Part shown: piece by piece, positions 1-58,482 of the stretch
Numbering within the stretch: position 1 is the first letter of the stretch
Layout: the number at the start of each line of letters is the position of its first letter
Source: Candidatus Hermodarchaeota archaeon
Lineage (GTDB): Archaea; Asgardarchaeota; Hermodarchaeia; Hermodarchaeales; Hermodarchaeaceae
DNA length: 58,482 bases
Direction: 5' to 3'
Assembly: GCA_016840065.1 (NCBI GenBank)
Contig: JAEOTB010000018.1
Coordinates: 1-58,482, forward strand
Program-made: the position numbers and the translations under genes
The notes under the pieces: generated by a model
What the model saw: the letters and a program-made list of their open reading frames with translations, nothing else
Database searches by the model: none
What the model was told of the DNA's origin: nothing

Positions 1-423
1 ACCGCATAAAGCGGCATATGGCAGAGGTAATAACGCGACGTAATGGAATAAGAGGGTCATTAAGACTCCTGTGATAAGTCCACCAATCAAGGAAAGCCGT
101 AAAAGCCGGGTCAGTAGTTGCCGGAACGGTACCATAGTACACGCCTTCTCAGCGGGCATACAACGATTGAAGCTATAGCCTCCTTCAAAGACAATAAGGG
201 CTACAGCTAACCCTACAACTGCTTGCAATAGGCTGCCATCCATCATCAAAACCATCTCCTGCGTGATGATGGAAAGTCCAATAGGACCGATCAATAGTCC
301 TGCAACTAAATAGAAGATGAGTCTAGGAAGATGGGTCAACTGGGATAAAATGCCGCTAAGGAAAGCAACAATGACCACTAGTGCAGCAAAGGCGACGACA
401 CCCACAACGAAATCTACAGCCAT
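1..423 (-). CDS. NhaP-type cation:proton antiporter, N-terminal part (runs off window start)
   Basis: Not in ORF track. Manual translation MAVDFVVGVVAFAALVVIVAFLSGILSQLTHLPRLIFYLVAGLLIGPIGL...AVALIVFEGG shows CPA1-type motifs (GxLIGP, LIxFEGG); GAGGT SD upstream. Confidence 0.8.
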   Translation of the reverse strand, partial: MAVDFVVGVVAFAALVVIVAFLSGILSQLTHLPRLIFYLVAGLLIGPIGLSIITQEMVLMMDGSLLQAVVGLAVALIVFEGGYSFNRCMPAEKACTMVPFRQLLTRLLRLSLIGGLITGVLMTLLFHYVALLPLPYAALCG

Positions 424-490
424 CACTGAAACCTCGTTAACAGGAAGGGTTGAGCTGTTATACTTTTATTCTTTAGGCTACAATCGAGGT

Positions 491-535
491 GGAAAAAGAA
501 GAAAAAAGGGTGAGGGGAGTCTATGTTACCTCCCC
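491..535 (-). terminator. Hairpin plus oligo-T tract downstream of the three-paralog cluster
   Basis: GGGGAG(514-519)/CTCCCC(530-535) stem followed on the minus strand by TTTTTTCTTCTTTTT. Confidence 0.45.
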
Positions 536-583
536 GAAGTTTGAAGAAAACGCTGAGTGTTAAGGCTTTACTAACTCATCACG

Positions 584-949
584 CTACACTGTAGCAGTGT
601 CTACGCGCCATTCTCCTCCCGAGTCTTTATCGCGGCGGATGTGTATAGGGAGCGGAGATCCGCTCTCATTTCCGTCACGATTCACTCGTTGGAACCAAAT
701 TTTCCAGTACTCCTCGTTAATCTCCTGGTCCTTAGTGGGGAGATACACGTATGTGTAACCAAACTTGACCTGCATACGCTGTGCTGCGCGCCAATATAGG
801 TCAGGACTAGACCCATACTGGTCTGCCCGTCCTTGATGCCATTTACTGAAGGTCTTTAGCCACGCGTCACGGTCTTGTTTCTCAATCAGCTTGTAGAACA
901 GCTGAGCGATTTCTTGTGGGCTCATGCCCGGTTTAACAGTCGTCTTCAA
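584..949 (-). CDS. Hypothetical protein, tandem paralog 1 (possible NTF2/cystatin-like fold)
   Basis: Shares EIAxLFYK, YGSSPDxYWRA, WFQR, PLPI and SGGEWRVDxAT with two neighbours; start re-called to TTG949 after a GGAGG SD. Confidence 0.75.
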   Translation of the reverse strand: MKTTVKPGMSPQEIAQLFYKLIEKQDRDAWLKTFSKWHQGRADQYGSSPDLYWRAAQRMQVKFGYTYVYLPTKDQEINEEYWKIWFQRVNRDGNESGSPLPIHIRRDKDSGGEWRVDTATV

Positions 950-1050
950 CGCCTCCAAAAATTGGATAATTTTTCTAACTCTTTTCAACTAGGGTTTTTA
1001 GTTCTTTGGGGCTCCAAAGCAAATGAAGAATCTAAATCGGAGGACCATTG

Positions 1051-1389
1051 CTAGATTGTCGCTACGTCAACTCTCCATTCGCCGCCAGATTCCTCATCAC
1101 GCATAATCCTGATGGGCAGCGGCATGCCAGTCTCTGTTCCATCAGCTTTAATCCGCTGGAACCAGAACCGACAGCTATCCTCGCTTCTCTCGTCCCTCTC
1201 TGGAAGGTAACGGTAGGTACACTTGATTTTCGAATATGCCCGCCAATATAGGTCGGGTGATGATCCGTAGCTTTTAGCAGTGCGCTGATGGTAGGCAGTG
1301 AAGGTGGCTAGCCACTCTTCCTTGTTACCTTCTGCCATATGCTTGTAGAATAGTTGGGCTATTTCTTCGGGGGGTAATCCGGTTTTCAT
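1051..1389 (-). CDS. Hypothetical protein, tandem paralog 2
   Basis: Same motifs; GAGGTG SD before the ATG. Confidence 0.85.
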   Translation of the reverse strand: MKTGLPPEEIAQLFYKHMAEGNKEEWLATFTAYHQRTAKSYGSSPDLYWRAYSKIKCTYRYLPERDERSEDSCRFWFQRIKADGTETGMPLPIRIMRDEESGGEWRVDVATI

Positions 1390-1404
1390 TCAAAGACACC
1401 TCAA

Positions 1405-1746
1405 CTAGATAGTGGCGACATCAACACGCCATTCTCCGCCTGAGTCTGTGTCGCGGATGACGGTGATGGGTAGTGGCATTCCTGTTTCTTTTCCATCGGA
1501 TTTGATTCGCTGGAACCAGAACTTGCATCGGGTGTCGCCGATTTCATCTCTCCCGGAGATGTACTTGTAGGTGTACTTGGCTCTCTGATAAGCTCTCCAG
1601 TAAAAATCTGGGGATGAACCGTATCGGTCTGCTACGCTCTGGTGGTGAGCTGTGAAGCATTTGAGCCATTCTTCTTTGTTCTCTTCTGATAGGAGCTTGT
1701 AGAAGAGTTCTGCAATTTCTTGAGGAGAAATTCCTGACTTTACTAT
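1405..1746 (-). CDS. Hypothetical protein, tandem paralog 3
   Basis: Same motifs; start uncertain (ATA at 1746 after GAGGCG SD matches paralog length; ORF open to 1791). Confidence 0.75.
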   Translation of the reverse strand: MVKSGISPQEIAELFYKLLSEENKEEWLKCFTAHHQSVADRYGSSPDFYWRAYQRAKYTYKYISGRDEIGDTRCKFWFQRIKSDGKETGMPLPITVIRDTDSGGEWRVDVATI

Positions 1747-1819
1747 TTTTATCGCCTCAAAACTAGGGGGGAATTCAGTTAGAAACCTCAAAAATAGAGG
1801 CTAAAAGCTTTTTCTTTTA

Positions 1820-2791
1820 CTAGTCGAGGCTTGTTTCGAGGGATTTGAGGAAGAGTTCGGGGTCTAGGCGTCCTGCCGTGTGGAATTGGCCAGTGCGGAG
1901 ATCGGATATTGATATCATTGCGGGAGCGAAGAGGCCAGGGTCTATCTTGTAGAAGTCACCTTTTGCCTCCTTGAATATCTGGCGGAAAGGTTTGCCATAG
2001 GATGAGGAGGTGGAAGAGGGTACTTTCTCTATGAGTGAAGCTATATCGTCTCCCTCAGTAGATTGAATGTAGAAGAAGGTTTGTCCCATCATCAGGATGG
2101 CGTCGTTTGTCAGTCCCATTGCTCGGTTGTCTTTGCGTGCGATGGGCACAATAGGAGTGATGCCTGTTCCGCTAAGGATTTTGTGAGGGTCGAACTTGAG
2201 GTTTTCGAGTTTGTGGATGGGTGTTTCTACGATGCGGGCGGCAATCTGGACTGATCCGACGATGCTGGCGGTTGGAGCGACTATAAGGTGTAGGTGCTCG
2301 GGTGTCACTCCACATTTTTCGGCGATGTGTTCACAGACTGCTGAACCAGGAATTGTTCTAGTTTCTAGCAGTAGTACCGCTTCATTGTGTGTATCCTTGT
2401 AGTGGAGGTGGTCGAAGAGTTTCTTTTCAACACGGGCAAGGGCACGTGCTGGACCTGACCCCAAAGCGAAAAAGTCATCAACTTTGATGCTCCATCCTGC
2501 AACTTGTGCGCCAAGGCAGGCAAGGGCAGGATCATCGGTCCTGACTCGGGCGGCGGGAAAGAAATGTTCACCAACAGCCGTAGTACCAATATCTACTGTA
2601 CCGAGTCCTCCCATGCAAACTTCTGAGACGAGTCTTCCAGCCTCAAGACTCCCAGGAGCCTCAATGCCGCAGTCGATGATTGTAGTCTTGCTTTTATCGC
2701 GATGAATTTTCACACGCAACGCATCGCTGTTCTTAACGAGCTGCTTTACAGCACCCATAGCTAATTTGTTCAGGCTACGCTTTTCTGTCAT
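1820..2791 (-). CDS. mch: Methenyltetrahydromethanopterin cyclohydrolase
   Basis: EVCMGGLG, ACLGAQxAGW, LGSGPARALA, APTASIVGSVQIAAR, FYKIDPGLFAPA. Confidence 0.95.
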   Translation of the reverse strand: MTEKRSLNKLAMGAVKQLVKNSDALRVKIHRDKSKTTIIDCGIEAPGSLEAGRLVSEVCMGGLGTVDIGTTAVGEHFFPAARVRTDDPALACLGAQVAGWSIKVDDFFALGSGPARALARVEKKLFDHLHYKDTHNEAVLLLETRTIPGSAVCEHIAEKCGVTPEHLHLIVAPTASIVGSVQIAARIVETPIHKLENLKFDPHKILSGTGITPIVPIARKDNRAMGLTNDAILMMGQTFFYIQSTEGDDIASLIEKVPSSTSSSYGKPFRQIFKEAKGDFYKIDPGLFAPAMISISDLRTGQFHTAGRLDPELFLKSLETSLD

Positions 2792-2795
2792 TATT

Positions 2796-3680
2796 CTATC
2801 CACCAAGACTTGTGTTATTCTCACTCAGGAAGAGGAGTTCACCTTGACCGCCAGCCGCAAAGTCACCAGTGAACCGGCGGTAGGGCCCCTCGCGCTCTTT
2901 TTCTGTGAATTTAATACCAGGGATTTCACCTTCAATAGCATCAAAGAGGAGGCGGAGGAAGAGCATCGACCTGTATTCACCATTGTATACATGTGTAGGC
3001 AACAATTCGGTCGCTTGACCAATTGCGATGATGCTGCCCTTGTAGCGCATTGAGGCGCCTGCTCGATCTCCGAGTTTACCCCTTACAAAAATCGTACCTG
3101 CTAGCATTCGCGTTCCAGTGAAGGCGCCAGTGTCGCCTTCAGCCACGATGACGCCGCGGCGCATCCCCATTCCTAACTCGTGACCTGTGTTCCCTTTGAT
3201 GTGGAGGCTACCCCCCTTCATTCCATACTTACTTCCCAGATAAGCAGAGGCGGCTTTATCGCCAACATTTCCCTCTACTAGGATTCTGCCGCCAGACATC
3301 TCGGCACCTACCCAATGATCTGCGTTGCCTTGGATATGAATGAACCCGCCTTTCATTTGGGTGCCGCAGTGCATCCCCACATCGCCGTGAATGATGATTT
3401 TTCCTCTTTCCATACCTTTACCCAGATGACGAACAGTCGGAATCGGACCGTGGATATCAAGAGTTGGACCGCCCATGTCTAGTCCCGCGGAGAAACCTGC
3501 TCTAAAGAGTTTACCAAGTTGAACTTGCTTGTTCCCGTGCCAGAGTTTGATTTTCCTGATTTTCTCTATTGATTTTCCAACAATGATATCAGGTGTCAGA
3601 ACACTTGCATTAATAGGGATGTGGTCATCAGGGTCAATTTCTGAATGGAAGACAACTTTTGTACCGGATCGTTTTGGCAT
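2796..3680 (-). CDS. fwdC: Formylmethanofuran dehydrogenase subunit C
   Basis: GXGXG beta-helix repeats (GxxMxGG), MRRGVI, N-terminal TPD motif. Confidence 0.93.
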   Translation of the reverse strand: MPKRSGTKVVFHSEIDPDDHIPINASVLTPDIIVGKSIEKIRKIKLWHGNKQVQLGKLFRAGFSAGLDMGGPTLDIHGPIPTVRHLGKGMERGKIIIHGDVGMHCGTQMKGGFIHIQGNADHWVGAEMSGGRILVEGNVGDKAASAYLGSKYGMKGGSLHIKGNTGHELGMGMRRGVIVAEGDTGAFTGTRMLAGTIFVRGKLGDRAGASMRYKGSIIAIGQATELLPTHVYNGEYRSMLFLRLLFDAIEGEIPGIKFTEKEREGPYRRFTGDFAAGGQGELLFLSENNTSLGG

Positions 3681-3850
3681 GGCTTTTTCACCATTTGATG
3701 TGGTCTAGCTCTTATAGGGGAAGCTACTATAACTAGGCTTAAACTGACCTAAACGGTTTAGGGTTGTACGGTAAGCTGTATAAAAAATTGGCGAGTAAAC
3801 CAATGCTGCGCTCTTAGGGGCGATAACAGAAACTAGATGGAGAGAATAGC

Positions 3851-5026
3851 TTGAACCCTGGCTATGTGAAGCTAGACCTGTTCTGTAGGGGTCTACGCAT
3901 CGATAAAAGCTGCGAATTAGAAAAAGACGGCACGCCCATACTCCGTACGCGGGGTGGTTTGGGGAGTGGTCTTGAGATGATTCTCCCCGAAGATGTTCAC
4001 GTCAATGCCCCGGTCGTGGAACATTTCTGCCTGAAATCTCCATATGCTTTACACAAAGAAAATGGAAGGTACGTGTTACGGAAAGCCGGGGATTTTGTTT
4101 TCGAGGTGACCTTACCAAAGGAGCCCAAATTCTATTCACAAAAAGCGAGTTCTGGGAAACAGATGTCTAGGATTGGGGTGATGCAGGGCACGTACCTGGC
4201 TATTTATCCTACAAAGGTGTGCGGGTTCTGGACCATGAAGCCCAGACAGAACTGCAGGTTCTGTTCTGTAGGACTAACCTTAGGAGAGACAGAAGAGCTT
4301 GAAAAGACCGTAGAAGAAGTAGTCGAAACAGTCCAAGCTGCACGAAAAGAAGTAGGCATCACATTTGTACATTTCAATACCGGATTCTACGAGGGCACAT
4401 CACTGGATGAACTTGAACCTTACATAAGGGCAGTAAAGGAAAGAACAGGGCTGCTAATAGGCGTGCAATGCCCTCCCTCCAAGAGTCTGGAAAAGTATGA
4501 TAGACTAAAAGAACTGGGTGTCAATCATGTCTCGTTCTGCCTAGAGATATTTGACCCTAGAAGATTCAAGGAGGTATGCCCTGGAAAACATCAATACCTA
4601 GGGCAGAAAGCATACATGGATGCTATGGAGTATTGTGTGGATCTATTCGGAAAGGGAAAAGTTTCTGGTGAGATAATCGCGGGATTAGAAAGAACAGAAA
4701 GTACGATTGAAGCCATAGAGCACTTTGCTTCCAAAGGAATCGTGAGTAATGTGTGCGTGTTTCGACCCTGTGTTGGAACAGATTTGGAAAAGGAGAACCC
4801 GCCTAGAACCGATGACATGGTTCCCATCTTTATGAGGGTCTACGAAGTATGTCTGGAAAACAACATTCCTATAGGCATTGCACCAAACATACTCGTTAGC
4901 ATCATCATGCTCCCAGATGAAGGCAAATACCTAACTGAAAGGAGATACCTATGGAAGAGGGTGCGTCTAGGAATATTGAAGGCTCTTTTCAGGACATATT
5001 TCAAACTGAAATTATTGAGGGTTTAG
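3851..5026 (+). CDS. Radical SAM protein with atypical CX10CX2C motif
   Basis: CGFWTMKPRQNCRFC, FxxVCPGK, IIAGLE, FRPxxGT; basic amphipathic C-terminus. Confidence 0.85.
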   Translation: MNPGYVKLDLFCRGLRIDKSCELEKDGTPILRTRGGLGSGLEMILPEDVHVNAPVVEHFCLKSPYALHKENGRYVLRKAGDFVFEVTLPKEPKFYSQKASSGKQMSRIGVMQGTYLAIYPTKVCGFWTMKPRQNCRFCSVGLTLGETEELEKTVEEVVETVQAARKEVGITFVHFNTGFYEGTSLDELEPYIRAVKERTGLLIGVQCPPSKSLEKYDRLKELGVNHVSFCLEIFDPRRFKEVCPGKHQYLGQKAYMDAMEYCVDLFGKGKVSGEIIAGLERTESTIEAIEHFASKGIVSNVCVFRPCVGTDLEKENPPRTDDMVPIFMRVYEVCLENNIPIGIAPNILVSIIMLPDEGKYLTERRYLWKRVRLGILKALFRTYFKLKLLRV

Positions 5027-5027
5027 G

Positions 5028-5891
5028 ATGAAGAATTACCTTCTATTACTCAGACCCTTTACGTTAATAGCGCCATTCATCGCCTTCCTTACAGCAGCGA
5101 TAATAGCTATGAACGTGGAGCCCATTGTCGGTTTCACATCATTAGTTCTTATCGGGGCCTTAGCCTCAATGCTCGCCAATGGTGCCTCCAACGCAATAAA
5201 TCAGGTTTTCGATATTGATGTAGATAGAATTAACAAACCCGAGCGACCCCTTCCCTCAGGAAGGTTAACCCGAAAACAAGCAGGAATCTTTGGTGGAGCC
5301 ATCTACGCTGCCTCGGTAATCCTTTCCTATCTAGTAAATCAGGTTTTCTTCGTAATCATGTTGATTACTGTGGTAATCACTTTCTTCTATTCAGCTCCGC
5401 CCCTTAGACTCAAGAATCATACAATGCTCTCTAACCTGTCTATAGCCTTGGTCAGGGGTTGCTTATTATTCGTCGCGGGCTGGGTAACCATCAAACCTGT
5501 TGAGTTTCCACTGCCGTGGTTCATAGGAGGTTTATTTGGATTCTATCTTCTGGGAGCAGCCACTACAAAGGATTTCAGTGATATCAAAGGAGATCGGGTC
5601 TTCCGGGTTATGACATTACCTGTAAGATTTGGTCCAAAGAGGGCAGCACAAATCATCTCCCCATTCTTCGTTTTACCGTTCCTTCTAATCCCAGTCGGTG
5701 TATCTTTCACCATACTTTCTGTAACAGCTCTACCACTTACGATGTTAGCTGTCTACGGACTATACATTGTATACCTGCTTCTAAGAAAACCAGATGAGCT
5801 AACATTGGAAGGAAATCACATCTCTTGGAAGCACATGTACCTTCTGTTTGTGATTACGTACCTGGGCTTTGCTTTGGCATATGTGATTTGA
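5028..5891 (+). CDS. UbiA-family prenyltransferase
   Basis: LLRP N-terminus, NQxxDxxxDxxNKPxRPLPSG, YSAPPLRLK, KDFSDxxGD, multiple TM helices. Confidence 0.92.
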   Translation: MKNYLLLLRPFTLIAPFIAFLTAAIIAMNVEPIVGFTSLVLIGALASMLANGASNAINQVFDIDVDRINKPERPLPSGRLTRKQAGIFGGAIYAASVILSYLVNQVFFVIMLITVVITFFYSAPPLRLKNHTMLSNLSIALVRGCLLFVAGWVTIKPVEFPLPWFIGGLFGFYLLGAATTKDFSDIKGDRVFRVMTLPVRFGPKRAAQIISPFFVLPFLLIPVGVSFTILSVTALPLTMLAVYGLYIVYLLLRKPDELTLEGNHISWKHMYLLFVITYLGFALAYVI

Positions 5892-5940
5892 TGCAAACTT
5901 TATTATCTCACTTTAGTTCAACAAGTGCGGGGTTCGCAAC

Positions 5941-6840
5941 ATGGAACTAAATGGAGTAGAAGTAGAAGATACCTATGCCGAAGCCTTTGACATGCAAGTC
6001 GCTCGGATTCTGTTTACCGCTGTTTCCCAAGAGTGGGCTAAAACTGCCGCGTTAAGCACCGCTGGCTTCGCAACCTCTGTAATTGAATGCAAAATTGAAG
6101 CAGGGATAGATCGCATTATCCCGGCCTCCGAAACGCCCGATGGACGACCCGGAATCACTCTCCTTTTTGCTGCCCTCAAGACAAAGAATCTTGTGAAACA
6201 GCTCAGGAAACGTACAGGTCAATGCATTCTGACCTGTCCAACAACAGCTGTCTTTAACGCTCTAGAGGATGCAACAGAATGGACTGATGTCGGTGACCAG
6301 CTCAGATACTTCGGGGATGGGTTTGAAGATCGGAAACGTGTTGGCGAGAAGTTTCTCATGTGGCGCATCCCTGTAATTGAAGGCGAGTTCATAATTGATG
6401 AGAAATTCGGCATCGCCAAGGGTGTCGGCGGCGGGAACTTGATTTTAATGGGCAAGTCGCCTGAACAGACTCTTAAAGCAGCCGAAAACGCTGTCGCTGC
6501 AATCCATAAAGTGGATGGATGCGTCGCCCCATTCCCAGGCGGTATCTGCCGAAGCGGCAGCAAAGTCGGTGCTAATCGCCACCAATTTCTCAAAGCCACC
6601 ACCAACACGCGCCTCTGCCCCACTCTTCGCGAACAGGTTCCTGACAGCCTAGTTCCCAAGGGCGTTAATAGCGTCTTAGAGATTGTGCTCAATGGTCTTA
6701 ATCGTCAAGCCGTTGAAGCTGGAATGCGGGCAGCCCTTCATGCAGCAACGAAATCTCCTGGCCTCGTTCGTGCATCAGCTGTCAACTTCGAAGGGAAGCT
6801 AGGTCAACACAAGATCCATCTGAAAAACCTAGTAGATTAG
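5941..6840 (+). CDS. ftr: Formylmethanofuran--tetrahydromethanopterin N-formyltransferase
   Basis: EDTYAEAF, GFATSVI, TPDGRPG, GQCILTCPTTA, PFPGGICRSGSK. Confidence 0.96.
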   Translation: MELNGVEVEDTYAEAFDMQVARILFTAVSQEWAKTAALSTAGFATSVIECKIEAGIDRIIPASETPDGRPGITLLFAALKTKNLVKQLRKRTGQCILTCPTTAVFNALEDATEWTDVGDQLRYFGDGFEDRKRVGEKFLMWRIPVIEGEFIIDEKFGIAKGVGGGNLILMGKSPEQTLKAAENAVAAIHKVDGCVAPFPGGICRSGSKVGANRHQFLKATTNTRLCPTLREQVPDSLVPKGVNSVLEIVLNGLNRQAVEAGMRAALHAATKSPGLVRASAVNFEGKLGQHKIHLKNLVD

Positions 6841-6893
6841 GGCGCCTACTATCATCATTACTAGTAGCCTTGAGTAGTTAGTCAGGGTCTGAT

Positions 6894-7034
6894 TCAGGAG
6901 AGGTATTTCTCCGGTTCCTTCTCGAACCTTGCTTTGCACACGGGACAACAGAAGAAGTAGGTCTGTCCCTCGTGTTCCGTCCAATGCTTGCTGGTTTCTT
7001 CTACTTCCATGTTACAAACCGGGTCTTTTGCCAT
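6894..7034 (-). CDS. YHS/TRASH-domain metal (copper) chaperone, 46 aa
   Basis: Below ORF-track cutoff. MAKDPVCNMEV...YFFCCPVCKARFEKEPEKYLS; GAGGTG SD 6 nt upstream; divergent from the copA operon. Confidence 0.88.
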   Translation of the reverse strand: MAKDPVCNMEVEETSKHWTEHEGQTYFFCCPVCKARFEKEPEKYLS

Positions 7035-7072
7035 GTGTTTCACCTCTTTAGCTGGATGTGTCACCTATGATA

Positions 7073-7139
7073 TATCGGTATCGATACATTATTAAATATC
7101 TTTCTCTATTATGAAAATAAATAATACTACTTATAGTAT
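7073..7139. promoter_or_regulatory. Candidate operators in the divergent copper promoter
   Basis: Palindromes TATCG-N4-CGATA (7073-7086) and ATACTA-N4-TAGTAT (7124-7139) flanking AT-rich TATA-like sequence. Confidence 0.45.
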
Positions 7140-7170
7140 GACACAAAACTAGAAAATAACGGTGACATAA

Positions 7171-7626
7171 CTGAACCAACAACCCTTCGAAGATGTTCTG
7201 GATGACTTCTCAAAATTCTATATTCTAATCATCCTACACGAGGCTCCTAGTCATGGCTACGGTATTATGTCTAAGTATCGCCGGCGAACAGGTCGACCCT
7301 TGAGCGCAGGAACCCTCTACCCATTCTTACAACAGTTAGATCAACAAGGCGCTGTTACCTCCTGTGATAAACCAGTTGGAAGACGACCACGTCGAGAGTA
7401 TCAACTAACCTCAAAGGGGCGCAAAGCCGTTGGGCAACTCTTTCGCCGTTTTGCCTCTATTACAGCCGCAGCCTTTGAATCCAACTTGGAAGTCTGTGCC
7501 AGTTGCGGATGCAAGGTATATGAGGGGACTTACTTTGAAGAAATCCAAGGAAAACGACTCGCGTTTTGTTGCGGTCATTGCGCCAACTCTTACAAATCCA
7601 GCCTAAAGGAGGGCTCATCCTCATGA
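7171..7626 (+). CDS. PadR-family regulator with C-terminal TRASH metal-binding domain
   Basis: FYILIIL..P.HGYGIM, GTLYP, YQLTxKG; CASCGC...FCCGHC. The frame opens at CTG7171 immediately after an in-frame TAA, with a GGTGA SD. Confidence 0.88.
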
Positions 7627-10058
7627 GTGAACAAGATCAACAAGAAGGCAAATCAAAACGAGTGTCCATGAGAATCGAAGGAATGCATTGCGCATCTTGT
7701 GTAGCCTCTATCGAGCAGGCACTACTAGAGCATGAAAGTGTAGCCAGGGCTTCTGTCAGCCTTCTAGACGAGAAAGCTGTCATTGAATTCAACCCAGAGC
7801 TCGCTGACCGGGAAACACTAGAAAAAATCGTCAAGACAACGGGCTATAAACCCCAACGGGCAAAGATGATATTCACCCTAACACCTCAACCCCAAGAAGA
7901 CGAATGGGAAAACATCACGGAATCAGTCGAACAGATAGATGGTGTCATAACGACATCTACCTATCACTCAACTAGTCGACTCCTCATAGAATACGATGAA
8001 ACTCTTGTAACCTTCAAGATAATCAAGAAACGACTGCAAAGACTTGGATTTGACGCTGGTGAAAGTGAAGTTTCCGACATCGACCGGGAAACCTTGGCTC
8101 GCGAACGTGAAATACGGTACTACTCACGACTCCTAGCATTCTCAGCTACACTGACAGTTCCTGTAATACTCCTTATGTTTGCACCTTGGTTAATACTCCC
8201 CCTTCTACCATCCTGGCTCTCACCAACGCTATTTAGCTTCATACTAGTCACTCCTATCCAATTCATAGCAGGATATCCTTTCTACAAAGCGAGCCTTCGA
8301 GCAGCCAGACATGGTAAAACAAACATGGATACCCTAATCATGTTAGGCACAAGTGCGGCTTACTTCTATTCCGTGGCAGCCACCTTTCTTCTTGCAGGGC
8401 TCAGCCCATTCTATGATACCTCTGCAATGCTGATTACATTCATTCTCCTAGGTAGAACTCTTGAGGCCATCGCCAAGGGCCGCACATCACGGGCAATACG
8501 AGCTCTAATGGATTTACAAGCCAAAGTTGCCGTGGTTATTCGAGATGGTAAAGAAATCACAATACCGATTGAAGACGTTGAAGTAGGAGACAATATCCTC
8601 GTAAAACCTGGTGAGAAGATACCAGTCGACGGCGAAGTAATCGGTGGACAATCATCGGTAGACGAATCCATGGTGACTGGCGAGTCACTACCAGTTAGCA
8701 AACATGCAGGTGACGCAGTGGTTGGCGCGACGATGAACCAAAACGGTGTGCTCACAGTTCGCGCAACGAAGGTGGGTCAGGATACGGTTCTCTCTCAAAT
8801 CGTCAGAATGGTGGAGGAAGCACAAGCTCAGAAACCGCCAATCCAGCGAATGGCGGATCGCATTGCAGGGGTTTTCGTACCGATTGTGCTTTTTATTGCA
8901 TTTTCAACTTTTGCAATCTGGTTCCTTATATCAGGTCAAGATTGGGTGAGGGCTCTCAGTTTCACGATTGCGGTTCTAGTTGCTGCTTGTCCTTGTGCGC
9001 TAGGGCTGGCCACACCGACTGCTCTGATGGTAGGAATTGGTCGCGGTGCTCAACTCGGAATCCTCATCAAATCTGGTGCAGGTCTTGAAATAGTCCCCAA
9101 GATTGACACAGTAGTCTTTGATAAAACAGGAACCCTAACAGTTGGAAGACCCACAGTAACCGATATTATCCCAGCAAAAGGTGTTGAAGCGGAACAGGCA
9201 TTGGCTCTGGTCGCTGCAGTGGAGAAGAACAGTGAGCATCCCCTAGCAGATGCGATTGTAAAGTACGCTGGGGAAAAGAGTATAGAGATTCCAACAGCAA
9301 TCAAATTTGCGGCTATATCAGGTCGAGGTGTTAGGGCAGAAGTAGATGGAGCAGTTATTCGGGTGGGTAGTGATGTGTTTATGCGTGAGAACTCGATTGA
9401 CATCACTGAACTGGAAGTTCACCTTGAAGGTTTGCAGCGCGAAGGAAAGACGACCGTATTTGCCGCCAAGAATGACGAACCACTGGTTCTTCTCGGAATC
9501 GCTGACACATTGAAAGATAACTCAGCACAGGCAGTTGAGCGACTGCAACAAATGGGAATTGATGTAATCATGCTAACTGGCGACAAAGAGAGAACAGCCC
9601 AAGCCATCGCGAGGAATGTAGGAATAGAGAAAGTACTAGCAGAAGTGCTACCTGGAGACAAAGCAAGTCAAATTGAGAAGCTCCAATCCCAAGGCCAAGT
9701 AGTTGCCATGACTGGAGACGGAGTAAACGATGCACCTGCACTAGCTCAAGCCGACGTGGGAATTGCTCTGGGATCAGGCACCGATGTATCTGTAGAAACA
9801 GGAGACATTGTACTCGTAAAAGATGATTTGATGGATGTCGTTGCCGCTATCGAGCTAGGAAAGAGAACTATGACAAAAATAAAACAGAACTTCTTCTGGG
9901 CACTGATCTACAACCTTATCCTGCTTCCAGTCGCCGCAGGTCTCCTATCACCTTTTGTTATCTTACAGCCTGAATGGGCGGCACTAGCTATGACCTTTTC
10001 TAGTGTGAGCGTAGTAACCAATGCACTGCTTTTGGGAAGGTTCAAAGCTAGTCAATAA
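7623..10058 (+). CDS. copA: Copper-translocating P1B-type ATPase
   Basis: GMHCASC HMA domain, [33 protein letters not shown] and MxxSS; ATGA overlap with the regulator. Confidence 0.95.
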
Positions 10059-10180
10059 AGTGAAAATGCTTGATAGAAGCACTCAAAACTCATACTCCAA
10101 AACATCTCTCAAAAAAAGTATAGAAGAAGGTTTAATTGCCATTAAATCAAGGTTATAGTGATTCAAATCGGGGAATCTGC

Positions 10181-10546
10181 ATGGCTACAATCTTCATAGT
10201 GGAGGATGAAGAGGACCTTCACTATATTTACAAAGCCCTCTTGTCAGTGAAGGGACACATTGTCATAGCTTCAGCCTTTGATGGCAATGAAGCGATAGAG
10301 AAATACACACAACTTGATCCAAAACCAGACATCATAATGATGGATCATCGTATGCCCAAAATGGACGGCATAAGCGCTACACGCGAACTAAAACGTCTTT
10401 GCCCAGAATGTAAGATTATTTTTGTGAGTGCCGATGAAACAGTTCGCCAGAAAGCAATAGAAGCAGGGGCAGAGGTCTTTCAGGTCAAACCCATCCGTGC
10501 CCACGAGCTATATACAATAATCACTCAACTATTGAGCGCTTCGTAA
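10181..10546 (+). CDS. Single-domain response regulator (CheY-like)
   Basis: IVEDE, DIIMMDHRMPKMDG, SA, KP. Confidence 0.92.
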   Translation: MATIFIVEDEEDLHYIYKALLSVKGHIVIASAFDGNEAIEKYTQLDPKPDIIMMDHRMPKMDGISATRELKRLCPECKIIFVSADETVRQKAIEAGAEVFQVKPIRAHELYTIITQLLSAS

Positions 10547-10567
10547 CAGGACAATAACTCTGGTGAT

Positions 10568-11017
10568 TTAGTCCTCGAAGTACTCTCCTTCTGCCAACTC
10601 AACAGACCGTGAATCACGATGTGCACGTTTCCGCCGCCAAAGATGACCTTCTCTTCCCTCCATGAAGAAAAGCTCTGCAGCTGTAATCTCATCGTCATCT
10701 AATAGACTATCTCGGGTCGCCTCACCGTACACCTCTGATCCTGTACTCGTTGGAGCTTCACGTTCTCGGGCTTGCAGCCAATGCTCTAGCTGAGCAAAAC
10801 GTTGTTCCAACCTTTCAGCGGCAGCAGTATCTTTCTCTTTCAGACTATCAATCATCATAATCCTAATTGTCTCAATCGGTGTATCAATGGTTGAATTGTT
10901 TATGACCTCAACTGCTACTGTTCTAGCAACTGCAGCAGATACACCAATTTGGATGAGCAAATCCATGATTTGTTGCTTGAATGGACGACGTTCCTTAGGC
11001 ACTCTCGACATACGCAC
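10568..11017 (-). CDS. Hypothetical protein: ATP-cone-like N-terminus and acidic C-terminal motif
   Basis: RRPFKQQI..LL..G....AR.VA.EV...IR....SL....AAERL pattern; acidic DSLLDDDEITAAELFFMEG. Confidence 0.6.
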   Translation of the reverse strand: MRMSRVPKERRPFKQQIMDLLIQIGVSAAVARTVAVEVINNSTIDTPIETIRIMMIDSLKEKDTAAAERLEQRFAQLEHWLQAREREAPTSTGSEVYGEATRDSLLDDDEITAAELFFMEGREGHLWRRKRAHRDSRSVELAEGEYFED

Positions 11018-11133
11018 AGTTCTCCTTATCCATCTATTGTTATTTCCCTAAGCCTTAAGACCTTTCCAGTTACAAGGGGCTGCTAATTGGTCTATGGAAT
11101 TAATCCTAATGGAACTCGAACAAGTTCATGAAC

Positions 11134-14100
11134 TCAAAGTGTGAAATCAGCAAGTGCCGAATAGCGTTTAGCGTCTTTCCAAAGCGTCTTGGCAACAACA
11201 AGGTAAGCGCTACGCACTGCCTTTCCTCGTGGTGACAGGGTGACTAAATCAACACTCCTCAACAAAATCTGGTGTGGTGGAGTATCCCATACGTCGAAGA
11301 AGCCCTCTGGTCCATGGGGTGCGACTAAGAGAACGGTTTCACCACGTTTGCGGTGCTGCACACCAGCGAAGGGCTGAGTTGTGTCAAGGTATCCGAAGGT
11401 TTTGGTGCGACGTCGGCGTATCGGCCCTAAGGCCCGGGGTGCTACAGTTTCAAGTCCAGTCATCTTTCCCCCAGGTTGTACCGAGGCATGAATTCGATGG
11501 TGTATTTGACGTGGTGCTTTTGTCAAGTTCGTGTAGCGGCTAATTAGGGCCAGTATATTACTCTCTGGGCGAGTTAAAACGAAAAGCTCTATCTTGAAGC
11601 CTTTAAGCGCCTTCGCCTCTTTCTTAGGTCTTGTAGAGATTACAACACCAGTCCAGTCTTTCCGTTTGGCAGGTTTTACGGTCCAACGCTCTTTATCTAA
11701 TTGGGTAGGAATCCATGAATTTGCGCCTGCTGCCCAAGGGTCACACTGAATCCCGCCGTACCATGGGTTGATCCATACCATGGGTCCGGCCTTTGGGAAG
11801 AGTGAATTCAAGTAGTTGATGTCGGTCTCTTTGTCGATAAGGGCGAAAACACTACCAGCAAAGCTGGGTGCAATCTTAATCAGATACGCACCGTTATCAA
11901 CAACAAAGATATCTCTTTCTTCCTCACGCGATTTTGTAACCCTCACCTCCCCAGAAGTACCAGAAAGGATAACAGGTAAATCAAAGACATAATCTCGAAG
12001 CGGTAGTTTCACTTTTGCTTCGAGTGACAGGAGTTCAGGTTTGACATTTGTACTAACATCTAGGGTCAATATCGAATTGAGGTGGAATGGTGTTTTTCGG
12101 TCTATCTTCTCAAATTTCGCAGTGGAGGGTTTAACTTGCCACCCCTTTGGCGGTTTAAGTTGAAGTATACCTTCAATTGGGCGGTGAACACGATGCTGTA
12201 ACACAAGAGGTACAGAAAGTGAATCAGCTGCATCGAGCAGGATAGGTGAAGGTTTGGTCACCACTTCTATTGCTCTCTCAGAACGCATAGAGGGGCGTAC
12301 AGCTTGAGACTGAGGACAGCAGAGTTGATGCCACTGCTCCCTTACATGCCGCCAAGTACCAGGGCCCGCTATTACGTAAAAGGGTGGAAGTGTCAATTCA
12401 CTTCTGGGAGATAGGGGTGGAACTTGTAACTCGAAGTCCAGAAAGTCTCTCCCTGAGACTTTGTAGAGGGTTGTTGGATTACAGAGAATTCCTGTAATTT
12501 CTCCTGTTTCAGGGAATTCTATACAGTACCATGTTTCTGCCCATTCTTTCTTTTCCCTTGGTACTTCTCGACCAGTAGCGAAGAATTCATCCTCTACCAT
12601 CTCCTCACGCAATATTCCATCACTCAGAGGGAGTACATGGATGTGACTGGCACACCAAAGCATCCCCCCTACTTGCATGCGGACCTCATAGGAATTGGAG
12701 GGATGGGTGTTTTGAAATCCATAATCAACACGAACTAGTGATGAGCCGCTCGTTAAAACGTAGGTCTTGGTGAAACGAAGGTTCATGAACTTCTCGCTAT
12801 CCATCCATGTGACTATACGAGTTGTACCGTCACCCGGTTTCTCTATACGGTATTTGAAGTGTGTGCGCATCTGCTCTGACGGCCAAAATGGCGGACCTAA
12901 ACTCTCCCGGAAATGCGCACGAAGATGCTGGCGCCCAGAAACCTTTGTATACAGACGGTCAAGATGAGCACCCTTCATGAGATTTATGTCAAAATGGAGA
13001 TTCTCCGTGTGAACCTGCAGCCGCCGCCCATCATCAAAGGGAGTAACCAATACCCCACCTGACGACAGACAGTGGATGTAGCGGGTTTCAGTACGAGTTC
13101 TGAGTGACCCTCCCTCAACTTGAAGCAAAGAATGGATTTGGATGGGTAATGCAATTGTACCTAGACTGGGGTCGACAGCAACTTCGATGTTAGATCCTGA
13201 GAAGCCTTCTGGCTCAAAGTCCACATCAAATTCGGTTTGGGAAAGACGAACGCCACTCGGCGCGTCAAGGATGACTCTACCCTTTGTTCTCTCCTGAAGA
13301 TTGCTCTTGAGTGTTAGTGAAAGCGTGAGCTGGTTTCCAGGGCGGCACCACAATGTGCGGGGAATGGTGCTGACATCAACAGGATGTTTTGTGCGGAGCC
13401 CTGTTTCCAGATCTAATGGCAAGCCGTCTACGATGAAGTGAGACTTGAGGGTGAAGGCTGCCTTTTCTTCTGGGCGTGGAACTATATCCACTTGTCCCAG
13501 GATAGTCCCCTTGACAGTCACAGTTGCCCCAGGTTCTACTTTCAATTTCCTTGGTGGTTTCTTGGTTAGACGGAATCCTTTTGGAAGGCTGGGGGCGAGC
13601 TGGCATTGTATTGTCTTTTGTTTTCTCTTATTGTGAATAATCCATTCTACCTGAAGCGGGATTCCTAATGGGGGATCTGGATTGGCTACCCAACACTCAA
13701 CAAGTAGTTCATCCGTCTCAACCAATGTAGGCTCCCGACTCTCTCTATCAATGATGACCCGTAACATGTTTCCTTCCGCTTGCCATTTCATATCATACAC
13801 ACGAAGCCCTCGGTGCTTCATGTCATCAGGCTTCTGATCGATTTCCCGAACATAACGGGTGTACCAGTCAGGGTGCTTCTCGAAGAACGGCTGAGCGATG
13901 GGCAACGCCAGAATTAAGGGAATATAGTTCCGCATCCACACGCTAGTTCCTGGCTCCCAGAAGAATCCGGTCCTCTTATACACAGGAACCGCGTTTAGGT
14001 TCCCCGCCCACGTACCTAAGTAAAGTCGTCTGTAGCCTTCCTTTGCCACACGTCGGACAGATTCTATGAGAAGTGCCTTTCCAATGCCCTGCTTCCGGTA

Positions 14101-14364
14101 TGCATCTGCGACATTTAGAAATCCGAGATAGGCTGCCTCCTCATCCTCCCAATGTGGGTGGAGGGTAGAAACACCTACTACCTTATTTCCACTGAGGGCG
14201 ATGAGCCAAGTAATCTTATTTTGTTGCTCCCAGATTTCCAGCTGCCGCTCAGCGGTATGTTGAACACCGCCTGTGATTCCACCTGGCCAGCCCCCCTCAC
14301 TCTCGTTCAGGGACTGGGCATAACTCGCAGCGTCATCTGGCGTGAAGTCTCGGATTTCATGCAT
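11134..14364 (-). CDS. Large multidomain GNAT acetyltransferase (1076 aa)
   Basis: N-terminal GNAT (LNV..YRKQGIGK, TWAGNLNAVPVYKRTGF) followed by ~900 aa of beta-rich domains; paralog at 49825. Confidence 0.85.
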   Translation of the reverse strand: MHEIRDFTPDDAASYAQSLNESEGGWPGGITGGVQHTAERQLEIWEQQNKITWLIALSGNKVVGVSTLHPHWEDEEAAYLGFLNVADAYRKQGIGKALLIESVRRVAKEGYRRLYLGTWAGNLNAVPVYKRTGFFWEPGTSVWMRNYIPLILALPIAQPFFEKHPDWYTRYVREIDQKPDDMKHRGLRVYDMKWQAEGNMLRVIIDRESREPTLVETDELLVECWVANPDPPLGIPLQVEWIIHNKRKQKTIQCQLAPSLPKGFRLTKKPPRKLKVEPGATVTVKGTILGQVDIVPRPEEKAAFTLKSHFIVDGLPLDLETGLRTKHPVDVSTIPRTLWCRPGNQLTLSLTLKSNLQERTKGRVILDAPSGVRLSQTEFDVDFEPEGFSGSNIEVAVDPSLGTIALPIQIHSLLQVEGGSLRTRTETRYIHCLSSGGVLVTPFDDGRRLQVHTENLHFDINLMKGAHLDRLYTKVSGRQHLRAHFRESLGPPFWPSEQMRTHFKYRIEKPGDGTTRIVTWMDSEKFMNLRFTKTYVLTSGSSLVRVDYGFQNTHPSNSYEVRMQVGGMLWCASHIHVLPLSDGILREEMVEDEFFATGREVPREKKEWAETWYCIEFPETGEITGILCNPTTLYKVSGRDFLDFELQVPPLSPRSELTLPPFYVIAGPGTWRHVREQWHQLCCPQSQAVRPSMRSERAIEVVTKPSPILLDAADSLSVPLVLQHRVHRPIEGILQLKPPKGWQVKPSTAKFEKIDRKTPFHLNSILTLDVSTNVKPELLSLEAKVKLPLRDYVFDLPVILSGTSGEVRVTKSREEERDIFVVDNGAYLIKIAPSFAGSVFALIDKETDINYLNSLFPKAGPMVWINPWYGGIQCDPWAAGANSWIPTQLDKERWTVKPAKRKDWTGVVISTRPKKEAKALKGFKIELFVLTRPESNILALISRYTNLTKAPRQIHHRIHASVQPGGKMTGLETVAPRALGPIRRRRTKTFGYLDTTQPFAGVQHRKRGETVLLVAPHGPEGFFDVWDTPPHQILLRSVDLVTLSPRGKAVRSAYLVVAKTLWKDAKRYSALADFTL

Positions 14365-14476
14365 CGTGTAGCACTCCTCGCTCCAATATCTAGTACACTA
14401 AAGAAGTAATGGAGCTGTTGCAGGCAACTATCAGCTGGTTATTAGTTTTTCGTTTTAGGAATCGCTGAAACTCGTC

Positions 14477-15337
14477 TTAACCTGTTGCTGAGGCAGCAAT
14501 ACCGTACTCTAATTGTGGATTACCACTTCTAGGTGGGTCACCCCAGTACATCCGCGTGAGTACAGAACGCTTCCTGAAACCTTGAGTGCTCATCAATAAC
14601 CGTGCATTTCCACTCGTCTCAAGTACCCCCACGTAGGCTTCGCCCTCCTCAACGAACCCCACTGCCCAGCGTAGTAGTCGCTTAGCCGCATCTCCATTGG
14701 CTGCAATGAAGGGGCCTAACATTGTACCGGCCGCAGTCTTTCGGCCCATGATAATCCCTAAACTAGGGTCCCTACGGACCTTGAAGGCAAAATCCGAATA
14801 CGCGAACAGGCGTCTGAGAACACGGCTCCGGTCATCACCAAAAGCCCGTTTGTCTAGAGCTAGTACAGCTTCAAGGTCCTCCTTAGTGGCACGCCCTGTA
14901 CCAGGAACACCTCGAAGTTTGAAAGGTTTCCCAAACCATCGCTGCGAATCACACTCTTTCACAAAACCAAAACTCTCATAGAGCGGAACCCCCGGCGGGT
15001 CCGCCTCCAATCGTGCCGTAGGAACACCTTTCTCCTTGAAGTACCTGAGAGCAGTCTTTAGCAGAGTTGAACCGATGCCACGGCGCCGAAGATTCTTCCG
15101 CACCATCATCATCCCTATCCAACCAAAATGAGTGTAAAGGGTTGTGGTGACAGAACCTACAACCTCTCCCTTGACTTCTGCGACAAAGCAGCCCTCCGGC
15201 TCGTAACAAAGCACATTCTCCAAATCACCCAGTGAGGGAGTCCACCCCTCCTCACGCATCATCTGAACAATAGACTCAAGATGTTCTTGCTGCATCAGCT
15301 TGATACCTAACTCGGAAGGAACGGAACCAATGGGCAT
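14477..15337 (-). CDS. GNAT acetyltransferase with tandem GNAT-like domain (YitH-like)
   Basis: WIGMMMVRKNLRRRGIG, GVPLYESFGF, LDxxAFGDDRSRVL, LGPFIA. Confidence 0.85.
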   Translation of the reverse strand: MPIGSVPSELGIKLMQQEHLESIVQMMREEGWTPSLGDLENVLCYEPEGCFVAEVKGEVVGSVTTTLYTHFGWIGMMMVRKNLRRRGIGSTLLKTALRYFKEKGVPTARLEADPPGVPLYESFGFVKECDSQRWFGKPFKLRGVPGTGRATKEDLEAVLALDKRAFGDDRSRVLRRLFAYSDFAFKVRRDPSLGIIMGRKTAAGTMLGPFIAANGDAAKRLLRWAVGFVEEGEAYVGVLETSGNARLLMSTQGFRKRSVLTRMYWGDPPRSGNPQLEYGIAASATG

Positions 15338-15350
15338 TTGAACCCCTCAC

Positions 15351-17057
15351 CTAGGATGCTATATGGGGACGAACGGGAGCAGACCAGTGCAGATAACGCT
15401 TCGAAACAGGATAATTCTCAAACTGAATCGTGTAATGCTTCTCAAACTTCTCCCTAATCTCGCCTTCCACGATTGCCGCGAGTTCAGGTTCGACATGAGC
15501 ATCAACCCAATAGGACCGCCCCTTCGGCACAGCAACCATCTTACCCCTCTTATGCACAATCCGACCGTCCTTTACGGTATATTCAGCCTGGGAGAAGGCA
15601 CGAACCAACTTGTCGGGACTCGACGCATAATCCTTCTGAGCATCAAGCTTGTAAATAGCAATATCAGCATCCGCCCCCGGACCAAGATGACCCTTACCAG
15701 CCAATCCTAAGGAACGAGCAGGACCAGCACGAGTTGAAATAATGAAATCCTTCAACGAAAACTCAGTATCAAGAGAAGGCAACACCATACGCGCCTTTGC
15801 ACTCCGCTTCATATCACCAAGAATACTTTCACGCGCCTTCCGACTCATCAACCATGCAGCGATATGCGGATAATTTATAAAAGTCCCAGCATTCGGATGA
15901 TCAGTGGTAGGATAGACACGCCAAGGGTCATTCACCATAAGCGCGATTTCAAGACCAATAGCCCACTGAATAGCATTAACCCGAGAACTCTGCTTAAACA
16001 CATAAGGCACAACACCACCACCGCATTCTACCTCAATATCGTCGTTGACCCATCGGCCTCCGGAGATACCTCTGAGGATCCATTCCCAGGGACCGTCAGC
16101 TGTCATTGTGGTTGTGTCGCTGAATACGATTTGTCCTAGGTCGGCGCTGACGTTCTTGTTCTTTTTCAGGAAGTTTGCTATGGGTTCTGCTCCGGAGCGG
16201 AAGCTGGCGAAGTCGTCGCCGCCGTAGCTGTGGAATTGTATGTGGGTCATGTGGAGGTTTGTGCCTGACTCGCGGCTTACTGGGAATTTATTGGCGATTT
16301 CCATGGTGTCTACGGTAATCGCTGTGTTTCCGGGTCGTCCTAGCATGTTGGCGTGGAGGTGGACTGGATGGGGTAGTTTTAGTCGTTCAGAGACTTCCAT
16401 GAGACCGTGGATGACGTCCCGTGAGGTTACATCGAATGCTCGGATTTTTTGGTCGAGTGATTCGACGTTTCCGCCCCAGCTCCAGTCGGCCACGCCTGTG
16501 GGGTTGACGGCTTTGAGGGCGTATCCTTTGGTGGCTCTGAGCATCCAGGCTGCAAAGGCGGCTAGTTTGTCGTAGTCCTTTTCTCGTGAGTATTCCATGA
16601 AGAGCTGGTGGTTTCCGAATAGGGGGAACATGATTTTGTCGAGGGGGTTTATTTCGCCTAGTTCTTCGTGGACGTGTCGAGATACTATTCCTGCTGCGGC
16701 TGCTTCTGTTACGAAGGTGTAGCCCAGCTCGGAGTACTTGTAGCCTGTGATGTGTGTTGGGGGTACGCTTGACCATACTCCTGCACGGCAGACATCTGAG
16801 AAGGTGTAGGGATCCATTCGGGATTGATCACATCGTAGGACTCGTCCGGAGTCCACTTTGGGTGTGGCTAGGTGGGCGTGGATTTCGACGCCGCCTGGGA
16901 CAACTAGGAGTCCTTTTGCGTCGATGATTTCTGCTCCTTCTGAGTCGACGGAGTCAACTACTTTCCCGTCTTTGATTTCGATGTCCTTGACTTCGTGGAT
17001 GTTGTTCTTGGGGTCCACGACGAATCCGTTTCGAATAATCATAGTGCGTTTTTGCAA
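15351..17057 (-). CDS. fwdA: Formylmethanofuran dehydrogenase subunit A
   Basis: PGGVEIHAH, KAVNP, HLHANMLG, HIQFHSYGG, TTMTADGP, TTDHPNAG, GADADIAIY. Confidence 0.96.
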   Translation of the reverse strand: MQKRTMIIRNGFVVDPKNNIHEVKDIEIKDGKVVDSVDSEGAEIIDAKGLLVVPGGVEIHAHLATPKVDSGRVLRCDQSRMDPYTFSDVCRAGVWSSVPPTHITGYKYSELGYTFVTEAAAAGIVSRHVHEELGEINPLDKIMFPLFGNHQLFMEYSREKDYDKLAAFAAWMLRATKGYALKAVNPTGVADWSWGGNVESLDQKIRAFDVTSRDVIHGLMEVSERLKLPHPVHLHANMLGRPGNTAITVDTMEIANKFPVSRESGTNLHMTHIQFHSYGGDDFASFRSGAEPIANFLKKNKNVSADLGQIVFSDTTTMTADGPWEWILRGISGGRWVNDDIEVECGGGVVPYVFKQSSRVNAIQWAIGLEIALMVNDPWRVYPTTDHPNAGTFINYPHIAAWLMSRKARESILGDMKRSAKARMVLPSLDTEFSLKDFIISTRAGPARSLGLAGKGHLGPGADADIAIYKLDAQKDYASSPDKLVRAFSQAEYTVKDGRIVHKRGKMVAVPKGRSYWVDAHVEPELAAIVEGEIREKFEKHYTIQFENYPVSKRYLHWSAPVRPHIAS

Positions 17058-17283
17058 GGCGAAACACCAGCTCAATCTTCGAGTGATATACGGTTTACGT
17101 GCTTAAGGTCTATTAAGGGTTATCAAAGTACGACCTCGGTGGGGTTTGCCTGTGAAAGTTGTGCAAAAATGTGTTCTCTGCGGAAGGCTTTTTTATTGGT
17201 TTGTTGCCGAAGGTCGATATATGCACCGCCGTGCATATCTTAACTGGTCTTGACTAGCCAGACCCAACTCTGAGGTTACTCTC

Positions 17284-18540
17284 ATGCGCCGGGACATGAA
17301 AATCGGGCTCGCCATAGTCACTGCGGCAATAATCATCGCGGGTGGAACCCTCATCCTTCTACCCTATTTCTTACCTCCTTCGCCTCCGAGTGATTCAACT
17401 AGCATCCGAGTTATCGACGGTGACAATGAAGTAAACTTTACAGTTGATCAACTCACCCTGATGAGTGTAATTCAGGGCAACTCGTCATACCAAAACCGCT
17501 TCTACAATTGGGGTGGTAGTGGAGAATACCTAGGTCCACGTCTCTCTACCATTCTTGAAGCTGCCAGCATCACCATTGGCGTAAATGACACTGTGAAAGT
17601 CACGGCTAGCGATGGCTATGCCCAATACTTCGCCTATTACAATCTCTACCCGAACACGAGTTTCCATAATATCCAAGGAGACCTAATCCTCGCTTACTCA
17701 TACAATGGATCCACACCAGGCTCTGATTCTAATCCGTGGCAAGACGGGCCTAGCATCGCCTTCCTACCCTCTGACCAAGGTTACAGCGTCGATGATGCGA
17801 ACCAAACCACCCACCCTGCATGGTTCGATGGTAGTGCAGGCGCCCGCTGGAACAGGAATGTTGTACGAATCGAAGTTCTCCGAGATTCCTACTTTGGTGG
17901 CTTCAACTATATCCGCCTCATTGATGGCGAAGAAGAGGAGAGAGTGTACTGGCTAGAACTTGCTCAGATGAATACTCTAGAAGAATATTCAGCCTATCAG
18001 AAAAAAACGGGCTTCTGGGGTGGTAACGGTACATACATCGGTCCCTTACTTTCAGATGTCGTGGAACTAATCGGAACAATAGACCAAGACGATGTAGTCA
18101 GAGTCAACGCAAGTGATGGCTACTCTGTATCCTATGCACATTATAATCTCTATCCGAACTCCAGCATCTATGAAATCCAGGGGGACTTGATTCTTGCCTA
18201 CTCCTTCAATGGTACAAAGGTTTCTGATTGGGGTGATGGTCCCCAAACGGCCTTCCTCCCATCCGATGAAGCCTATAACAACACAGACGCCGAAGATACA
18301 ACTCATCCCTCTTGGTTCTACGGAAGCGCTGGTGCCAGATGGGTGAGGAATGTACTAACCATAGAAATCCTTTCAAATACATATCCTCCAGTGCCCAAGA
18401 CCTCAGCGTTAACAATCACAAAAACATCCTTGTCAATCCCTGATATTGATGCCCATTCACCTGACTCGCATATTGGAGCGTCAAGTACTTGGATAGCGAT
18501 AGATGGTGCTCCTGCATTAAAACTCCGAGAAGAATTGTGA
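17284..18540 (+). CDS. Membrane-anchored extracellular protein with two molybdopterin-oxidoreductase-like repeats
   Basis: N-terminal TM helix; two ~160-aa repeats each with YxGPxLS, ASDGY, LILAYSxNG, DGP and SAGARWxRNV; many N-x-S/T sequons. Confidence 0.75.
   Translation: MRRDMKIGLAIVTAAIIIAGGTLILLPYFLPPSPPSDSTSIRVIDGDNEVNFTVDQLTLMSVIQGNSSYQNRFYNWGGSGEYLGPRLSTILEAASITIGVNDTVKVTASDGYAQYFAYYNLYPNTSFHNIQGDLILAYSYNGSTPGSDSNPWQDGPSIAFLPSDQGYSVDDANQTTHPAWFDGSAGARWNRNVVRIEVLRDSYFGGFNYIRLIDGEEEERVYWLELAQMNTLEEYSAYQKKTGFWGGNGTYIGPLLSDVVELIGTIDQDDVVRVNASDGYSVSYAHYNLYPNSSIYEIQGDLILAYSFNGTKVSDWGDGPQTAFLPSDEAYNNTDAEDTTHPSWFYGSAGARWVRNVLTIEILSNTYPPVPKTSALTITKTSLSIPDIDAHSPDSHIGASSTWIAIDGAPALKLREEL
17401..18372 (+). 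repeat. Internal tandem duplication (approx. 17401-17880 and 17908-18372)
   Basis: Near-identical blocks NLYPN, IQGDLILAYS, AFLPSD, TTHPxWFxGSAGARW. Confidence 0.9.
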
Positions 18541-18541
18541 A

Positions 18542-19597
18542 ATGAATTCAAATCCCCCGAGCTATTACTTTCGCACTCGAGATTTGGTCACCGTCGGGGT
18601 ACTCAGTGCACTCGGTGGTGCCCTAAGCACTTACGTGGGCTACCTTGGGCGGTTGGTCAACGTTGCAGTTGGAGTACCATTCGGGGCGGGACAATTCCTT
18701 AGTGGATTACATGTATTCTGGATTCTATTAGCAGCTGGGCTGATTCGGAAAGCAGGGGCTGCATCACTCGCAGGTCTAATGAAAGGGTTAGTAGAGTTCT
18801 TCACTGGCAATCCCCACGGTATTGTCATAGTCTTGGTCAGTCTAGCTCAAGGGGTCATCATAGACATCTGCTTGACAGCCTTCCGTCATCGAGATGATCT
18901 TCCCCTCTACTGCATCGTCGGTGGCATAGCCGCAGCATCTAATGTGGTTTTGTTTCAGCTCCTCTACTTCTCAGGTGTACCGCTGATATTCTTCCTGTTA
19001 ATGGTGATTCTTGCCTTTTCCTCCGGCATAATTTTCGCTGGATACTTCGGTAAAGCCACCCTGGATTTAATCATCGAAGCAAATATAACGCGAGGTAGGA
19101 CGACGACAGCTTCACCTTCAACGAAAACCCCTACTCGGCATTATCTCGATCCGTACAAAGTCTCTGCTGTAATCTTCCTCTCAGTAATAGTGATCGGTGC
19201 AGGTCTTTACGCAGTGTTTGTATGGCGACCAGCAGTAGATTCCTTGGGTTGTGACGTAACAGGTAATGTCAGCAATCCCTACAGATTTACCTATTCCGCA
19301 TTCTCTTCTCAAGAGATAATAGTGGAAGCAGAGTTGGTTGGCTCAGTCACCTATGTTCCTCCACAGAATTATACTGGTGTTCCTTTAGCGATTATTCTTA
19401 CATACGCCCAACCATCAGACGATGCTTCTACCTTGCTTGTTTTAGCATCTGATGGCTATTCAGCTACCTTTTCCCTTCTAGATATTCTCGGTGATACAGA
19501 TATCATCATCATCGTCGATAACGGGTTGCGAATCGTCGCGAAATATCATACAGGAGAATTTTGGGTCAGGAAGGTATCTAGCCTTGTCATCAGTTAA
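18542..19597 (+). CDS. ECF transporter S component fused to a C-terminal molybdopterin-oxidoreductase-like domain
   Basis: TRDLVTVGVLSAL S-component start, ~6 TMs plus an extra TM, then VTGNVSNP...YTGVPL...ASDGY...LRIV...WVRKV. Confidence 0.8.
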   Translation: MNSNPPSYYFRTRDLVTVGVLSALGGALSTYVGYLGRLVNVAVGVPFGAGQFLSGLHVFWILLAAGLIRKAGAASLAGLMKGLVEFFTGNPHGIVIVLVSLAQGVIIDICLTAFRHRDDLPLYCIVGGIAAASNVVLFQLLYFSGVPLIFFLLMVILAFSSGIIFAGYFGKATLDLIIEANITRGRTTTASPSTKTPTRHYLDPYKVSAVIFLSVIVIGAGLYAVFVWRPAVDSLGCDVTGNVSNPYRFTYSAFSSQEIIVEAELVGSVTYVPPQNYTGVPLAIILTYAQPSDDASTLLVLASDGYSATFSLLDILGDTDIIIIVDNGLRIVAKYHTGEFWVRKVSSLVIS

Positions 19598-21185
19598 CAA
19601 GGGGAATTCCTCGTCAACTCCGGTCATTGAGGTAGATGATTTTTCCTTCACCTACGCAGGTACTAACGAACCAGTTCTCCACAACATTTCGTTGACTATT
19701 CGAGCAGGGGAATTCGTTCTACTCGCAGGTCCGAGTGGTTGTGGTAAGAGTACACTTACTCGCAGTCTTGCTGGTTTCATCCCCCATGAATTCACAGGTG
19801 AATCCGATGGTACAATTCGTATTCAGGGCGTTGACACGCGCACGCTTCCAATCTATGAACTCTCGAAAACAATCAGCTTAGTACAACAGGACCCCGATAG
19901 TCAGATTGTCACACTTAATGTAGTCGATGAAATAGCGTTTGGTCTAGAAAATTTCCTGACTCCACCATCTGAAATTCCGCCGCGAATTAAATCAGCTTTA
20001 GACGCAGTCAATGCAGAAAAACTAGAGAACCGAAGCACATCTACCCTTTCTGGGGGAGAAAAACAAAAAATCACTCTCGCTTCATTCTTGGCTCTTCAAC
20101 CTCCAATCCTTCTACTAGACGAGCCCACTGCCCGCCTTGACCCACCTACCACACGCGAAGTAATATCTACTCTAGCCCATCTGAACCAGGTTTCGGGGAC
20201 TACAATCCTTGTTGTCGATCACCGAATATCACAACTTCTACCAATATCATCACGATGCCTACTAATGGATGCAGGGCGCATCGTCTTCGATGGAAGCCCT
20301 TCCCAACTACGTCAAAACCCTTTGACTCTCCAGAAGCTAGGTGTTTATCTTACTCCCATGGAAAACACCAGTTCATCTACATCAAGCTCAGAAAGAAAAT
20401 CTACGCCTCTCCTCTCAGTTCAAGGACTAGAATTCTCCTATCCCAAAACCTCTGTTTCACCAAATGGATTTGCGCTCAAAGACGTCTCATTTACTATTTC
20501 TCCAGGAGAACTAGTTGGTATCATTGGAGCTAACGGCTCAGGAAAGACAACCCTACTACAACATCTGATAGGCCTGTTATCACCCGAGAGTGGAACTATC
20601 GAATTAAACGGACAATCAGTTCAAGACCGCCAAGTTTCTGAACTAGCAAGCGATGTAGGATTTATATTCCAAAACCCTCTCCACCAGCTCTGTGAACGAC
20701 GCGTCTGGGATGAACTGCTTCTTGCCAGCCATCATCTCAAGAAACCTACACCTGATGAAGCAGAGATGCGCGCAGAGTCACTGATGACACATTTTGGTCT
20801 AAATAATTACAGAAATCGTTCTCCCTTTTCTCTCAGTATTGGAGAGCAACGCCGCCTTACAATTGCCTCCATTCTGGTCCACAGACCTAACCTTATTCTC
20901 CTTGATGAGCCCTTTATCGGGCTAGATTATCGAAACGTCAATCAAATAATGACAGTAATCAAACAGGCCTCTAACGGGGGGGTCGCTGTTCTCCTGGCAA
21001 CACACGATCCAGCAGTAGTTAGTGCCTACTGCAACCGTCTTCTCTTCCTCAGCGAGGGCAAGCTAGTTCTAGACGCTCCAGTTCATCAAGCCTTCTCTCG
21101 TTTAGAACAGCTTGGTGAAATCGAATTTATACCACCGCACTTGAGAAGGTCATTTACGGTTTGGGAGGTGCCAACAAGAAAGTGA
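19584..21185 (+). CDS. ECF transporter duplicated ATPase (EcfA-EcfA')
   Basis: GPSGCGKS and GANGSGKT Walker A motifs, QDPDSQ/QNPLHQ, LSGGE, LLDEP twice. Confidence 0.93.
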   Translation: MSSVNKGNSSSTPVIEVDDFSFTYAGTNEPVLHNISLTIRAGEFVLLAGPSGCGKSTLTRSLAGFIPHEFTGESDGTIRIQGVDTRTLPIYELSKTISLVQQDPDSQIVTLNVVDEIAFGLENFLTPPSEIPPRIKSALDAVNAEKLENRSTSTLSGGEKQKITLASFLALQPPILLLDEPTARLDPPTTREVISTLAHLNQVSGTTILVVDHRISQLLPISSRCLLMDAGRIVFDGSPSQLRQNPLTLQKLGVYLTPMENTSSSTSSSERKSTPLLSVQGLEFSYPKTSVSPNGFALKDVSFTISPGELVGIIGANGSGKTTLLQHLIGLLSPESGTIELNGQSVQDRQVSELASDVGFIFQNPLHQLCERRVWDELLLASHHLKKPTPDEAEMRAESLMTHFGLNNYRNRSPFSLSIGEQRRLTIASILVHRPNLILLDEPFIGLDYRNVNQIMTVIKQASNGGVAVLLATHDPAVVSAYCNRLLFLSEGKLVLDAPVHQAFSRLEQLGEIEFIPPHLRRSFTVWEVPTRK

Positions 21186-22012
21186 CGAGAAGAAGCCTCT
21201 CTTTCGGATATCATCCTCACAGCTCTATTATTCACCGTTTGAATCCATTGACCAAACTTGTAGCCTTGATCTGTTTTGCCATCCTCGCTGTGATGCTTAA
21301 CTCAGATTTCATCTCTCTTGTCCTTCTTGCCTTTCTCCTCCTCTCTTACTTCGGTGCAGGAATAAGTCTACGTCACGTTATTAGCCGCCTGCGTAGCCTC
21401 CTCGTCTTCGCCCTCCTCATCGCTGTTGTTCAGTTAATCTTCACCTCCTATGGCACTCTTCTCTTCTTCCTTATTCCACCTCTTGTACCTGGATTCGGCC
21501 CCTTCTTCTCCATCACCATGACAGGTGTTGCGAATGCAATTATCCTAGGTCTCAGGCTAATCAACATTGTACTTGCCAGTGCCCTATTTATCGCAACCAC
21601 TGACCCGACACTCTTCGCGGTTACTCTAACTCGTCTCAGGATTCCTTATCGCTACAGCTTCCTGCTTGTATTGACATTACGATTAGTACCACTCTTCGAC
21701 CAAGAATCCGCAATTGTTCAAAACGCTCAACGTACCCGCGGAATCCCCGTGGATCGGGGAATCCTCCGTGGGTTCCTAACTAGAATTCGGTACACCTTCT
21801 TTCCACTCATCTTTTCCGCGTTAAGCCGCGTTGACAACCTCACCCTTGCAATGGATGGTCGTGGATTCGGATACGCTAAAACACGCACATATCACAGACA
21901 GTCTAACTTTAGCAGCGTTGATTGGATTGTTACATTAGCTTGCCTAATTATTACCATTTTTCTCCTCTGGCAATTCACCTTCGTTCTACAACTGCCCAGC
22001 TTATTCGGATAG
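21161..22012 (+). CDS. ecfT: ECF transporter transmembrane component T
   Basis: HRLNPLTK, AQRTRG and AMDGRG conserved Arg motifs. Confidence 0.92.
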   Translation: MGGANKKVTRRSLSFGYHPHSSIIHRLNPLTKLVALICFAILAVMLNSDFISLVLLAFLLLSYFGAGISLRHVISRLRSLLVFALLIAVVQLIFTSYGTLLFFLIPPLVPGFGPFFSITMTGVANAIILGLRLINIVLASALFIATTDPTLFAVTLTRLRIPYRYSFLLVLTLRLVPLFDQESAIVQNAQRTRGIPVDRGILRGFLTRIRYTFFPLIFSALSRVDNLTLAMDGRGFGYAKTRTYHRQSNFSSVDWIVTLACLIITIFLLWQFTFVLQLPSLFG

Positions 22013-22109
22013 CACTTCGGATTGAGAAGAAATCCATAACATCATCCCACATCCAATAATAGGTAGTGGGGGCTGAGATTTAACGAAGCAACAGTTCGTT
22101 GAGGAGGTT

Positions 22110-22862
22110 TCATGCCGGTTTCATAGCTTTGATTTTCGAGCTAACAACAGCACCGGAGCCATCTCGTCCGAGTACCTCGACTTTCTCAAACCCTGCGTCT
22201 CGAAGCAGCTGCAAATACTCTGCTTCAGGAATTGCCCCAGCAATACAGCCAGTATAGCTGTGCACTGATTCTTGAATCTCCTTGGGTAATTCTCCAACTA
22301 GGACCATATCGGATACAAGTAGCCGACCTCCAGGGCGAAGCACTCGGAAAGCCTCTTGGAAGACTTTGGTCTTGTCTGGTGCCAAGTTGATGACGCAATT
22401 TGAGATGATTACATCAACCGAGTTATCTTCAACTGGAAGGGCTTCGATATCACCCTGCCTGAACTCAACGTTTGTTATACCAAGTTTGGTTGCATTGTCA
22501 CGAGCTTTTTGAAGCATTTCTTCTGTCATATCAACTCCAATGACAAAACCGGTCTCTCCGACCTCTTTGGCTGCAAGAAAGGCATCAAGACCAGCACCAC
22601 TACCCAGGTCTAGAACGACCTCTCCTTCATGGAGGCTTGCTAGGGCGGTGGGGTTGCCGCAACCTGCGAAGGACTCAGTTACACTGGCTGGTAGGTGATC
22701 GACATCATAGCCTAACCGCGCTGCTAAGCTATCTGTAGAACAGGATGTGTCCTTATCACAGCAGCTGCCCTGTCGGGCACTAGCTACTCTCGCATAGGCT
22801 CTTCGAACCTCGTCTTTGATTTCTTCGTCAGATAATTCTGAGACTTGCTTTGGTTTACCCAT
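22110..22862 (-). CDS. arsM: Arsenite S-adenosylmethionine methyltransferase
   Basis: CC pair, [29 protein letters not shown]. Confidence 0.9.
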
Positions 22863-22880
22863 GGTTATTCGCCGATGAGA

Positions 22881-22940
22881 TATTGGGTGTCCAATACTGT
22901 GAGTGTAAGCAGAGAATTTAAATGTATCGGGCATCCAATA
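22881..22940. promoter_or_regulatory. Twin inverted operators around a central TATA-like element of the arsM/PadR divergon
   Basis: TATTGG-GTGT-CCAATA (22881-22896) and TATCGG-GCAT-CCAATA (22925-22940), with AATTTAAAT between them. Confidence 0.7.
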
Positions 22941-22949
22941 TTGACTTGT

Positions 22950-23294
22950 ATGTCACCTAAAGAACAAGAAGAACAATGTTGTCCACCTGACTGTTGCGAT
23001 ATGCGAGGTTTGCTCTCCTTCCAAATTCTATGGTTACTCAGTAGAAAACCGATGAACGGACAACAAATTGCCCAGGAACTCGCACAACGACGTGGCAGCA
23101 AACCCACGCCAGGTACTATCTATCCCGCCCTTAAAGAACTCGCAAACAAGGGCCTCATCCAACCCAACCGTACAGGGCGCCAGGTAGTCTATAAACTCAC
23201 CGAGGAAGGAAAAGAAGGGCTTGTTGACGCCCGACGTTACTTCATTCAGGTCTTTGGCGAAATCTTCGAAGAAGAATACGGACAAGTATGCTAA
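22950..23294 (+). CDS. PadR-family regulator with N-terminal CCxxxCC motif
   Basis: CCPPDCCDMRGLLSFQILWLL, PGTIYPAL, YKLTEEG. Confidence 0.88.
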   Translation: MSPKEQEEQCCPPDCCDMRGLLSFQILWLLSRKPMNGQQIAQELAQRRGSKPTPGTIYPALKELANKGLIQPNRTGRQVVYKLTEEGKEGLVDARRYFIQVFGEIFEEEYGQVC

Positions 23295-23387
23295 CCATTT
23301 AATAAGCTGCCTATCTCTTCCAATCCTTGGTGGGTGAATTCATCTTAGCAGAATTTTTCTCAAATAATCGTGTTCGGTGAAACAAGA

Positions 23388-23570
23388 ATGGTAGAAATAA
23401 TCGAAGTAAAAGACTGGACTTTACCTTACTACGCGGCAGTAAAAATTCGACTGCATAGTGAGGAAGACTTTCATAGGATTGCAAAAACATTGGATGTAGA
23501 ATATATCTTCAAGAAAGGTAAACAACTCCTTTGTATCCACGGAATCACCGTCTACAGGTTCAAACCATAA
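23388..23570 (+). CDS. Small hypothetical protein
   Basis: GGTGA SD; fills the gap before sdaAB. Confidence 0.6.
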   Translation: MVEIIEVKDWTLPYYAAVKIRLHSEEDFHRIAKTLDVEYIFKKGKQLLCIHGITVYRFKP

Positions 23571-23590
23571 ATCACCTTGAGGTGCTGTAA

Positions 23591-24262
23591 TTGGGTAAAG
23601 CAGACAGTGTTTTCGAAGTCATCGGACCAATTATGATTGGACCATCGAGCAGCCACACAGCAGGGGCTGTACGTATTGGTCAGATTGCCGGGGCGATTCT
23701 TGGTGAACCCGCAGTCAAGGCTGTCATCTATCTCCACGGTTCTTACGCTCTTACAGGCAAGGGCCATGGTACAGACAAAGCCCTTGTTGCCGGACTCTTG
23801 GGTTTCGGAGCTGCAGATGAACGAATATCCAGCTCCCTTGTAATCGCGAAAGAGAAGGGGTTACTAGTGAAATTCCGCTGCGTGGACCTCGGTGATGATT
23901 ATCATCCAAACACAGCACGGTTACTCCTTCAAGGTAGTAAGGGTACAAGCTTTGAAATCACAGCTATTAGTGTTGGAGGCGGCAACATTTCGGTGATAGA
24001 AATTAATGGGCTCCCAATCAAACTCTCAGGCGAATATTACACTCTCATCACGATTCATAAGGACCAGCCTGGTATTGTTGCGCAAGCTTCTGAAATCATC
24101 GCGAAAAATAAGGTGAATATTGCTACGGCAAACGTAACGCGCCAACGCAGGGGAGGACTTGCAGCTATGGCAATAGAAATGGATCAGCCACTCCCTCTTG
24201 AGGCAGTCAAACAACTTGAGGATGTTGCTCATATAGTTCGATTCATTCAGCCAGTTTACTAG
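23591..24262 (+). CDS. sdaAB: L-serine ammonia-lyase, Fe-S dependent, beta subunit
   Basis: GPIMIGPSSSHTAGA, GHGTD, HPN, C-terminal ACT domain (HKDQPG). Confidence 0.95.
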   Translation: MGKADSVFEVIGPIMIGPSSSHTAGAVRIGQIAGAILGEPAVKAVIYLHGSYALTGKGHGTDKALVAGLLGFGAADERISSSLVIAKEKGLLVKFRCVDLGDDYHPNTARLLLQGSKGTSFEITAISVGGGNISVIEINGLPIKLSGEYYTLITIHKDQPGIVAQASEIIAKNKVNIATANVTRQRRGGLAAMAIEMDQPLPLEAVKQLEDVAHIVRFIQPVY

Positions 24263-24279
24263 AAAAGATTCGAGGTGTC

Positions 24280-25149
24280 TTGATGAATTACAGGAACATG
24301 CAGGATTTAATTCGACTCGCAGAAAAACAAAAGGTAAAAATCGGAGAGATTGTGATAGCTGTTGAGGCAGAACAAAAGGACTCGCCACCTGAAAAAGTTC
24401 GTGAGGAGATGGTCGAAGTTTGGAGGGTGATGCAGGCTTCTATTCGTAGAGGGCTTACCGAGGAGAACCGGTCTGTGAGTGGTCTCAGTGGAGGAGACGC
24501 AAAGCTAGTTAAAAAAACAAAACCCCGTTTCCTAAGCCGTAGAATCTTCAAAGCTGTTGCAATGGCTCTCGGTGTTGCAGAGGTCAATGCAGCGATGGGT
24601 AAAATCGTTGCGTGCCCAACTGCTGGAAGCTGCGGAATAGTTCCTGCAGCACTCACAGAAGCTGCAAGCCGTCTTAAACTCTCTGAGGACGATGTGATTC
24701 TTGCGTTGTTTACGGCTGCCGGAATTGGTATAGTTTGTTCAGTTAACGCCTCGATTTCAGGTGCTGAAGGTGGATGCCAGGCAGAATGTGGAGTTGCTGC
24801 CGCCATGGCGGCTGGTGCCCTTACTGAAATAGCAGGAGGAACTTCAAAGCAAGTTGGTCACGCTGCTGCACTCTGCCTAAGTAACATGCTAGGATTAGTA
24901 TGTGATCCCGTGGCAGGACTAGTAGAAGTGCCCTGCATCTTACGAAATGCTGGAGCTTTAATGCAGGCGTTTTTAGCTGCAGAACTTGCCCTTGCAGGAG
25001 TTGAAAGCCGAATTCCTGTAGACGAAGTGATAGGCGCTATGGATGAGATAGGAAAAGCACTTCCTGAAAGTCTACGAGAAACAGCCCAAGGAGGCTTAGC
25101 CAATACGCCTACAGGTCAAAAACTCAGCCGCGATATTCCATTAGATTAG
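24280..25149 (+). CDS. sdaAA: L-serine ammonia-lyase, Fe-S dependent, alpha subunit
   Basis: PTAGSCG, ISGAEGGCQAE, GLVCDPVAGLVEVPC, LRETAQGGLA. Confidence 0.95.
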   Translation: MMNYRNMQDLIRLAEKQKVKIGEIVIAVEAEQKDSPPEKVREEMVEVWRVMQASIRRGLTEENRSVSGLSGGDAKLVKKTKPRFLSRRIFKAVAMALGVAEVNAAMGKIVACPTAGSCGIVPAALTEAASRLKLSEDDVILALFTAAGIGIVCSVNASISGAEGGCQAECGVAAAMAAGALTEIAGGTSKQVGHAAALCLSNMLGLVCDPVAGLVEVPCILRNAGALMQAFLAAELALAGVESRIPVDEVIGAMDEIGKALPESLRETAQGGLANTPTGQKLSRDIPLD

Positions 25150-25168
25150 TGGCTACCATGGAAAACAG

Positions 25169-25510
25169 CTAACCGAGTAAGGGAATCATGCAAAGAATTA
25201 CTAGTGGTTCTGTCCCCGTATTCTGAAAGCCATGCCTTTCATTGGGCGGAACATAAATGAACATATCCTGCTGGAAGGGGATTTCTCCTTCCTCTTTGAG
25301 AACAGCGCCTTCACCAGATAACACATAGATTTCATGATCTTCAGGATGAGTGTGAAGAGGGATTCTCCCTTTTGGCTGGATTACGATACGCCTCATAGCA
25401 AAGGTTCGAGCCCCGTTATCCTTATTGATCAGCCACCGTATTGTAGTTCCAGTAGTTCCATACTTGGTAACTTTCTCTTCGGACCTTTCTTCAAAGCGTG
25501 ATACAATCAT
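25169..25510 (-). CDS. Cupin domain protein
   Basis: HTHPEDHEIYVLSGEG, PPNERHGFQN. Confidence 0.88.
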   Translation of the reverse strand: MIVSRFEERSEEKVTKYGTTGTTIRWLINKDNGARTFAMRRIVIQPKGRIPLHTHPEDHEIYVLSGEGAVLKEEGEIPFQQDMFIYVPPNERHGFQNTGTEPLVILCMIPLLG

Positions 25511-25711
25511 CGTAGTCAAATCCAAACGTATTATGCGGTTCTGCTTGCAAGCACTCACTAATAATATTTGGGCAGAAACATGAATTAAAAAATCAATTAA
25601 GAAAAACGAAAGTTTAATTTACTGCGGTTTCTAGAACTAACTCAGCATATAGATAAGTTAGAGTGAATTAATTGCTCAAGCTTGTCAATTCATGCGTGAG
25701 GAGGCTCCAAA

Positions 25712-26080
25712 GTGACAAGGAAGGACTTGGTAAAACAATCGCTTGTGAAGCTACTTGACGGTGCACAACCAGTCATAGAAAGAGGCGATACACTAGCCAT
25801 CGGCAAATTGAAGATACATGCCACTGAATCCGGCTACGCCAATATTACCGTCAGTCGCCCCTTGGATATGGCATTTATCAGGAGTTTCTTCAAGAATTTC
25901 GATGTGTACGCTGAAGAACAGCAGGGCAGTATCAAAGTCAAGAGAAACGCTAACATCTTTCTATATGCAGAACCTGGCGGGCGGCATCGGATATCCTTCG
26001 GGCCGGTCCTCGACTTCGAACTCCTTCTACTCGTCTTCCGATACATACGCACACTGTTTCAGGACATACAACCCCACTAA
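25712..26080 (+). CDS. Hypothetical protein
   Basis: GAGGAGG SD; clean ORF with no recognised motif. Confidence 0.65.
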   Translation: MTRKDLVKQSLVKLLDGAQPVIERGDTLAIGKLKIHATESGYANITVSRPLDMAFIRSFFKNFDVYAEEQQGSIKVKRNANIFLYAEPGGRHRISFGPVLDFELLLLVFRYIRTLFQDIQPH

Positions 26081-26082
26081 AT

Positions 26083-26493
26083 CTATCTAGGTTTGTACTG
26101 AAACGCGTTGGGGAGCAAATCTCTCAAATTCGAGCGTTGTATCTGGTTCGTACTGCCTACTGCTATAATTTCAAGCTCTGGGCTGAATTCGAATAGCACT
26201 TGTCGACAGGCACCACAAGGCATTGAAGGAGTCTGTTGATCCACAACGATGACGAGCTTCAAGAATTGCCTGTCACCATGACTTATTGCTGCATAGGCAG
26301 CGTTTCGTTCTGCGCAAACTGTTAGACCGAGAGAAGTGTTTTCAACGTTGCAGCCAGTGAATATCCGATTATCTGTGGTGAGTAAGGCTGCACCTACTCT
26401 AAAACCGGAGTAAGGCGCGTATGCATGCTGTAATGCATTGCGGGCTAACTCGGTGAGCTCTGTCTCCTTCTCTGTCAGTGTTTGAGGCGGCAT
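26083..26493 (-). CDS. cdd: Cytidine deaminase
   Basis: AYAPYSGFRVGAA, GCNVEN, CAERNA, PCGACRQ. Confidence 0.95.
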   Translation of the reverse strand: MPPQTLTEKETELTELARNALQHAYAPYSGFRVGAALLTTDNRIFTGCNVENTSLGLTVCAERNAAYAAISHGDRQFLKLVIVVDQQTPSMPCGACRQVLFEFSPELEIIAVGSTNQIQRSNLRDLLPNAFQYKPR

Positions 26494-26824
26494 AATGTCA
26501 TCACTCTATCGACTTTACAACTGTAAGACGGTTTTTTCAAGCTTTTTTATGGCTCAAAAGTTTTGTCAGTTAAACACAATAAAAGACTCCGACTGTATTA
26601 CCCAATATAAAAAAGAAGGGTTCTAGGACCGTTTCTCCGCTTTTCCTATTTTAAGACGGTTTTGTTCCCTTTTTCGCCTCTAATGGGCTGTTAAAAGGAA
26701 AAAGCAAAATTCAAAAGAAAATAGAGTCGTATACTGAAAACAAAGGGTTTAAATACCTTCTTTTGCGAATCTATATATGTAAGCAACTAGATAATCTTTG
26801 AATAATAAAGGATGTGAAAATACA

Positions 26825-27007
26825 ATGGCAGTACTGGACTCTTGGGCGCAAACCTCAGAGACCGGGTCAACGACGGTGGCTATAGTGTGCTATGCTTGTC
26901 ACCACAAGAACATCCTAAGGAAACGCTTCTTCTTCTGGCTCAAGGCCAAGGGCAAGGAACACATTCTCTGCAGAAACTGTGGCAGACCGCTCTCCCTCGG
27001 CTCCTAA
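26825..27007 (+). CDS. Small zinc-ribbon protein
   Basis: CYAC...CRNCG pairs. Confidence 0.65.
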   Translation: MAVLDSWAQTSETGSTTVAIVCYACHHKNILRKRFFFWLKAKGKEHILCRNCGRPLSLGS

Positions 27008-27112
27008 GACAAGAGAGTTTTTTTCAAGCTGGAATCAACTGTGTTTGCTGCAAAACCTTTTTCTGAATCTAAACAACTCAGAGAAACACTTTATCATAAA
27101 AAGGGGACTCGT

Positions 27113-27574
27113 ATGTCTACAGTCATGGAAAAAGTCAAGGGTTATCTCGAGGCCATGCGTCTAACTTATGAGGTGCGGCCAGAAGGAGGAAAAATAGACC
27201 GATTCTACGTGAATTTTGTAGATCCTAAGGATAACAAATTCTCAGTTGTAATCGATCAGGTAGCGAATTGGTTAAGATTCTGGGCCTTAGTCCTTTCCCA
27301 CAAAAAAATAGGAGGCTCTGAAAAACAAATCGCGCTCAACACGACTCTCCTAAAGGCAAATGGTGATCTAGCTGAAGTGAAATACTTCATCACCCCTAAG
27401 GGAGACGTGGGAATCGTTGGTCATGAAGGATTGAAGGCTCTAACGGTCGACGGCTTCCGTCAAGAATTCGACGCAGTCTCCTTCGGCATATACTATTTCG
27501 TCACAAAAATAGCACCAAAACACAATCTGAGAATCGCCGAGATTCCCAAGGATCAGTTATCCATCTATAGTTAG
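27113..27574 (+). CDS. YbjN / type III secretion chaperone-like protein, paralog 1
   Basis: LLKANGDLAEVKY..GDV pattern typical of the YbjN fold; paralog adjacent. Confidence 0.6.
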   Translation: MSTVMEKVKGYLEAMRLTYEVRPEGGKIDRFYVNFVDPKDNKFSVVIDQVANWLRFWALVLSHKKIGGSEKQIALNTTLLKANGDLAEVKYFITPKGDVGIVGHEGLKALTVDGFRQEFDAVSFGIYYFVTKIAPKHNLRIAEIPKDQLSIYS

Positions 27575-27649
27575 CAAGTTCATAAGGGTCAGAAACCTTT
27601 TTCTGGTTAAAGAGAATTCACAAAGCAAGGCTCCCAAGGAGAAAAGAAA

Positions 27650-28078
27650 ATGAGTACAATAGACAAAATTGAAGAGTTTCTCAAACAGATGAATCTCATA
27701 TACAGTAAAGTTACCGAAGAGGACAGAATCATCCTACCCTATGAGATTAAAGATAGAAAGTTTGTCGTCATAATTGACAGGTCTGACAGATGGGTAAGAT
27801 TCCATACGAAAATTATGTCGAAAGACCAGTTAGGCAAAGTCGACATGCTGGCACTAACAAAGGAGCTACTAATCGCGAATGGTAATCTAGCTGAAGTCAA
27901 GTTTATACTCACTGGCGACGGCGACGTCGCGGTGGTGGGCCACGAGGGACTCGAAGTCCTAACCTTTGATGGGTTCAAACAGGAGTACAACGCGATTCCC
28001 TTCGCAATAAGTTATTTCATCGAAAATATCGCGCCTAAACTTGGTCTAGATGTACCTGGTTTAGATGTAGAGCAGTAG
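27650..28078 (+). CDS. YbjN / type III secretion chaperone-like protein, paralog 2
   Basis: LLIANGNLAEVKF..GDV, GHEGL..LT.DGF.QE shared with the neighbour. Confidence 0.6.
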   Translation: MSTIDKIEEFLKQMNLIYSKVTEEDRIILPYEIKDRKFVVIIDRSDRWVRFHTKIMSKDQLGKVDMLALTKELLIANGNLAEVKFILTGDGDVAVVGHEGLEVLTFDGFKQEYNAIPFAISYFIENIAPKLGLDVPGLDVEQ

Positions 28079-28163
28079 AGGATACAAGGATATCAAAATC
28101 TTTGGTCCTCCGCTCTCCTCATTTTTCAGAACGAGGGCTCACCGTAGATAGGAGTAGAGTGAC

Positions 28164-28925
28164 CTGCCAAACTTTGATGCTCTTCTCATCGATATGGACA
28201 ACACCTTGATTCTGTTTGATGAAGACAAGTTCCTGCTGGAGTATGCACGTCTAGCGGCTCCATACTTCTCTGATATCATCGATGAACATGCTTTCTTCCG
28301 GAAACTGCTAGCCTCTACGCAGCACATGATGAAGAACGATGGTAAAACAACAAATGTTGAAGCATTCACCAATCATTTTCTAGCAGATTTCTCCTCTCTC
28401 AGTTACGAAGAATGCTACACTCGCTTTGATCGATTCTATACTGAAGCCTTCCCAAAACTGAACTCTCTTATTAAACCAGCGACCACAGGTCGTCAACTCT
28501 TGCATCACGCGCTCGAAGCTGGACTGCAAGTTGCCATAGCAACAAACCCTATTTTCCCTAAAAGAGCTACAGTACACCGTCTCAGGTGGGCAAACGTCGC
28601 AGACTTGGATATCGCTCTAGTTACTGACGCTGAGAATATGAGCTACTGCAAGCCGAGACCAGAATATTATCAGAAGGTACTCGATATTCTAGGACGCCAG
28701 CCTCCTGATTGCCTGATGGTAGGCAATGACCCAGTTAGTGATATGAGCGCTTCTACACTTGGGATTAAAACATTTCTTGTCGAAAACGAAGAGGAGATAG
28801 CGCGGCTTGGTTTGGTTTCAGCACAGATTGGCGACCAAGCACGCGAAGTCGTTGACGAAACAAAGTTTCAAATAGATTGGCGCGGAACACTCAAAGACGT
28901 CGAGAAAGTACTATTACAAAGGTGA
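28164..28925 (+). CDS. HAD-superfamily hydrolase
   Basis: Motif I LLIDMDNTL requires a start upstream of the track ATG (CTG28164 after GGAG; in-frame TAG at 28155); ATNP, KPRP, MVGND. Confidence 0.88.
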   Translation: MPNFDALLIDMDNTLILFDEDKFLLEYARLAAPYFSDIIDEHAFFRKLLASTQHMMKNDGKTTNVEAFTNHFLADFSSLSYEECYTRFDRFYTEAFPKLNSLIKPATTGRQLLHHALEAGLQVAIATNPIFPKRATVHRLRWANVADLDIALVTDAENMSYCKPRPEYYQKVLDILGRQPPDCLMVGNDPVSDMSASTLGIKTFLVENEEEIARLGLVSAQIGDQAREVVDETKFQIDWRGTLKDVEKVLLQR

Positions 28926-28931
28926 AGGCTG

Positions 28932-29624
28932 TTGAGAGCAATGGTATCAGGCGTTCCAGTTAAAGCAGTGTTATTTGATGTCGATGGAGTAACAGTGGAA
29001 AGTGAGCTTCTCCATTGGACTACATTCAATGAAGTCCTTGCACAACTAGGTATCAAAATCACCCAAGAAGATTGGGAAAACCGATTCCTCGGTATGGGCT
29101 CTCTTGACATTATGGAAACACTGTTTTCCGAGAATAAGATAATCGGGGATCCTATTGAATGGGTAACTCTTCGCCGTCAACAATACCAGAAACGTGTAGC
29201 TGAAGGCGCGCTCAATCCCGTTCACGGGTTTCTTGACTTCTACTCGAGTGTTAAAGAAGTAGGGTTAGAAACTGCCTTTGTCAGTTCAGGTGACCCAAGT
29301 AATGTAGCAGCTGCTCTTCGTTCAATTGGGCTAGAAGGCGAAAAGCCAGTAATTGACTCAAGTCATGTACGCCACCTGAAACCCCATCCTGAAGCCTATC
29401 TACTAGCTGCACAACGCTTACAAGTTCCAGCTGCACGATGCCTCTCCTTTGAGGACTCCCCCGCCGGTATTCAAGCTGCCAAAGCTGCTCACATGCAGTG
29501 CATAGCAGTTGCTACTACTAGTTCCCCTAAGGCGCTTCGTGATGCTTCTCTTATCATCCCTGATTTCAGTGAGTGGACAATCACCAAACTGCTTCGTCGA
29601 ATTCGACGAAGAGCTTCACCCTAG
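28932..29624 (+). CDS. HAD-family phosphatase (beta-PGM-like)
   Basis: FDVDGV, SSG, KPHPEAY, FEDSPAGI. Confidence 0.9.
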   Translation: MRAMVSGVPVKAVLFDVDGVTVESELLHWTTFNEVLAQLGIKITQEDWENRFLGMGSLDIMETLFSENKIIGDPIEWVTLRRQQYQKRVAEGALNPVHGFLDFYSSVKEVGLETAFVSSGDPSNVAAALRSIGLEGEKPVIDSSHVRHLKPHPEAYLLAAQRLQVPAARCLSFEDSPAGIQAAKAAHMQCIAVATTSSPKALRDASLIIPDFSEWTITKLLRRIRRRASP

Positions 29625-29640
29625 ATAAGTACTCATTAGG

Positions 29641-31047
29641 TTAGGTGCGCTTGTATCGCTTGATGCCCTTCAGACGACACACCTCGCGTACTAACATATC
29701 GAGGATGTACTCATCACTCTCAATCCCCTTCGGGGCATCGATAATCTTCCGTAATTGCAAGGGTATTCCGTCCATTCGATAAGCTGTCTGGATGCCTTCT
29801 GCCTCAATTCCAACATAAGCAGAGGGGATTACGATGTCTGAGATTTCAGTTGTTGCCGAACGCTTTGGATCAATTGTGATTAAAGGCACTTTCAGCATGT
29901 GTTTTACAGCTGCAGCTGGGAGAGAAGCAGCTGGGTCAGCGGCAACGATGAATACAGCATCGGTTCCACCCCTAGCTAGAACATCAACTGCGCTTGTCTC
30001 GCCAGGCATGTAGTAAGGAGCTCCTGTTTCTAGGCTGACTGAGAAGGGGAAACCGTAGGTCCAAGTACTGACGTGATTTGAACCATTGACATTGAAGTGA
30101 CCCCGCATAGGCATAATCACTGCCTTGGCATGATGATTGAGCTCTGCAGTGAGGTCAATTGCTTGTGTTATGTTGTGATCCTTTCCTTTGCTCTGAGTTA
30201 AGCCCAACCCGAAGAAGATTGCAACGAACTCTGCACTCTTCAGTGTTGCAACAAACTCTCGTACCTTTCGCATTGGAATGCCAGCTACTGATTCCCTTTG
30301 AATTTCTCGTCCACGAAGCATCGCACGAATTACAGCCATGAGTTCGTAATCCTCATTGGGATTGACTTGGATAAACTCTGTGACCTCATCTGAGAATCGT
30401 GTCGGTCGGACATCGATGTGATAGACCTTCCGTTCTCCTTCCTTGCGAAACATGCCTTCAATGAACTGAGAGTATCGGCGGGTATGGCGTGGGTGTGCTG
30501 CGACTGGATTGCAGCCCCAGTAGATTACTACATCAGCATAATTCTTGATTTTACCTAGGGTTGCGGTTCCGATGCCAGCGCGTTGAACTGCTTCAATTCC
30601 AGGACCATGACAAACCGATGATGTATTGTCTACAACGCCGCTACATACTTCAGCTAATTCCAGCGCCTTTACATTAGCCTCGTTTGAGGTGCTTGCAAGT
30701 CCATAAATTAGTGGGCGTCTTGCCTTGGCAAGGATTTTCGCCGCTTCTTTCACAGCCACTTCTAGTGAAACTTGACGCACCTCTGACTTGTCAGGGCCTG
30801 AGCGAAGTTCAGGTTTTAGGATACGGTGCTCATCGCGCAGTTTTAGGAACTTTGTGTGTCCAATGCGGCAAGCGTTCAACGCCTCAATGATTGTACCTTC
30901 TGGTACGCGTGGGAGGGGACCAGTAAGCGTAATCGCTACCTGTATATCATCACAAAGCGCTCCACAGAAAACACACACAACGTTTTTGACGATACGAGCA
31001 CGGGGAGTCGCGAGTATACCTGCAGTTTCTGTCGGATCAGTAGTCAT
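29641..31047 (-). CDS. fwdB: Formylmethanofuran dehydrogenase subunit B (Cys form)
   Basis: CVFCGALCDD, SVCHGP, YWGCNP, HPRH, MRGHFNV. Confidence 0.95.
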   Translation of the reverse strand: MTTDPTETAGILATPRARIVKNVVCVFCGALCDDIQVAITLTGPLPRVPEGTIIEALNACRIGHTKFLKLRDEHRILKPELRSGPDKSEVRQVSLEVAVKEAAKILAKARRPLIYGLASTSNEANVKALELAEVCSGVVDNTSSVCHGPGIEAVQRAGIGTATLGKIKNYADVVIYWGCNPVAAHPRHTRRYSQFIEGMFRKEGERKVYHIDVRPTRFSDEVTEFIQVNPNEDYELMAVIRAMLRGREIQRESVAGIPMRKVREFVATLKSAEFVAIFFGLGLTQSKGKDHNITQAIDLTAELNHHAKAVIMPMRGHFNVNGSNHVSTWTYGFPFSVSLETGAPYYMPGETSAVDVLARGGTDAVFIVAADPAASLPAAAVKHMLKVPLITIDPKRSATTEISDIVIPSAYVGIEAEGIQTAYRMDGIPLQLRKIIDAPKGIESDEYILDMLVREVCRLKGIKRYKRT

Positions 31048-31059
31048 AGCACAATTCCT

Positions 31060-31458
31060 CTATTTTGTAGTTGCTCGAAGCTCAGCAAATAGTTCTTGGA
31101 GAGTAAGCACCTGCTTGCCTGGTGCAGGACTGATTGTTGCCTTAAGCCCTTTCATTGTTGGCATACCGGTGCTGTCCGTTTCAGCACCAATAAGGAGATT
31201 GGCCCATGGACCGTATGGGATAAAGGCTATGCCAGGGCTTGGTCTGGGAGCGACAACTGCTTTTAATATGACGTTGCCATGCTCTGTTTTGACTTCCACA
31301 GTATCTCCAGCTTCTACTCCTATTTTCTCAATATCAGAAGGGTCGAGTCGAACCTGTGTTGTTGACTCGAAATAAACGTCGCTGAGCTTTCCGAGTTCAA
31401 GACCAACTCCTTGTCTTCTAGTTCGACCTGTGAGTAAAATAACTTCCAAGCTAGGCAT
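31060..31458 (-). CDS. fwdD: Formylmethanofuran dehydrogenase subunit D
   Basis: LLTGRT..QG, FIPYGPWAN, TGMPTMKG; start re-called at ATG31458. Confidence 0.93.
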   Translation of the reverse strand: MPSLEVILLTGRTRRQGVGLELGKLSDVYFESTTQVRLDPSDIEKIGVEAGDTVEVKTEHGNVILKAVVAPRPSPGIAFIPYGPWANLLIGAETDSTGMPTMKGLKATISPAPGKQVLTLQELFAELRATTK

Positions 31459-31521
31459 GCAATATACTACTCCTGATAGCATTCGTTTAGCGTCTACCTC
31501 AATAAATCTCTTGCTCAAGTA

Positions 31522-32553
31522 TTAGAGGGTTACAATCCATCCTTTTGTGGTGATAGTGCCGATAACAACCTGGTGTCGTAAAAGTTGTCCCTCTTTATCT
31601 TTCACCTCTTCTAGTATCCCGTGAACTCGTACTCTATCGCCTTGACTTGCACACCCGGCGAAAATCCCTTCGAAAGATTCAACTCGGTTGATCAATGGTA
31701 GCTTCTGGGGTCCTTTGATGATTCTTACGTCATCAATACCGAAAATTACTGGTGCAAACAAGCTTTCACTATCATCTGTGATGGTGGCCAAGAGTTCTAC
31801 AGGTTCTAGAGCAGTGTAGTACTCTTCTCCATATATGCTAGTATTTTCATCATCTGTTCTAGTGGGGTGAAGGTGGAAGGGTGTGCCGTCGATACGGCCT
31901 CTAAGCCAGTGTGGGCAGACTATCTGGTCTTTGTATTTTTCAGGAATCCCAAGAAGTTGAGCTCTCTGGCGCTGCCATCTCTTTATCGCCTTAGAGGAGT
32001 GAGGTTCCAATTCACCCTCATATATTGAATCAGTTGATTCACGAATTCTTCGAGCATAAACGTCACTAAGGACTGTCATGTTAATGTCAGAATATCGTGG
32101 ATTATGAGTTCCCAGCAGAATCGAACCAGTTACGCCAAACTTACTAGCTGGTACACCCGTTGACTCTGAGAACTGGTCTACTAGGCGGATTGTTTTTGCC
32201 TCCAAAGAATCCTTTGCTCCCTCTAGCATTTCAAGAAGCCGTTCTTCTGGAATATAATAGCGAGTAACGCGTTTTCGTGGAACCAAGGGAAGCTCAATTC
32301 CGCGCACATCGCAGAATGATAGGTAGTCAGGATGGTTCTCGCGAAGCCAGCTGGTACCAGCTTGAATTTTTGCTGCGCTGTAAAGGTGAATCATTCTCTG
32401 ATAGCGAATACCTTTTCGTTTCCATTTCCCTTCCTGCCCAGGTCGATACTTGAGGTACACAGTATACTTGTCAGGTGGATGAAGGTACCCAACCACACAG
32501 AAAATCAATCCTTCTGAGGTCTCGACGAAATCTTTGTCCTTAGGCTTTCGCAT
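31522..32553 (-). CDS. Archaeal predicted nucleotidyltransferase (COG1665-like), degenerate DxN motif
   Basis: DFVET.EGLIF.V.G..HP, GVTGSIL...SDIN, C-terminal OB-like region. Confidence 0.8.
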   Translation of the reverse strand: MRKPKDKDFVETSEGLIFCVVGYLHPPDKYTVYLKYRPGQEGKWKRKGIRYQRMIHLYSAAKIQAGTSWLRENHPDYLSFCDVRGIELPLVPRKRVTRYYIPEERLLEMLEGAKDSLEAKTIRLVDQFSESTGVPASKFGVTGSILLGTHNPRYSDINMTVLSDVYARRIRESTDSIYEGELEPHSSKAIKRWQRQRAQLLGIPEKYKDQIVCPHWLRGRIDGTPFHLHPTRTDDENTSIYGEEYYTALEPVELLATITDDSESLFAPVIFGIDDVRIIKGPQKLPLINRVESFEGIFAGCASQGDRVRVHGILEEVKDKEGQLLRHQVVIGTITTKGWIVTL

Positions 32554-33576
32554 CTACACTAACCGCTCCGGGATAAGAAGGTCTTGTGGATTACCGCCAA
32601 GTATGAACCTGGTCCACTGCTCATTCTTTGTAATCACTTCCTCTAAAGCTCCCCTGACAATGGCTATATCCCCTCTTTGGACCTGTTCGCTGAATCGACC
32701 CCTGAAGCTCACAATTTCTTTTACCCTTTTAGCACGAAGTATGCTTACTTCTCGTATTTTGTAACAGCAAGGTGTAAACAACCCTTCTGAGTGGTCTGTG
32801 ATGTGGACTCGCGCTCTGGCATATCCGATTTGTCGATAACAGCGTTCACCGTACTCTTCGTCAACCTCATCCCAATCTAAGACAGCGCGAATGAAATAGT
32901 GTCTCCCGTTGAATGTGCCATGCATTGCCTTTGCTCGGTCGATCTCTAGTGCCTCCTCAAAGGTAATGCCACTGTTCTTCCATCGCAGATTGAAAATCGG
33001 CTGATAGGTGTCTTGGGTATATTCTTTGATTCGATGTTTTTGTGTTTGATGAATCCGCTGTAAAGCTGCCTGAACTGCTAGGGCAGGATGGCGGCCATAA
33101 ACAATGAGGTCGATATCCGAGTCAGCTTCGTGTAAGGCCACCAGAATGCTTCCAGATATCCCCAGCGCAGTCATTTCGATGTCTGCTTCTTTTTGGATTA
33201 TTCTAGCAAGATTGACAGCATCTTCTTGTAGAGCGTCTCTTTTCCCTTGATTCTCGAGTTGTTCTAACACCTCAATGGGCTTGTATACTTGGCTAATTGA
33301 TGATAAGGGAATTCCTTGAAGCATTAGTCCAAATATAGGGTCTTCGTACAGGAACTGAGGATAGTTTTTACGCAGAATATCAAATCGCTCATCAATGTTG
33401 TAGACTTTTCCGTAGGTGCGCCCTGCTCGTATACGAGAACCAGTTTCAAGGGGATAATATCGTAAAAAAGCAACAACTCGGTCTAGTGGGTGGACCAATC
33501 CCTTCACATCGAAAATGAGCCCTTCCAGTGTCTCAATGAAATCACCTTCACGGGCAGTTCGATTTGACATATCCAT
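32554..33576 (-). CDS. Archaeal predicted nucleotidyltransferase (COG1665-like)
   Basis: EGDFIET.EGLIFDVKG..HP, GISGSIL...SDIDLIVYG, SFRGRF. Confidence 0.85.
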   Translation of the reverse strand: MDMSNRTAREGDFIETLEGLIFDVKGLVHPLDRVVAFLRYYPLETGSRIRAGRTYGKVYNIDERFDILRKNYPQFLYEDPIFGLMLQGIPLSSISQVYKPIEVLEQLENQGKRDALQEDAVNLARIIQKEADIEMTALGISGSILVALHEADSDIDLIVYGRHPALAVQAALQRIHQTQKHRIKEYTQDTYQPIFNLRWKNSGITFEEALEIDRAKAMHGTFNGRHYFIRAVLDWDEVDEEYGERCYRQIGYARARVHITDHSEGLFTPCCYKIREVSILRAKRVKEIVSFRGRFSEQVQRGDIAIVRGALEEVITKNEQWTRFILGGNPQDLLIPERLV

Positions 33577-33601
33577 AACCGTAAGTGAAAAATGAACTGG
33601 T

Positions 33602-35041
33602 CTATTTTAATCCCAGTGATGGTAGTAGGAACTCCTCTTCACGCCAACTCCAATAACTACCATTCCACTTCTTTACGATCCGAACCATGCTTCTTGAACC
33701 TTTGCCCTTGTATTGCTGAATCTGTATTACTTCTTGAATTCCCTTCTCTCTTTGTAGCGAGGATAGAAGATGGATAATTGCGCCTAGACATTGACTCGAA
33801 GCTTTTACTCCTATCAAGCAGCCAATATCAGAGGTGGAGGTGAAGACATATGGCATCTGTGAAGCGGCTACGATAAGTAGCTCTGCGATTTTAGGGTCGC
33901 ACCGGATGGCAAAAGTAAGGAAGACAGTCAATAAAGGTGATGCAAAAGTTATGTAAGGTAAAACGGATTTTTCTTGAAGTAGTTTGTTTTTTCTTGTAGA
34001 GACTGTAGTCCGTGGTCTCCTAATTCCAACTTTTGCGAGGCGTGTCATCAGGTTATTTGTTCGAGCTCGTCCATCAGTTGCAAGAAATATTGCTAGATAA
34101 AAGTCCAACTGATCGAACTTTCTCATCTGGGTGTTATGTAGACCTCTAGGCTTTGGTAGTATCTCCCAATTTTCTTTAACGAAATCAATCAATCCAAGTG
34201 TTGTGACATCTCCTTCTATGAGCCAGTCACCCGTTTCGAAATCAAAAGAATCAAAATTGATGGACATATAATTCGCAGTTATATCGTGTATTTGTGTTTC
34301 ATCAAAAAATACATCTTTTAACTTTGTGACCTGTCTTTGAAAAAATCGAAGTGGTCTTGTCTGGTCTGGAATCATAAATGAGGCAAAACCCCGTTGATAT
34401 GAAGCGTCAAAGACTACTGTTTTAATATATGCTGACATCTCCTCTTCGAATAAACTTTCTAGCTTGGGCGTAGCTTCTACTCTTCTTGTTTTGAAACATA
34501 CAACGAAATGCCGCAACCTGAAACGGTGCGAATCCACGAAATGAGTAAATCGAAGCCCTATTTTTTCCTCTAAATCTTTTATTTGGTTTCGCACGGTAGG
34601 TGGACTAACCTCTAACTGTTTAGCTAATTGTAGTGCTGAGTATTCAGGCTGCTTGTATAACAACGAGAGCAGAGCAATCTCTCTACCGTTTAAGGGTTCG
34701 GCGTGTAGAGGAAATAACCCATATATTATGTCCCGTCTTAGTTTTTCGTAGGATGTAATATTGAATCTAATCACAATTCGTAATCGCCTAACTATAGAGT
34801 TGTGTGTACGTTGACGGGGAATAGCAACTAGACCATTTATCCGCGGGTGTTCCTCCAAGCTAAGTTCGGCCTGGGTGAGTGGTATTCTCAGGACGCGTTT
34901 CACATAAACTGCCATGTTGTCAAGTAGGAGGACAATCTCACTCCGTTCTCTTCTTGAAGTAATACTTCTGTCAATTCTGGTCTTGAGGAGTTCGATTAGG
35001 TGCAGCGCTTCTGGTTGTGTCTTCGAATACATAATTGACAA
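33602..35041 (-). CDS. Large winged-helix (tandem Lrp/AsnC-like) transcriptional regulator, paralog A
   Basis: HTH SALQLAKQLEVSPPTVRNQIKDL, second HTH-like segment (PRTTVSTRKNKL); aligns with 39016-40419. Confidence 0.7.
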   Translation of the reverse strand: MSIMYSKTQPEALHLIELLKTRIDRSITSRRERSEIVLLLDNMAVYVKRVLRIPLTQAELSLEEHPRINGLVAIPRQRTHNSIVRRLRIVIRFNITSYEKLRRDIIYGLFPLHAEPLNGREIALLSLLYKQPEYSALQLAKQLEVSPPTVRNQIKDLEEKIGLRFTHFVDSHRFRLRHFVVCFKTRRVEATPKLESLFEEEMSAYIKTVVFDASYQRGFASFMIPDQTRPLRFFQRQVTKLKDVFFDETQIHDITANYMSINFDSFDFETGDWLIEGDVTTLGLIDFVKENWEILPKPRGLHNTQMRKFDQLDFYLAIFLATDGRARTNNLMTRLAKVGIRRPRTTVSTRKNKLLQEKSVLPYITFASPLLTVFLTFAIRCDPKIAELLIVAASQMPYVFTSTSDIGCLIGVKASSQCLGAIIHLLSSLQREKGIQEVIQIQQYKGKGSRSMVRIVKKWNGSYWSWREEEFLLPSLGLK

Positions 35042-35361
35042 AGTGAAACGTTTAAGGAAAAAAGCTTTCTTTCTGACGAAAGCTATTCAACTAATACTTA
35101 TTATTAACCTCCATAATCGAAATAAATCGCCTGTTAGCAGTTTCTAGACGAAAATAGGGCTAAACTGATTGATAAATTGCTTTTTAAGCTATATCACGGC
35201 GTTAAACGCATGAAATCTAATCCTCATATAAAGTAGTTTGTATCAAGTAATTGTGAGGATTGCTTTCCTTAAGAAAGAGGGAAGGAGACCATATTCTCTT
35301 CAATGGAGGGGGAGGCCCATTTGATTCCCAAATAATTAACGGATGATGTGAGGTGAAAAAA

Positions 35362-35403
35362 GTGAATCCACCACCATTAGATCCCAAGCCAGACCCGTGG
35401 TAA
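35362..35403 (+). CDS. Putative 13-aa Pro-rich peptide MNPPPLDPKPDPW
   Basis: GAGGTG SD plus 6 nt plus GTG, the same geometry as bona fide genes at 7034 and 35477; followed by a hairpin. Confidence 0.5.
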   Translation: MNPPPLDPKPDPW

Positions 35404-35412
35404 GCTACCACT

Positions 35413-35429
35413 CCCAAGCTTTGCTTGGG
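35413..35429 (+). terminator. Stem-loop after the peptide ORF
   Basis: CCCAAGC-TTT-GCTTGGG, perfect 7-bp stem. Confidence 0.5.
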
Positions 35430-35476
35430 CAAAAAGACAATCTAGCCTGAATGAAGATCATTTAGAGGTGATAACA

Positions 35477-35719
35477 ATGGTTGAGACACGGTTGAAAGCG
35501 TTTCATAGAGACGCGCGTATAAATGACGCAACTTTGATTGTGTTTGATGTAACAGCTCAAACAGCTGATGAAAGTCTACGGGAGTTAGGAGCAATCAGTA
35601 CGTTACTTATGGACATTGTTCAGGAGGTTTGCGGTTTCACTGGCCCTATCTCTGTTGAAAAACATGTCAATGGTGTACGTATCAGCGTGACAGTAGAGAA
35701 GTCAGAAGATTCCACCTGA
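35477..35719 (+). CDS. Hypothetical protein (80 aa)
   Basis: GAGGTG SD plus 6 nt plus ATG. Confidence 0.65.
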   Translation: MVETRLKAFHRDARINDATLIVFDVTAQTADESLRELGAISTLLMDIVQEVCGFTGPISVEKHVNGVRISVTVEKSEDST

Positions 35720-35733
35720 ATGCCTTAAAGGAT

Positions 35734-36102
35734 GTGAATAGTGTGGCATCTCGTAGAGGAAGTTCCTTGAATCAAGAAGAAGCAAGTGAAACCTCTGATT
35801 TATTGCAGCTTGCATTAGATTTTCTAGAGGGTCGACAAGTGCATTCTTTGGTTCAGCGATTGGGGGAAGTTGCTCTCAAAGATTTGTTTCGGCTCCTTGA
35901 GCGTTTAACATCCTTGGTTAAACGTAATGAACTCCGTCGCGTTCGAGAACTTCTCGTGGAATTAACAATCGTACGAGAAAACACATTACTTCAAGATAGG
36001 TCTGAATATGAAGCGGAGCTTATCAAGACAATCAAGCAATCGGGTAGACTCGGTGAATTCGTAGGCTTAATTCTTACAGGCTCCCAAAAGCTGGATGTAT
36101 AA
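35734..36102 (+). CDS. Hypothetical helical protein
   Basis: Leu-rich helical ORF in an operon with its neighbours. Confidence 0.6.
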   Translation: MNSVASRRGSSLNQEEASETSDLLQLALDFLEGRQVHSLVQRLGEVALKDLFRLLERLTSLVKRNELRRVRELLVELTIVRENTLLQDRSEYEAELIKTIKQSGRLGEFVGLILTGSQKLDV

Positions 36103-36156
36103 TCACACGAGTAGTTCTAGCATCAAGATTTCCTAAAATCTTCGGGAGGGTAATCG

Positions 36157-36525
36157 ATGGTTTCAGTGTTCATAGTTGATGACGAGGAGCTCGTACACCA
36201 AATTTACAAGGCTATCCTTGCACTAGCTGGGCATAGAGTTATTGGAGTTGCCTATAACGGGTTTGAAGCCATTGAGAAACTCAAACAGCTAAAACCACCA
36301 CCGCACATCGTCATTATGGACCATAGGATGCCGCAAATGGATGGGATCTCGGCTACTTCAGAGCTCAAAAGGGTCCTCCCTTTCTGTAAAATTCTCTTTA
36401 TTAGTGCTGACTGTAAAATGAGAACAAGTGAAGCTGGAGCTGACTTATTCTTAACTAAACCTGTGAGTCTAGAAGGGCTGCTTGATGCTGTTCACCAACT
36501 AGCTAGGGGACTAGAGTGTGCGTAA
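36157..36525 (+). CDS. Single-domain response regulator (CheY-like)
   Basis: IVDDE, VIMDHRMPQMDG, KP; close paralog of 10181-10546. Confidence 0.9.
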   Translation: MVSVFIVDDEELVHQIYKAILALAGHRVIGVAYNGFEAIEKLKQLKPPPHIVIMDHRMPQMDGISATSELKRVLPFCKILFISADCKMRTSEAGADLFLTKPVSLEGLLDAVHQLARGLECA

Positions 36526-36540
36526 GCCTCACGAAGCACG

Positions 36541-37146
36541 TCACTTCAAAGCATTGAGGAACGCTTTGATCTCTTCCCCTTCACGTATCGGGATGATTTC
36601 TTGGACTCCAGCCCGTTCAGAATCGTATTTCTGTGCAATGATGAAGCCGGTCTCTTTTTCCTCACTGGTCGAGCCCTTTCCCTGCCAGATATATATCTTG
36701 TTGAATGTATCGAGCAAGTAGACATCATCTGAAGTAAGTGAGGAGCGAGAACGTTTCACTTCATAGAAAAGACTAACATCTCCTTCGATATGAACTCGGA
36801 AAAGTTTGTAGTCCCGCTTCTTTAGCGCAACGCGCCTCAATATTCCTTCTGTATCTTGAGCTGTGACTTCTATACTCCCACCAAAGAGAGCGAGAAATTC
36901 TTTCGGCTCTTCTCCCTGATCTAAGGTAATAAGACGTGTGTGACCCCTCCGTGTCCGATCACCCATCACAGAAGTTATCGCCCCTACAAATTTCTCGTCC
37001 GGTGATGCTGACTTGCCGCACCAGAGATAAATGATGGAACCTGCATCTACTAAATAGACATCGCCCTCGGCAAAATCTTCGATGAGTTCTTCTGGCACTT
37101 TGTGTATTTGGCCCTTTGAAACATGATACTTCGTGAATTTGGTCAT
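36541..37146 (-). CDS. Two-domain gelsolin-like actin regulator (eukaryotic signature protein)
   Basis: Two repeats: GDVYLVDAG..IYLWCGKSASPDEK...QGEEP..F and DDVYLLDT...IYIWQGKGSTSEEK...EGEE...F. Confidence 0.88.
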   Translation of the reverse strand: MTKFTKYHVSKGQIHKVPEELIEDFAEGDVYLVDAGSIIYLWCGKSASPDEKFVGAITSVMGDRTRRGHTRLITLDQGEEPKEFLALFGGSIEVTAQDTEGILRRVALKKRDYKLFRVHIEGDVSLFYEVKRSRSSLTSDDVYLLDTFNKIYIWQGKGSTSEEKETGFIIAQKYDSERAGVQEIIPIREGEEIKAFLNALK

Positions 37147-37240
37147 TGTTGTCACGTCCAAGCTTCTTGCTATCGAGAAGTTTTTATATTCTTCTGATTG
37201 TGCCGCTTAACTCGTCAGACTATTAAGACATAAGCGTTGA

Positions 37241-38041
37241 TTGCCGAAGGATTTGGTTATATTGTTGCAAGCTAACTCCTCTCCAGCCTCTTTCTCAGTG
37301 ATTCCTCTCATAGGTTTGGGTTTTATCAAAGAGGGTGATAATGTTGGTGCATTGATTTGTGCAGCTTGTCGAAAGAATGAGTTTCCCTTGGTAGAAGGTG
37401 ATATTCTGGTGATTGCACAGACTATTGTGTCTAGGGCTGAGGGTGCTATTGTAGATTTAGCTTCAGTTAGACCCTCTCGCCGGGCTAAGAGGCTTGCATC
37501 AAAACTACGTAAACGTCCCGAACTTGTGGAGGTCATACTCCAAGCATCAAAGCGAGTTGTTCGGGCTGAGCAGGGTCACTTGATTGTGGAAACCCCTCAT
37601 GGATTCGTCTGTGCAAACGCCGGTGTTGACTCTTCCAATGTGCATCGCCGAAACCACGTAACACTACTACCTGAAGATCCTGACAGCTCAGCTAGACAGA
37701 TACGAAAAACAGTGAAGGAGGATTTCGGTGTTGATGTTGCAATAATAATTTCAGATACTCACGGTCGCCCTTTCCGGAAAGGCGCAATTAACGTGGCAAT
37801 TGGTACATCAGGAATTGCACCACTGAAGCTTTTCGTTGGTCAACCAGACCTCTTTGGCTATACCCTTCGCTCAACATCGGTGGCTATAGCAGACGAGTTG
37901 GCTTCAGCAGCAGAATTAGTGATGGGAGAAGCGGATGAAGGAATCCCGGTTGTTATCATCCGAGGCTACCAATATGAAAGAGCAGAAAGATCAGCGCAGG
38001 ACTTGGTTCGTGATGCTGATAAAGACATCTTCCGTCGGTGA
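37241..38041 (+). CDS. cofE: Coenzyme F420-0:L-glutamate ligase
   Basis: IVSRAEG, CANAGVDSSN, LLPEDPD, ISDTHGRPFR, ADELASAA. Confidence 0.93.
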   Translation: MPKDLVILLQANSSPASFSVIPLIGLGFIKEGDNVGALICAACRKNEFPLVEGDILVIAQTIVSRAEGAIVDLASVRPSRRAKRLASKLRKRPELVEVILQASKRVVRAEQGHLIVETPHGFVCANAGVDSSNVHRRNHVTLLPEDPDSSARQIRKTVKEDFGVDVAIIISDTHGRPFRKGAINVAIGTSGIAPLKLFVGQPDLFGYTLRSTSVAIADELASAAELVMGEADEGIPVVIIRGYQYERAERSAQDLVRDADKDIFRR

Positions 38042-38958
38042 CAGACATGCCAACCACAGATACTAAACAAATCCGCAAAGTGGGAGTTGCCTCAGCAGAA
38101 CCTGAAGGATGGGAAACTAGCCGGTTGGTTTCTGATATCCGAGGTAGAGGAGTGGAATGTATTGTTTTCAATGTCTCTGAGAGTGTTGTCCGTGTTGGCG
38201 ATGCCAAACCTTCTGCTCAGTATAAGAAACACGACCTTACTACGCTAGATGGGATCCTTACACGCGCGGTCCCAGGAGGCTCTCTAGAGCAGGTCATTCT
38301 TCGAATGGATCTACTCCATTGTTTAGAGCGCCTGGGAATTCCCTTCATGAACCGACCAAGCGCTATAGAGAAGGCCGTGGACAAGTACTATACTCTAAGG
38401 CTGCTGGACATGGCTGGAATCCCAGTCCCTCGTACTGTTGTAACACAATATGCAAGAGACGCGCTTCGCGCCTTCCGCCGGTTCAAGGATGTGGTCGTAA
38501 AGCCCCTCTTTGGTTCAGGTGGAGTAGGTATGACCCGTTTGGATGACCACGAAATTGCCCGCCGTGTATTCCGTGCATTAGAAGCAAGTAATTATGTGAT
38601 GTATGTCCAAGAATACTTAGAACATGGGCATCGGGATATCCGAGTATTTGTTGTTGGCGGTGAGGCTATAGCCGCAATGTATAGGGTTGGCTCAGACTGG
38701 AAAACTACAATCAGACATGGGGCTCAACCTGAACCTTGTCGCCTTACCTCCGAGCTTGAGAACCTCGCAATTCGGTGTGCGGATGTCATTGGTCTCGAGT
38801 ACACTGGTGTCGACATCCTCCAGACGCGGCGTGGGCTCGTTGTTACTGAGGTAAATAGTAGTAGTGGGTGGCAAGGACTTCAACAGGTTACAGATTTTAA
38901 TATCGCCTCCCGCATCGTTGATAGGTTTTTCCAGGTAATACATGAGTCTCAACGATAG
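38038..38958 (+). CDS. RimK-family ATP-grasp glutamate ligase (MptN/CofF-like)
   Basis: PGGSLEQV, VDKYYT, KPLFGSGG, DIRVFVVG, GVDI, EVNS. Confidence 0.88.
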   Translation: MTDMPTTDTKQIRKVGVASAEPEGWETSRLVSDIRGRGVECIVFNVSESVVRVGDAKPSAQYKKHDLTTLDGILTRAVPGGSLEQVILRMDLLHCLERLGIPFMNRPSAIEKAVDKYYTLRLLDMAGIPVPRTVVTQYARDALRAFRRFKDVVVKPLFGSGGVGMTRLDDHEIARRVFRALEASNYVMYVQEYLEHGHRDIRVFVVGGEAIAAMYRVGSDWKTTIRHGAQPEPCRLTSELENLAIRCADVIGLEYTGVDILQTRRGLVVTEVNSSSGWQGLQQVTDFNIASRIVDRFFQVIHESQR

Positions 38959-39015
38959 AGAACATAGATTTACAATTTCCTGAAAGACCTGAGAGAAAAA
39001 ACTCGGTTCTGAGAA

Positions 39016-40419
39016 TTAAGAATTAAAGTCGTTTTCTTGAAGCATCCAGCGTTGACGGCTGGCATCCCATCGCTCAGCCGCATGGGGCATCATAGTAGTA
39101 CCTCGGGTTAATGTTAGTCGAAGAATATTAACTTCTGCTTCTAACTCACTACTAATTGCGCGAATCAACTGTCGGAGGAGTGCAGCACTGCGTGCAGGCA
39201 TTTGCAGGCCAAGGCTTGCTCCGTATTCTGATGGACTGATAAGAGTATTTGGAAGCATGGCTGGTAGTCGTCTAACAATATCTCGAACTTCTGGTGGGCA
39301 TTTAACATCCAATAACACGTTTTCTTGGAAATCTGGTATTCGATAGTAGGGCGTAGAAAAAAACACACCCTCCTTTCTGAGTCGCCTTTCGCGTGCCCAA
39401 ACGGTCTTTTTCGCCAGCGAAACACCAAACTGATTCAGCAGCTTGTGCCTGAGGTCCGCATCTCGGGGATATGGCAAGGAGAAAGCTGTTTGTGCAATAA
39501 TAAAATCTGCCCTGTCAAACCGAATAGCATTCCCATATTCAATACCTCGTGGTGAGGGTATTGCTCTGATGTTTTCCCTTGTGAAGCGAAGCAATGCTTC
39601 TGCAAGGATTTCTGTCTCAAACATCCACCGCCTTGTGGAAAAGTCGTATCCTTCAAATGAAATCGCTTGAAATATCCCATTCCGCTGAATGACAAAACAC
39701 TCCTCAAAGAACTCATCCTTAAGCGCCTTTATGTGCTGATCGAACATTCGGCGTCCTTTAGGTTGGTCTGGGACAAGATAGGACATGATTCCCCTTTTAT
39801 AATCTGAATCAAAGTTAATCAGGCGAAGAAACAAAGGCCTTTTCTGGAGAATCTCTTCATCAAAACGCTTCGAATCACCAATTGATTTAGTGCGAAACAA
39901 AACTGCCTGCTGGACGAGTTTGAATTTCTGGGGATCACTATGATTAACAATAGTGAAAGAGCAGTTGTTTCTGAGGTCGTGAATCGCATTTCTGATATGC
40001 CATATTGTTGTTGACAACCGATTTGCCAGTTGGTACAATCGTTGTTGAGGATTTCTATACAATTCCATCAATATTCGCATATGCAGAGGCTTCAGAATTA
40101 GTGTCGTACTAACCAAGGGTGTAGACACTATTGTGTCAATAATTTCTCGAGCATCACCCAATCTGTAACGGTCAATCATTAGAAGAGTTGTGTGCAAGAT
40201 ATTTGCAGCTTCTTCTCCTTCTCGTCGATGATAGTGGGCAAAATCTGGGTGTGCTGGGTACACTTGCTCATGCTCAGTTATTTCCATCCCTCTTGCCCTT
40301 TTAATAAAAAGCACCACATTCGTGAGGAATTGTTCCAAATTCTTTGTGTCTTCAGGGATTACTCTTGAGACTATCCTCTGAAGCAGCTGAGCGAGTGGTA
40401 TTTCTGCTTGAACCCCCAT
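39016..40419 (-). CDS. Large winged-helix (tandem Lrp/AsnC-like) transcriptional regulator, paralog B
   Basis: LYQLANRLSTT..IRNAIHDL; shares FD..Y.RG, PDQ, LKD.FF, P.PRG, FD..DF and a C-terminal W....W with paralog A. Confidence 0.7.
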   Translation of the reverse strand: MGVQAEIPLAQLLQRIVSRVIPEDTKNLEQFLTNVVLFIKRARGMEITEHEQVYPAHPDFAHYHRREGEEAANILHTTLLMIDRYRLGDAREIIDTIVSTPLVSTTLILKPLHMRILMELYRNPQQRLYQLANRLSTTIWHIRNAIHDLRNNCSFTIVNHSDPQKFKLVQQAVLFRTKSIGDSKRFDEEILQKRPLFLRLINFDSDYKRGIMSYLVPDQPKGRRMFDQHIKALKDEFFEECFVIQRNGIFQAISFEGYDFSTRRWMFETEILAEALLRFTRENIRAIPSPRGIEYGNAIRFDRADFIIAQTAFSLPYPRDADLRHKLLNQFGVSLAKKTVWARERRLRKEGVFFSTPYYRIPDFQENVLLDVKCPPEVRDIVRRLPAMLPNTLISPSEYGASLGLQMPARSAALLRQLIRAISSELEAEVNILRLTLTRGTTMMPHAAERWDASRQRWMLQENDFNS

Positions 40420-40829
40420 GGCTAATACAACTGTATTTCACAATTTAAGGGTGCGGCTAAGTCGAGAATTTCATTGGAAAATGAAGGATTTCAGTAACCA
40501 AGTTCGATTACTTCCTAACTAAAACGGTTTTTATGTCAATAAGAAGTTAATAAACAGTGTATACGCCTCTATTTAACGTATTAACCTCAGAAAAGTGCTT
40601 TTAATGACTCTGTTTTCATTTTTAAGTTCTCATAACCTTCTATTATATCTCTTATAAGCAGAAGGGAGCCAAGTAGTATTAAGGAAGGAGGGGAGTCCCC
40701 CTCGAAAAAAGAGGGGATGTGCTATGCGGAAATCTGACTAAACCCTACTGATTACAGCATTATCTTTAAGACCACTTAGGTTTTCAGACGCTATTCGCTG
40801 ATTACTGGAAGTATCATGAGGTATCAGTT

Positions 40830-41468
40830 GTGATTAAAGCGAGTATCGCAATTCTTGCAGGCGGGCAGAGTAACCGGTTCCAGAGACCCAAGGCATTCGC
40901 TGAAGTGGCGGGCAAACCTCTGATACTCCATACCTTTGAAGCCTGCAAAGCTCATACTGACGATGTTATCATAGTTGTCCACACCGAAGAAGATCGCGCA
41001 CAATTCGAAGAGTTCTTTGAAAAGGATCAGGTTGTTGTCGATGTCGTACAAGAACCGATATGCCCCCTTGTTGGTGCGCTCACAGCCTTCAAGCACGCTA
41101 GCAATCCCTATACTCAGCTACTCCCCTGCGACTCACCTCTCATCCATCCAATCTTCTTCGAAATCCTATGGGGCATGGTTGAGAGCTACCAAGCTGCTGT
41201 TCCCCGATGGCCAAACGGGTGGATTGAACCCCTCCACTCAGTTTATCACACAGAGACTGCAACACAAATCGCAGAACAATGCTTGTCAAAGAATGAAATC
41301 CGTATGCGCTTACTTATTGCCGCTCTTAACCGGGTCATCTACCTCTCAACCAACGCACTACAACGCTTCGACCCAAAACTCCGAACATTCCTAAATGTCA
41401 ACACACCAGCGGACCTACAAAAACTCCAAAAAATACTAGATCGAAAAAGGCGTACCGATTCCATGTAA
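40830..41468 (+). CDS. mobA: Molybdenum cofactor guanylyltransferase
   Basis: ILAGGQSNRF, KAF, PCDSP, EPLHSVY, NVNTPADL. Confidence 0.92.
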   Translation: MIKASIAILAGGQSNRFQRPKAFAEVAGKPLILHTFEACKAHTDDVIIVVHTEEDRAQFEEFFEKDQVVVDVVQEPICPLVGALTAFKHASNPYTQLLPCDSPLIHPIFFEILWGMVESYQAAVPRWPNGWIEPLHSVYHTETATQIAEQCLSKNEIRMRLLIAALNRVIYLSTNALQRFDPKLRTFLNVNTPADLQKLQKILDRKRRTDSM

Positions 41469-41541
41469 GGGAATCTCTAGTTTTTGAAGGCATTCTAACC
41501 TGCGCAAAGCTCAAAAGCGTAAACATAACAAGCTATCTATA

Positions 41542-42453
41542 ATGTTCTCGCCACGAACCAAAGTCCTCCTATTTACATCGATGACTTTTCTAGTTCTTCT
41601 AGGGCTAGCGTTTCCGGTCCGTGCCGTACCGATGCACCCTGGCTACATGTGCGCTGATTTCGGTCACGCGCTGTGGGGCTATGAAGAAGAATATCTAGAA
41701 GAATACTGCCGAAACATCGACATAGAAACCACTGTGGAACTCTATATCGTAACTACCAATGACCTAGAAGGGCTCGATCTCGAACGCTACGCATACGAAC
41801 TCTTCAATGCATGGGGAATCGGCAAAGCTGATGTTAACAATGGCCTCCTAATGCTACTGTATATCACTTGGTACAACGAAATCGACTTTGATTACGAGTT
41901 CAGAATCGAAGTAGGCCAAGGAATGGAAGGAGCCATCACTGACTCCGAAGCGGGAGACATAACAAACATAACAGTGACCCACTTCAATATGGGGGAATCC
42001 CATATCTATGATGGATTCGAAGCTGGTCTCATTGCCCTCTATGACCAATTCAAGGATGATCCAACTGTCCGCTCACAGCTTCCCCCACCACATCCTTTCA
42101 CTCTCTGGGTTCTCAATAACGGACAGCTCCTCGGGTTCATTCTAGGCATAATTCTTGCAATTGATTTCCGAATGATGTTCTATATGCTCTTCAGCAAAAA
42201 CCCTGGAACTTTCTGCATACCCCTATTCATCGCTATCGGTGTTCTGGCACTTGCATGGTTCATAGACCCTACTCTGACAGTCTTCTTTACGACACTTCTC
42301 GTTGGCTTTGGAGGAACAGCCGCGTTCAGCGGCGCTACAAGGGTAATCGGTGGCGGGGGCGGAACAGCTGGCGGCGGCTTCAGCTACAGACTAAGCCGAC
42401 CAAATAAAGGTGAAATAAAATGGGCAGCACAAGTACTGCGATTATCTGCGTAG
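41542..42453 (+). CDS. TPM-domain membrane protein
   Basis: Signal peptide, LFNAWGIGKA..NNGLL, RIEVGxGxEG.ITD, Gly-rich tail. Confidence 0.88.
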   Translation: MFSPRTKVLLFTSMTFLVLLGLAFPVRAVPMHPGYMCADFGHALWGYEEEYLEEYCRNIDIETTVELYIVTTNDLEGLDLERYAYELFNAWGIGKADVNNGLLMLLYITWYNEIDFDYEFRIEVGQGMEGAITDSEAGDITNITVTHFNMGESHIYDGFEAGLIALYDQFKDDPTVRSQLPPPHPFTLWVLNNGQLLGFILGIILAIDFRMMFYMLFSKNPGTFCIPLFIAIGVLALAWFIDPTLTVFFTTLLVGFGGTAAFSGATRVIGGGGGTAGGGFSYRLSRPNKGEIKWAAQVLRLSA

Positions 42454-42968
42454 GACTCGTAGCTCTTATCGGAATCGGTGGTGTTGCAGGATTCTACTTC
42501 ATAACCTACAACTCGCTGGTAACTTCGAGATGGGATGTTGATTTTAAATATCAAAACATAATCACGCAGTATCAGCGCAAGTATGATCTCATTCCGCAAC
42601 TAACCGACTTGGTAATAAGCTACACTGATCAAATGACGGAATGGATAACTAACCTTACCGCGATGCAAACTGAATGGCTGGAAATATTAGTGAGTGGCGG
42701 TGTTGGAGACCAAGCAAACGCTTCAGACGAACTAGACAATTACTTCACACTCTTCATCGCAGAAGCTGAAACTTACCCAAACATCAACTTTGATACGCTC
42801 TGGGTCAACTTGATGACAGAGATTACTGGTACCGAAAACCGCATCACTAATGCGAAACTTGATTACAACGCAGCAATCAATGCATTCAATATCAGGGTCT
42901 CAACTATTCCAGGTTCCTTCATCGCTCCATCACTCGGACTATTTCCTGGCATGTTTACACCTTGGTAG
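42420..42968 (+). CDS. lemA: LemA family protein
   Basis: N-terminal TM, YNSLV, QRKYDLIPQL, E.YP, TENRI, YN...FN, P.SFIA. Confidence 0.88.
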   Translation: MGSTSTAIICVGLVALIGIGGVAGFYFITYNSLVTSRWDVDFKYQNIITQYQRKYDLIPQLTDLVISYTDQMTEWITNLTAMQTEWLEILVSGGVGDQANASDELDNYFTLFIAEAETYPNINFDTLWVNLMTEITGTENRITNAKLDYNAAINAFNIRVSTIPGSFIAPSLGLFPGMFTPW

Positions 42969-43141
42969 ATGCTCCAGCTCCCTAGAGACACGACCTAGCC
43001 GTGGCAGGATTCGTTTCCTGCCACAACTCGTTTCTTTCTTGGTCTTACTCAATTGACATTAGGTTCAATGGAAGGGGTTTGTCTTTTGCTGGGGAGTTCG
43101 CTACTATTCAGAAGGATCCAGTGAAAGTGAAGAGGTTCCCT

Positions 43142-43498
43142 TTAACGGAATCTCCAGCCAGAGAAGAAGATGATGTAGGCAATTACTTCCTCGAAATACC
43201 TTCTAATTGGTTCGTCAGTGTAGCCAATTGTGGACCGTCTGCTGTCCATTATCCTCTCATCGTCTAGATGGATTTGAGTGGAACCCGTAGAGGACCTAAT
43301 TCGGCTGGAATCGATGCGAGCAATTGTAGATCGTCTGTCGTCTAGTGCTCTGTCACGTTCAATGTAGCCAATGGTACTACGCCTACTATCCATCACTCTT
43401 CCTCTATCCACGTAGCCTAATGTACTTCCAGTGCTACTCTGAATTCTACCGTGAGAGATTCTCGCTACAGTTGATCGACGACTATCCATAACTCTCAT
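43142..43498 (-). CDS. Small beta-hairpin repeat protein
   Basis: Six 16-aa repeats, R[VI]xDSRRST[IV]G / RIxSSTGST. Confidence 0.75.
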   Translation of the reverse strand: MRVMDSRRSTVARISHGRIQSSTGSTLGYVDRGRVMDSRRSTIGYIERDRALDDRRSTIARIDSSRIRSSTGSTQIHLDDERIMDSRRSTIGYTDEPIRRYFEEVIAYIIFFSGWRFR

Positions 43499-43623
43499 GA
43501 GATATCCCAACAACCTGCCGATGCTGATAATCTTATTTATTTTCTCCGTTTTCTAGAAGCCGCAAAGATTCTTAAGAATGAAAACTCAACTGAACTAGCT
43601 ATCGGATTCTGTGAGGATAATCC

Positions 43624-44247
43624 ATGGCTGTCAAAGTGTTAGGTATCTGCGGCTCACCAAAGCAGACCAAATCGAGTTCTGAATTCCTGCTAACCAAAGC
43701 ATTGGAAGCAGCGGATAAGGTAGAAGGTGTGGAAACCGAGTTGCTTCGCCTTGCAGACCATACAATTCTCACATGCACTGGATGCGACAACTGTGTTCGC
43801 CAGAAGCCCTGTCCCGAAGATGCAAAGGACGATATTCCAAAGATTCTAGCGAAAATGCAAGCTGCTGACGCACTAATATTCTCCAGCCCCTCCTACTGGT
43901 GCACGGTCCCAGGCTTGCTTAAGAATCTGATGGATCGGTCTAGGACACTGAAAATGAAAGACCATGGTCTTCGCGACAAGGTAGTGGGAGTAATCACTGC
44001 GGCAGGTCTTCGTCATGGTGGCCAAGAAACCACTGCAAATACCATCATCAGTTATGCACTAGCTCAGGGTATGATTGTAGCTGGTGGTGTGGGCAACCCG
44101 GTCAAAGAATCTTGGGCGGGAATGACTGGACTCCAGAGTGAAGGATTCACTTGGCGCGGCACACCGAAAGACGAGATTGCCATCAGAAACAGCCAGCTAG
44201 TAGGAGAGCGCATCACTCGTCTAGCCGTTCAACTCAAACAGGAATAG
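43624..44247 (+). CDS. Flavodoxin-family / iron-sulfur flavoprotein
   Basis: GICGSP, CTGCDNC....C, SPSYW, GGQE. Confidence 0.9.
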   Translation: MAVKVLGICGSPKQTKSSSEFLLTKALEAADKVEGVETELLRLADHTILTCTGCDNCVRQKPCPEDAKDDIPKILAKMQAADALIFSSPSYWCTVPGLLKNLMDRSRTLKMKDHGLRDKVVGVITAAGLRHGGQETTANTIISYALAQGMIVAGGVGNPVKESWAGMTGLQSEGFTWRGTPKDEIAIRNSQLVGERITRLAVQLKQE

Positions 44248-44280
44248 AACCTTCTCGTCAATTGGCGAGGCTTCCACAAC

Positions 44281-44910
44281 CTACTCGTTACCTACTTTGT
44301 ATCCAGCCTCTTCCCAAGCCCTCCTCATCACTGGGTTTAACCTGAGAAAAGTATCCACTACTTCTTTAGGAACGCGGTTAAGGGGACATGAAAAATTCAC
44401 ACAACGAATACAACTCTTCAATCGTAGACCAGCAAAGAAGACTAAGATACCCAAAGAGGATAACAAAAAGAAGGAATATTGACCTCCAACGGCCATAAAG
44501 GGAAGAGGATACGTTACGAAGATGATAATGCCAAGCATGAACTGGAGCTTTTCCCATCGACTCATCGGACCCGGATTGAACTTCCATATCTTTAGGAGCC
44601 CGTAGTTAGCGTGGCAACGAAGGCTTCGACCTTCTTCAGCATAGTAGGGGCAATGACTACAAAGAATACGATTCTCCCAAATCTGCAAGAAGAACACAAT
44701 ATACAGGGCCCAGCCTATCAAGAACCAGCCAAACCCTGCTAGGATAACTCCCATGAATGCGGGGGTGGCGCAGAAAAGGAATAATACAGCGAATCGGATT
44801 AGGGATCGTCGTTGGAACTGGCACTCGACGCTGTCCTTGATGGAGCAATCACTACATCCTGCAGGGCTGCGTCGTAGACAAATGTCCTGATCTGCTTCAT
44901 GTTCGGGCAT
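44281..44910 (-). CDS. Cys-rich four-TM membrane protein
   Basis: CSDC, LCSHCPYY..C, CIRCVNFSCPLNRVP. Confidence 0.7.
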   Translation of the reverse strand: MPEHEADQDICLRRSPAGCSDCSIKDSVECQFQRRSLIRFAVLFLFCATPAFMGVILAGFGWFLIGWALYIVFFLQIWENRILCSHCPYYAEEGRSLRCHANYGLLKIWKFNPGPMSRWEKLQFMLGIIIFVTYPLPFMAVGGQYSFFLLSSLGILVFFAGLRLKSCIRCVNFSCPLNRVPKEVVDTFLRLNPVMRRAWEEAGYKVGNE

Positions 44911-44921
44911 CTTGTTTCACC

Positions 44922-45770
44922 TCAACTCTCTTTAGGTGAATCTTCGGTCACTCCTGTCAACCATCGACTGGGAAGCCGCCACATTATCAGGAGGAGTAGG
45001 AGAAAGGCAATAGTTCCTACAAGACCTGCTTCAGGTCCTGTTGTTCCACCAGTAATTATATCCCATCCAAAATTCTGGACATTGTAAAGTCCCTGACTAA
45101 TAGCGCCAAAACCAACTATATGATACTGGATGAAGTTCCATCCAAAGTGAATACCAATGGGGAGCCAGAGGGTTTTAGTCTTAACAAAGGACCAGCCTAA
45201 TAACACTCCACCAAGACAAAGGTTCAGCACCATAATCGCAGAAAGTTGTACTGAGAGGGATTGTGTCACAATACTGGGCAAATGTTGAAAGGCAAACATA
45301 ATCGCTGAACATATTACAGCAAGGAATATCGATAAGCTAGTGTTTAGGTTCTGTTGGATATAACCTCGCCCTACAAGTTCCTCAACAAACGCTACAAGGC
45401 ACTGCCAAACCACATAGACAGCCAGCATTCCTCCCACCAGCATTCCCTGCTCTACCGAATAAATCGCTGCTAGACCCACCCACCCTAAAGCAATCTCCAA
45501 AGCTACAATTATTGCAATCATCCCGCTGCCAAGAACAAGTCCTGTCAAGAGTCCAAGCCACCATCTTTTTGAGAGGCGAAGACCGAGATTTTCTGGTAGT
45601 TGCCTATCGACAAAAAGCCATAACAGAAGGCACAACAATAATGTTAGAAAGTAGTAGAGGGTTCCAATCAATTCATTGAAAATTGAAGCAACGAGTAGTA
45701 TTAGGGAAATCATGAACATAAGAACTGCTGTCAGCCAGCGTGGAAGCATAGGCTCGCCAAAGCTTGTCAT
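44922..45770 (-). CDS. CPBP (CAAX/Abi) intramembrane metalloprotease
   Basis: EELVGRG, FAFQH, HFGWN, GPEAG. Confidence 0.9.
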   Translation of the reverse strand: MTSFGEPMLPRWLTAVLMFMISLILLVASIFNELIGTLYYFLTLLLCLLLWLFVDRQLPENLGLRLSKRWWLGLLTGLVLGSGMIAIIVALEIALGWVGLAAIYSVEQGMLVGGMLAVYVVWQCLVAFVEELVGRGYIQQNLNTSLSIFLAVICSAIMFAFQHLPSIVTQSLSVQLSAIMVLNLCLGGVLLGWSFVKTKTLWLPIGIHFGWNFIQYHIVGFGAISQGLYNVQNFGWDIITGGTTGPEAGLVGTIAFLLLLLIMWRLPSRWLTGVTEDSPKES

Positions 45771-45872
45771 GTTCGGCTCATTGTATCGTCTAACCCCAAA
45801 AGATTTTAGGAGACGATAATGTCTCCGCGTTTCAGCCCCTCAGTATCGTCCGGTTAATGGGGAAACAACTAG

Positions 45873-46118
45873 ATGCGTAAAGTAATAATCACCGCTGATA
45901 GGTCCCTATGTAAAGGCTGCGGAATCTGTATTCTTCTCTGCCCTGCTAAGATTCTTGAAGCCGGAAAACTAACTATCTGGGGTGGGCGCAGCCCGCGTCT
46001 CTGTCAAGGAGGCGAGACCAAATGTATGCTAGTTCGAGGGGAGAAAGGCGTGGCGTGCCGTCGTTGTGAAAAACGGTGTCCAGACGCTGCAATCAATGTT
46101 GAGGTGGTGGAAGGTTGA
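45873..46118 (+). CDS. 2-oxoacid:ferredoxin oxidoreductase delta subunit (ferredoxin)
   Basis: CKGCGICILLCP and C...CRRCEKRCPD. Confidence 0.88.
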   Translation: MRKVIITADRSLCKGCGICILLCPAKILEAGKLTIWGGRSPRLCQGGETKCMLVRGEKGVACRRCEKRCPDAAINVEVVEG

Positions 46119-47275
46119 AACCAGGGTTGTACTTCATCGATGGCGGTAGAGCATGTGCTGAGGGGGCGCTCTACGCGGGGTGCCGCTTCTTCGCTGGATA
46201 CCCAATCACACCAGCGACCAGCATCGTAGAGAGGATGGCAAAACGTCTACCTCAAGTACGTGGCCACTACGTGCAGATGGAGGATGAAATCGCCTCTATG
46301 GCGGCAATCATTGGCGCCTCCTGGGCTGGTGGAAAAGCTATGACCGCTACATCTGGACCCGGTTTCAGTTTGATGCAAGAAAACCTCGGTTACGCCTACC
46401 TTACCGAAACTCCACTCGTCCTAGTGGACACTCAACGCTCAGGACCTAGTACCGGTCAAGCCACGATGCCAAGTCAACAAGATGTGATGCAAGCACGCTA
46501 TGGTACCCACGGCGATATTGCTCCGATCGCTTTTGTACCTTGGTCAGTTCAAGAGATGTTTGACTTCACGGTCAATGCCTTTAACTATTCTGAACAGTTC
46601 CGCACACCAGTCCTCCTTATGGCAGACGGCGCAGTTAGCTATATGCGCGAACCACTCCAGATACCAAAACAAGAAGAACTGCCTTTAGTTAATCGGCGTC
46701 GCCTGACCTCAAAGCATCCTAGGTCAGACGAGATTTTTCTCCGTTACGAGATGCCCCAGTTCGGTGACAATCAGGATATTCTGGTCACTGGATCCGCTCA
46801 CCGTCCCACAGGAGTGAGAGATTATTCTCCCAGATATCACCGTGCCACTATTCACTGGCTCTTTAAAAAGCAAAAGGAAGCTGGCAAGGCACTCCAACAA
46901 GAAGGGTTAGATCTTGAAGCACGCAACCTTAATGGTGCAGACACAGTGATTGTCAGCTTCGGTGCAGCGGCACGACCTTCTTATCAAGCCGTGCTTGCAG
47001 CACAGAAAGAAGGTGAAGCCATCGGCTTCGTCCGCCTCAAGACGCTTTGGCCCTTCCCAGAAGAACAACTAACTCACCTTTTCAAAGATGTGAAGCGAAT
47101 TTTCGTAGTCGAAATGAACATGGGTATGGTGATACGGGAAATCCAACGAGTAGGGTGCCAAGCTCAGGTGATAGGTATACCCAAGGTTGGCGGTGAAATC
47201 CACCGCTCTAGCGAAATACTCCAACAAATCAGAGGAGAGCTACCAATTGAGCCAACAGACAAAACCTCTAGGTAA
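46115..47275 (+). CDS. 2-oxoacid:acceptor oxidoreductase alpha subunit
   Basis: GYPITP, QMEDE, TATSGPG, QRSGPSTG. Confidence 0.93.
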   Translation: MKPGLYFIDGGRACAEGALYAGCRFFAGYPITPATSIVERMAKRLPQVRGHYVQMEDEIASMAAIIGASWAGGKAMTATSGPGFSLMQENLGYAYLTETPLVLVDTQRSGPSTGQATMPSQQDVMQARYGTHGDIAPIAFVPWSVQEMFDFTVNAFNYSEQFRTPVLLMADGAVSYMREPLQIPKQEELPLVNRRRLTSKHPRSDEIFLRYEMPQFGDNQDILVTGSAHRPTGVRDYSPRYHRATIHWLFKKQKEAGKALQQEGLDLEARNLNGADTVIVSFGAAARPSYQAVLAAQKEGEAIGFVRLKTLWPFPEEQLTHLFKDVKRIFVVEMNMGMVIREIQRVGCQAQVIGIPKVGGEIHRSSEILQQIRGELPIEPTDKTSR

Positions 47276-48134
47276 GCAACAACAATACTATCGTAAGAAG
47301 TACCTGCGTAATCTTCCGACAGCCTTCTGCACGGGCTGCGGTAACGGTACGATTCTAGGCTGCTTCGTCCGAGCAGTGGATGCTTTGGTTACAGGGAAGC
47401 GGCTACGCCAACGTGACCTACTCTGCGTCTCTGGAATAGGCTGTTCAGCATGGATTCCTAGCCCCTACTTCAAGGGAGACACTCTTCACACAACACATGG
47501 CAGGGCTATTGCATTTGCCACCGGCGCAAAAATTATGAATCCCAAACTCGACGTTGTTGTCTTCACGGGTGACGGGGACGGAGCTGCAATCGGTGGTAAT
47601 CACCTCATTCACGCCGCGCGCCGCAACATTCCTTTGAAAGTGATTCTAGTAAACAACATGATTTATGGTATGACTGGTGGTCAATCTGCTCCGACAACCC
47701 CAATGGGTGTTCGCTCCTCCACATATCAGAGACATCCTGAACATGCATTCGATCTTTGCCGCCTGGTTCTTGGTGCTGGAGCTAGTTATGTGGCGAGATG
47801 GACCACCTACCATATAGACGATGTTATTGCATCAATACAGGAGGCGCTTCTACACCCAGGGTTTGCGTTCATTGAGATTGTGTCGCAGTGCCCCACCTAC
47901 GCAGCCCAATTTTTTACAGAGTACAAAACCTCATTATCTCCTGAAGAGCGAGAGCGGTTTCAGCGTAATCCCGGCGCATGGATGCTAAAAGCCCTTAAGG
48001 GAAAAAGAACAGGTAAAGTTCTTGGTCACCCCCGCTATGAACTCGCCCTGAAGGGTCGCACCATTGAACTTGGCGTTTTCATTAAAGAAGAACGTACTAC
48101 CCTAACGGAGGCTCTTCAATCCCTTTGGAAATAA
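47247..48134 (+). CDS. 2-oxoacid:acceptor oxidoreductase beta subunit (TPP-binding)
   Basis: FCTGCG, SGIGCS, HTTHGRA, GDGD, NNMIYGMTGGQ; start re-called to TTG47247. Confidence 0.93.
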   Translation: MSQQTKPLGKQQQYYRKKYLRNLPTAFCTGCGNGTILGCFVRAVDALVTGKRLRQRDLLCVSGIGCSAWIPSPYFKGDTLHTTHGRAIAFATGAKIMNPKLDVVVFTGDGDGAAIGGNHLIHAARRNIPLKVILVNNMIYGMTGGQSAPTTPMGVRSSTYQRHPEHAFDLCRLVLGAGASYVARWTTYHIDDVIASIQEALLHPGFAFIEIVSQCPTYAAQFFTEYKTSLSPEERERFQRNPGAWMLKALKGKRTGKVLGHPRYELALKGRTIELGVFIKEERTTLTEALQSLWK

Positions 48135-48152
48135 AACGGCGAAGGTGAATGA

Positions 48153-48725
48153 TTGATGCACATAACTATACGATTAGCTGGCTACGGTGGATATGGTGTG
48201 GTAACAGCTAGCCGAATTCTCGGACTCGCATTCACTCAGCAAGATTATCACACACTGCAAACCGAATCCCATGGGGCAGCAGCTCGTGGGGGTTCCTGCA
48301 TCGCAGACCTCACAGTTTCCTCTAATCCTATTTTTGAACTTGGCTTCGACCGACCCGATATACTTGCCACGCTCACAGCCTCTGCCTTCTTGAAATGTTG
48401 TTCTATTAGCGCTGATCTGAGCAGTAACCTCTTAATAATCGAGTCCGACCTCCTCAGCAGTCCATCAATACAATCGACATTAAAAACCCTCAAACAAGAG
48501 GGCTCCACCCAGATTTTTCAAACAGAGCTGAGCAAAATTACAGAGGAGCTAGGACACGTAAGGTATCTAGGAGTTGCTTCACTTGGAGCTATTACCGAAG
48601 TTGATGATAGGATTAATATCGAGATGCTGGAAAAAACTGTTCGAAGCGATGTGAAGCTAAAACGGTTTGCCAAAGAAAACCTACACGCACTTCACCGCGG
48701 CGCTGAACTTGTGAACCCATACTAG
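48153..48725 (+). CDS. 2-oxoacid:acceptor oxidoreductase gamma subunit
   Basis: IRLAGYGGYGV, GAAARGG, KEN.A..RG. Confidence 0.88.
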   Translation: MMHITIRLAGYGGYGVVTASRILGLAFTQQDYHTLQTESHGAAARGGSCIADLTVSSNPIFELGFDRPDILATLTASAFLKCCSISADLSSNLLIIESDLLSSPSIQSTLKTLKQEGSTQIFQTELSKITEELGHVRYLGVASLGAITEVDDRINIEMLEKTVRSDVKLKRFAKENLHALHRGAELVNPY

Positions 48726-48763
48726 AGAAATATTGTGTGACGCACCAAGGTTGGCAGTTCAAC

Positions 48764-49705
48764 ATGCCTCAAATAAGGAACTATTTTGCCCTCATTGTTG
48801 CCGCTGTCTGTTTTGGTACCATCCCGATTTTTTCAAGTTACCTAACCGGCCTCTACGGCGTTCCTTCTCTCCAACAAGCTTTTTTCCGTGTGTTTTTCAC
48901 TGTAATTTTTCTCTTCATCGGTATAGGAATCTTTCATTCTTTTCGTGGCTTGAAGCTTGAACGAAAACACCTTCCCTCTTTTCTTCTCTACGGGCTAATC
49001 GGTATAGCCACCTCGATTATCGCATACATAACGGCGATTGCGATTGGTACTCCTGTTGTAGTCGCAGTCTCTTTGACATACCTTTATCCTGCAATAACGC
49101 TTCTTCTCGCCAGGTGGGTCTTGAAAGAGCCCTTAAACCGCGTCCGCCTCATAGCCGTACCATTATCCGTTGGTGGCGCAATCATCGTCTCACTCCCATT
49201 AGAGATTACAGCTAGCCCAGTGCCAGTTGTTGGCATTATTCTAGCAGTAGCTAACGGAATCTTTGCTGCGTTCTATGTTATCTTCGGTCGGAAATGGGGT
49301 GGTCACGAAGGTTACAATCCTTCAATGACAACATTTTGGGGATACCTCTTTGCACTGCTGTGGATGATTCCCTTGATTTTCTCCATCAACCTCGTGGTTA
49401 CAGATCCTCTAGTCAGTGGTTTCCATTTCCTATTGCCACTCCCTGCGTGGTTACTCTTGATAGGCTTCGCCTTTGTAAGCACCACAATCCCTTATACGCT
49501 CGTCAATATTGGCTTGGAGGGCATCGACGCTTCCGCTGCGTCAATTATCCTCCTCCTTGATCCCATTAGTGCTGTCGTAATGGCTTACTTCTTTTTGGGA
49601 CAGGCAGTCGCTTTCTGGCAGTTCATTGGCGCAGTTCTCATACTCCTCGCAACTACTCTTATCGCTATCGAGCCTAGACTTGTTGCACGCTCCAAAAACC
49701 TTTAA
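48764..49705 (+). CDS. EamA/DMT family transporter
   Basis: ~10 TMs, YLYPA...LKE, ASIILLLDP. Confidence 0.9.
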   Translation: MPQIRNYFALIVAAVCFGTIPIFSSYLTGLYGVPSLQQAFFRVFFTVIFLFIGIGIFHSFRGLKLERKHLPSFLLYGLIGIATSIIAYITAIAIGTPVVVAVSLTYLYPAITLLLARWVLKEPLNRVRLIAVPLSVGGAIIVSLPLEITASPVPVVGIILAVANGIFAAFYVIFGRKWGGHEGYNPSMTTFWGYLFALLWMIPLIFSINLVVTDPLVSGFHFLLPLPAWLLLIGFAFVSTTIPYTLVNIGLEGIDASAASIILLLDPISAVVMAYFFLGQAVAFWQFIGAVLILLATTLIAIEPRLVARSKNL

Positions 49706-49824
49706 TAGCCTAAACACCCGATATACATTGTGTGACAAGGTATGGTGGTAAACGATGCATAAACAATGCCGGTTTCCACAAATCTTATTACCACCATAGA
49801 AAGCCGCGATGAAGGCGAGAAACA

Positions 49825-52800
49825 ATGACAGAAGAACTAGGCATAGAAATAGTTGAAGGCTACCGCGAAGATCTCGCTTCACGAATAGCCGACATGTTTA
49901 ACGGATGGGATGAATTGTGGCCTGGTGGCTTCACAGGAGGCGTCCCATACACCGCAGAACGAGTACACAAAATCTACTCCAAAATGCGGGCAATCACGAT
50001 TCTAATAGCAATGGACAAAGACAAACCTGTTGGTTTTCTTTCTCTACTACAACACTGGCGAGACCCCGAAGCCGCCTATATCGGACTCCTCGGGGTTTCC
50101 CCAGAAGCCCTAAAGAAAAAGGTAGGCAAACGCCTCCTCCTACGAAGCATTGCCATCGCCACCGAAAAGGGCTATCTTCGCGTAGACCTGAACACATGGG
50201 CTGGAAACCTTCGCGCGGTTCCTCTCTACAAGAAAATTGGGCTGATGTGGAATCCTGAAACAGATGGTGTTTATCTCCAAGGCTGGATTTCTGGAATCCT
50301 TCAACATCCTCTGTGTGCTCCGTTTTTCCAGAAGCACTCTGACCCAGCGGCATGGTATGATCTTCAGCAACGGGAACTCACTCAAGCCCCTGATGATATG
50401 AAGGAAGGAAAGATGAATGTCTTTATCTACGAGTTCAAAGCGGGGGAGGATAATCTCAGGGTTATTGTTGATCGATATGCTCGAGCCATAACAGGAATAG
50501 AGCGAATCATCGATGGAGAGCGCCTAAAGGTCAATGCACGCGTACCTGACCAATTAACCCTTTGCGGTATTCCCTCCTCATACTTGCTTGAAATTACAAA
50601 CGAGACAAAGGAGGATATTGAACTCTCCGTTTCGCTAGAGGGTTTCGATGCACTTCACTTTGAAGAAAAATATGAAAATACCATGAAGGTTCCTGCTGGA
50701 AAATCCTCGGTTTGGTCAGTGCCCTTCCATCTTGATTCCTCGGCAGTCGTCTTCCGTAAAGAACTAAAATCTCCATCAATTAAAGCCGAGTTGAAGCTAG
50801 CCGAAACCGAATTTATACTACACACTGGTTTGAAGATAAAACCCGCTGCCGAAATAAGTACGCAATTTGGCGAAACACGAATAGTACCAGGGGGTACAAC
50901 GCAGCTCCCCCTCACAATCACAAGTAATGCCTCCACATCTCTTCGAGGAAAACTTCGTTTCGACACCCCAAGTGCATCTCTTACTGTATCGCCGATGGAA
51001 TACGATGTAGAGCTTACACCAGAGGGGCTCTCTGGTGCAGTGATTGAGGTTTCTGCCAAGAAGGATTCGCCTCCTGGGACATATGATCTGTTGGCTGCAC
51101 TCCACCTTCAAGAAAAGACCAGCAAGGGTTTGAAGGTGACCACAAGGAAATATCGCATACCAATCTATTGCATCCCAGAGGGAGGAGTGACTGTAGGCGA
51201 AGATGACCGTACGCGCGAACTCCATGTTGTTAGCACGGATTACTCTACTCGTATCGCTCGGGAAGGTGGTCAAATACAAATCCTTAGCCAACTAGAACAA
51301 GTCCCTTCACTAGTACTAAGGAATGAAGTAGGGCCTCCCTTTGGCCTCAGTCCTTTCCGATTCGCTGAACAAGAAATAGATATTGACCAATCTAATTCAT
51401 CAACAATCGTTTCACTAACCGCAGTTCACCCAGAACGCCCCCTCAAGATAGTAACCAGACTCACATTCCCTCATAACTCTTCTCAAATTTCCCAGGAAAC
51501 ATTAGTGAGAAACACTAGTAACGAAGAACATAGTTTCCAACTAAGACTCATAGGTCCAGGAGGAGGAATATCCCTAAGCACTGGAACAGCCATCATCCCC
51601 TTGGCATCTGGTATTGTCGAAGGACCAACTACTAGTAGCTTAGTGAGCTATCCCTCCATTCAAACTAGTCCAGAAGTCTTTGGCGAAGAATGGGTCGCCA
51701 TCAAGGGAGAATCACTAACAATTGGTCAGGTATGGGATCCTGAGAACCTAGAAGAAATATATGTGAATACCGGGCGTATCAGCCAAATCCAGTATCGCCA
51801 AGTTACTCTAGGGCCTGGTGAACAGAAGTGCCTCTCAAGAATTTGGCACATTGCGGGTGCGCCAGACTGGACCACAATCCAACGAGTTTGGCAGGAAAAA
51901 ATCAAGCATCAAATTCCCCAATTAAGCGAGTTGCGAGAGCCCACCGAGACTACGCCGGTTCTACGGATTACTCCCCCAACAATCGTGCTTTCTCACAGGC
52001 AAAAAGTTAGTCGCGAATTCCCGATTCGATATCAAGCGAATTCACCCTTGTCAGGTCCCCTATCCATTGAACCTCTGAAGGAATGGTCCACTAAGCTAGA
52101 GCTTCTCGACACAGAAAGCGATACCTCACCTATCATGCTTTCCGAAATAACCAGTAACAACCTCCCCAACCTCCGCTTAACACTATCACCAACTAAATCT
52201 ACACCTGATAGATTCGCTCTCTTCAAGGCAAATATGGCTTGGCAGACTCCTGTTCTAACACGCCAATCTTTCTCGATTGTTCAACTAGGCACAGCAGGTA
52301 GCAAGGTCGGCATCTCAGAGGAGCGCGAAGAGGACTTGAGAGTGTTTCGAGTGAAAAATGGTATACTCGAGTTTGCAGTGTCACCAGACTTCGGAGGATG
52401 CCTTTACTCACTAAAGAATCATCAAGGAACAGAAATGCTCTGCTCAGCGTACCCAACACCGCAGCCAAAAATATTCATACAGAACTATTATGGTGGAATT
52501 CAATCAGTCATATCAGGGGTGGATGAGGATTTCTTACAAGCAAAGACAAATAGGGAAAAAATGGATGCCACCCCTTGCACATTGGGAAAACTCTGGAAGG
52601 GTGTCGAAGTATCTTGGCGGAGTGAGTTGCAACCTGTCTGTCGAGGTGCAGAGTTCAAAATACGATATCTCACGGCACCCGGAAGTCCACTGATACTGAT
52701 GGACTGGCATTTCATAAACAAAACATCAGCTCCACTCCGGCTGTTCACAGTACAATTAATGGATGTCGGCTTTAATGGCAGTGTGCATGAAACTGTACTG

Positions 52801-53118
52801 CAGGCAAGGTGGGATAATGGCTTCACTGAGATTAGGCCCAGTCCAACACCTGCAGCTTTCACACCAGACACAGGCGTTGCTTGGCTTAGACGAGAATCTT
52901 CAGAATCTGATTCTCCAGAGGGATTGGCGTTTCTCACAGCTGGGCGAAGAAAGACATTGCTTGTAATCCATATTGGGATGGCTGCATGGATTGGTAGTTT
53001 CGATGCTAACCTCTGGCTCAGACCAGGAGAAGAACGAGTCCAGCGCTGTTGCCTTGTCGTCAACCCACCAAATGGAGAAGAACTCGAAGGAATCCAGCAA
53101 ATCCTGCATGATCTGTGA
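49825..53118 (+). CDS. Large multidomain GNAT acetyltransferase (1097 aa)
   Basis: WPGGFTGGVP.TAER, TWAGNLRAVPLYKKIG; collinear paralog of 11134-14364. Confidence 0.85.
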   Translation: MTEELGIEIVEGYREDLASRIADMFNGWDELWPGGFTGGVPYTAERVHKIYSKMRAITILIAMDKDKPVGFLSLLQHWRDPEAAYIGLLGVSPEALKKKVGKRLLLRSIAIATEKGYLRVDLNTWAGNLRAVPLYKKIGLMWNPETDGVYLQGWISGILQHPLCAPFFQKHSDPAAWYDLQQRELTQAPDDMKEGKMNVFIYEFKAGEDNLRVIVDRYARAITGIERIIDGERLKVNARVPDQLTLCGIPSSYLLEITNETKEDIELSVSLEGFDALHFEEKYENTMKVPAGKSSVWSVPFHLDSSAVVFRKELKSPSIKAELKLAETEFILHTGLKIKPAAEISTQFGETRIVPGGTTQLPLTITSNASTSLRGKLRFDTPSASLTVSPMEYDVELTPEGLSGAVIEVSAKKDSPPGTYDLLAALHLQEKTSKGLKVTTRKYRIPIYCIPEGGVTVGEDDRTRELHVVSTDYSTRIAREGGQIQILSQLEQVPSLVLRNEVGPPFGLSPFRFAEQEIDIDQSNSSTIVSLTAVHPERPLKIVTRLTFPHNSSQISQETLVRNTSNEEHSFQLRLIGPGGGISLSTGTAIIPLASGIVEGPTTSSLVSYPSIQTSPEVFGEEWVAIKGESLTIGQVWDPENLEEIYVNTGRISQIQYRQVTLGPGEQKCLSRIWHIAGAPDWTTIQRVWQEKIKHQIPQLSELREPTETTPVLRITPPTIVLSHRQKVSREFPIRYQANSPLSGPLSIEPLKEWSTKLELLDTESDTSPIMLSEITSNNLPNLRLTLSPTKSTPDRFALFKANMAWQTPVLTRQSFSIVQLGTAGSKVGISEEREEDLRVFRVKNGILEFAVSPDFGGCLYSLKNHQGTEMLCSAYPTPQPKIFIQNYYGGIQSVISGVDEDFLQAKTNREKMDATPCTLGKLWKGVEVSWRSELQPVCRGAEFKIRYLTAPGSPLILMDWHFINKTSAPLRLFTVQLMDVGFNGSVHETVLQARWDNGFTEIRPSPTPAAFTPDTGVAWLRRESSESDSPEGLAFLTAGRRKTLLVIHIGMAAWIGSFDANLWLRPGEERVQRCCLVVNPPNGEELEGIQQILHDL

Positions 53119-53191
53119 AATACTTCTGCATCACAACATCTGTGAAGTACTTAAGCATAGGATGCTCCAAGTCTACATGGAGTTGTGATCA

Positions 53192-54178
53192 TTGAGTCTT
53201 CCCAAAGGCAAGCTCGGGTTTGCAGATTTAGAGCGGTTAGTGTTTCGACATCTTCCACGAGTGAATGATTCACGTGAAGTTCCCCTAGATTTCACAGCAG
53301 CCCCAGCTTCTGGTAATCTTGTCGTAGCCTCTGATCCAGTAATTGGAGTTCCTCTAGAGTATTATGGGTTCTTTGCAGTTCACTACTCAGCAGCAGATGT
53401 CTCCATGTCACGTGCAGTTCCCAAGTACCTTACTTTAGGCGTCTATTACCCTCCGGGTACACCAGAGAAATGGTTGAAAAGTAATATGCGCCAACTTGGA
53501 AAAGCAGCCCGACAACTTGATATACGCATTCTCGGCGGCCACACAGGAGGCTACGACGGCCTCACGCTCCCCATTATCTCCACGACTTGTTTTGGCTTTT
53601 TCCCTGAAAAGTCACAAGCACCACGCCCTGTTAAACCCGGAGATTCCCTAATTGCAGTAGGTTCTGTCGGTAGAGAGACCCTCTGGTTTCTAGCAAATGT
53701 CGAACCTGAAAAGGTCGATGAGGTATTGCGAAGAAGGAAGCGCAAACAAGTAGCACGGGATTTGAGCCAATTTGACGTCGCATCAGTTGTCATTTCTCTC
53801 TCCTATCAGGAAATACTCCTAATGCATGATTTAGCAGAAGGAGGGCTAGCAACGGCTGTAAGTGAACTGAGCGAAGCTACTGATCTCGGTCTAATCCTCC
53901 ATTACGATGCGATTCCTTGGGATGAAGCCATCATCACCCTCTGTACCAATCTTGGCTGGAACCCGCTTCACTGCTCCTCCTTTGGAAGCTTTCTAATAGC
54001 TACTCCAAAAGATGGAGCCTCTGAGATCTTGAGTAGAATCAAACAACAAAATCGCCCCGCGGCAATCATCGGCGAGTTTACCAAAGACCACCAAACTCTA
54101 CTTGACCGTGACGGAAGAATAACTCCCTTATCAATGGGACACGACCCTTACAAGGATTATACTATCAGATTAACCTAA
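53192..54178 (+). CDS. AIR-synthase/PurM-superfamily protein (ThiL/HypE-like)
   Basis: GKL N-terminus, SDP, ILGGHT, MHDLAEGGL, IIGEF. Confidence 0.8.
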   Translation: MSLPKGKLGFADLERLVFRHLPRVNDSREVPLDFTAAPASGNLVVASDPVIGVPLEYYGFFAVHYSAADVSMSRAVPKYLTLGVYYPPGTPEKWLKSNMRQLGKAARQLDIRILGGHTGGYDGLTLPIISTTCFGFFPEKSQAPRPVKPGDSLIAVGSVGRETLWFLANVEPEKVDEVLRRRKRKQVARDLSQFDVASVVISLSYQEILLMHDLAEGGLATAVSELSEATDLGLILHYDAIPWDEAIITLCTNLGWNPLHCSSFGSFLIATPKDGASEILSRIKQQNRPAAIIGEFTKDHQTLLDRDGRITPLSMGHDPYKDYTIRLT

Positions 54179-54933
54179 CCAGACCTCTGTTGAACCCGTT
54201 TTGCATGAAAGACAAGAAATGCGCCTAGACTCCTTGAGAGCCATCTCTTACCCCAGCATTCCTCAAGTCGTGCTAGGATAGGTAAGAATCGGGTTGGTGT
54301 GAATGTGGGTGCATAGACAGACCCACGGTACCCAAGAGCAGCAAAGGACGCTCGATGGAGTAAACTAGTGACTTCCCATGGGGTTAGAAACCGTGCATAA
54401 GCGAAGATGTCTTTCCGGGCAAAAGTTCGAATTCTTCGTTCCATCCCCCAGATGCTTGTAGATGATAAGATACCAAGTACAAGTTTCCCACAAGAACGTA
54501 AAGTCTTGTGAATACCTTCAAGCATCAGTAAAGGATTTGGTACGAACTCTAATACTGTAATCCCCGAAACCAAATCGGCTATTCCCTCTCTGAAGGGTAG
54601 GCACTCACCATCGGCAAGTACAAACTCTGCACGTGGATTGGTATACAATTTCTCTCTAGCGACTGCTATCATCCGCCATGAAAGATCAACGCCGACAGTA
54701 TAAGCGCCCCTTTGAATCAACAACTCCATGGACATGCCGGATCCTGCGCCGAGATCCACTGCAATTCCTTCAATACAGTTAGGCAACGTCGAGTCAATCG
54801 CTGCAGATTCTACCTCCCAGACATATTTTCCGAGTGGTGTTGAGTACCAAACATCATAAAAGCGAGCGATACTTCCGAATGCTGTTCCAACAGCCACCTT
54901 GTGTTCCTTTGAGGCAGATTGGTTATTCGCCAA
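54175..54933 (-). CDS. Class I SAM-dependent methyltransferase
   Basis: YD.WY.TPLG, VDLGAGSG, GVDLS..M, DGE.LPF; start re-called to TTG after GGTGA. Confidence 0.85.
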   Translation of the reverse strand: MANNQSASKEHKVAVGTAFGSIARFYDVWYSTPLGKYVWEVESAAIDSTLPNCIEGIAVDLGAGSGMSMELLIQRGAYTVGVDLSWRMIAVAREKLYTNPRAEFVLADGECLPFREGIADLVSGITVLEFVPNPLLMLEGIHKTLRSCGKLVLGILSSTSIWGMERRIRTFARKDIFAYARFLTPWEVTSLLHRASFAALGYRGSVYAPTFTPTRFLPILARLEECWGKRWLSRSLGAFLVFHAKRVQQRSG

Positions 54934-55480
54934 TACACTCACCGCTATGTCTTTCACAAATAAGCCGCACCCGCTTAACAATGGTCTTCGGATTATCACC
55001 AAACACCACAACAAGGGCCTCAAGCCCATGAGCACCCTGATCATACAGGACTTTTGGAACATAACCAAGTGTCTCCAAAGCCGTTAGGGTTAGACAACTT
55101 GGAGGAGATTGATTTCTTGGCCACCGAAACTCCGCTGGTTCCAATCCTTGTGCCTGACCCGCTGCTATAATCTCAGAAGTACAACGGAGAGAAATCGCTG
55201 ACCGGATTGAAGGCTCCAGTTTGTGGGCTGCTAATACGACAGGACCCATGAATGGTGCCCAACCAAAATCGATATCGCCACAGGCTTTTGGTCGTCCACG
55301 TACTAGGATTATGCGTCCGGTGAGTCCTGCCACCTCTTCTTGTTGGACAGCATCGGGTAGACAGTAGACGATGTTGCTGCCAACCTCTGGAACTAGTCTA
55401 TCAAATCCCTGTAGGCTTTCCAAAGCTGCAACACTGTTAGCCAGTTGGGTGACCACCTCCATTCTAGTCAAATCCTGCAT
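54923..55480 (-). CDS. Stand-alone ThiN (thiamine-phosphate synthase)-family domain protein
   Basis: LVPEVGSNIVY, VAG..GRI, IRSA, YDxGAHGLE. Confidence 0.8.
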   Translation of the reverse strand: MQDLTRMEVVTQLANSVAALESLQGFDRLVPEVGSNIVYCLPDAVQQEEVAGLTGRIILVRGRPKACGDIDFGWAPFMGPVVLAAHKLEPSIRSAISLRCTSEIIAAGQAQGLEPAEFRWPRNQSPPSCLTLTALETLGYVPKVLYDQGAHGLEALVVVFGDNPKTIVKRVRLICERHSGECIGE

Positions 55481-55617
55481 GATAACACCTCGGCCGCTTG
55501 CTACTGTAGCTCTTTAGAATCTTATTACTCCTCCATTAACAGAGCTAAAAAGAAGGAATAAAGGCTTTTATAACAGGGCAGTCAGAACTAGAAACAACAC
55601 TCCTAGGAAGTGTAGAA

Positions 55618-56274
55618 ATGCAAGGAAAAGGGTCAGTTTCACTCAATATTGCAACCGTCGGTATTATGAGTGCATTAATGGCTGTTCTGTCATATGCAAG
55701 CATCGTTGTTCCCCCGCCTTTGGGAAGCATCGACGCATCGTCAGTCCTTATCTTCGTAGTTGCTATACTTTATGGTCCTGTTTTAGGCGTTTCAATAACA
55801 TGTATCGGTCAGTTCGTGGGCAAGGGGTTACTGATTAGCTTCTATGGATATCCCGCTGTTTTCATTCCAGGTGTCGTCGCGGTAAGGGGAGTTGAAGCCC
55901 TCATTGTAGGATTCATCAGCCGCAAGATGTTCGAAGGAGGATATGGTCTTGAAGCCTTAGCGATGATAATCGGCGTTCTATGGGAGACTGTAGGCTTTGT
56001 GGTTGCCGATATCTACCTGTTCGGTGCTGCAGGATTAGCTACTATTTTCACATTTGTGGATTTTGTCTGGGTACCTTTCGGAATAGCTGCCATTGCCTAT
56101 GTTCGAACTGCTTTCAAAGCTAGATACCTAGATGAAGAATTGGGTCTCATAGGGTCAGGGACTAGATGGGGACTTCTTATCGGAAGTGTAGTATTCATCG
56201 TTTGCTGCTGGGCTCTCATTTTCCTAGCTGGAGCTACAGGGTTCTTGATGGGACCACTCTTTCCAACTAGCTGA
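55618..56274 (+). CDS. ECF transporter S component (solitary)
   Basis: IATVGIMSALMAV, ILYGP..G, ~6-7 TMs. Confidence 0.75.
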   Translation: MQGKGSVSLNIATVGIMSALMAVLSYASIVVPPPLGSIDASSVLIFVVAILYGPVLGVSITCIGQFVGKGLLISFYGYPAVFIPGVVAVRGVEALIVGFISRKMFEGGYGLEALAMIIGVLWETVGFVVADIYLFGAAGLATIFTFVDFVWVPFGIAAIAYVRTAFKARYLDEELGLIGSGTRWGLLIGSVVFIVCCWALIFLAGATGFLMGPLFPTS

Positions 56275-56372
56275 TTTGACTTCACAGAACATGTCCAGAA
56301 AGAATCGAAATACATTCCCTCATGTAAAACACTCAATGCCTCAGTCGGTATTCTACAGAAGGTGAAAGATGG

Positions 56373-56906
56373 ATGCGTCGTTCTATTGGTAAAACAATCG
56401 TGGAGCTGATTCATGCTGATATTACTGATTTAGCTACTGACGCGATTGTGAACGCAGCAAACGAGGAACTCCAACTGGGTGGGGGTGTTGCGGGTGCCAT
56501 TCGCAGGCGAGGCGGTTCAGCCATCCAAAGAGAATGCGACGATATTGGGGGAACTCCAGTGGGGACAGCAGTTATCACGACTGGCGGAAACCTGAAAGCT
56601 CGTTTCGTAATTCACTGCGTTGGCCCTAGGTGGGGAGAAGGGCAAGAGGACGAAAAGTTGGCAAACGCTATTCTCAGCGCGCTCAAGCTAGCAGATGGTC
56701 GTCAGTTTCGCAGTATAGCATTCCCCGCAATAAGCACTGGAATCTTTGGCTTCCCCAAGGATCGAGCAGCACAAGTTATTCTTTCCACTACAATCGACTA
56801 CCTAAAGCAGGGCATCTCCAAGCTGCGTCGTGTCATCTTCTGTCTTTATGACCCCTCCTCGTTCGATATCTTCAAACAAGTAATGGAACGCCTGACACCT
56901 TGCTAA
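56373..56906 (+). CDS. Macro domain (ADP-ribose binding/hydrolase) protein
   Basis: DAIVNAAN..L..GGGVAGAI, VIHCVGP, SIAFPAISTGIFGFP. Confidence 0.93.
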   Translation: MRRSIGKTIVELIHADITDLATDAIVNAANEELQLGGGVAGAIRRRGGSAIQRECDDIGGTPVGTAVITTGGNLKARFVIHCVGPRWGEGQEDEKLANAILSALKLADGRQFRSIAFPAISTGIFGFPKDRAAQVILSTTIDYLKQGISKLRRVIFCLYDPSSFDIFKQVMERLTPC

Positions 56907-56980
56907 TCAAGTAGGACACATGCCAGTTCCAGAAAGGCTAAATGCAGCCTCAGAACAAAACAAGAGCATCGGTGAATTAT

Positions 56981-58482
56981 TTGTCGACACCAAAGCCTCC
57001 CCTTGAACGTGTGGTTCTTCCTTTTTCAGCTATAGTTAACCACGAGCCTCTCAAGTTAGCCCTCCTGCTCAATGCCGTTAATCCCCGAATTGGTGGACTC
57101 TTAATTTCTGGTCCAAAAGGGACGGGAAAAACTACGATTGTCAGAGCGCTTGCTGCCCTGCTCCCTGAAATTCCTTCTGTAAAGGGGTGTGTCTTCCAAT
57201 GCAATCCCGAGGAATCAATGAATCTCTGCACGTCCTGCAAAGATAAACTCAAAAAAAGGGGGAAGCTGCTTAAGGAGATGCGACGAATGCGTGTCGTCGA
57301 CCTTCCATTAAGCGCGACAGAAGATCGAGTGGTGGGCAGTCTCGATGTAGAACGCGCAATCAGAGAAGGTATAGCCGCTCTAAAGCCTGGAATCATGGCT
57401 TCTGCCAACCAAATGATTCTCTATATCGACGAAATCAACTTACTCCCTGATCACTTGGTAGATGCATTGTTAGATGCGGCTGCCACTGGAATCAACGTAG
57501 TCGAGCGGGAAGGCATTTCTGTCAGTCACCCTGCCCAGTTCATTTTCCTAGGCTCTATGAATCCAGAAGAGGGTGAGCTAAGACCTCAACTACTGGACAG
57601 GTTTCCCCTAAGTGTATCCATCGAACGTCCATTCTCGGTTGAGGAGAGAATCGATATCATCAAATTAAATCTCGATTTTGACAGAGACCCCGAAGAACTT
57701 CGTGCTCAATACAAAGACGAAGAAGCCAAAATCCGAGAAGAAATCGTTGAAGCCCGAAAACGAATACCCGAAGTGAAGGTTCCCGACCAGATAATGCAGG
57801 CTATCGCCTATATGTGCTCAAAATTACTCGTCGATGGTGTAAGACCTGACATCGTTATCGCCAAAGCTGCCATGGCATATGCAGCGCTGGACGGACGAGT
57901 AGAAGTTACCATGGAAGACGTACAAGTTGTTTCACATCTTGCCCTCGGTCACCGAACTCGTCAGAGGGGCATTCTTGAACCTCCCACCAGAGAGGGTATT
58001 ATTGCCGCTTTGACTGAAGCACGAAAAAAAGCGGTCTCTGAAGACCCGAGAGGTCGGGTCCAAGCAGAGCGAATGAAAGAGGAGCGCAGCAGTCTCCTAC
58101 AGAAGATTAAACGATTCCACTCAGTAAAAGACCAGGAACAAGGCGAACGCCACCAAGGACGGTCACCTAGGCGAAGGCCTGGAGGACGTATATCATGGAC
58201 CGGCTTTGTCTGCTTCTATATTGTCCTAGCAGCTGCCTTTAGCATCTTGCTATCAATGTTGTTACCTTTCCTCTTCCCCGCTAGCATAGTACTAGGGGGG
58301 TTGATGGCTGCAGGTCTACTCGCGCTCTTTGAAAGAGTGCTTAGACATGCAGGGCGCCCTGGGTTCATCATGCCAACCACCACTAGTGGAGGAAGTCCAC
58401 CAGGCGGGAGAGGGAAGTTTAAGCGTGCAACTCACAAGGGATCCTCCCAGTCATCGCCAACAACAGCGGCTGCCCCACCATC
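56981..58482 (+). CDS. Mg/Co-chelatase ChlI/ChlD-like AAA+ ATPase with a TM hairpin (runs off window end)
   Basis: Not in ORF track. Manual translation PFSAIV...[15 protein letters not shown]...[11 protein letters not shown]...YIDEINLL...[17 protein letters not shown]; hydrophobic hairpin at about 58195-58330. Confidence 0.88.

Follow-up and report, generated by a model that had tools for sequence, protein, structure and literature searches.

The window, i.e. the whole stretch of 58,482 nucleotides analysed here, carries at positions 17284-22012 four co-oriented ORFs (ORF list of the window). Judging from Pfam/NCBIfam matches and motifs, they jointly encode the parts of a group-I ECF importer (an S component, a pair of ATPase domains and EcfT), which confirmed such a system in this Hermodarchaeota-like Asgard archaeon. 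All genes lie on the forward strand: the surface protein ORF1 (17284..18540, 418 aa; PF00174, model pLDDT 84, predicted TM helix and sequons), the ECF S component ORF2 of the YkoE family (18542..19597, 351 aa; PF09819), a fused EcfA-EcfA' double ATPase (19584..21185; best matches TIGR04520/TIGR04521) and the EcfT coupling subunit (21182..22012; PF02361, E 1e-27). The ORF finder placed the ATPase start at 19491 and the EcfT start at 21161; the probable starts are a TTG at 19584 and a GTG at 21182, giving 533 and 276 aa, in agreement with homolog lengths. The ATPase displayed two Walker A, two signature and two Walker B motifs, and EcfT two A-x-x-x-R-G coupling motifs. The four-gene operon with double ATPase and EcfT described in the original prediction was thus recovered.

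ORF1 was predicted to possess a single, N-terminal TM helix (17296-17373, forward strand, aa 5-33). According to fold comparison, it is followed by two SUOX/PruR-fold repeats (17395-17889 and 17899-18381, same strand), which are 53% identical to each other; PF00174 matched ORF1 in two stretches (E 6.5e-7). The membrane anchor and duplication claimed at the outset were therefore retained, and a single-sequence PDB search with ORF1 gave no meaningful match. The protein contains no Cys and 11 N-glycosylation sequons, its glycosylation and outward location being predictions.

The S core (18575-19078, forward strand) comprises six helices and matched PF09819 over cut-off (E 1e-21). It is close to YkoE (PDB 5EDL) in sequence (E 5e-10) and fold (TM 0.79, rmsd 2.2 A), and at least 656 homologs of the S component were recorded. 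The extra TM helix carrying a third domain copy, as originally proposed, was found in the model as a seventh helix (19151-19225, aa 204-226), followed on the same strand by a Cys-less SUOX/PruR-fold domain (19238-19594; profile match to SoxC, E 1.3e-5). In the alignment, E75 and Q93 of YkoE are retained as E85 and Q103, and Ser/Ala and an invariant His stand in place of its Y44 and W47; we take these four YkoE positions to line the pocket. Clustering with the thiamine family, which the original prediction had named as a point against itself, was thus only partly observed: kinship to YkoE is evident from both sequence and fold, yet the pocket deviates at several positions and regulation is not of the thiamine type (see below).

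Best fold matches of the three domains were PruR and the SUOX family, as expected from the sulfite-oxidase/MsrP-type fold assigned initially. Comparison of the domain models with PruR yielded Z scores of 15.3-15.4 (rmsd 2.6-2.8 A over 132-137 residues, 12-17% identity), and Z scores were 10-14 with SUOX, SorA, SoxC and YedY. A motif check found the predicted skeleton Y.G[PV].L / ASDGY / W[NV]R.V in all three copies. The position of the Mo-ligating Cys (12 residues before the Gly, in ungapped E. coli MsrP register) is occupied by R72, Lys and G267, and none of 241 anchored homologous domains displayed a Cys there, in line with the absence noted earlier. The three Cys residues of the S protein (110, 124 and 237) all lie elsewhere, and the genome's own true SUOX-family protein (contig C76, 4981-5559) retains its Cys. 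By this missing-Cys criterion, the three domains are not sulfite oxidase family enzymes. Their hairpin is in ungapped register with MsrP and devoid of a PW motif. The conserved Y112/Y280/Y306 and W189/W353/W341 match Y104/W160 of PruR by motif rather than by superposition (PMC11194511). Architecture, fold and missing Cys were established by computation; ORF1 is a candidate cofactor-capture protein, and we infer a hand-over by the surface domains.

Family searches also retrieved the neighbours listed in the original prediction. Gene fwdA is divergent (15351..17075, reverse strand; TIGR03121 over cut-off) and represents context outside the conserved module. Further away lie fwdD-fwdB (29641..31518, reverse strand; TIGR03129 over cut-off, PF01568), encoding a bis-MGD W/Mo enzyme and hence one of the cofactor's clients, and a mobA-like guanylyltransferase gene (40830..41468, forward strand; PF12804; best NCBIfam match MobA, E 1.7e-33, below cut-off). 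The latter, judging from its sequence, would be a retained cofactor-processing step downstream of metal insertion. The window also harbours fwdC-like, mch and ftr genes, the last two belonging to the H4MPT set. As an argument for a pterin or Mo/W role, this context proved weak: fwdA neighbours the operon in 15/17 Hermodarchaeota loci (with an intervening gene in some of them) and in 0/65 other loci, so that its adjacency was rejected as functional evidence and attributed to Hermodarchaeota synteny.

A palindromic operator with the consensus GATATGCAC-N4-GTGCATATC forms a perfect 8-4-8 inverted repeat at 17218..17239, 45 nt upstream of the first start codon. A scan of its own genome for a wider regulon gave this single strong site, the sole one with two mismatches or fewer. 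The operator also occurred in 16 related Hermodarchaeota loci and, where a further gene lies before fwdA, it is the ECF operon that keeps it. The same operator precedes moaB-moeA-moaA-moaC in G063, the sole sampled Hermodarchaeota genome making the cofactor, which lacks the importer. Two 2-mismatch sites in G063 lie upstream of unrelated genes. A gene for a ModE-like HTH protein, a candidate regulator of the operator, adjoins the kinase gene described below; the region between these two genes showed nothing resembling the operator.

Among 33 loci scanned, the Moco riboswitch RF01055 heads the homologous gene run in 13 bacterial loci, including L084, where two tupA genes lie within the riboswitch-led run. 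Four aligned elements lack P3, a signature of tungsten-type (Tuco) riboswitches (PMC2408646, PMC11725836), and those of the bacterial homologous operons thus appear to be tungsten-type. In Eubacterium limosum, Tuco riboswitches control tupABC and even iron transporters (PMC11725836), so that the substrate cannot be read from the riboswitch alone. No operon-leading TPP or cobalamin riboswitch and no THF riboswitch was found in the 33 loci. A single TPP element occurred in L082, on the opposite strand and 2.4 kb from the Moco element. An Rfam scan of positions 14-24 kb of the window and an RF01055 search of the own genome gave no match. Taken computationally, the importer is co-regulated with cofactor synthesis.

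Distribution was surveyed in 201 Asgard genomes, which are MAGs and in which kin are not independent; Fisher tests on the counts are inflated by this kinship and carry no weight here. All 55 genomes with a fused S encode AOR; moaC occurs in none of them, moeA in one and tupA in two, against moaC in 86 and moeA in 89 of the 146 without fused S. The co-occurrence with W enzymes and loss of moa/moeA that the original prediction proposed as a check was hence found in archaea. The exclusion pattern holds inside families: one of 49 genomes (f6) has S in 32 and moeA in 17 with an overlap of one, and in another (f1) S is missing from a single genome, which is also the sole one with moeA. The importer occurred in a split version in 23 more Asgard genomes, 21 of them without moeA/moaC; in G168, the split operon is directly followed by moaC-moaA-moaD-moaE-moeA-moaB-moeA. 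Altogether, the importer is present and moeA absent in 75/201 Asgard genomes. Another 36/201 have AORs with neither moeA nor importer, so that other routes or assembly gaps exist. In Thermoplasmatota, moaC/moeA occurred in 1/21 carriers and moaC in 65/116 non-carriers, and AOR was present in 48/50 non-Asgard carriers. Importer and moa/moeA/tupA genes are thus computationally near mutually exclusive in archaea, and in archaea only, since 25/29 bacterial carriers retain moaC and moeA. This retention fits a regulated salvage and is not itself support for it.

The own genome (83.9% complete) displayed no moaC, moeA or moaE, no moaA over cut-off, and no TupA-like or ModA/WtpA-like protein. It retains two AORs, Fwd, the MobA-like protein, the Cys-bearing SUOX protein and RFAP synthase. 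An APH-like kinase gene was recorded in 34/65 non-Hermodarchaeota importer loci; in the f6 family it is found in 31/32 S-positive and 0/17 other genomes, and it also occurs in G063, a genome without importer. A surface phosphoesterase accompanies the importer in most lineages; no ortholog was found in the own genome (family HMM best E 1.5e-6). That both travel with the importer suggests a dephosphorylate-import-rephosphorylate scheme.

Since W enzymes are kept, synthesis genes are gone and an importer with cofactor-binding-fold domains is present, the operon is probably a dedicated ECF importer by which cofactor auxotrophs salvage ready-made, metal-loaded W(Mo)-pyranopterin, possibly dephosphorylated. 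The cofactor would come from the anoxic environment and allow AOR-family and Fwd enzymes to run without de novo synthesis. Its pterin ring may be held between the DGY Tyr and the late Trp of the outward Cys-less domains, as in PruR, protecting and concentrating the labile molecule. The surface phosphoesterase, where present, would trim phosphate or nucleotide before import; the S core would then receive the cofactor and topple, driven by EcfAA'T. Inside, the APH-like kinase could restore the side-chain phosphate, and MobA and apo-enzymes would use the product. The operon may be shut by a repressor (a role for which the ModE-like HTH protein is a candidate) that acts through the palindrome. Points counted against this reading are the pocket of PruR, a small-pterin binder, reported as too shallow for Moco (PMC11194511), the YkoE-like S core, and the fact that free Moco is unstable and sensitive to oxygen (PMC7849362). 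From the substrates originally put forward, the W/Mo-pterin branch is favoured by riboswitch, phyletic and operator data, and methanopterin is unlikely because RFAP synthase is kept and regulation is of the Moco/Tuco type.

Import of a metal-free species (apo-molybdopterin, metal-free dephospho-MPT or cPMP), with metal inserted inside by an unrecognised route, would suit the riboswitch, operator and clustering evidence, which applies to any pyranopterin; loss of the Cys leaves the metal without its protein ligand, and the tupA genes of L084 point the same way. However, moeA is absent from 54/55, tupA from 53/55 and moaC from all 55 carriers, and the own genome further lacks moaE and ModA/WtpA; cPMP is therefore not convertible and apo-MPT not loadable by a known route, which makes this alternative improbable. 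We give little credence to surface domains that strip or degrade exogenous cofactor while the ECF takes in only tungstate/molybdate or another metal complex, even though there are ECF importers of Co and Ni and carriers lack tupA. Tuco control of tupABC and iron transporters (PMC11725836) would agree with it, but metal alone is useless without moaA/C/E and moeA, yet many AORs are kept, and the S component belongs with the vitamin-binding YkoE type rather than CbiM/NikM.

PruR binds non-Moco pterins (PMC11194511) and the window holds the H4MPT enzymes mch, ftr and fwd, so that tetrahydromethanopterin, its precursors or folate were considered as substrates. This is very unlikely given the retained RFAP synthase, the Hermodarchaeota-only fwdA linkage and the lack of THF riboswitches in the 33 loci, and it leaves the moa exclusion and the operator swap unexplained. 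The moa exclusion is equally unaccounted for if the operon imports thiamine/HMP (YkoE-like) or cobalamin and its surface domains are incidental, in which case the phosphoesterase and kinase would act on TMP/TPP. The PF09819/5EDL-like core with E85 and Q103 speaks for this reading, and a phosphatase with an APH-family kinase suits thiamine salvage, ThiK being APH-like; against it stand the replacement of Y44 and W47 and the 33 loci, where neither TPP nor cobalamin riboswitches lead any operon. We regard it as highly improbable.

No description of a prokaryotic Moco/Tuco importer, ECF or other, was found in full-text literature, in which few subscription papers are covered. It seems reasonably likely that this is the first dedicated transporter of intact metal-loaded W/Mo-pyranopterin, with capture proteins, phosphoesterase, fused ECF S and kinase making up a complete salvage pathway and W-cofactor being a cross-fed vitamin for more than one third of the sampled Asgard genomes. 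Naming a prokaryotic importer opens the question of cofactor import to direct testing. Such an importer implies W/Mo-cofactor auxotrophy, and reliance on neighbours, in many Asgard archaea and Thermoplasmatota, which bears on cultivation resistance and, for sediments and digesters, on syntrophy. Tethered outward binding domains would be a new ECF architecture, and cofactor-stabilising proteins with a candidate pyranopterin kinase could aid the loading of recombinant W enzymes.

Among known systems, PruR (PDB 7KOM, 7KP2, 7KOS, 7RKB; PMC11194511) shares the Cys-less SUOX fold, the extracytoplasmic location and the conserved Tyr/Trp pair. A sensor for DcpA-type regulators, PruR is a single periplasmic protein that binds reduced monapterin; its hairpin is truncated, with a Pro-Trp motif and Trp in place of Cys, whereas the Asgard domains are repeated, membrane-tethered or transporter-fused and keep a hairpin of MsrP length. 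Likewise, the PruR gene lies directly upstream of a DcpA-type regulator, and ORF1 is instead followed by S, ATPase and EcfT. MsrP/YedY, SorA and SoxC (PF00174) have fold and motif skeleton in common with the Asgard domain models, which lack the Mo-ligating Cys, the N-terminal catalytic extension and the dimerisation domain. YkoE (PDB 5EDL) shares S family and fold with the Asgard S component, which adds the seventh TM helix and an outward SUOX/PruR domain and displays altered pocket residues; a Moco/Tuco riboswitch or the common moa operator replaces the TPP riboswitch of YkoE. YkoEDC of Bacillus subtilis (group-I ECF, predicted thiamine/HMP) also has EcfT and a fused double ATPase of its own encoded in a single operon, but only the Asgard operon has extra surface proteins. 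In Caenorhabditis elegans, protein-bound Moco passes between organisms without biosynthetic enzymes, by a transport pathway stated as unknown (PMC7849362); the principle is the same, in a eukaryote. The closest logic is that of ECF-CbrT cobalamin salvage (nrdJ-cbrS-cbrT-pduO; PMC5997447), where an auxotroph takes up an intact metal cofactor by ECF and matures it inside, albeit with another S family, another cofactor and no SUOX-fold domains.

The operon (17284-22012, plus strand) corresponded to what the original prediction had described, with a surface protein bearing two repeats, an S component, a double ATPase and EcfT. ORF1 (17284-18540, 418 aa) displayed one N-terminal hydrophobic helix, 11 sequons and no Cys; its two repeats were 53% identical to each other and both matched PF00174. 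ORF2 (18542-19597) encodes an S component of the PF09819 family, with YkoE (5EDL) as its sole relative in the PDB by sequence; in its predicted model, a six-helix core is joined by a seventh helix (204-226) and a soluble domain. The fused double ATPase and EcfT follow, with likely starts at 19584 and 21182. The closest homologs were labelled Hermodarchaeota or Promethearchaeota, and matching DNA occurred in marine sediment metagenome runs. An arsenite methyltransferase-like gene (22110-23294), convergent with ecfT and divergent from the gene of a PadR/ArsR-like regulator whose N-terminus is rich in Cys, adjoins the operon in 5 Hermodarchaeota loci. Elsewhere in the window, two proteins of ~1080 aa (11134-14364 and 49825-53118) share similar N-termini; the former, a GNAT domain followed by a long unannotated remainder, is kept beside fwdA in Hermodarchaeota. 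Paralogous genes in tandem (31522-33576) lie immediately upstream of fwdD-fwdB.

The protein models were confident (pLDDT 84-86) and displayed the sulfite-oxidase Moco-domain fold, as anticipated. Structurally, PruR, a pterin-binding protein, matched best (Z 15.3-15.4, rmsd 2.6-2.8 Å), followed by SUOX, SorA, SoxC and YedY. In PruR, which lacks the Mo-ligating Cys, Y104 and W160 sandwich the pterin ring (PMC11194511); by motif, they correspond to the ASDGY Tyr and the W.R.V Trp, both conserved family-wide. The absence of the Mo-ligating Cys from all three copies, noted originally, was likewise borne out: the residue there is Arg, Lys or a Gly that is invariant, and across 241 anchored homologous domains Cys was never seen at this position. 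The PruR hairpin is truncated, which is said to exclude Moco (PMC11194511). In the importer domains, the hairpin preceding the Gly aligned without gaps to E. coli MsrP, and this untruncated sequence register would leave room for a larger pterin than in PruR.

The genome itself (83.9% complete) retains two tungsten aldehyde oxidoreductases (AORs), Fwd and a MobA-like gene, while moaA, moaB, moaC, moaD, moaE, moeA, TupA and any ModA/WtpA-like protein were not found in it. A canonical Cys-bearing PF00174 oxidoreductase (G000:C76:4981-5559, locus L098) is a further cofactor client in this moa-less genome. The expected co-occurrence with AORs and with loss of cofactor synthesis was confirmed among 201 Asgard genomes, each at least 80% complete: the 55 with a fused S component all had AORs, with moaC in 0/55, moeA in 1/55 and tupA in 2/55. 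Among the other 146, moaC occurred in 86 and moeA in 89. Incompleteness does not account for the absences, since 28 carriers were at least 90% complete. As kin genomes are not independent samples, weight was given to contrasts that recurred inside families, and P values were not relied on. Family f6 (49 genomes) comprised 32 carriers and 17 genomes with moeA, with an overlap of one; genera g36 and g50 each included both states, and the lone moeA genome in each of families f1 and f20 was without importer.

Following up genomes with neither moeA nor fused S revealed a split form, made up of an anchored domain, a standalone S, an ATPase and EcfT, in 23 further Asgard genomes, 21 of which lacked both moeA and moaC. 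In one (G168), the genes next after the split importer, in the same orientation, are moaC, moaA, moaD, moaE, moeA, moaB and moeA (moaD, moaE and moaB being assigned by inspection). Uncharacterised anchored surface proteins precede it in three Asgard genomes (L099:11635-14022, L094:8927-10979 and L102:10953-13105); an NCBIfam search with one of them gave no match. In Thermoplasmatota, moaC and moeA were found in 1/21 carriers, as against moaC in 65/116 non-carriers. Bacterial carriers mostly kept synthesis (25/29) and displayed a riboswitch. AORs were present in 48/50 non-Asgard carriers. Salvage leaves unexplained the cofactor source of 36/201 Asgard genomes (families f4, f25 and others) that have AORs yet neither moeA nor importer. 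One f4 genome, G115, with AORs and neither moa genes nor ECF S, encodes a two-domain surface protein of the Cys-less family divergent from a sugar-type ABC transporter (L093:3179-8735), possibly a second, non-ECF cofactor route.

The S-component fusion family included at least 656 proteins from Asgard archaea, Thermoplasmatota and anaerobic Bacillota, and further proteins with the Cys-less domain occurred in 80/82 loci. The back-to-back fwdA, originally taken as functional context, turned out to be lineage synteny, since it neighbours the operon in 15/17 Hermodarchaeota loci versus 0/65 others. Among these 65, a metallophosphoesterase was recorded in 52 and an APH/RIO-like kinase in 34. Most of the metallophosphoesterases (46/54) were fused to the Cys-less domain and had signal or anchor helices by prediction. 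No phosphoesterase ortholog was found in the window's own genome, and salvage leaves its absence from Hermodarchaeota unexplained. A kinase ortholog lies there on a separate contig (G000:C34:40-1319, locus L097, E 4e-56), and its divergent neighbour is a ModE-like HTH gene that lacks a Mop domain. G063, a Hermodarchaeota genome without importer, has this pair too; the two are a candidate pyranopterin kinase and a candidate regulator. The kinase occurred in 31/32 f6 carriers and 0/17 remaining f6 genomes, and in family f9 often 5-7 kb from moaC. In five Bacillota loci (L002, L030, L039, L047 and L084), the domain is embedded in S-layer-anchored proteins of 1200-2000 aa adjoining proteins that resemble purple acid phosphatases, and some are under a second riboswitch of W type. 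In Desulfuribacillus (locus L001, 1-1404 and 11808-17056), five domain-bearing genes lie upstream, flanked on one side by an ABC binding protein of iron/B12 type and on the other by an oxidoreductase cluster linked to fdhE.

A palindrome of consensus GATATGCAC-N4-GTGCATATC (17218-17239) lies upstream of the operon and is the sole strong site in its genome. In 16 related loci it likewise stands before the operon, also where another gene intervenes before fwdA, mostly with a TATA-like element upstream; in four carrier genomes it occurred once each, before the importer operon. Among the Hermodarchaeota genomes sampled, only G063 has de novo genes and no importer; there, the same palindrome (one mismatch) lies 40 nt before moaB-moeA-MOSC-moaA-moaC, directly following tupABC and a ModE gene (chance expectation 0.02 in the locus). 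Judging from these sites and a single prototroph genome, one regulator appears to treat importer and biosynthetic operon as alternatives.

In bacteria, the Mo/W cofactor riboswitch RF01055 heads the gene run on the coding strand in 13/33 scanned loci, many of the others being cut off upstream. It lies directly before the S gene in L067, before the kinase in L047, and before two tupA genes and then S in L084. Stem P3, whose absence is a signature of the tungsten type (PMC2408646; PMC11725836), was absent from all four aligned copies.

We conclude that the importer salvages W(Mo)-pyranopterin, and that its substrate is probably the metal-loaded cofactor. Insertase and oxyanion transporters are missing along with the pterin pathway, whereas a MobA-like gene has been retained, so the metal is most likely already in place in the imported species; a metal-free pyranopterin is accordingly an unlikely substrate. 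Such riboswitches also govern iron transporters in Eubacterium (PMC11725836), so that the riboswitch alone does not name the substrate; uptake of metal only is nevertheless highly improbable. Pterin scavenging, as originally predicted, was supported for W(Mo)-pyranopterin, with moa/moeA absence, riboswitch and operator in its favor, whereas methanopterin is disfavored because RFAP synthase is present in the genome; we give any other pterin very little chance. Thiamine or B12, originally named as the counter-case, draws on the YkoE-type sequence of the S component, whereas regulation was not of TPP type: the scanned loci contained one TPP element, pointing away, and no cobalamin, FMN or folate riboswitch. 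Such vitamins are thus most improbable substrates. For W(Mo)-pyranopterin, the outward domains would probably bind the pterin without ligating the metal, stabilise it and pass it to the S core. Outside, the phosphoesterase may trim phosphate or GMP and, inside, the kinase may put phosphate back.

Compared with known systems, the operon works like group-I ECF vitamin importers on all points that could be tested, and in known ECFs the S component is itself the binding protein (PMC5997447). It shares its S family with YkoE by sequence, but not TPP-riboswitch regulation. Its domains differ from SUOX enzymes by lacking the Cys, and from PruR by hairpin and partner genes. No prokaryotic importer of Moco or Tuco came up in literature searches; C. 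elegans can acquire Moco in protein-bound form, the uptake route being described as unknown (PMC7849362). The substrate class of this importer is probably new.

Follow-up and report, generated by a model that had tools for sequence, protein, structure and literature searches.

Can a frame of only 13 codons, lying in the gap between two divergent genes, be a gene, and if so, is it the peptide or the act of its translation that matters? The question is raised by a contig of Candidatus Hermodarchaeota archaeon (JAEOTB010000018.1), of which 58,482 nucleotides were analysed, hereafter the window. The gap extends from the start of a large regulator gene (ATG 35032 or TTG 35041) to the ATG of a small orphan gene, g83, at 35477 and measures ~430-445 bp, with a GC content of 0.34-0.41 versus ~0.43 in the flanks. 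The original prediction had placed here a micro-ORF whose peptide would be a ligand or leader for the regulator, in a layout likened to Rgg/SHP quorum sensing. Every sequence feature that it described (ORFs, Shine-Dalgarno (SD) sequence, hairpin, inverted repeat and gap) was recovered in place, and its assumption that the organism is an Asgard archaeon is supported. Frames of 10-14 codons are discarded by gene callers, so that the micro-ORF is invisible in Asgard annotations. The features of the locus are:

33602..35032, minus strand: regulator of 476 aa, described from Pfam, AlphaFold2 and Foldseek
35066..35080, no strand assigned: motif TTTCTTTCTGACGAA, adjoining the regulator start and preserved throughout the three lineages of the order
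35219..35261, no strand assigned: 8-bp inverted repeat, AATCCTCA (35219-35226) and TGAGGATT (35254-35261), bracketing the TATA-like box
35225..35233, plus strand: TATA-like box CATATAAAG, of the C(A/T)T(A/T)TAAAG type and in the same relative place in lineages g1, g2 and g3
35303-35335: second tiny ORF, MEGEAHLIPK, present in the window
35350..35355, plus strand: SD sequence GAGGTG of the micro-ORF, followed by 6 nt and the GTG start at 35362
35362..35403, plus strand: micro-ORF of 13 codons, MNPPPLDPKPDPW, then TAA
35413..35429, plus strand: perfect 7-bp hairpin CCCAAGC-TTT-GCTTGGG, beginning 9 nt past the micro-ORF stop
35477..35719, plus strand: g83, orphan alpha/beta protein of 80 aa, preceded by an SD sequence of its own (35465-35470, GAGGTG-N6-ATG), the constant partner 3' of the micro-ORF
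35734..36102, plus strand: g122, a helical orphan protein conserved in the order, second gene of the putative operon
36157..36525, plus strand: CheY-like receiver domain protein (Pfam Response_reg, E 9e-22)

Selection on the micro-ORF

The orthologous set comprised 25 distinct intergenic regions of the window's order (Hermodarchaeota MAGs). A conserved small ORF at homologous loci, on which the original prediction had staked itself, was found in all of them (25/25): an ORF of 10-14 codons (19 in one case) sits in the same place, with its start codon conserved and ~250-380 nt away from the divergent regulator gene. The same gene order was also seen on contigs of the closer relatives P0004 and P0005. 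The standard deviation of the length is 1.7 in frame 0 versus 8-12 in the other two frames, and pN/pS is 0.59 in frame versus 2.4 and 1.8 out of frame. The excess of synonymous changes is confined to the frame of the micro-ORF, and serine residues survive switches between codon families (AGC/TCC and TCT/AGC).

Selection rests mainly on proline. Where either member of a sister pair has proline, the codon was kept in 31 of 34 cases, versus 33 of 64 for the non-proline codons. The shared proline codons, for which all four synonymous codons are used, carry 10 synonymous and no non-synonymous changes, and the non-proline codons have a pN/pS of ~0.9 between sister species. In nucleotide sequence no other part of the leader varies as much as the micro-ORF, yet start, frame, length and proline codons are kept. 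Judged from these substitution patterns, the micro-ORF is a real, evolutionarily selected micro-gene and not a product of chance.

Translation signals are less telling. The SD geometry, which the original prediction had called identical to that of real genes, does equal that of g83, but as a proof it is weak: of the 14 places in the window where GAGGTG precedes a start codon, only some half head a long ORF, and the geometry alone therefore proves little. GAGGTGA, 4-6 nt and ATG are kept in 5/5 loci of g1; the g2 loci have an imperfect SD-like GGA(T/A)GTGA 11 nt from the ATG.

The encoded peptides have 10-14 aa, are hydrophilic and rich in Pro, Asp and Asn, and contain neither a hydrophobic stretch nor a signal segment; no export or processing signal was found in them. 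In the window the prolines are arranged as PPP and then as P-K-P-D-P-W directly before the stop. P-[DE]-P-W is present in the window and in 2/4 of the g1 relatives and abuts the stop in the window and in L002. The last residue is variable (W, F, Y, A, L, D, G, V or M).

Elements around the micro-ORF

Motif TTTCTTTCTGACGAA, of which a near-copy lies at 35141-35154, forms in genus g2 an inverted pair flanking the TATA-like box of the regulator and probably serves the regulator gene as an operator or promoter element. The other TATA-like box, CATATAAAG, would serve as the promoter of the micro-ORF, with a predicted start site near 35255-35260. The two remaining elements of the original prediction, the 8-bp inverted repeat and the second tiny ORF, do exist in the window, but their conservation does not hold up. 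The repeat is partly kept in the nearest relative, L038, and not beyond, and with ~0.3 such repeats expected at that spacing its significance is doubtful; MEGEAHLIPK is absent or different in L002, L038, L003 and L072.

A hairpin 0-14 nt past the stop is found at 23/25 loci, built from at least five unrelated stem sequences (mean z -1.33); in L002 and L038 it is weak or lacking. Outside the order, families f8 and f12 and most f6 loci leave no room for it. In the window, and only there, a copy of the left arm (CCCAAGC, 35383-35389) lies within the micro-ORF and permits an alternative pairing. No T-run follows the micro-ORF of the window and no terminator was found between it and g83. The g2 loci share a T5 run and a further conserved stretch ahead of g83, which could be a terminator plus a separate g83 promoter, and they also have an invariant 21-nt 5' leader.

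Several further candidates in the gap were dismissed. The idea that the micro-ORF reaches upstream into the invariant leader of g2 was rejected because the frame relation differs among loci, which puts the leader outside the ORF. For g2, RNAalifold proposed a long-range helix pairing the 5' leader with the SD sequence of g83; its pairs are invariant, show no covariation and are not preserved in g3 or g1. An antisense ORF of 71 aa (35217-35432) has no Pfam match and is conserved neither in position nor in frame. The Rfam scan of the gap gave only one sub-threshold chance match.

The divergent regulator

The regulator consists of a helical N-terminus (1-105), a wHTH domain (116-166) with a RAM-like domain (173-258), and a second wHTH (308-362) with a second RAM-like domain (370-439). 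A large protein with two wHTH domains was indeed what the original prediction had expected, with a reference to RAM domains, and AlphaFold2 and Foldseek show two domains of each kind. By sequence, Pfam gave HTH families only (HTH_24, HTH_11 and MarR, above cut-off at aa 118-160), and AsnC_trans_reg was not detected; the second wHTH is seen in the AlphaFold2 model (pLDDT 86). The best Foldseek match was NirDL (4ch7; E 1e-7, TM 0.58 on the target), followed by Lrp/AsnC structures of ~145 residues (2dbb, 2cg4, 8q90, 2e1c and others; E 1e-6 to 1e-2). Each half thus has the wHTH of the N-terminal type and the C-terminal RAM fold (beta-alpha-beta-beta-alpha-beta) of the Lrp/AsnC family; however, a single Lrp/AsnC module has ~150 aa, whereas the regulator has 476 aa, tandem modules and an N-terminal extension of 105 aa. 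The overall architecture matches the two-module fusion NirDL/AhbAB (PDB 4ch7), but NirDL is an enzyme, siroheme decarboxylase, with 11% identity to the regulator, and the helical N-terminus of 105 aa is extra. According to the model, two Lrp/AsnC modules are fused in the regulator, which is not a TPR receptor; neither the AlphaFold2 model with Foldseek nor Pfam revealed a TPR domain.

The regulator gene heads an operon in which a 340-aa gene, a 343-aa gene, fwdD and fwdB follow. The module hence adjoins formylmethanofuran dehydrogenase genes in this genome. A paralogous regulator (39016-40419) has no comparable micro-ORF upstream.

The genes downstream

As the original prediction had it, the micro-ORF lies on the same strand as the hypothetical genes and just ahead of them. 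At all loci of the order it is syntenic with g83 and stands directly 5' of the g83-like gene, always on the same strand. The AlphaFold2 model of g83 (pLDDT 72) gave no clear fold match in the structure search, and there was no convincing Pfam or NCBIfam match. For g122, which was found in 19 of the 400 Asgard genomes searched, all of the same family, there was no PDB match and no convincing match in Pfam or NCBIfam. The CheY-like gene had been counted as part of the regulated set; it is no regular member of the module, having been found, among the loci searched, only in the window and in L002. Further away, 2.6 kb downstream, lies a gene for a RimK-like ATP-grasp protein (38038-38958).

The trio in other Asgard families

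The trio of a double-Lrp gene, a Pro-rich micro-ORF facing it and a following gene for a protein of 66-91 aa recurs in f1 and four other families (f5, f6, f8 and f12). Among 20 distant loci, 7 contain together 8 SD-led, Pro-rich micro-ORFs, versus 0.37 expected from the rate of this genome itself. In the window's order, micro-ORF and small-protein gene are 48-104 nt apart; f8 has a gap of 16 nt and f5 one of ~165 nt, the f6 loci mostly have 31-40 nt (~350 nt in L098), and in f12 stop and start overlap in ATGA. The protein that follows the micro-ORF is a homologue of g83 in f8 (hhalign 86%, E 5e-6) and, judged by eye, also in f5 and f12; profile comparison of the 83-aa protein of f6 with g83 detected no homology. 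In f6 there is also an extra gene between the micro-ORF and the double-Lrp gene of 475-489 aa, and an MFS transporter gene after the small protein. At two f6 loci the micro-gene stands in tandem, as near-identical copies that each follow a separate SD sequence. The micro-ORF peptides keep the ending P-[DE]-P-x-P-aromatic across families. No counterpart of the 340-aa and 343-aa genes of the window was detectable in the distant loci. Gene order and sequence comparison indicate that a three-part module of double-Lrp regulator, micro-gene and small orphan protein is conserved across Asgard families.

Other short proline-rich ORFs of the genome

The first genome-wide scan returned a single similar SD-led, Pro-rich short ORF, C16, which lies inside a gene and was discarded as chance. 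With a wider filter a separate, second family of Pro-rich micro-genes was found. This second micro-gene is monocistronic, has its own terminator of hairpin and T-run, and is 13/13 identical between G000 and G002, with synonymous changes only; in contrast, between these two genomes the micro-ORF of the gap shares only about half of its residues. The second micro-gene is flanked by a GH3 adenylating enzyme on one side and a further RimK-like ligase on the other. The GH3 protein was considered as a hidden double-Lrp protein and rejected as such.

Possible functions of the micro-ORF

What could a micro-gene do that guards its prolines and little else? Our tentative preference is for a cis-acting function: the micro-ORF could be a proline-codon leader that gates the g83-g122 operon, like MgtL/MgtP or like the PPW upstream frames (uORFs). 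It would then be a translated micro-cistron, the first frame of an mRNA that also carries g83 and g122 and is transcribed from the TATA-like promoter, divergently from the double-Lrp gene. The Pro codons (PPP, and P-K-P-D-P-W before the stop) would be slow and aIF5A-dependent and may stall the ribosome, and the dwell of the ribosome on the micro-ORF and at its stop would report the status of proline and aIF5A, i.e. of translation. The hairpin 9 nt past the stop is close enough to be reached by a terminating ribosome, whose occupancy there would set the expression of g83-g122 by RNA refolding, reinitiation or premature termination. The regulator would control the promoter, to which the micro-ORF would add a translational gate.

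Selection almost confined to prolines suits a leader ORF more than a ligand recognised by its sequence; retained prolines amid nearly neutral other codons are what a proline-codon sensor predicts. The constant place of the micro-ORF 5' of g83-like genes, the hairpin with its unrelated stems, and the contrast with the second, monocistronic micro-gene, whose residues are all kept between G000 and G002, also speak for a leader. As for the factor, the genome encodes deoxyhypusine synthase; a search of this MAG, which is 84% complete, gave no member of the aIF5A family (PF01287), but the control set missed Haloferax as well, and this is therefore not evidence of absence. Several observations point away from a leader: the SD-like sequence of g2 is imperfect, the hairpin is weak, absent or without room at some loci, the alternative pairing is confined to the window, the g2 helix lacks covariation, and g2 may have a terminator and a separate promoter ahead of g83; the tandem copies in f6 with SD sequences of their own look more like dosage of a product, and the P-x-P-aromatic ending kept across families suggests that the peptide chain itself may matter. 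We know of no demonstration of leader-peptide attenuation in archaea.

The Salmonella leader MgtL, with Pro at codons 3, 5, 7 and 9, is a sensor of Pro-tRNA/EF-P, and mgtP has three consecutive Pro codons (PMC6460261). The micro-ORF resembles these leaders of mgtA and mgtCBR in being a short ORF (MgtL has 18 codons) 5' of the genes presumed to be regulated, in its conserved prolines, including that at codon 3, in the alternating P-x-P-x-P run, in the free variation of the remaining residues and in the RNA structure beside the ORF. In the Salmonella leaders the speed of the ribosome on Pro codons, set by Pro-tRNA and EF-P, determines downstream expression, whereas for the micro-ORF the equivalent is only proposed. 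Moreover, the leaders are bacterial and without sequence homology to the archaeal micro-ORF, their read-out is based on Rho or an attenuator, for which no archaeal equivalent is described, and their prolines do not cluster at the stop codon as those of the micro-ORF do. The second parallel is the upstream frame of AZIN1, where a PPW motif pauses ribosomes under the control of eIF5A and polyamines (PMC8705083, a review). Here the Pro-Pro/Pro-Trp ending of the upstream frame is alike and the factor, eIF5A/aIF5A, is common to archaea and eukaryotes, but the Trp of the micro-ORF is not conserved (its place may be taken by A, L, F, Y, D, G and others) and initiation at the micro-ORF is SD-led and not by scanning.

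The main alternative, possible though not the reading we lean to, is that the micropeptide itself is the functional product: a protease-resistant, proline-capped intracellular peptide of 10-14 aa that partners the g83-like protein and/or the RAM-type pocket of the regulator and so closes a feedback loop. A free peptide would also be shielded from exopeptidases by its prolines at position 3 and at the penultimate position. The recurrence of the trio in five families and the excess of micro-ORFs at distant loci fit a peptide product, as do the near-identical tandem copies of f6, the preserved ending, and a spacing to or overlap with the small-protein gene that is typical of partner proteins; the second, monocistronic micro-gene of the same genome makes free micropeptides plausible in this lineage. 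On the other hand, near-neutral non-proline residues and a variable last residue make specific binding hard unless the receptor co-evolves. A role as ligand of the regulator meets two further difficulties: RAM domains are known to bind amino acids, not peptides, and the micro-ORF is linked at least as tightly to the g83-like gene as to the regulator, with the intervening gene of f6 as an example. The more specific proposal, that the micropeptide is an unprocessed ribosomal ligand of the double-Lrp regulator (or of the g83-like partner) in a peptide-receptor gene switch spread over at least five Asgard families, is in our view unlikely.

It is very improbable that the ORF is incidental and that the conserved entity is a non-coding RNA leader or a DNA operator which carries the frame along. 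Strongly conserved non-coding elements do flank the micro-ORF in g2, namely the invariant leader and the stretch before g83, but conservation of start, frame, length and Pro codons within the segment that is most variable in nucleotides is not what such an element would leave behind; antisense ORFs are not conserved, and the frame relation of leader and ORF varies among loci.

We give just as little weight to a precursor or substrate modified by enzymes, for example by C-terminal ligation through an ATP-grasp or adenylating enzyme, in a microcin-C-like or carrier-peptide-like manner. The idea is suggested by the RimK-like gene downstream of the module, by the GH3 enzyme and RimK-like ligase on either side of the second micro-gene and by the MFS gene in f6, but across families no enzyme for such a modification is regularly found beside the micro-ORF, the 340-aa and 343-aa genes have no detectable counterpart in the distant loci, and the C-terminal residue is variable.

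Least probable of all is the analogy drawn by the original prediction, which we abandon, namely quorum sensing by a peptide that is exported and then bound by a receptor in the cytoplasm (Rgg/SHP or another RRNPP type): the very short peptide gene divergent from an adjacent transcription factor gene is indeed shared with RRNPP pairs (Rgg/SHP, PlcR/PapR and others) and f6 offers an MFS transporter, but RRNPP receptors bind their peptides through a TPR domain where the regulator has tandem Lrp/AsnC modules, RRNPP peptides are exported and usually processed whereas those of the micro-ORF are hydrophilic and without export or processing signal, and RRNPP systems belong to Firmicutes and their phages whereas this locus is from Asgard archaea, with no peptide exporter or importer at the locus, no Opp or PptAB-type transport and, in the window's order, no transporter in the module.

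Under either of the two leading readings, proline-codon leader or functional peptide, a conserved three-part module of double-Lrp regulator, micro-gene and small orphan protein is defined in Asgard archaea. If the peptide is the effector, fused Lrp/AsnC modules would be a new class of receptor for ribosomal peptides; a peptide-ligand switch would be, to our knowledge, the first case of signalling by a ribosomal peptide to be described in archaea, with a receptor of the RAM type, not the TPR type. If the micro-ORF is a leader sensitive to proline and aIF5A, it would be the archaeal counterpart of the bacterial MgtL/MgtP sensors and of the eIF5A-dependent upstream frames of eukaryotes, and its presence in the lineage closest to eukaryotes would make the origin of uORF-type translational control testable.

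Layout of the locus

The micro-ORF lies in an intergenic gap of ~430–445 bp with an AT content above that of its flanks, divergent from a double-Lrp regulator gene (two tandem wHTH + RAM-like modules) and followed by the orphan genes g83 (80 aa) and g122.

Features of the locus (window coordinates)
33602–35032/35041, −: regulator, 476/479 aa depending on start
35066–35080 and 35141–35154: motif TTTCTTTCTGACGAA, adjoining the regulator start; kept in all lineages
35219/35254: 8-bp inverted repeat
35225–35233: TATA-like box upstream of the micro-ORF, conserved across all lineages
35303–35335: second tiny ORF, 10 codons
35350–35355, +: SD GAGGTG of the micro-ORF, followed by six bases and the GTG at 35362
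35362–35403, +: micro-ORF MNPPPLDPKPDPW, 13 codons, TAA stop
35413–35429: perfect 7-bp hairpin
35477–35719, +: g83, downstream of the micro-ORF
35734–36102, +: g122, after g83
36157–36525, +: CheY-type receiver, after g122

The SD, micro-ORF, hairpin, inverted repeat and second ORF are all present in the sequence where the original prediction had placed them, but the inverted repeat and the second ORF are not conserved. Since only about half of the 14 pairs of GAGGTG and start codon in the window head long ORFs, the SD alone is weak evidence for the micro-ORF. Directly after the CheY-like gene lies a gene for a two-repeat gelsolin-domain protein (36541–37161, −), a neighbour also seen on a relative's contig, and beyond it (37241–38958) a CofE-like F420 gamma-glutamyl ligase gene is followed by a RimK-like ATP-grasp gene.

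Conservation within the order

The closely related genomes are MAGs with the label Hermodarchaeota or Promethearchaeota, which makes the source an Asgard archaeon. The regulator is encoded in 19/19 genomes of the order and its arrangement with g83-g122 is syntenic in every case where the contig extent permits a view. After metagenome and JGI contigs were included, 25 distinct intergenic regions were compared and the small ORF is kept, at the equivalent relative position, in 25/25. The other four peptides of g1, the genus of the window, are MAPRIPPKPEPW, MDPRLPPQPDPA, MDPRPPPTPGPL and a 19-codon form starting MNPPPIPPTPEPW; examples from two further lineages are MEPHATNPFPF, MNPYRSDAWPY, MSPGRDVTYPM and MDSPYGSRPDPL (g2) and MVPQPRNPFPD (g3). 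With one exception, the length in frame 0 is 10–14 codons; read from the identical start point, the two alternative frames run for 0–46 codons. In a comparison of nine sister pairs, pN/pS was 0.59 in the micro-ORF frame versus 2.4 and 1.8 out of frame, the in-frame synonymous excess by itself being only marginal in the revised set of nine pairs (binomial p 0.07). Serines are retained across AGC/TCC and TCT/AGC codon switches, and no part of the leader varies more at the nucleotide level than the micro-ORF, whose flanks are invariant in g2. These observations argue that the micro-ORF is under selection as a coding frame. Antisense ORFs are not conserved.

Where either member of a sister pair has a proline codon, Pro is retained in 31/34 cases, and shared Pro codons have 10 synonymous versus 0 non-synonymous changes; the non-Pro codons are identical in 33/64 cases, with a pN/pS of ~0.9. 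Two prolines are near-constant. One occupies codon 3, or codon 4 in a few peptides; the other is penultimate in most peptides, or third from last in those ending -IV and -VT. Ahead of the stop there is a P-x-P or [DE]-P run.

A hairpin starts 0–14 nt past the stop in 23/25 loci (mean z −1.33), and its stems comprise at least five unrelated sequences. In the window, its left arm CCCAAGC is repeated within the micro-ORF (35383–35389), so that alternative pairing is possible; this pairing was not found in relatives. In g2 (L004–L018, e.g. L004:1046–1251, −) two segments are near-invariant: the initial 21 nt of the inferred transcript, GATTCCAGCAAACACACTCGC, and TTTTTCCCAGTTGTGTT, upstream of the g83 SD. 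Here, GGGAAAAA could pair with UUUUUCCC and UCCA with the SD, but covariation is absent. A long-range helix predicted in g2 was discarded, being without covariation and not retained in other lineages.

The g83 model (pLDDT 72) has a helix, two strands, a long helix and two strands, with weak Foldseek matches only (Bet3/Trs31 of TRAPP at E 0.04, MecA, H-NOX). In the closest genome (L002:1120–1151, −) the position equivalent to the ATG of g83 is ATA and the sole nearby in-frame start is a GTG inside the SD; the start is possibly non-canonical or shifted. The g122 orthologue of the related genome G001 (L072:901–1236) has one in-frame TGA. A second g122 paralogue is found in g2 genomes (L073, L076, L081) in a different operon, downstream of an ArsR-like HTH protein (~220 aa) and adjoining a radical-SAM-like gene (CxxxCxxC motif).

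A second micro-gene

A second Pro-rich micro-gene, MDPRPGPLPPIPV, lies in the same genome (contig C41:7270–7311 = L116:4271–4312; same sequence at L117:84–125), with its own TATA-like box and SD and a strong hairpin with a T-run behind it. The gene divergent from it encodes a GH3-family adenylating enzyme (527 aa), and the convergent one a RimK-like ATP-grasp ligase. The micro-gene is kept throughout the order, with g2 forms MDPR[ST]DGPI[WL]PC and variants. Between this genome and its relative G002 it is 13/13 identical, with synonymous changes only, whereas the micro-ORF at 35362–35403 is only about half identical. GH3-family genes are expanded in the genome of the window (contigs C43, C48, C15 and C122; 12 matches in the genome, several in tandem on C43), with 8–10 matches in other g1 genomes versus 0–2, mostly one, per g2 genome.

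Occurrence in other Asgard families

The double-Lrp family is present in 39/400 Asgard genomes searched. Of twenty loci from other families, 7 contained SD-led Pro-rich micro-ORFs, 8 in all, versus 0.37 expected from the rate of such ORFs in the own genome; a relaxed filter gave five further candidates, in families f5, f12 and f6. The f8 micro-ORF MYPQDPFPV lies 16 nt ahead of a g83 homologue (hhalign 86%, E 5e-6); in f12, micro-ORF and small protein gene share an ATGA stop/start overlap, and in f5, MRDDADPIDPTPF is followed after ~165 nt by the gene for a 75-aa protein, both small proteins being g83-like by eye. The f6 peptides end in P-D-P-x-P-[FWY], some in tandem copies. They lie opposite a divergent double-Lrp paralogue, itself followed by a double-Lrp gene, and upstream of an orphan of 83 aa followed by an MFS gene. 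Every micro-ORF from other families is divergent from a double-Lrp-like gene and immediately 5′ of a gene of 66–91 aa, which argues that double-Lrp gene, micro-ORF and small protein gene are an Asgard-wide module.

The regulator and its operon

Pfam recognised one wHTH in the regulator (aa 118–160). The AlphaFold2 model (30 homologues, pLDDT 86) has a helical N-terminus and two successive wHTH + beta-alpha-beta-beta-alpha-beta units, and its top Foldseek match is NirDL, a fused double-module protein (4ch7, E 1e-7), followed by many Lrp/AsnC regulators. Model and matches uphold the proposed double-wHTH regulator with RAM domains; as modelled, it is not a TPR-type peptide receptor. It is the first gene of a tight operon (29641–35032, −), followed by a 340-aa and a 343-aa gene, paralogues with no Pfam match, and by fwdD and fwdB, which encode subunits of the tungsten/molybdenum formylmethanofuran dehydrogenase. 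This order is also found on relatives' contigs, and the regulator may therefore control the fwd genes. Motif TTTCTTTCTGACGAA, two inverted copies of which flank the regulator's TATA-like box in g2, is likely an autoregulatory operator.

Function of the micro-ORF

The micro-ORF could give rise to a stable free peptide, partner of g83 or of the regulator. Its linkage to double-Lrp genes across families and its occurrence in tandem copies speak for this possibility, as do the acidic-Pro-aromatic ending, which is conserved, and the presence of a monocistronic micro-gene in this genome. We rate it as the main, somewhat less likely alternative to a leader ORF. The analogy to Rgg/SHP-type quorum sensing drawn in the original prediction fails on the receptor fold (Lrp/AsnC modules, not TPR) and on peptide export.

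Precedents exist for a leader ORF that acts through its proline codons, namely MgtL/MgtP (PMC6460261) and a PPW upstream frame under eIF5A control (PMC8705083). Ribosome profiling of Methanosarcina gave 5′-UTR small ORFs merely as candidate uORFs, and no description of a comparable element in Asgard archaea was found in the literature searched. We tentatively favour the reading that the micro-ORF is a cis-acting proline-codon leader ORF, because selection is confined to the prolines, because it is strictly 5′ of a g83-like gene, overlaps included, and because the hairpin is within reach of the terminating ribosome; the deoxyhypusine synthase encoded in the own genome also counts for it.
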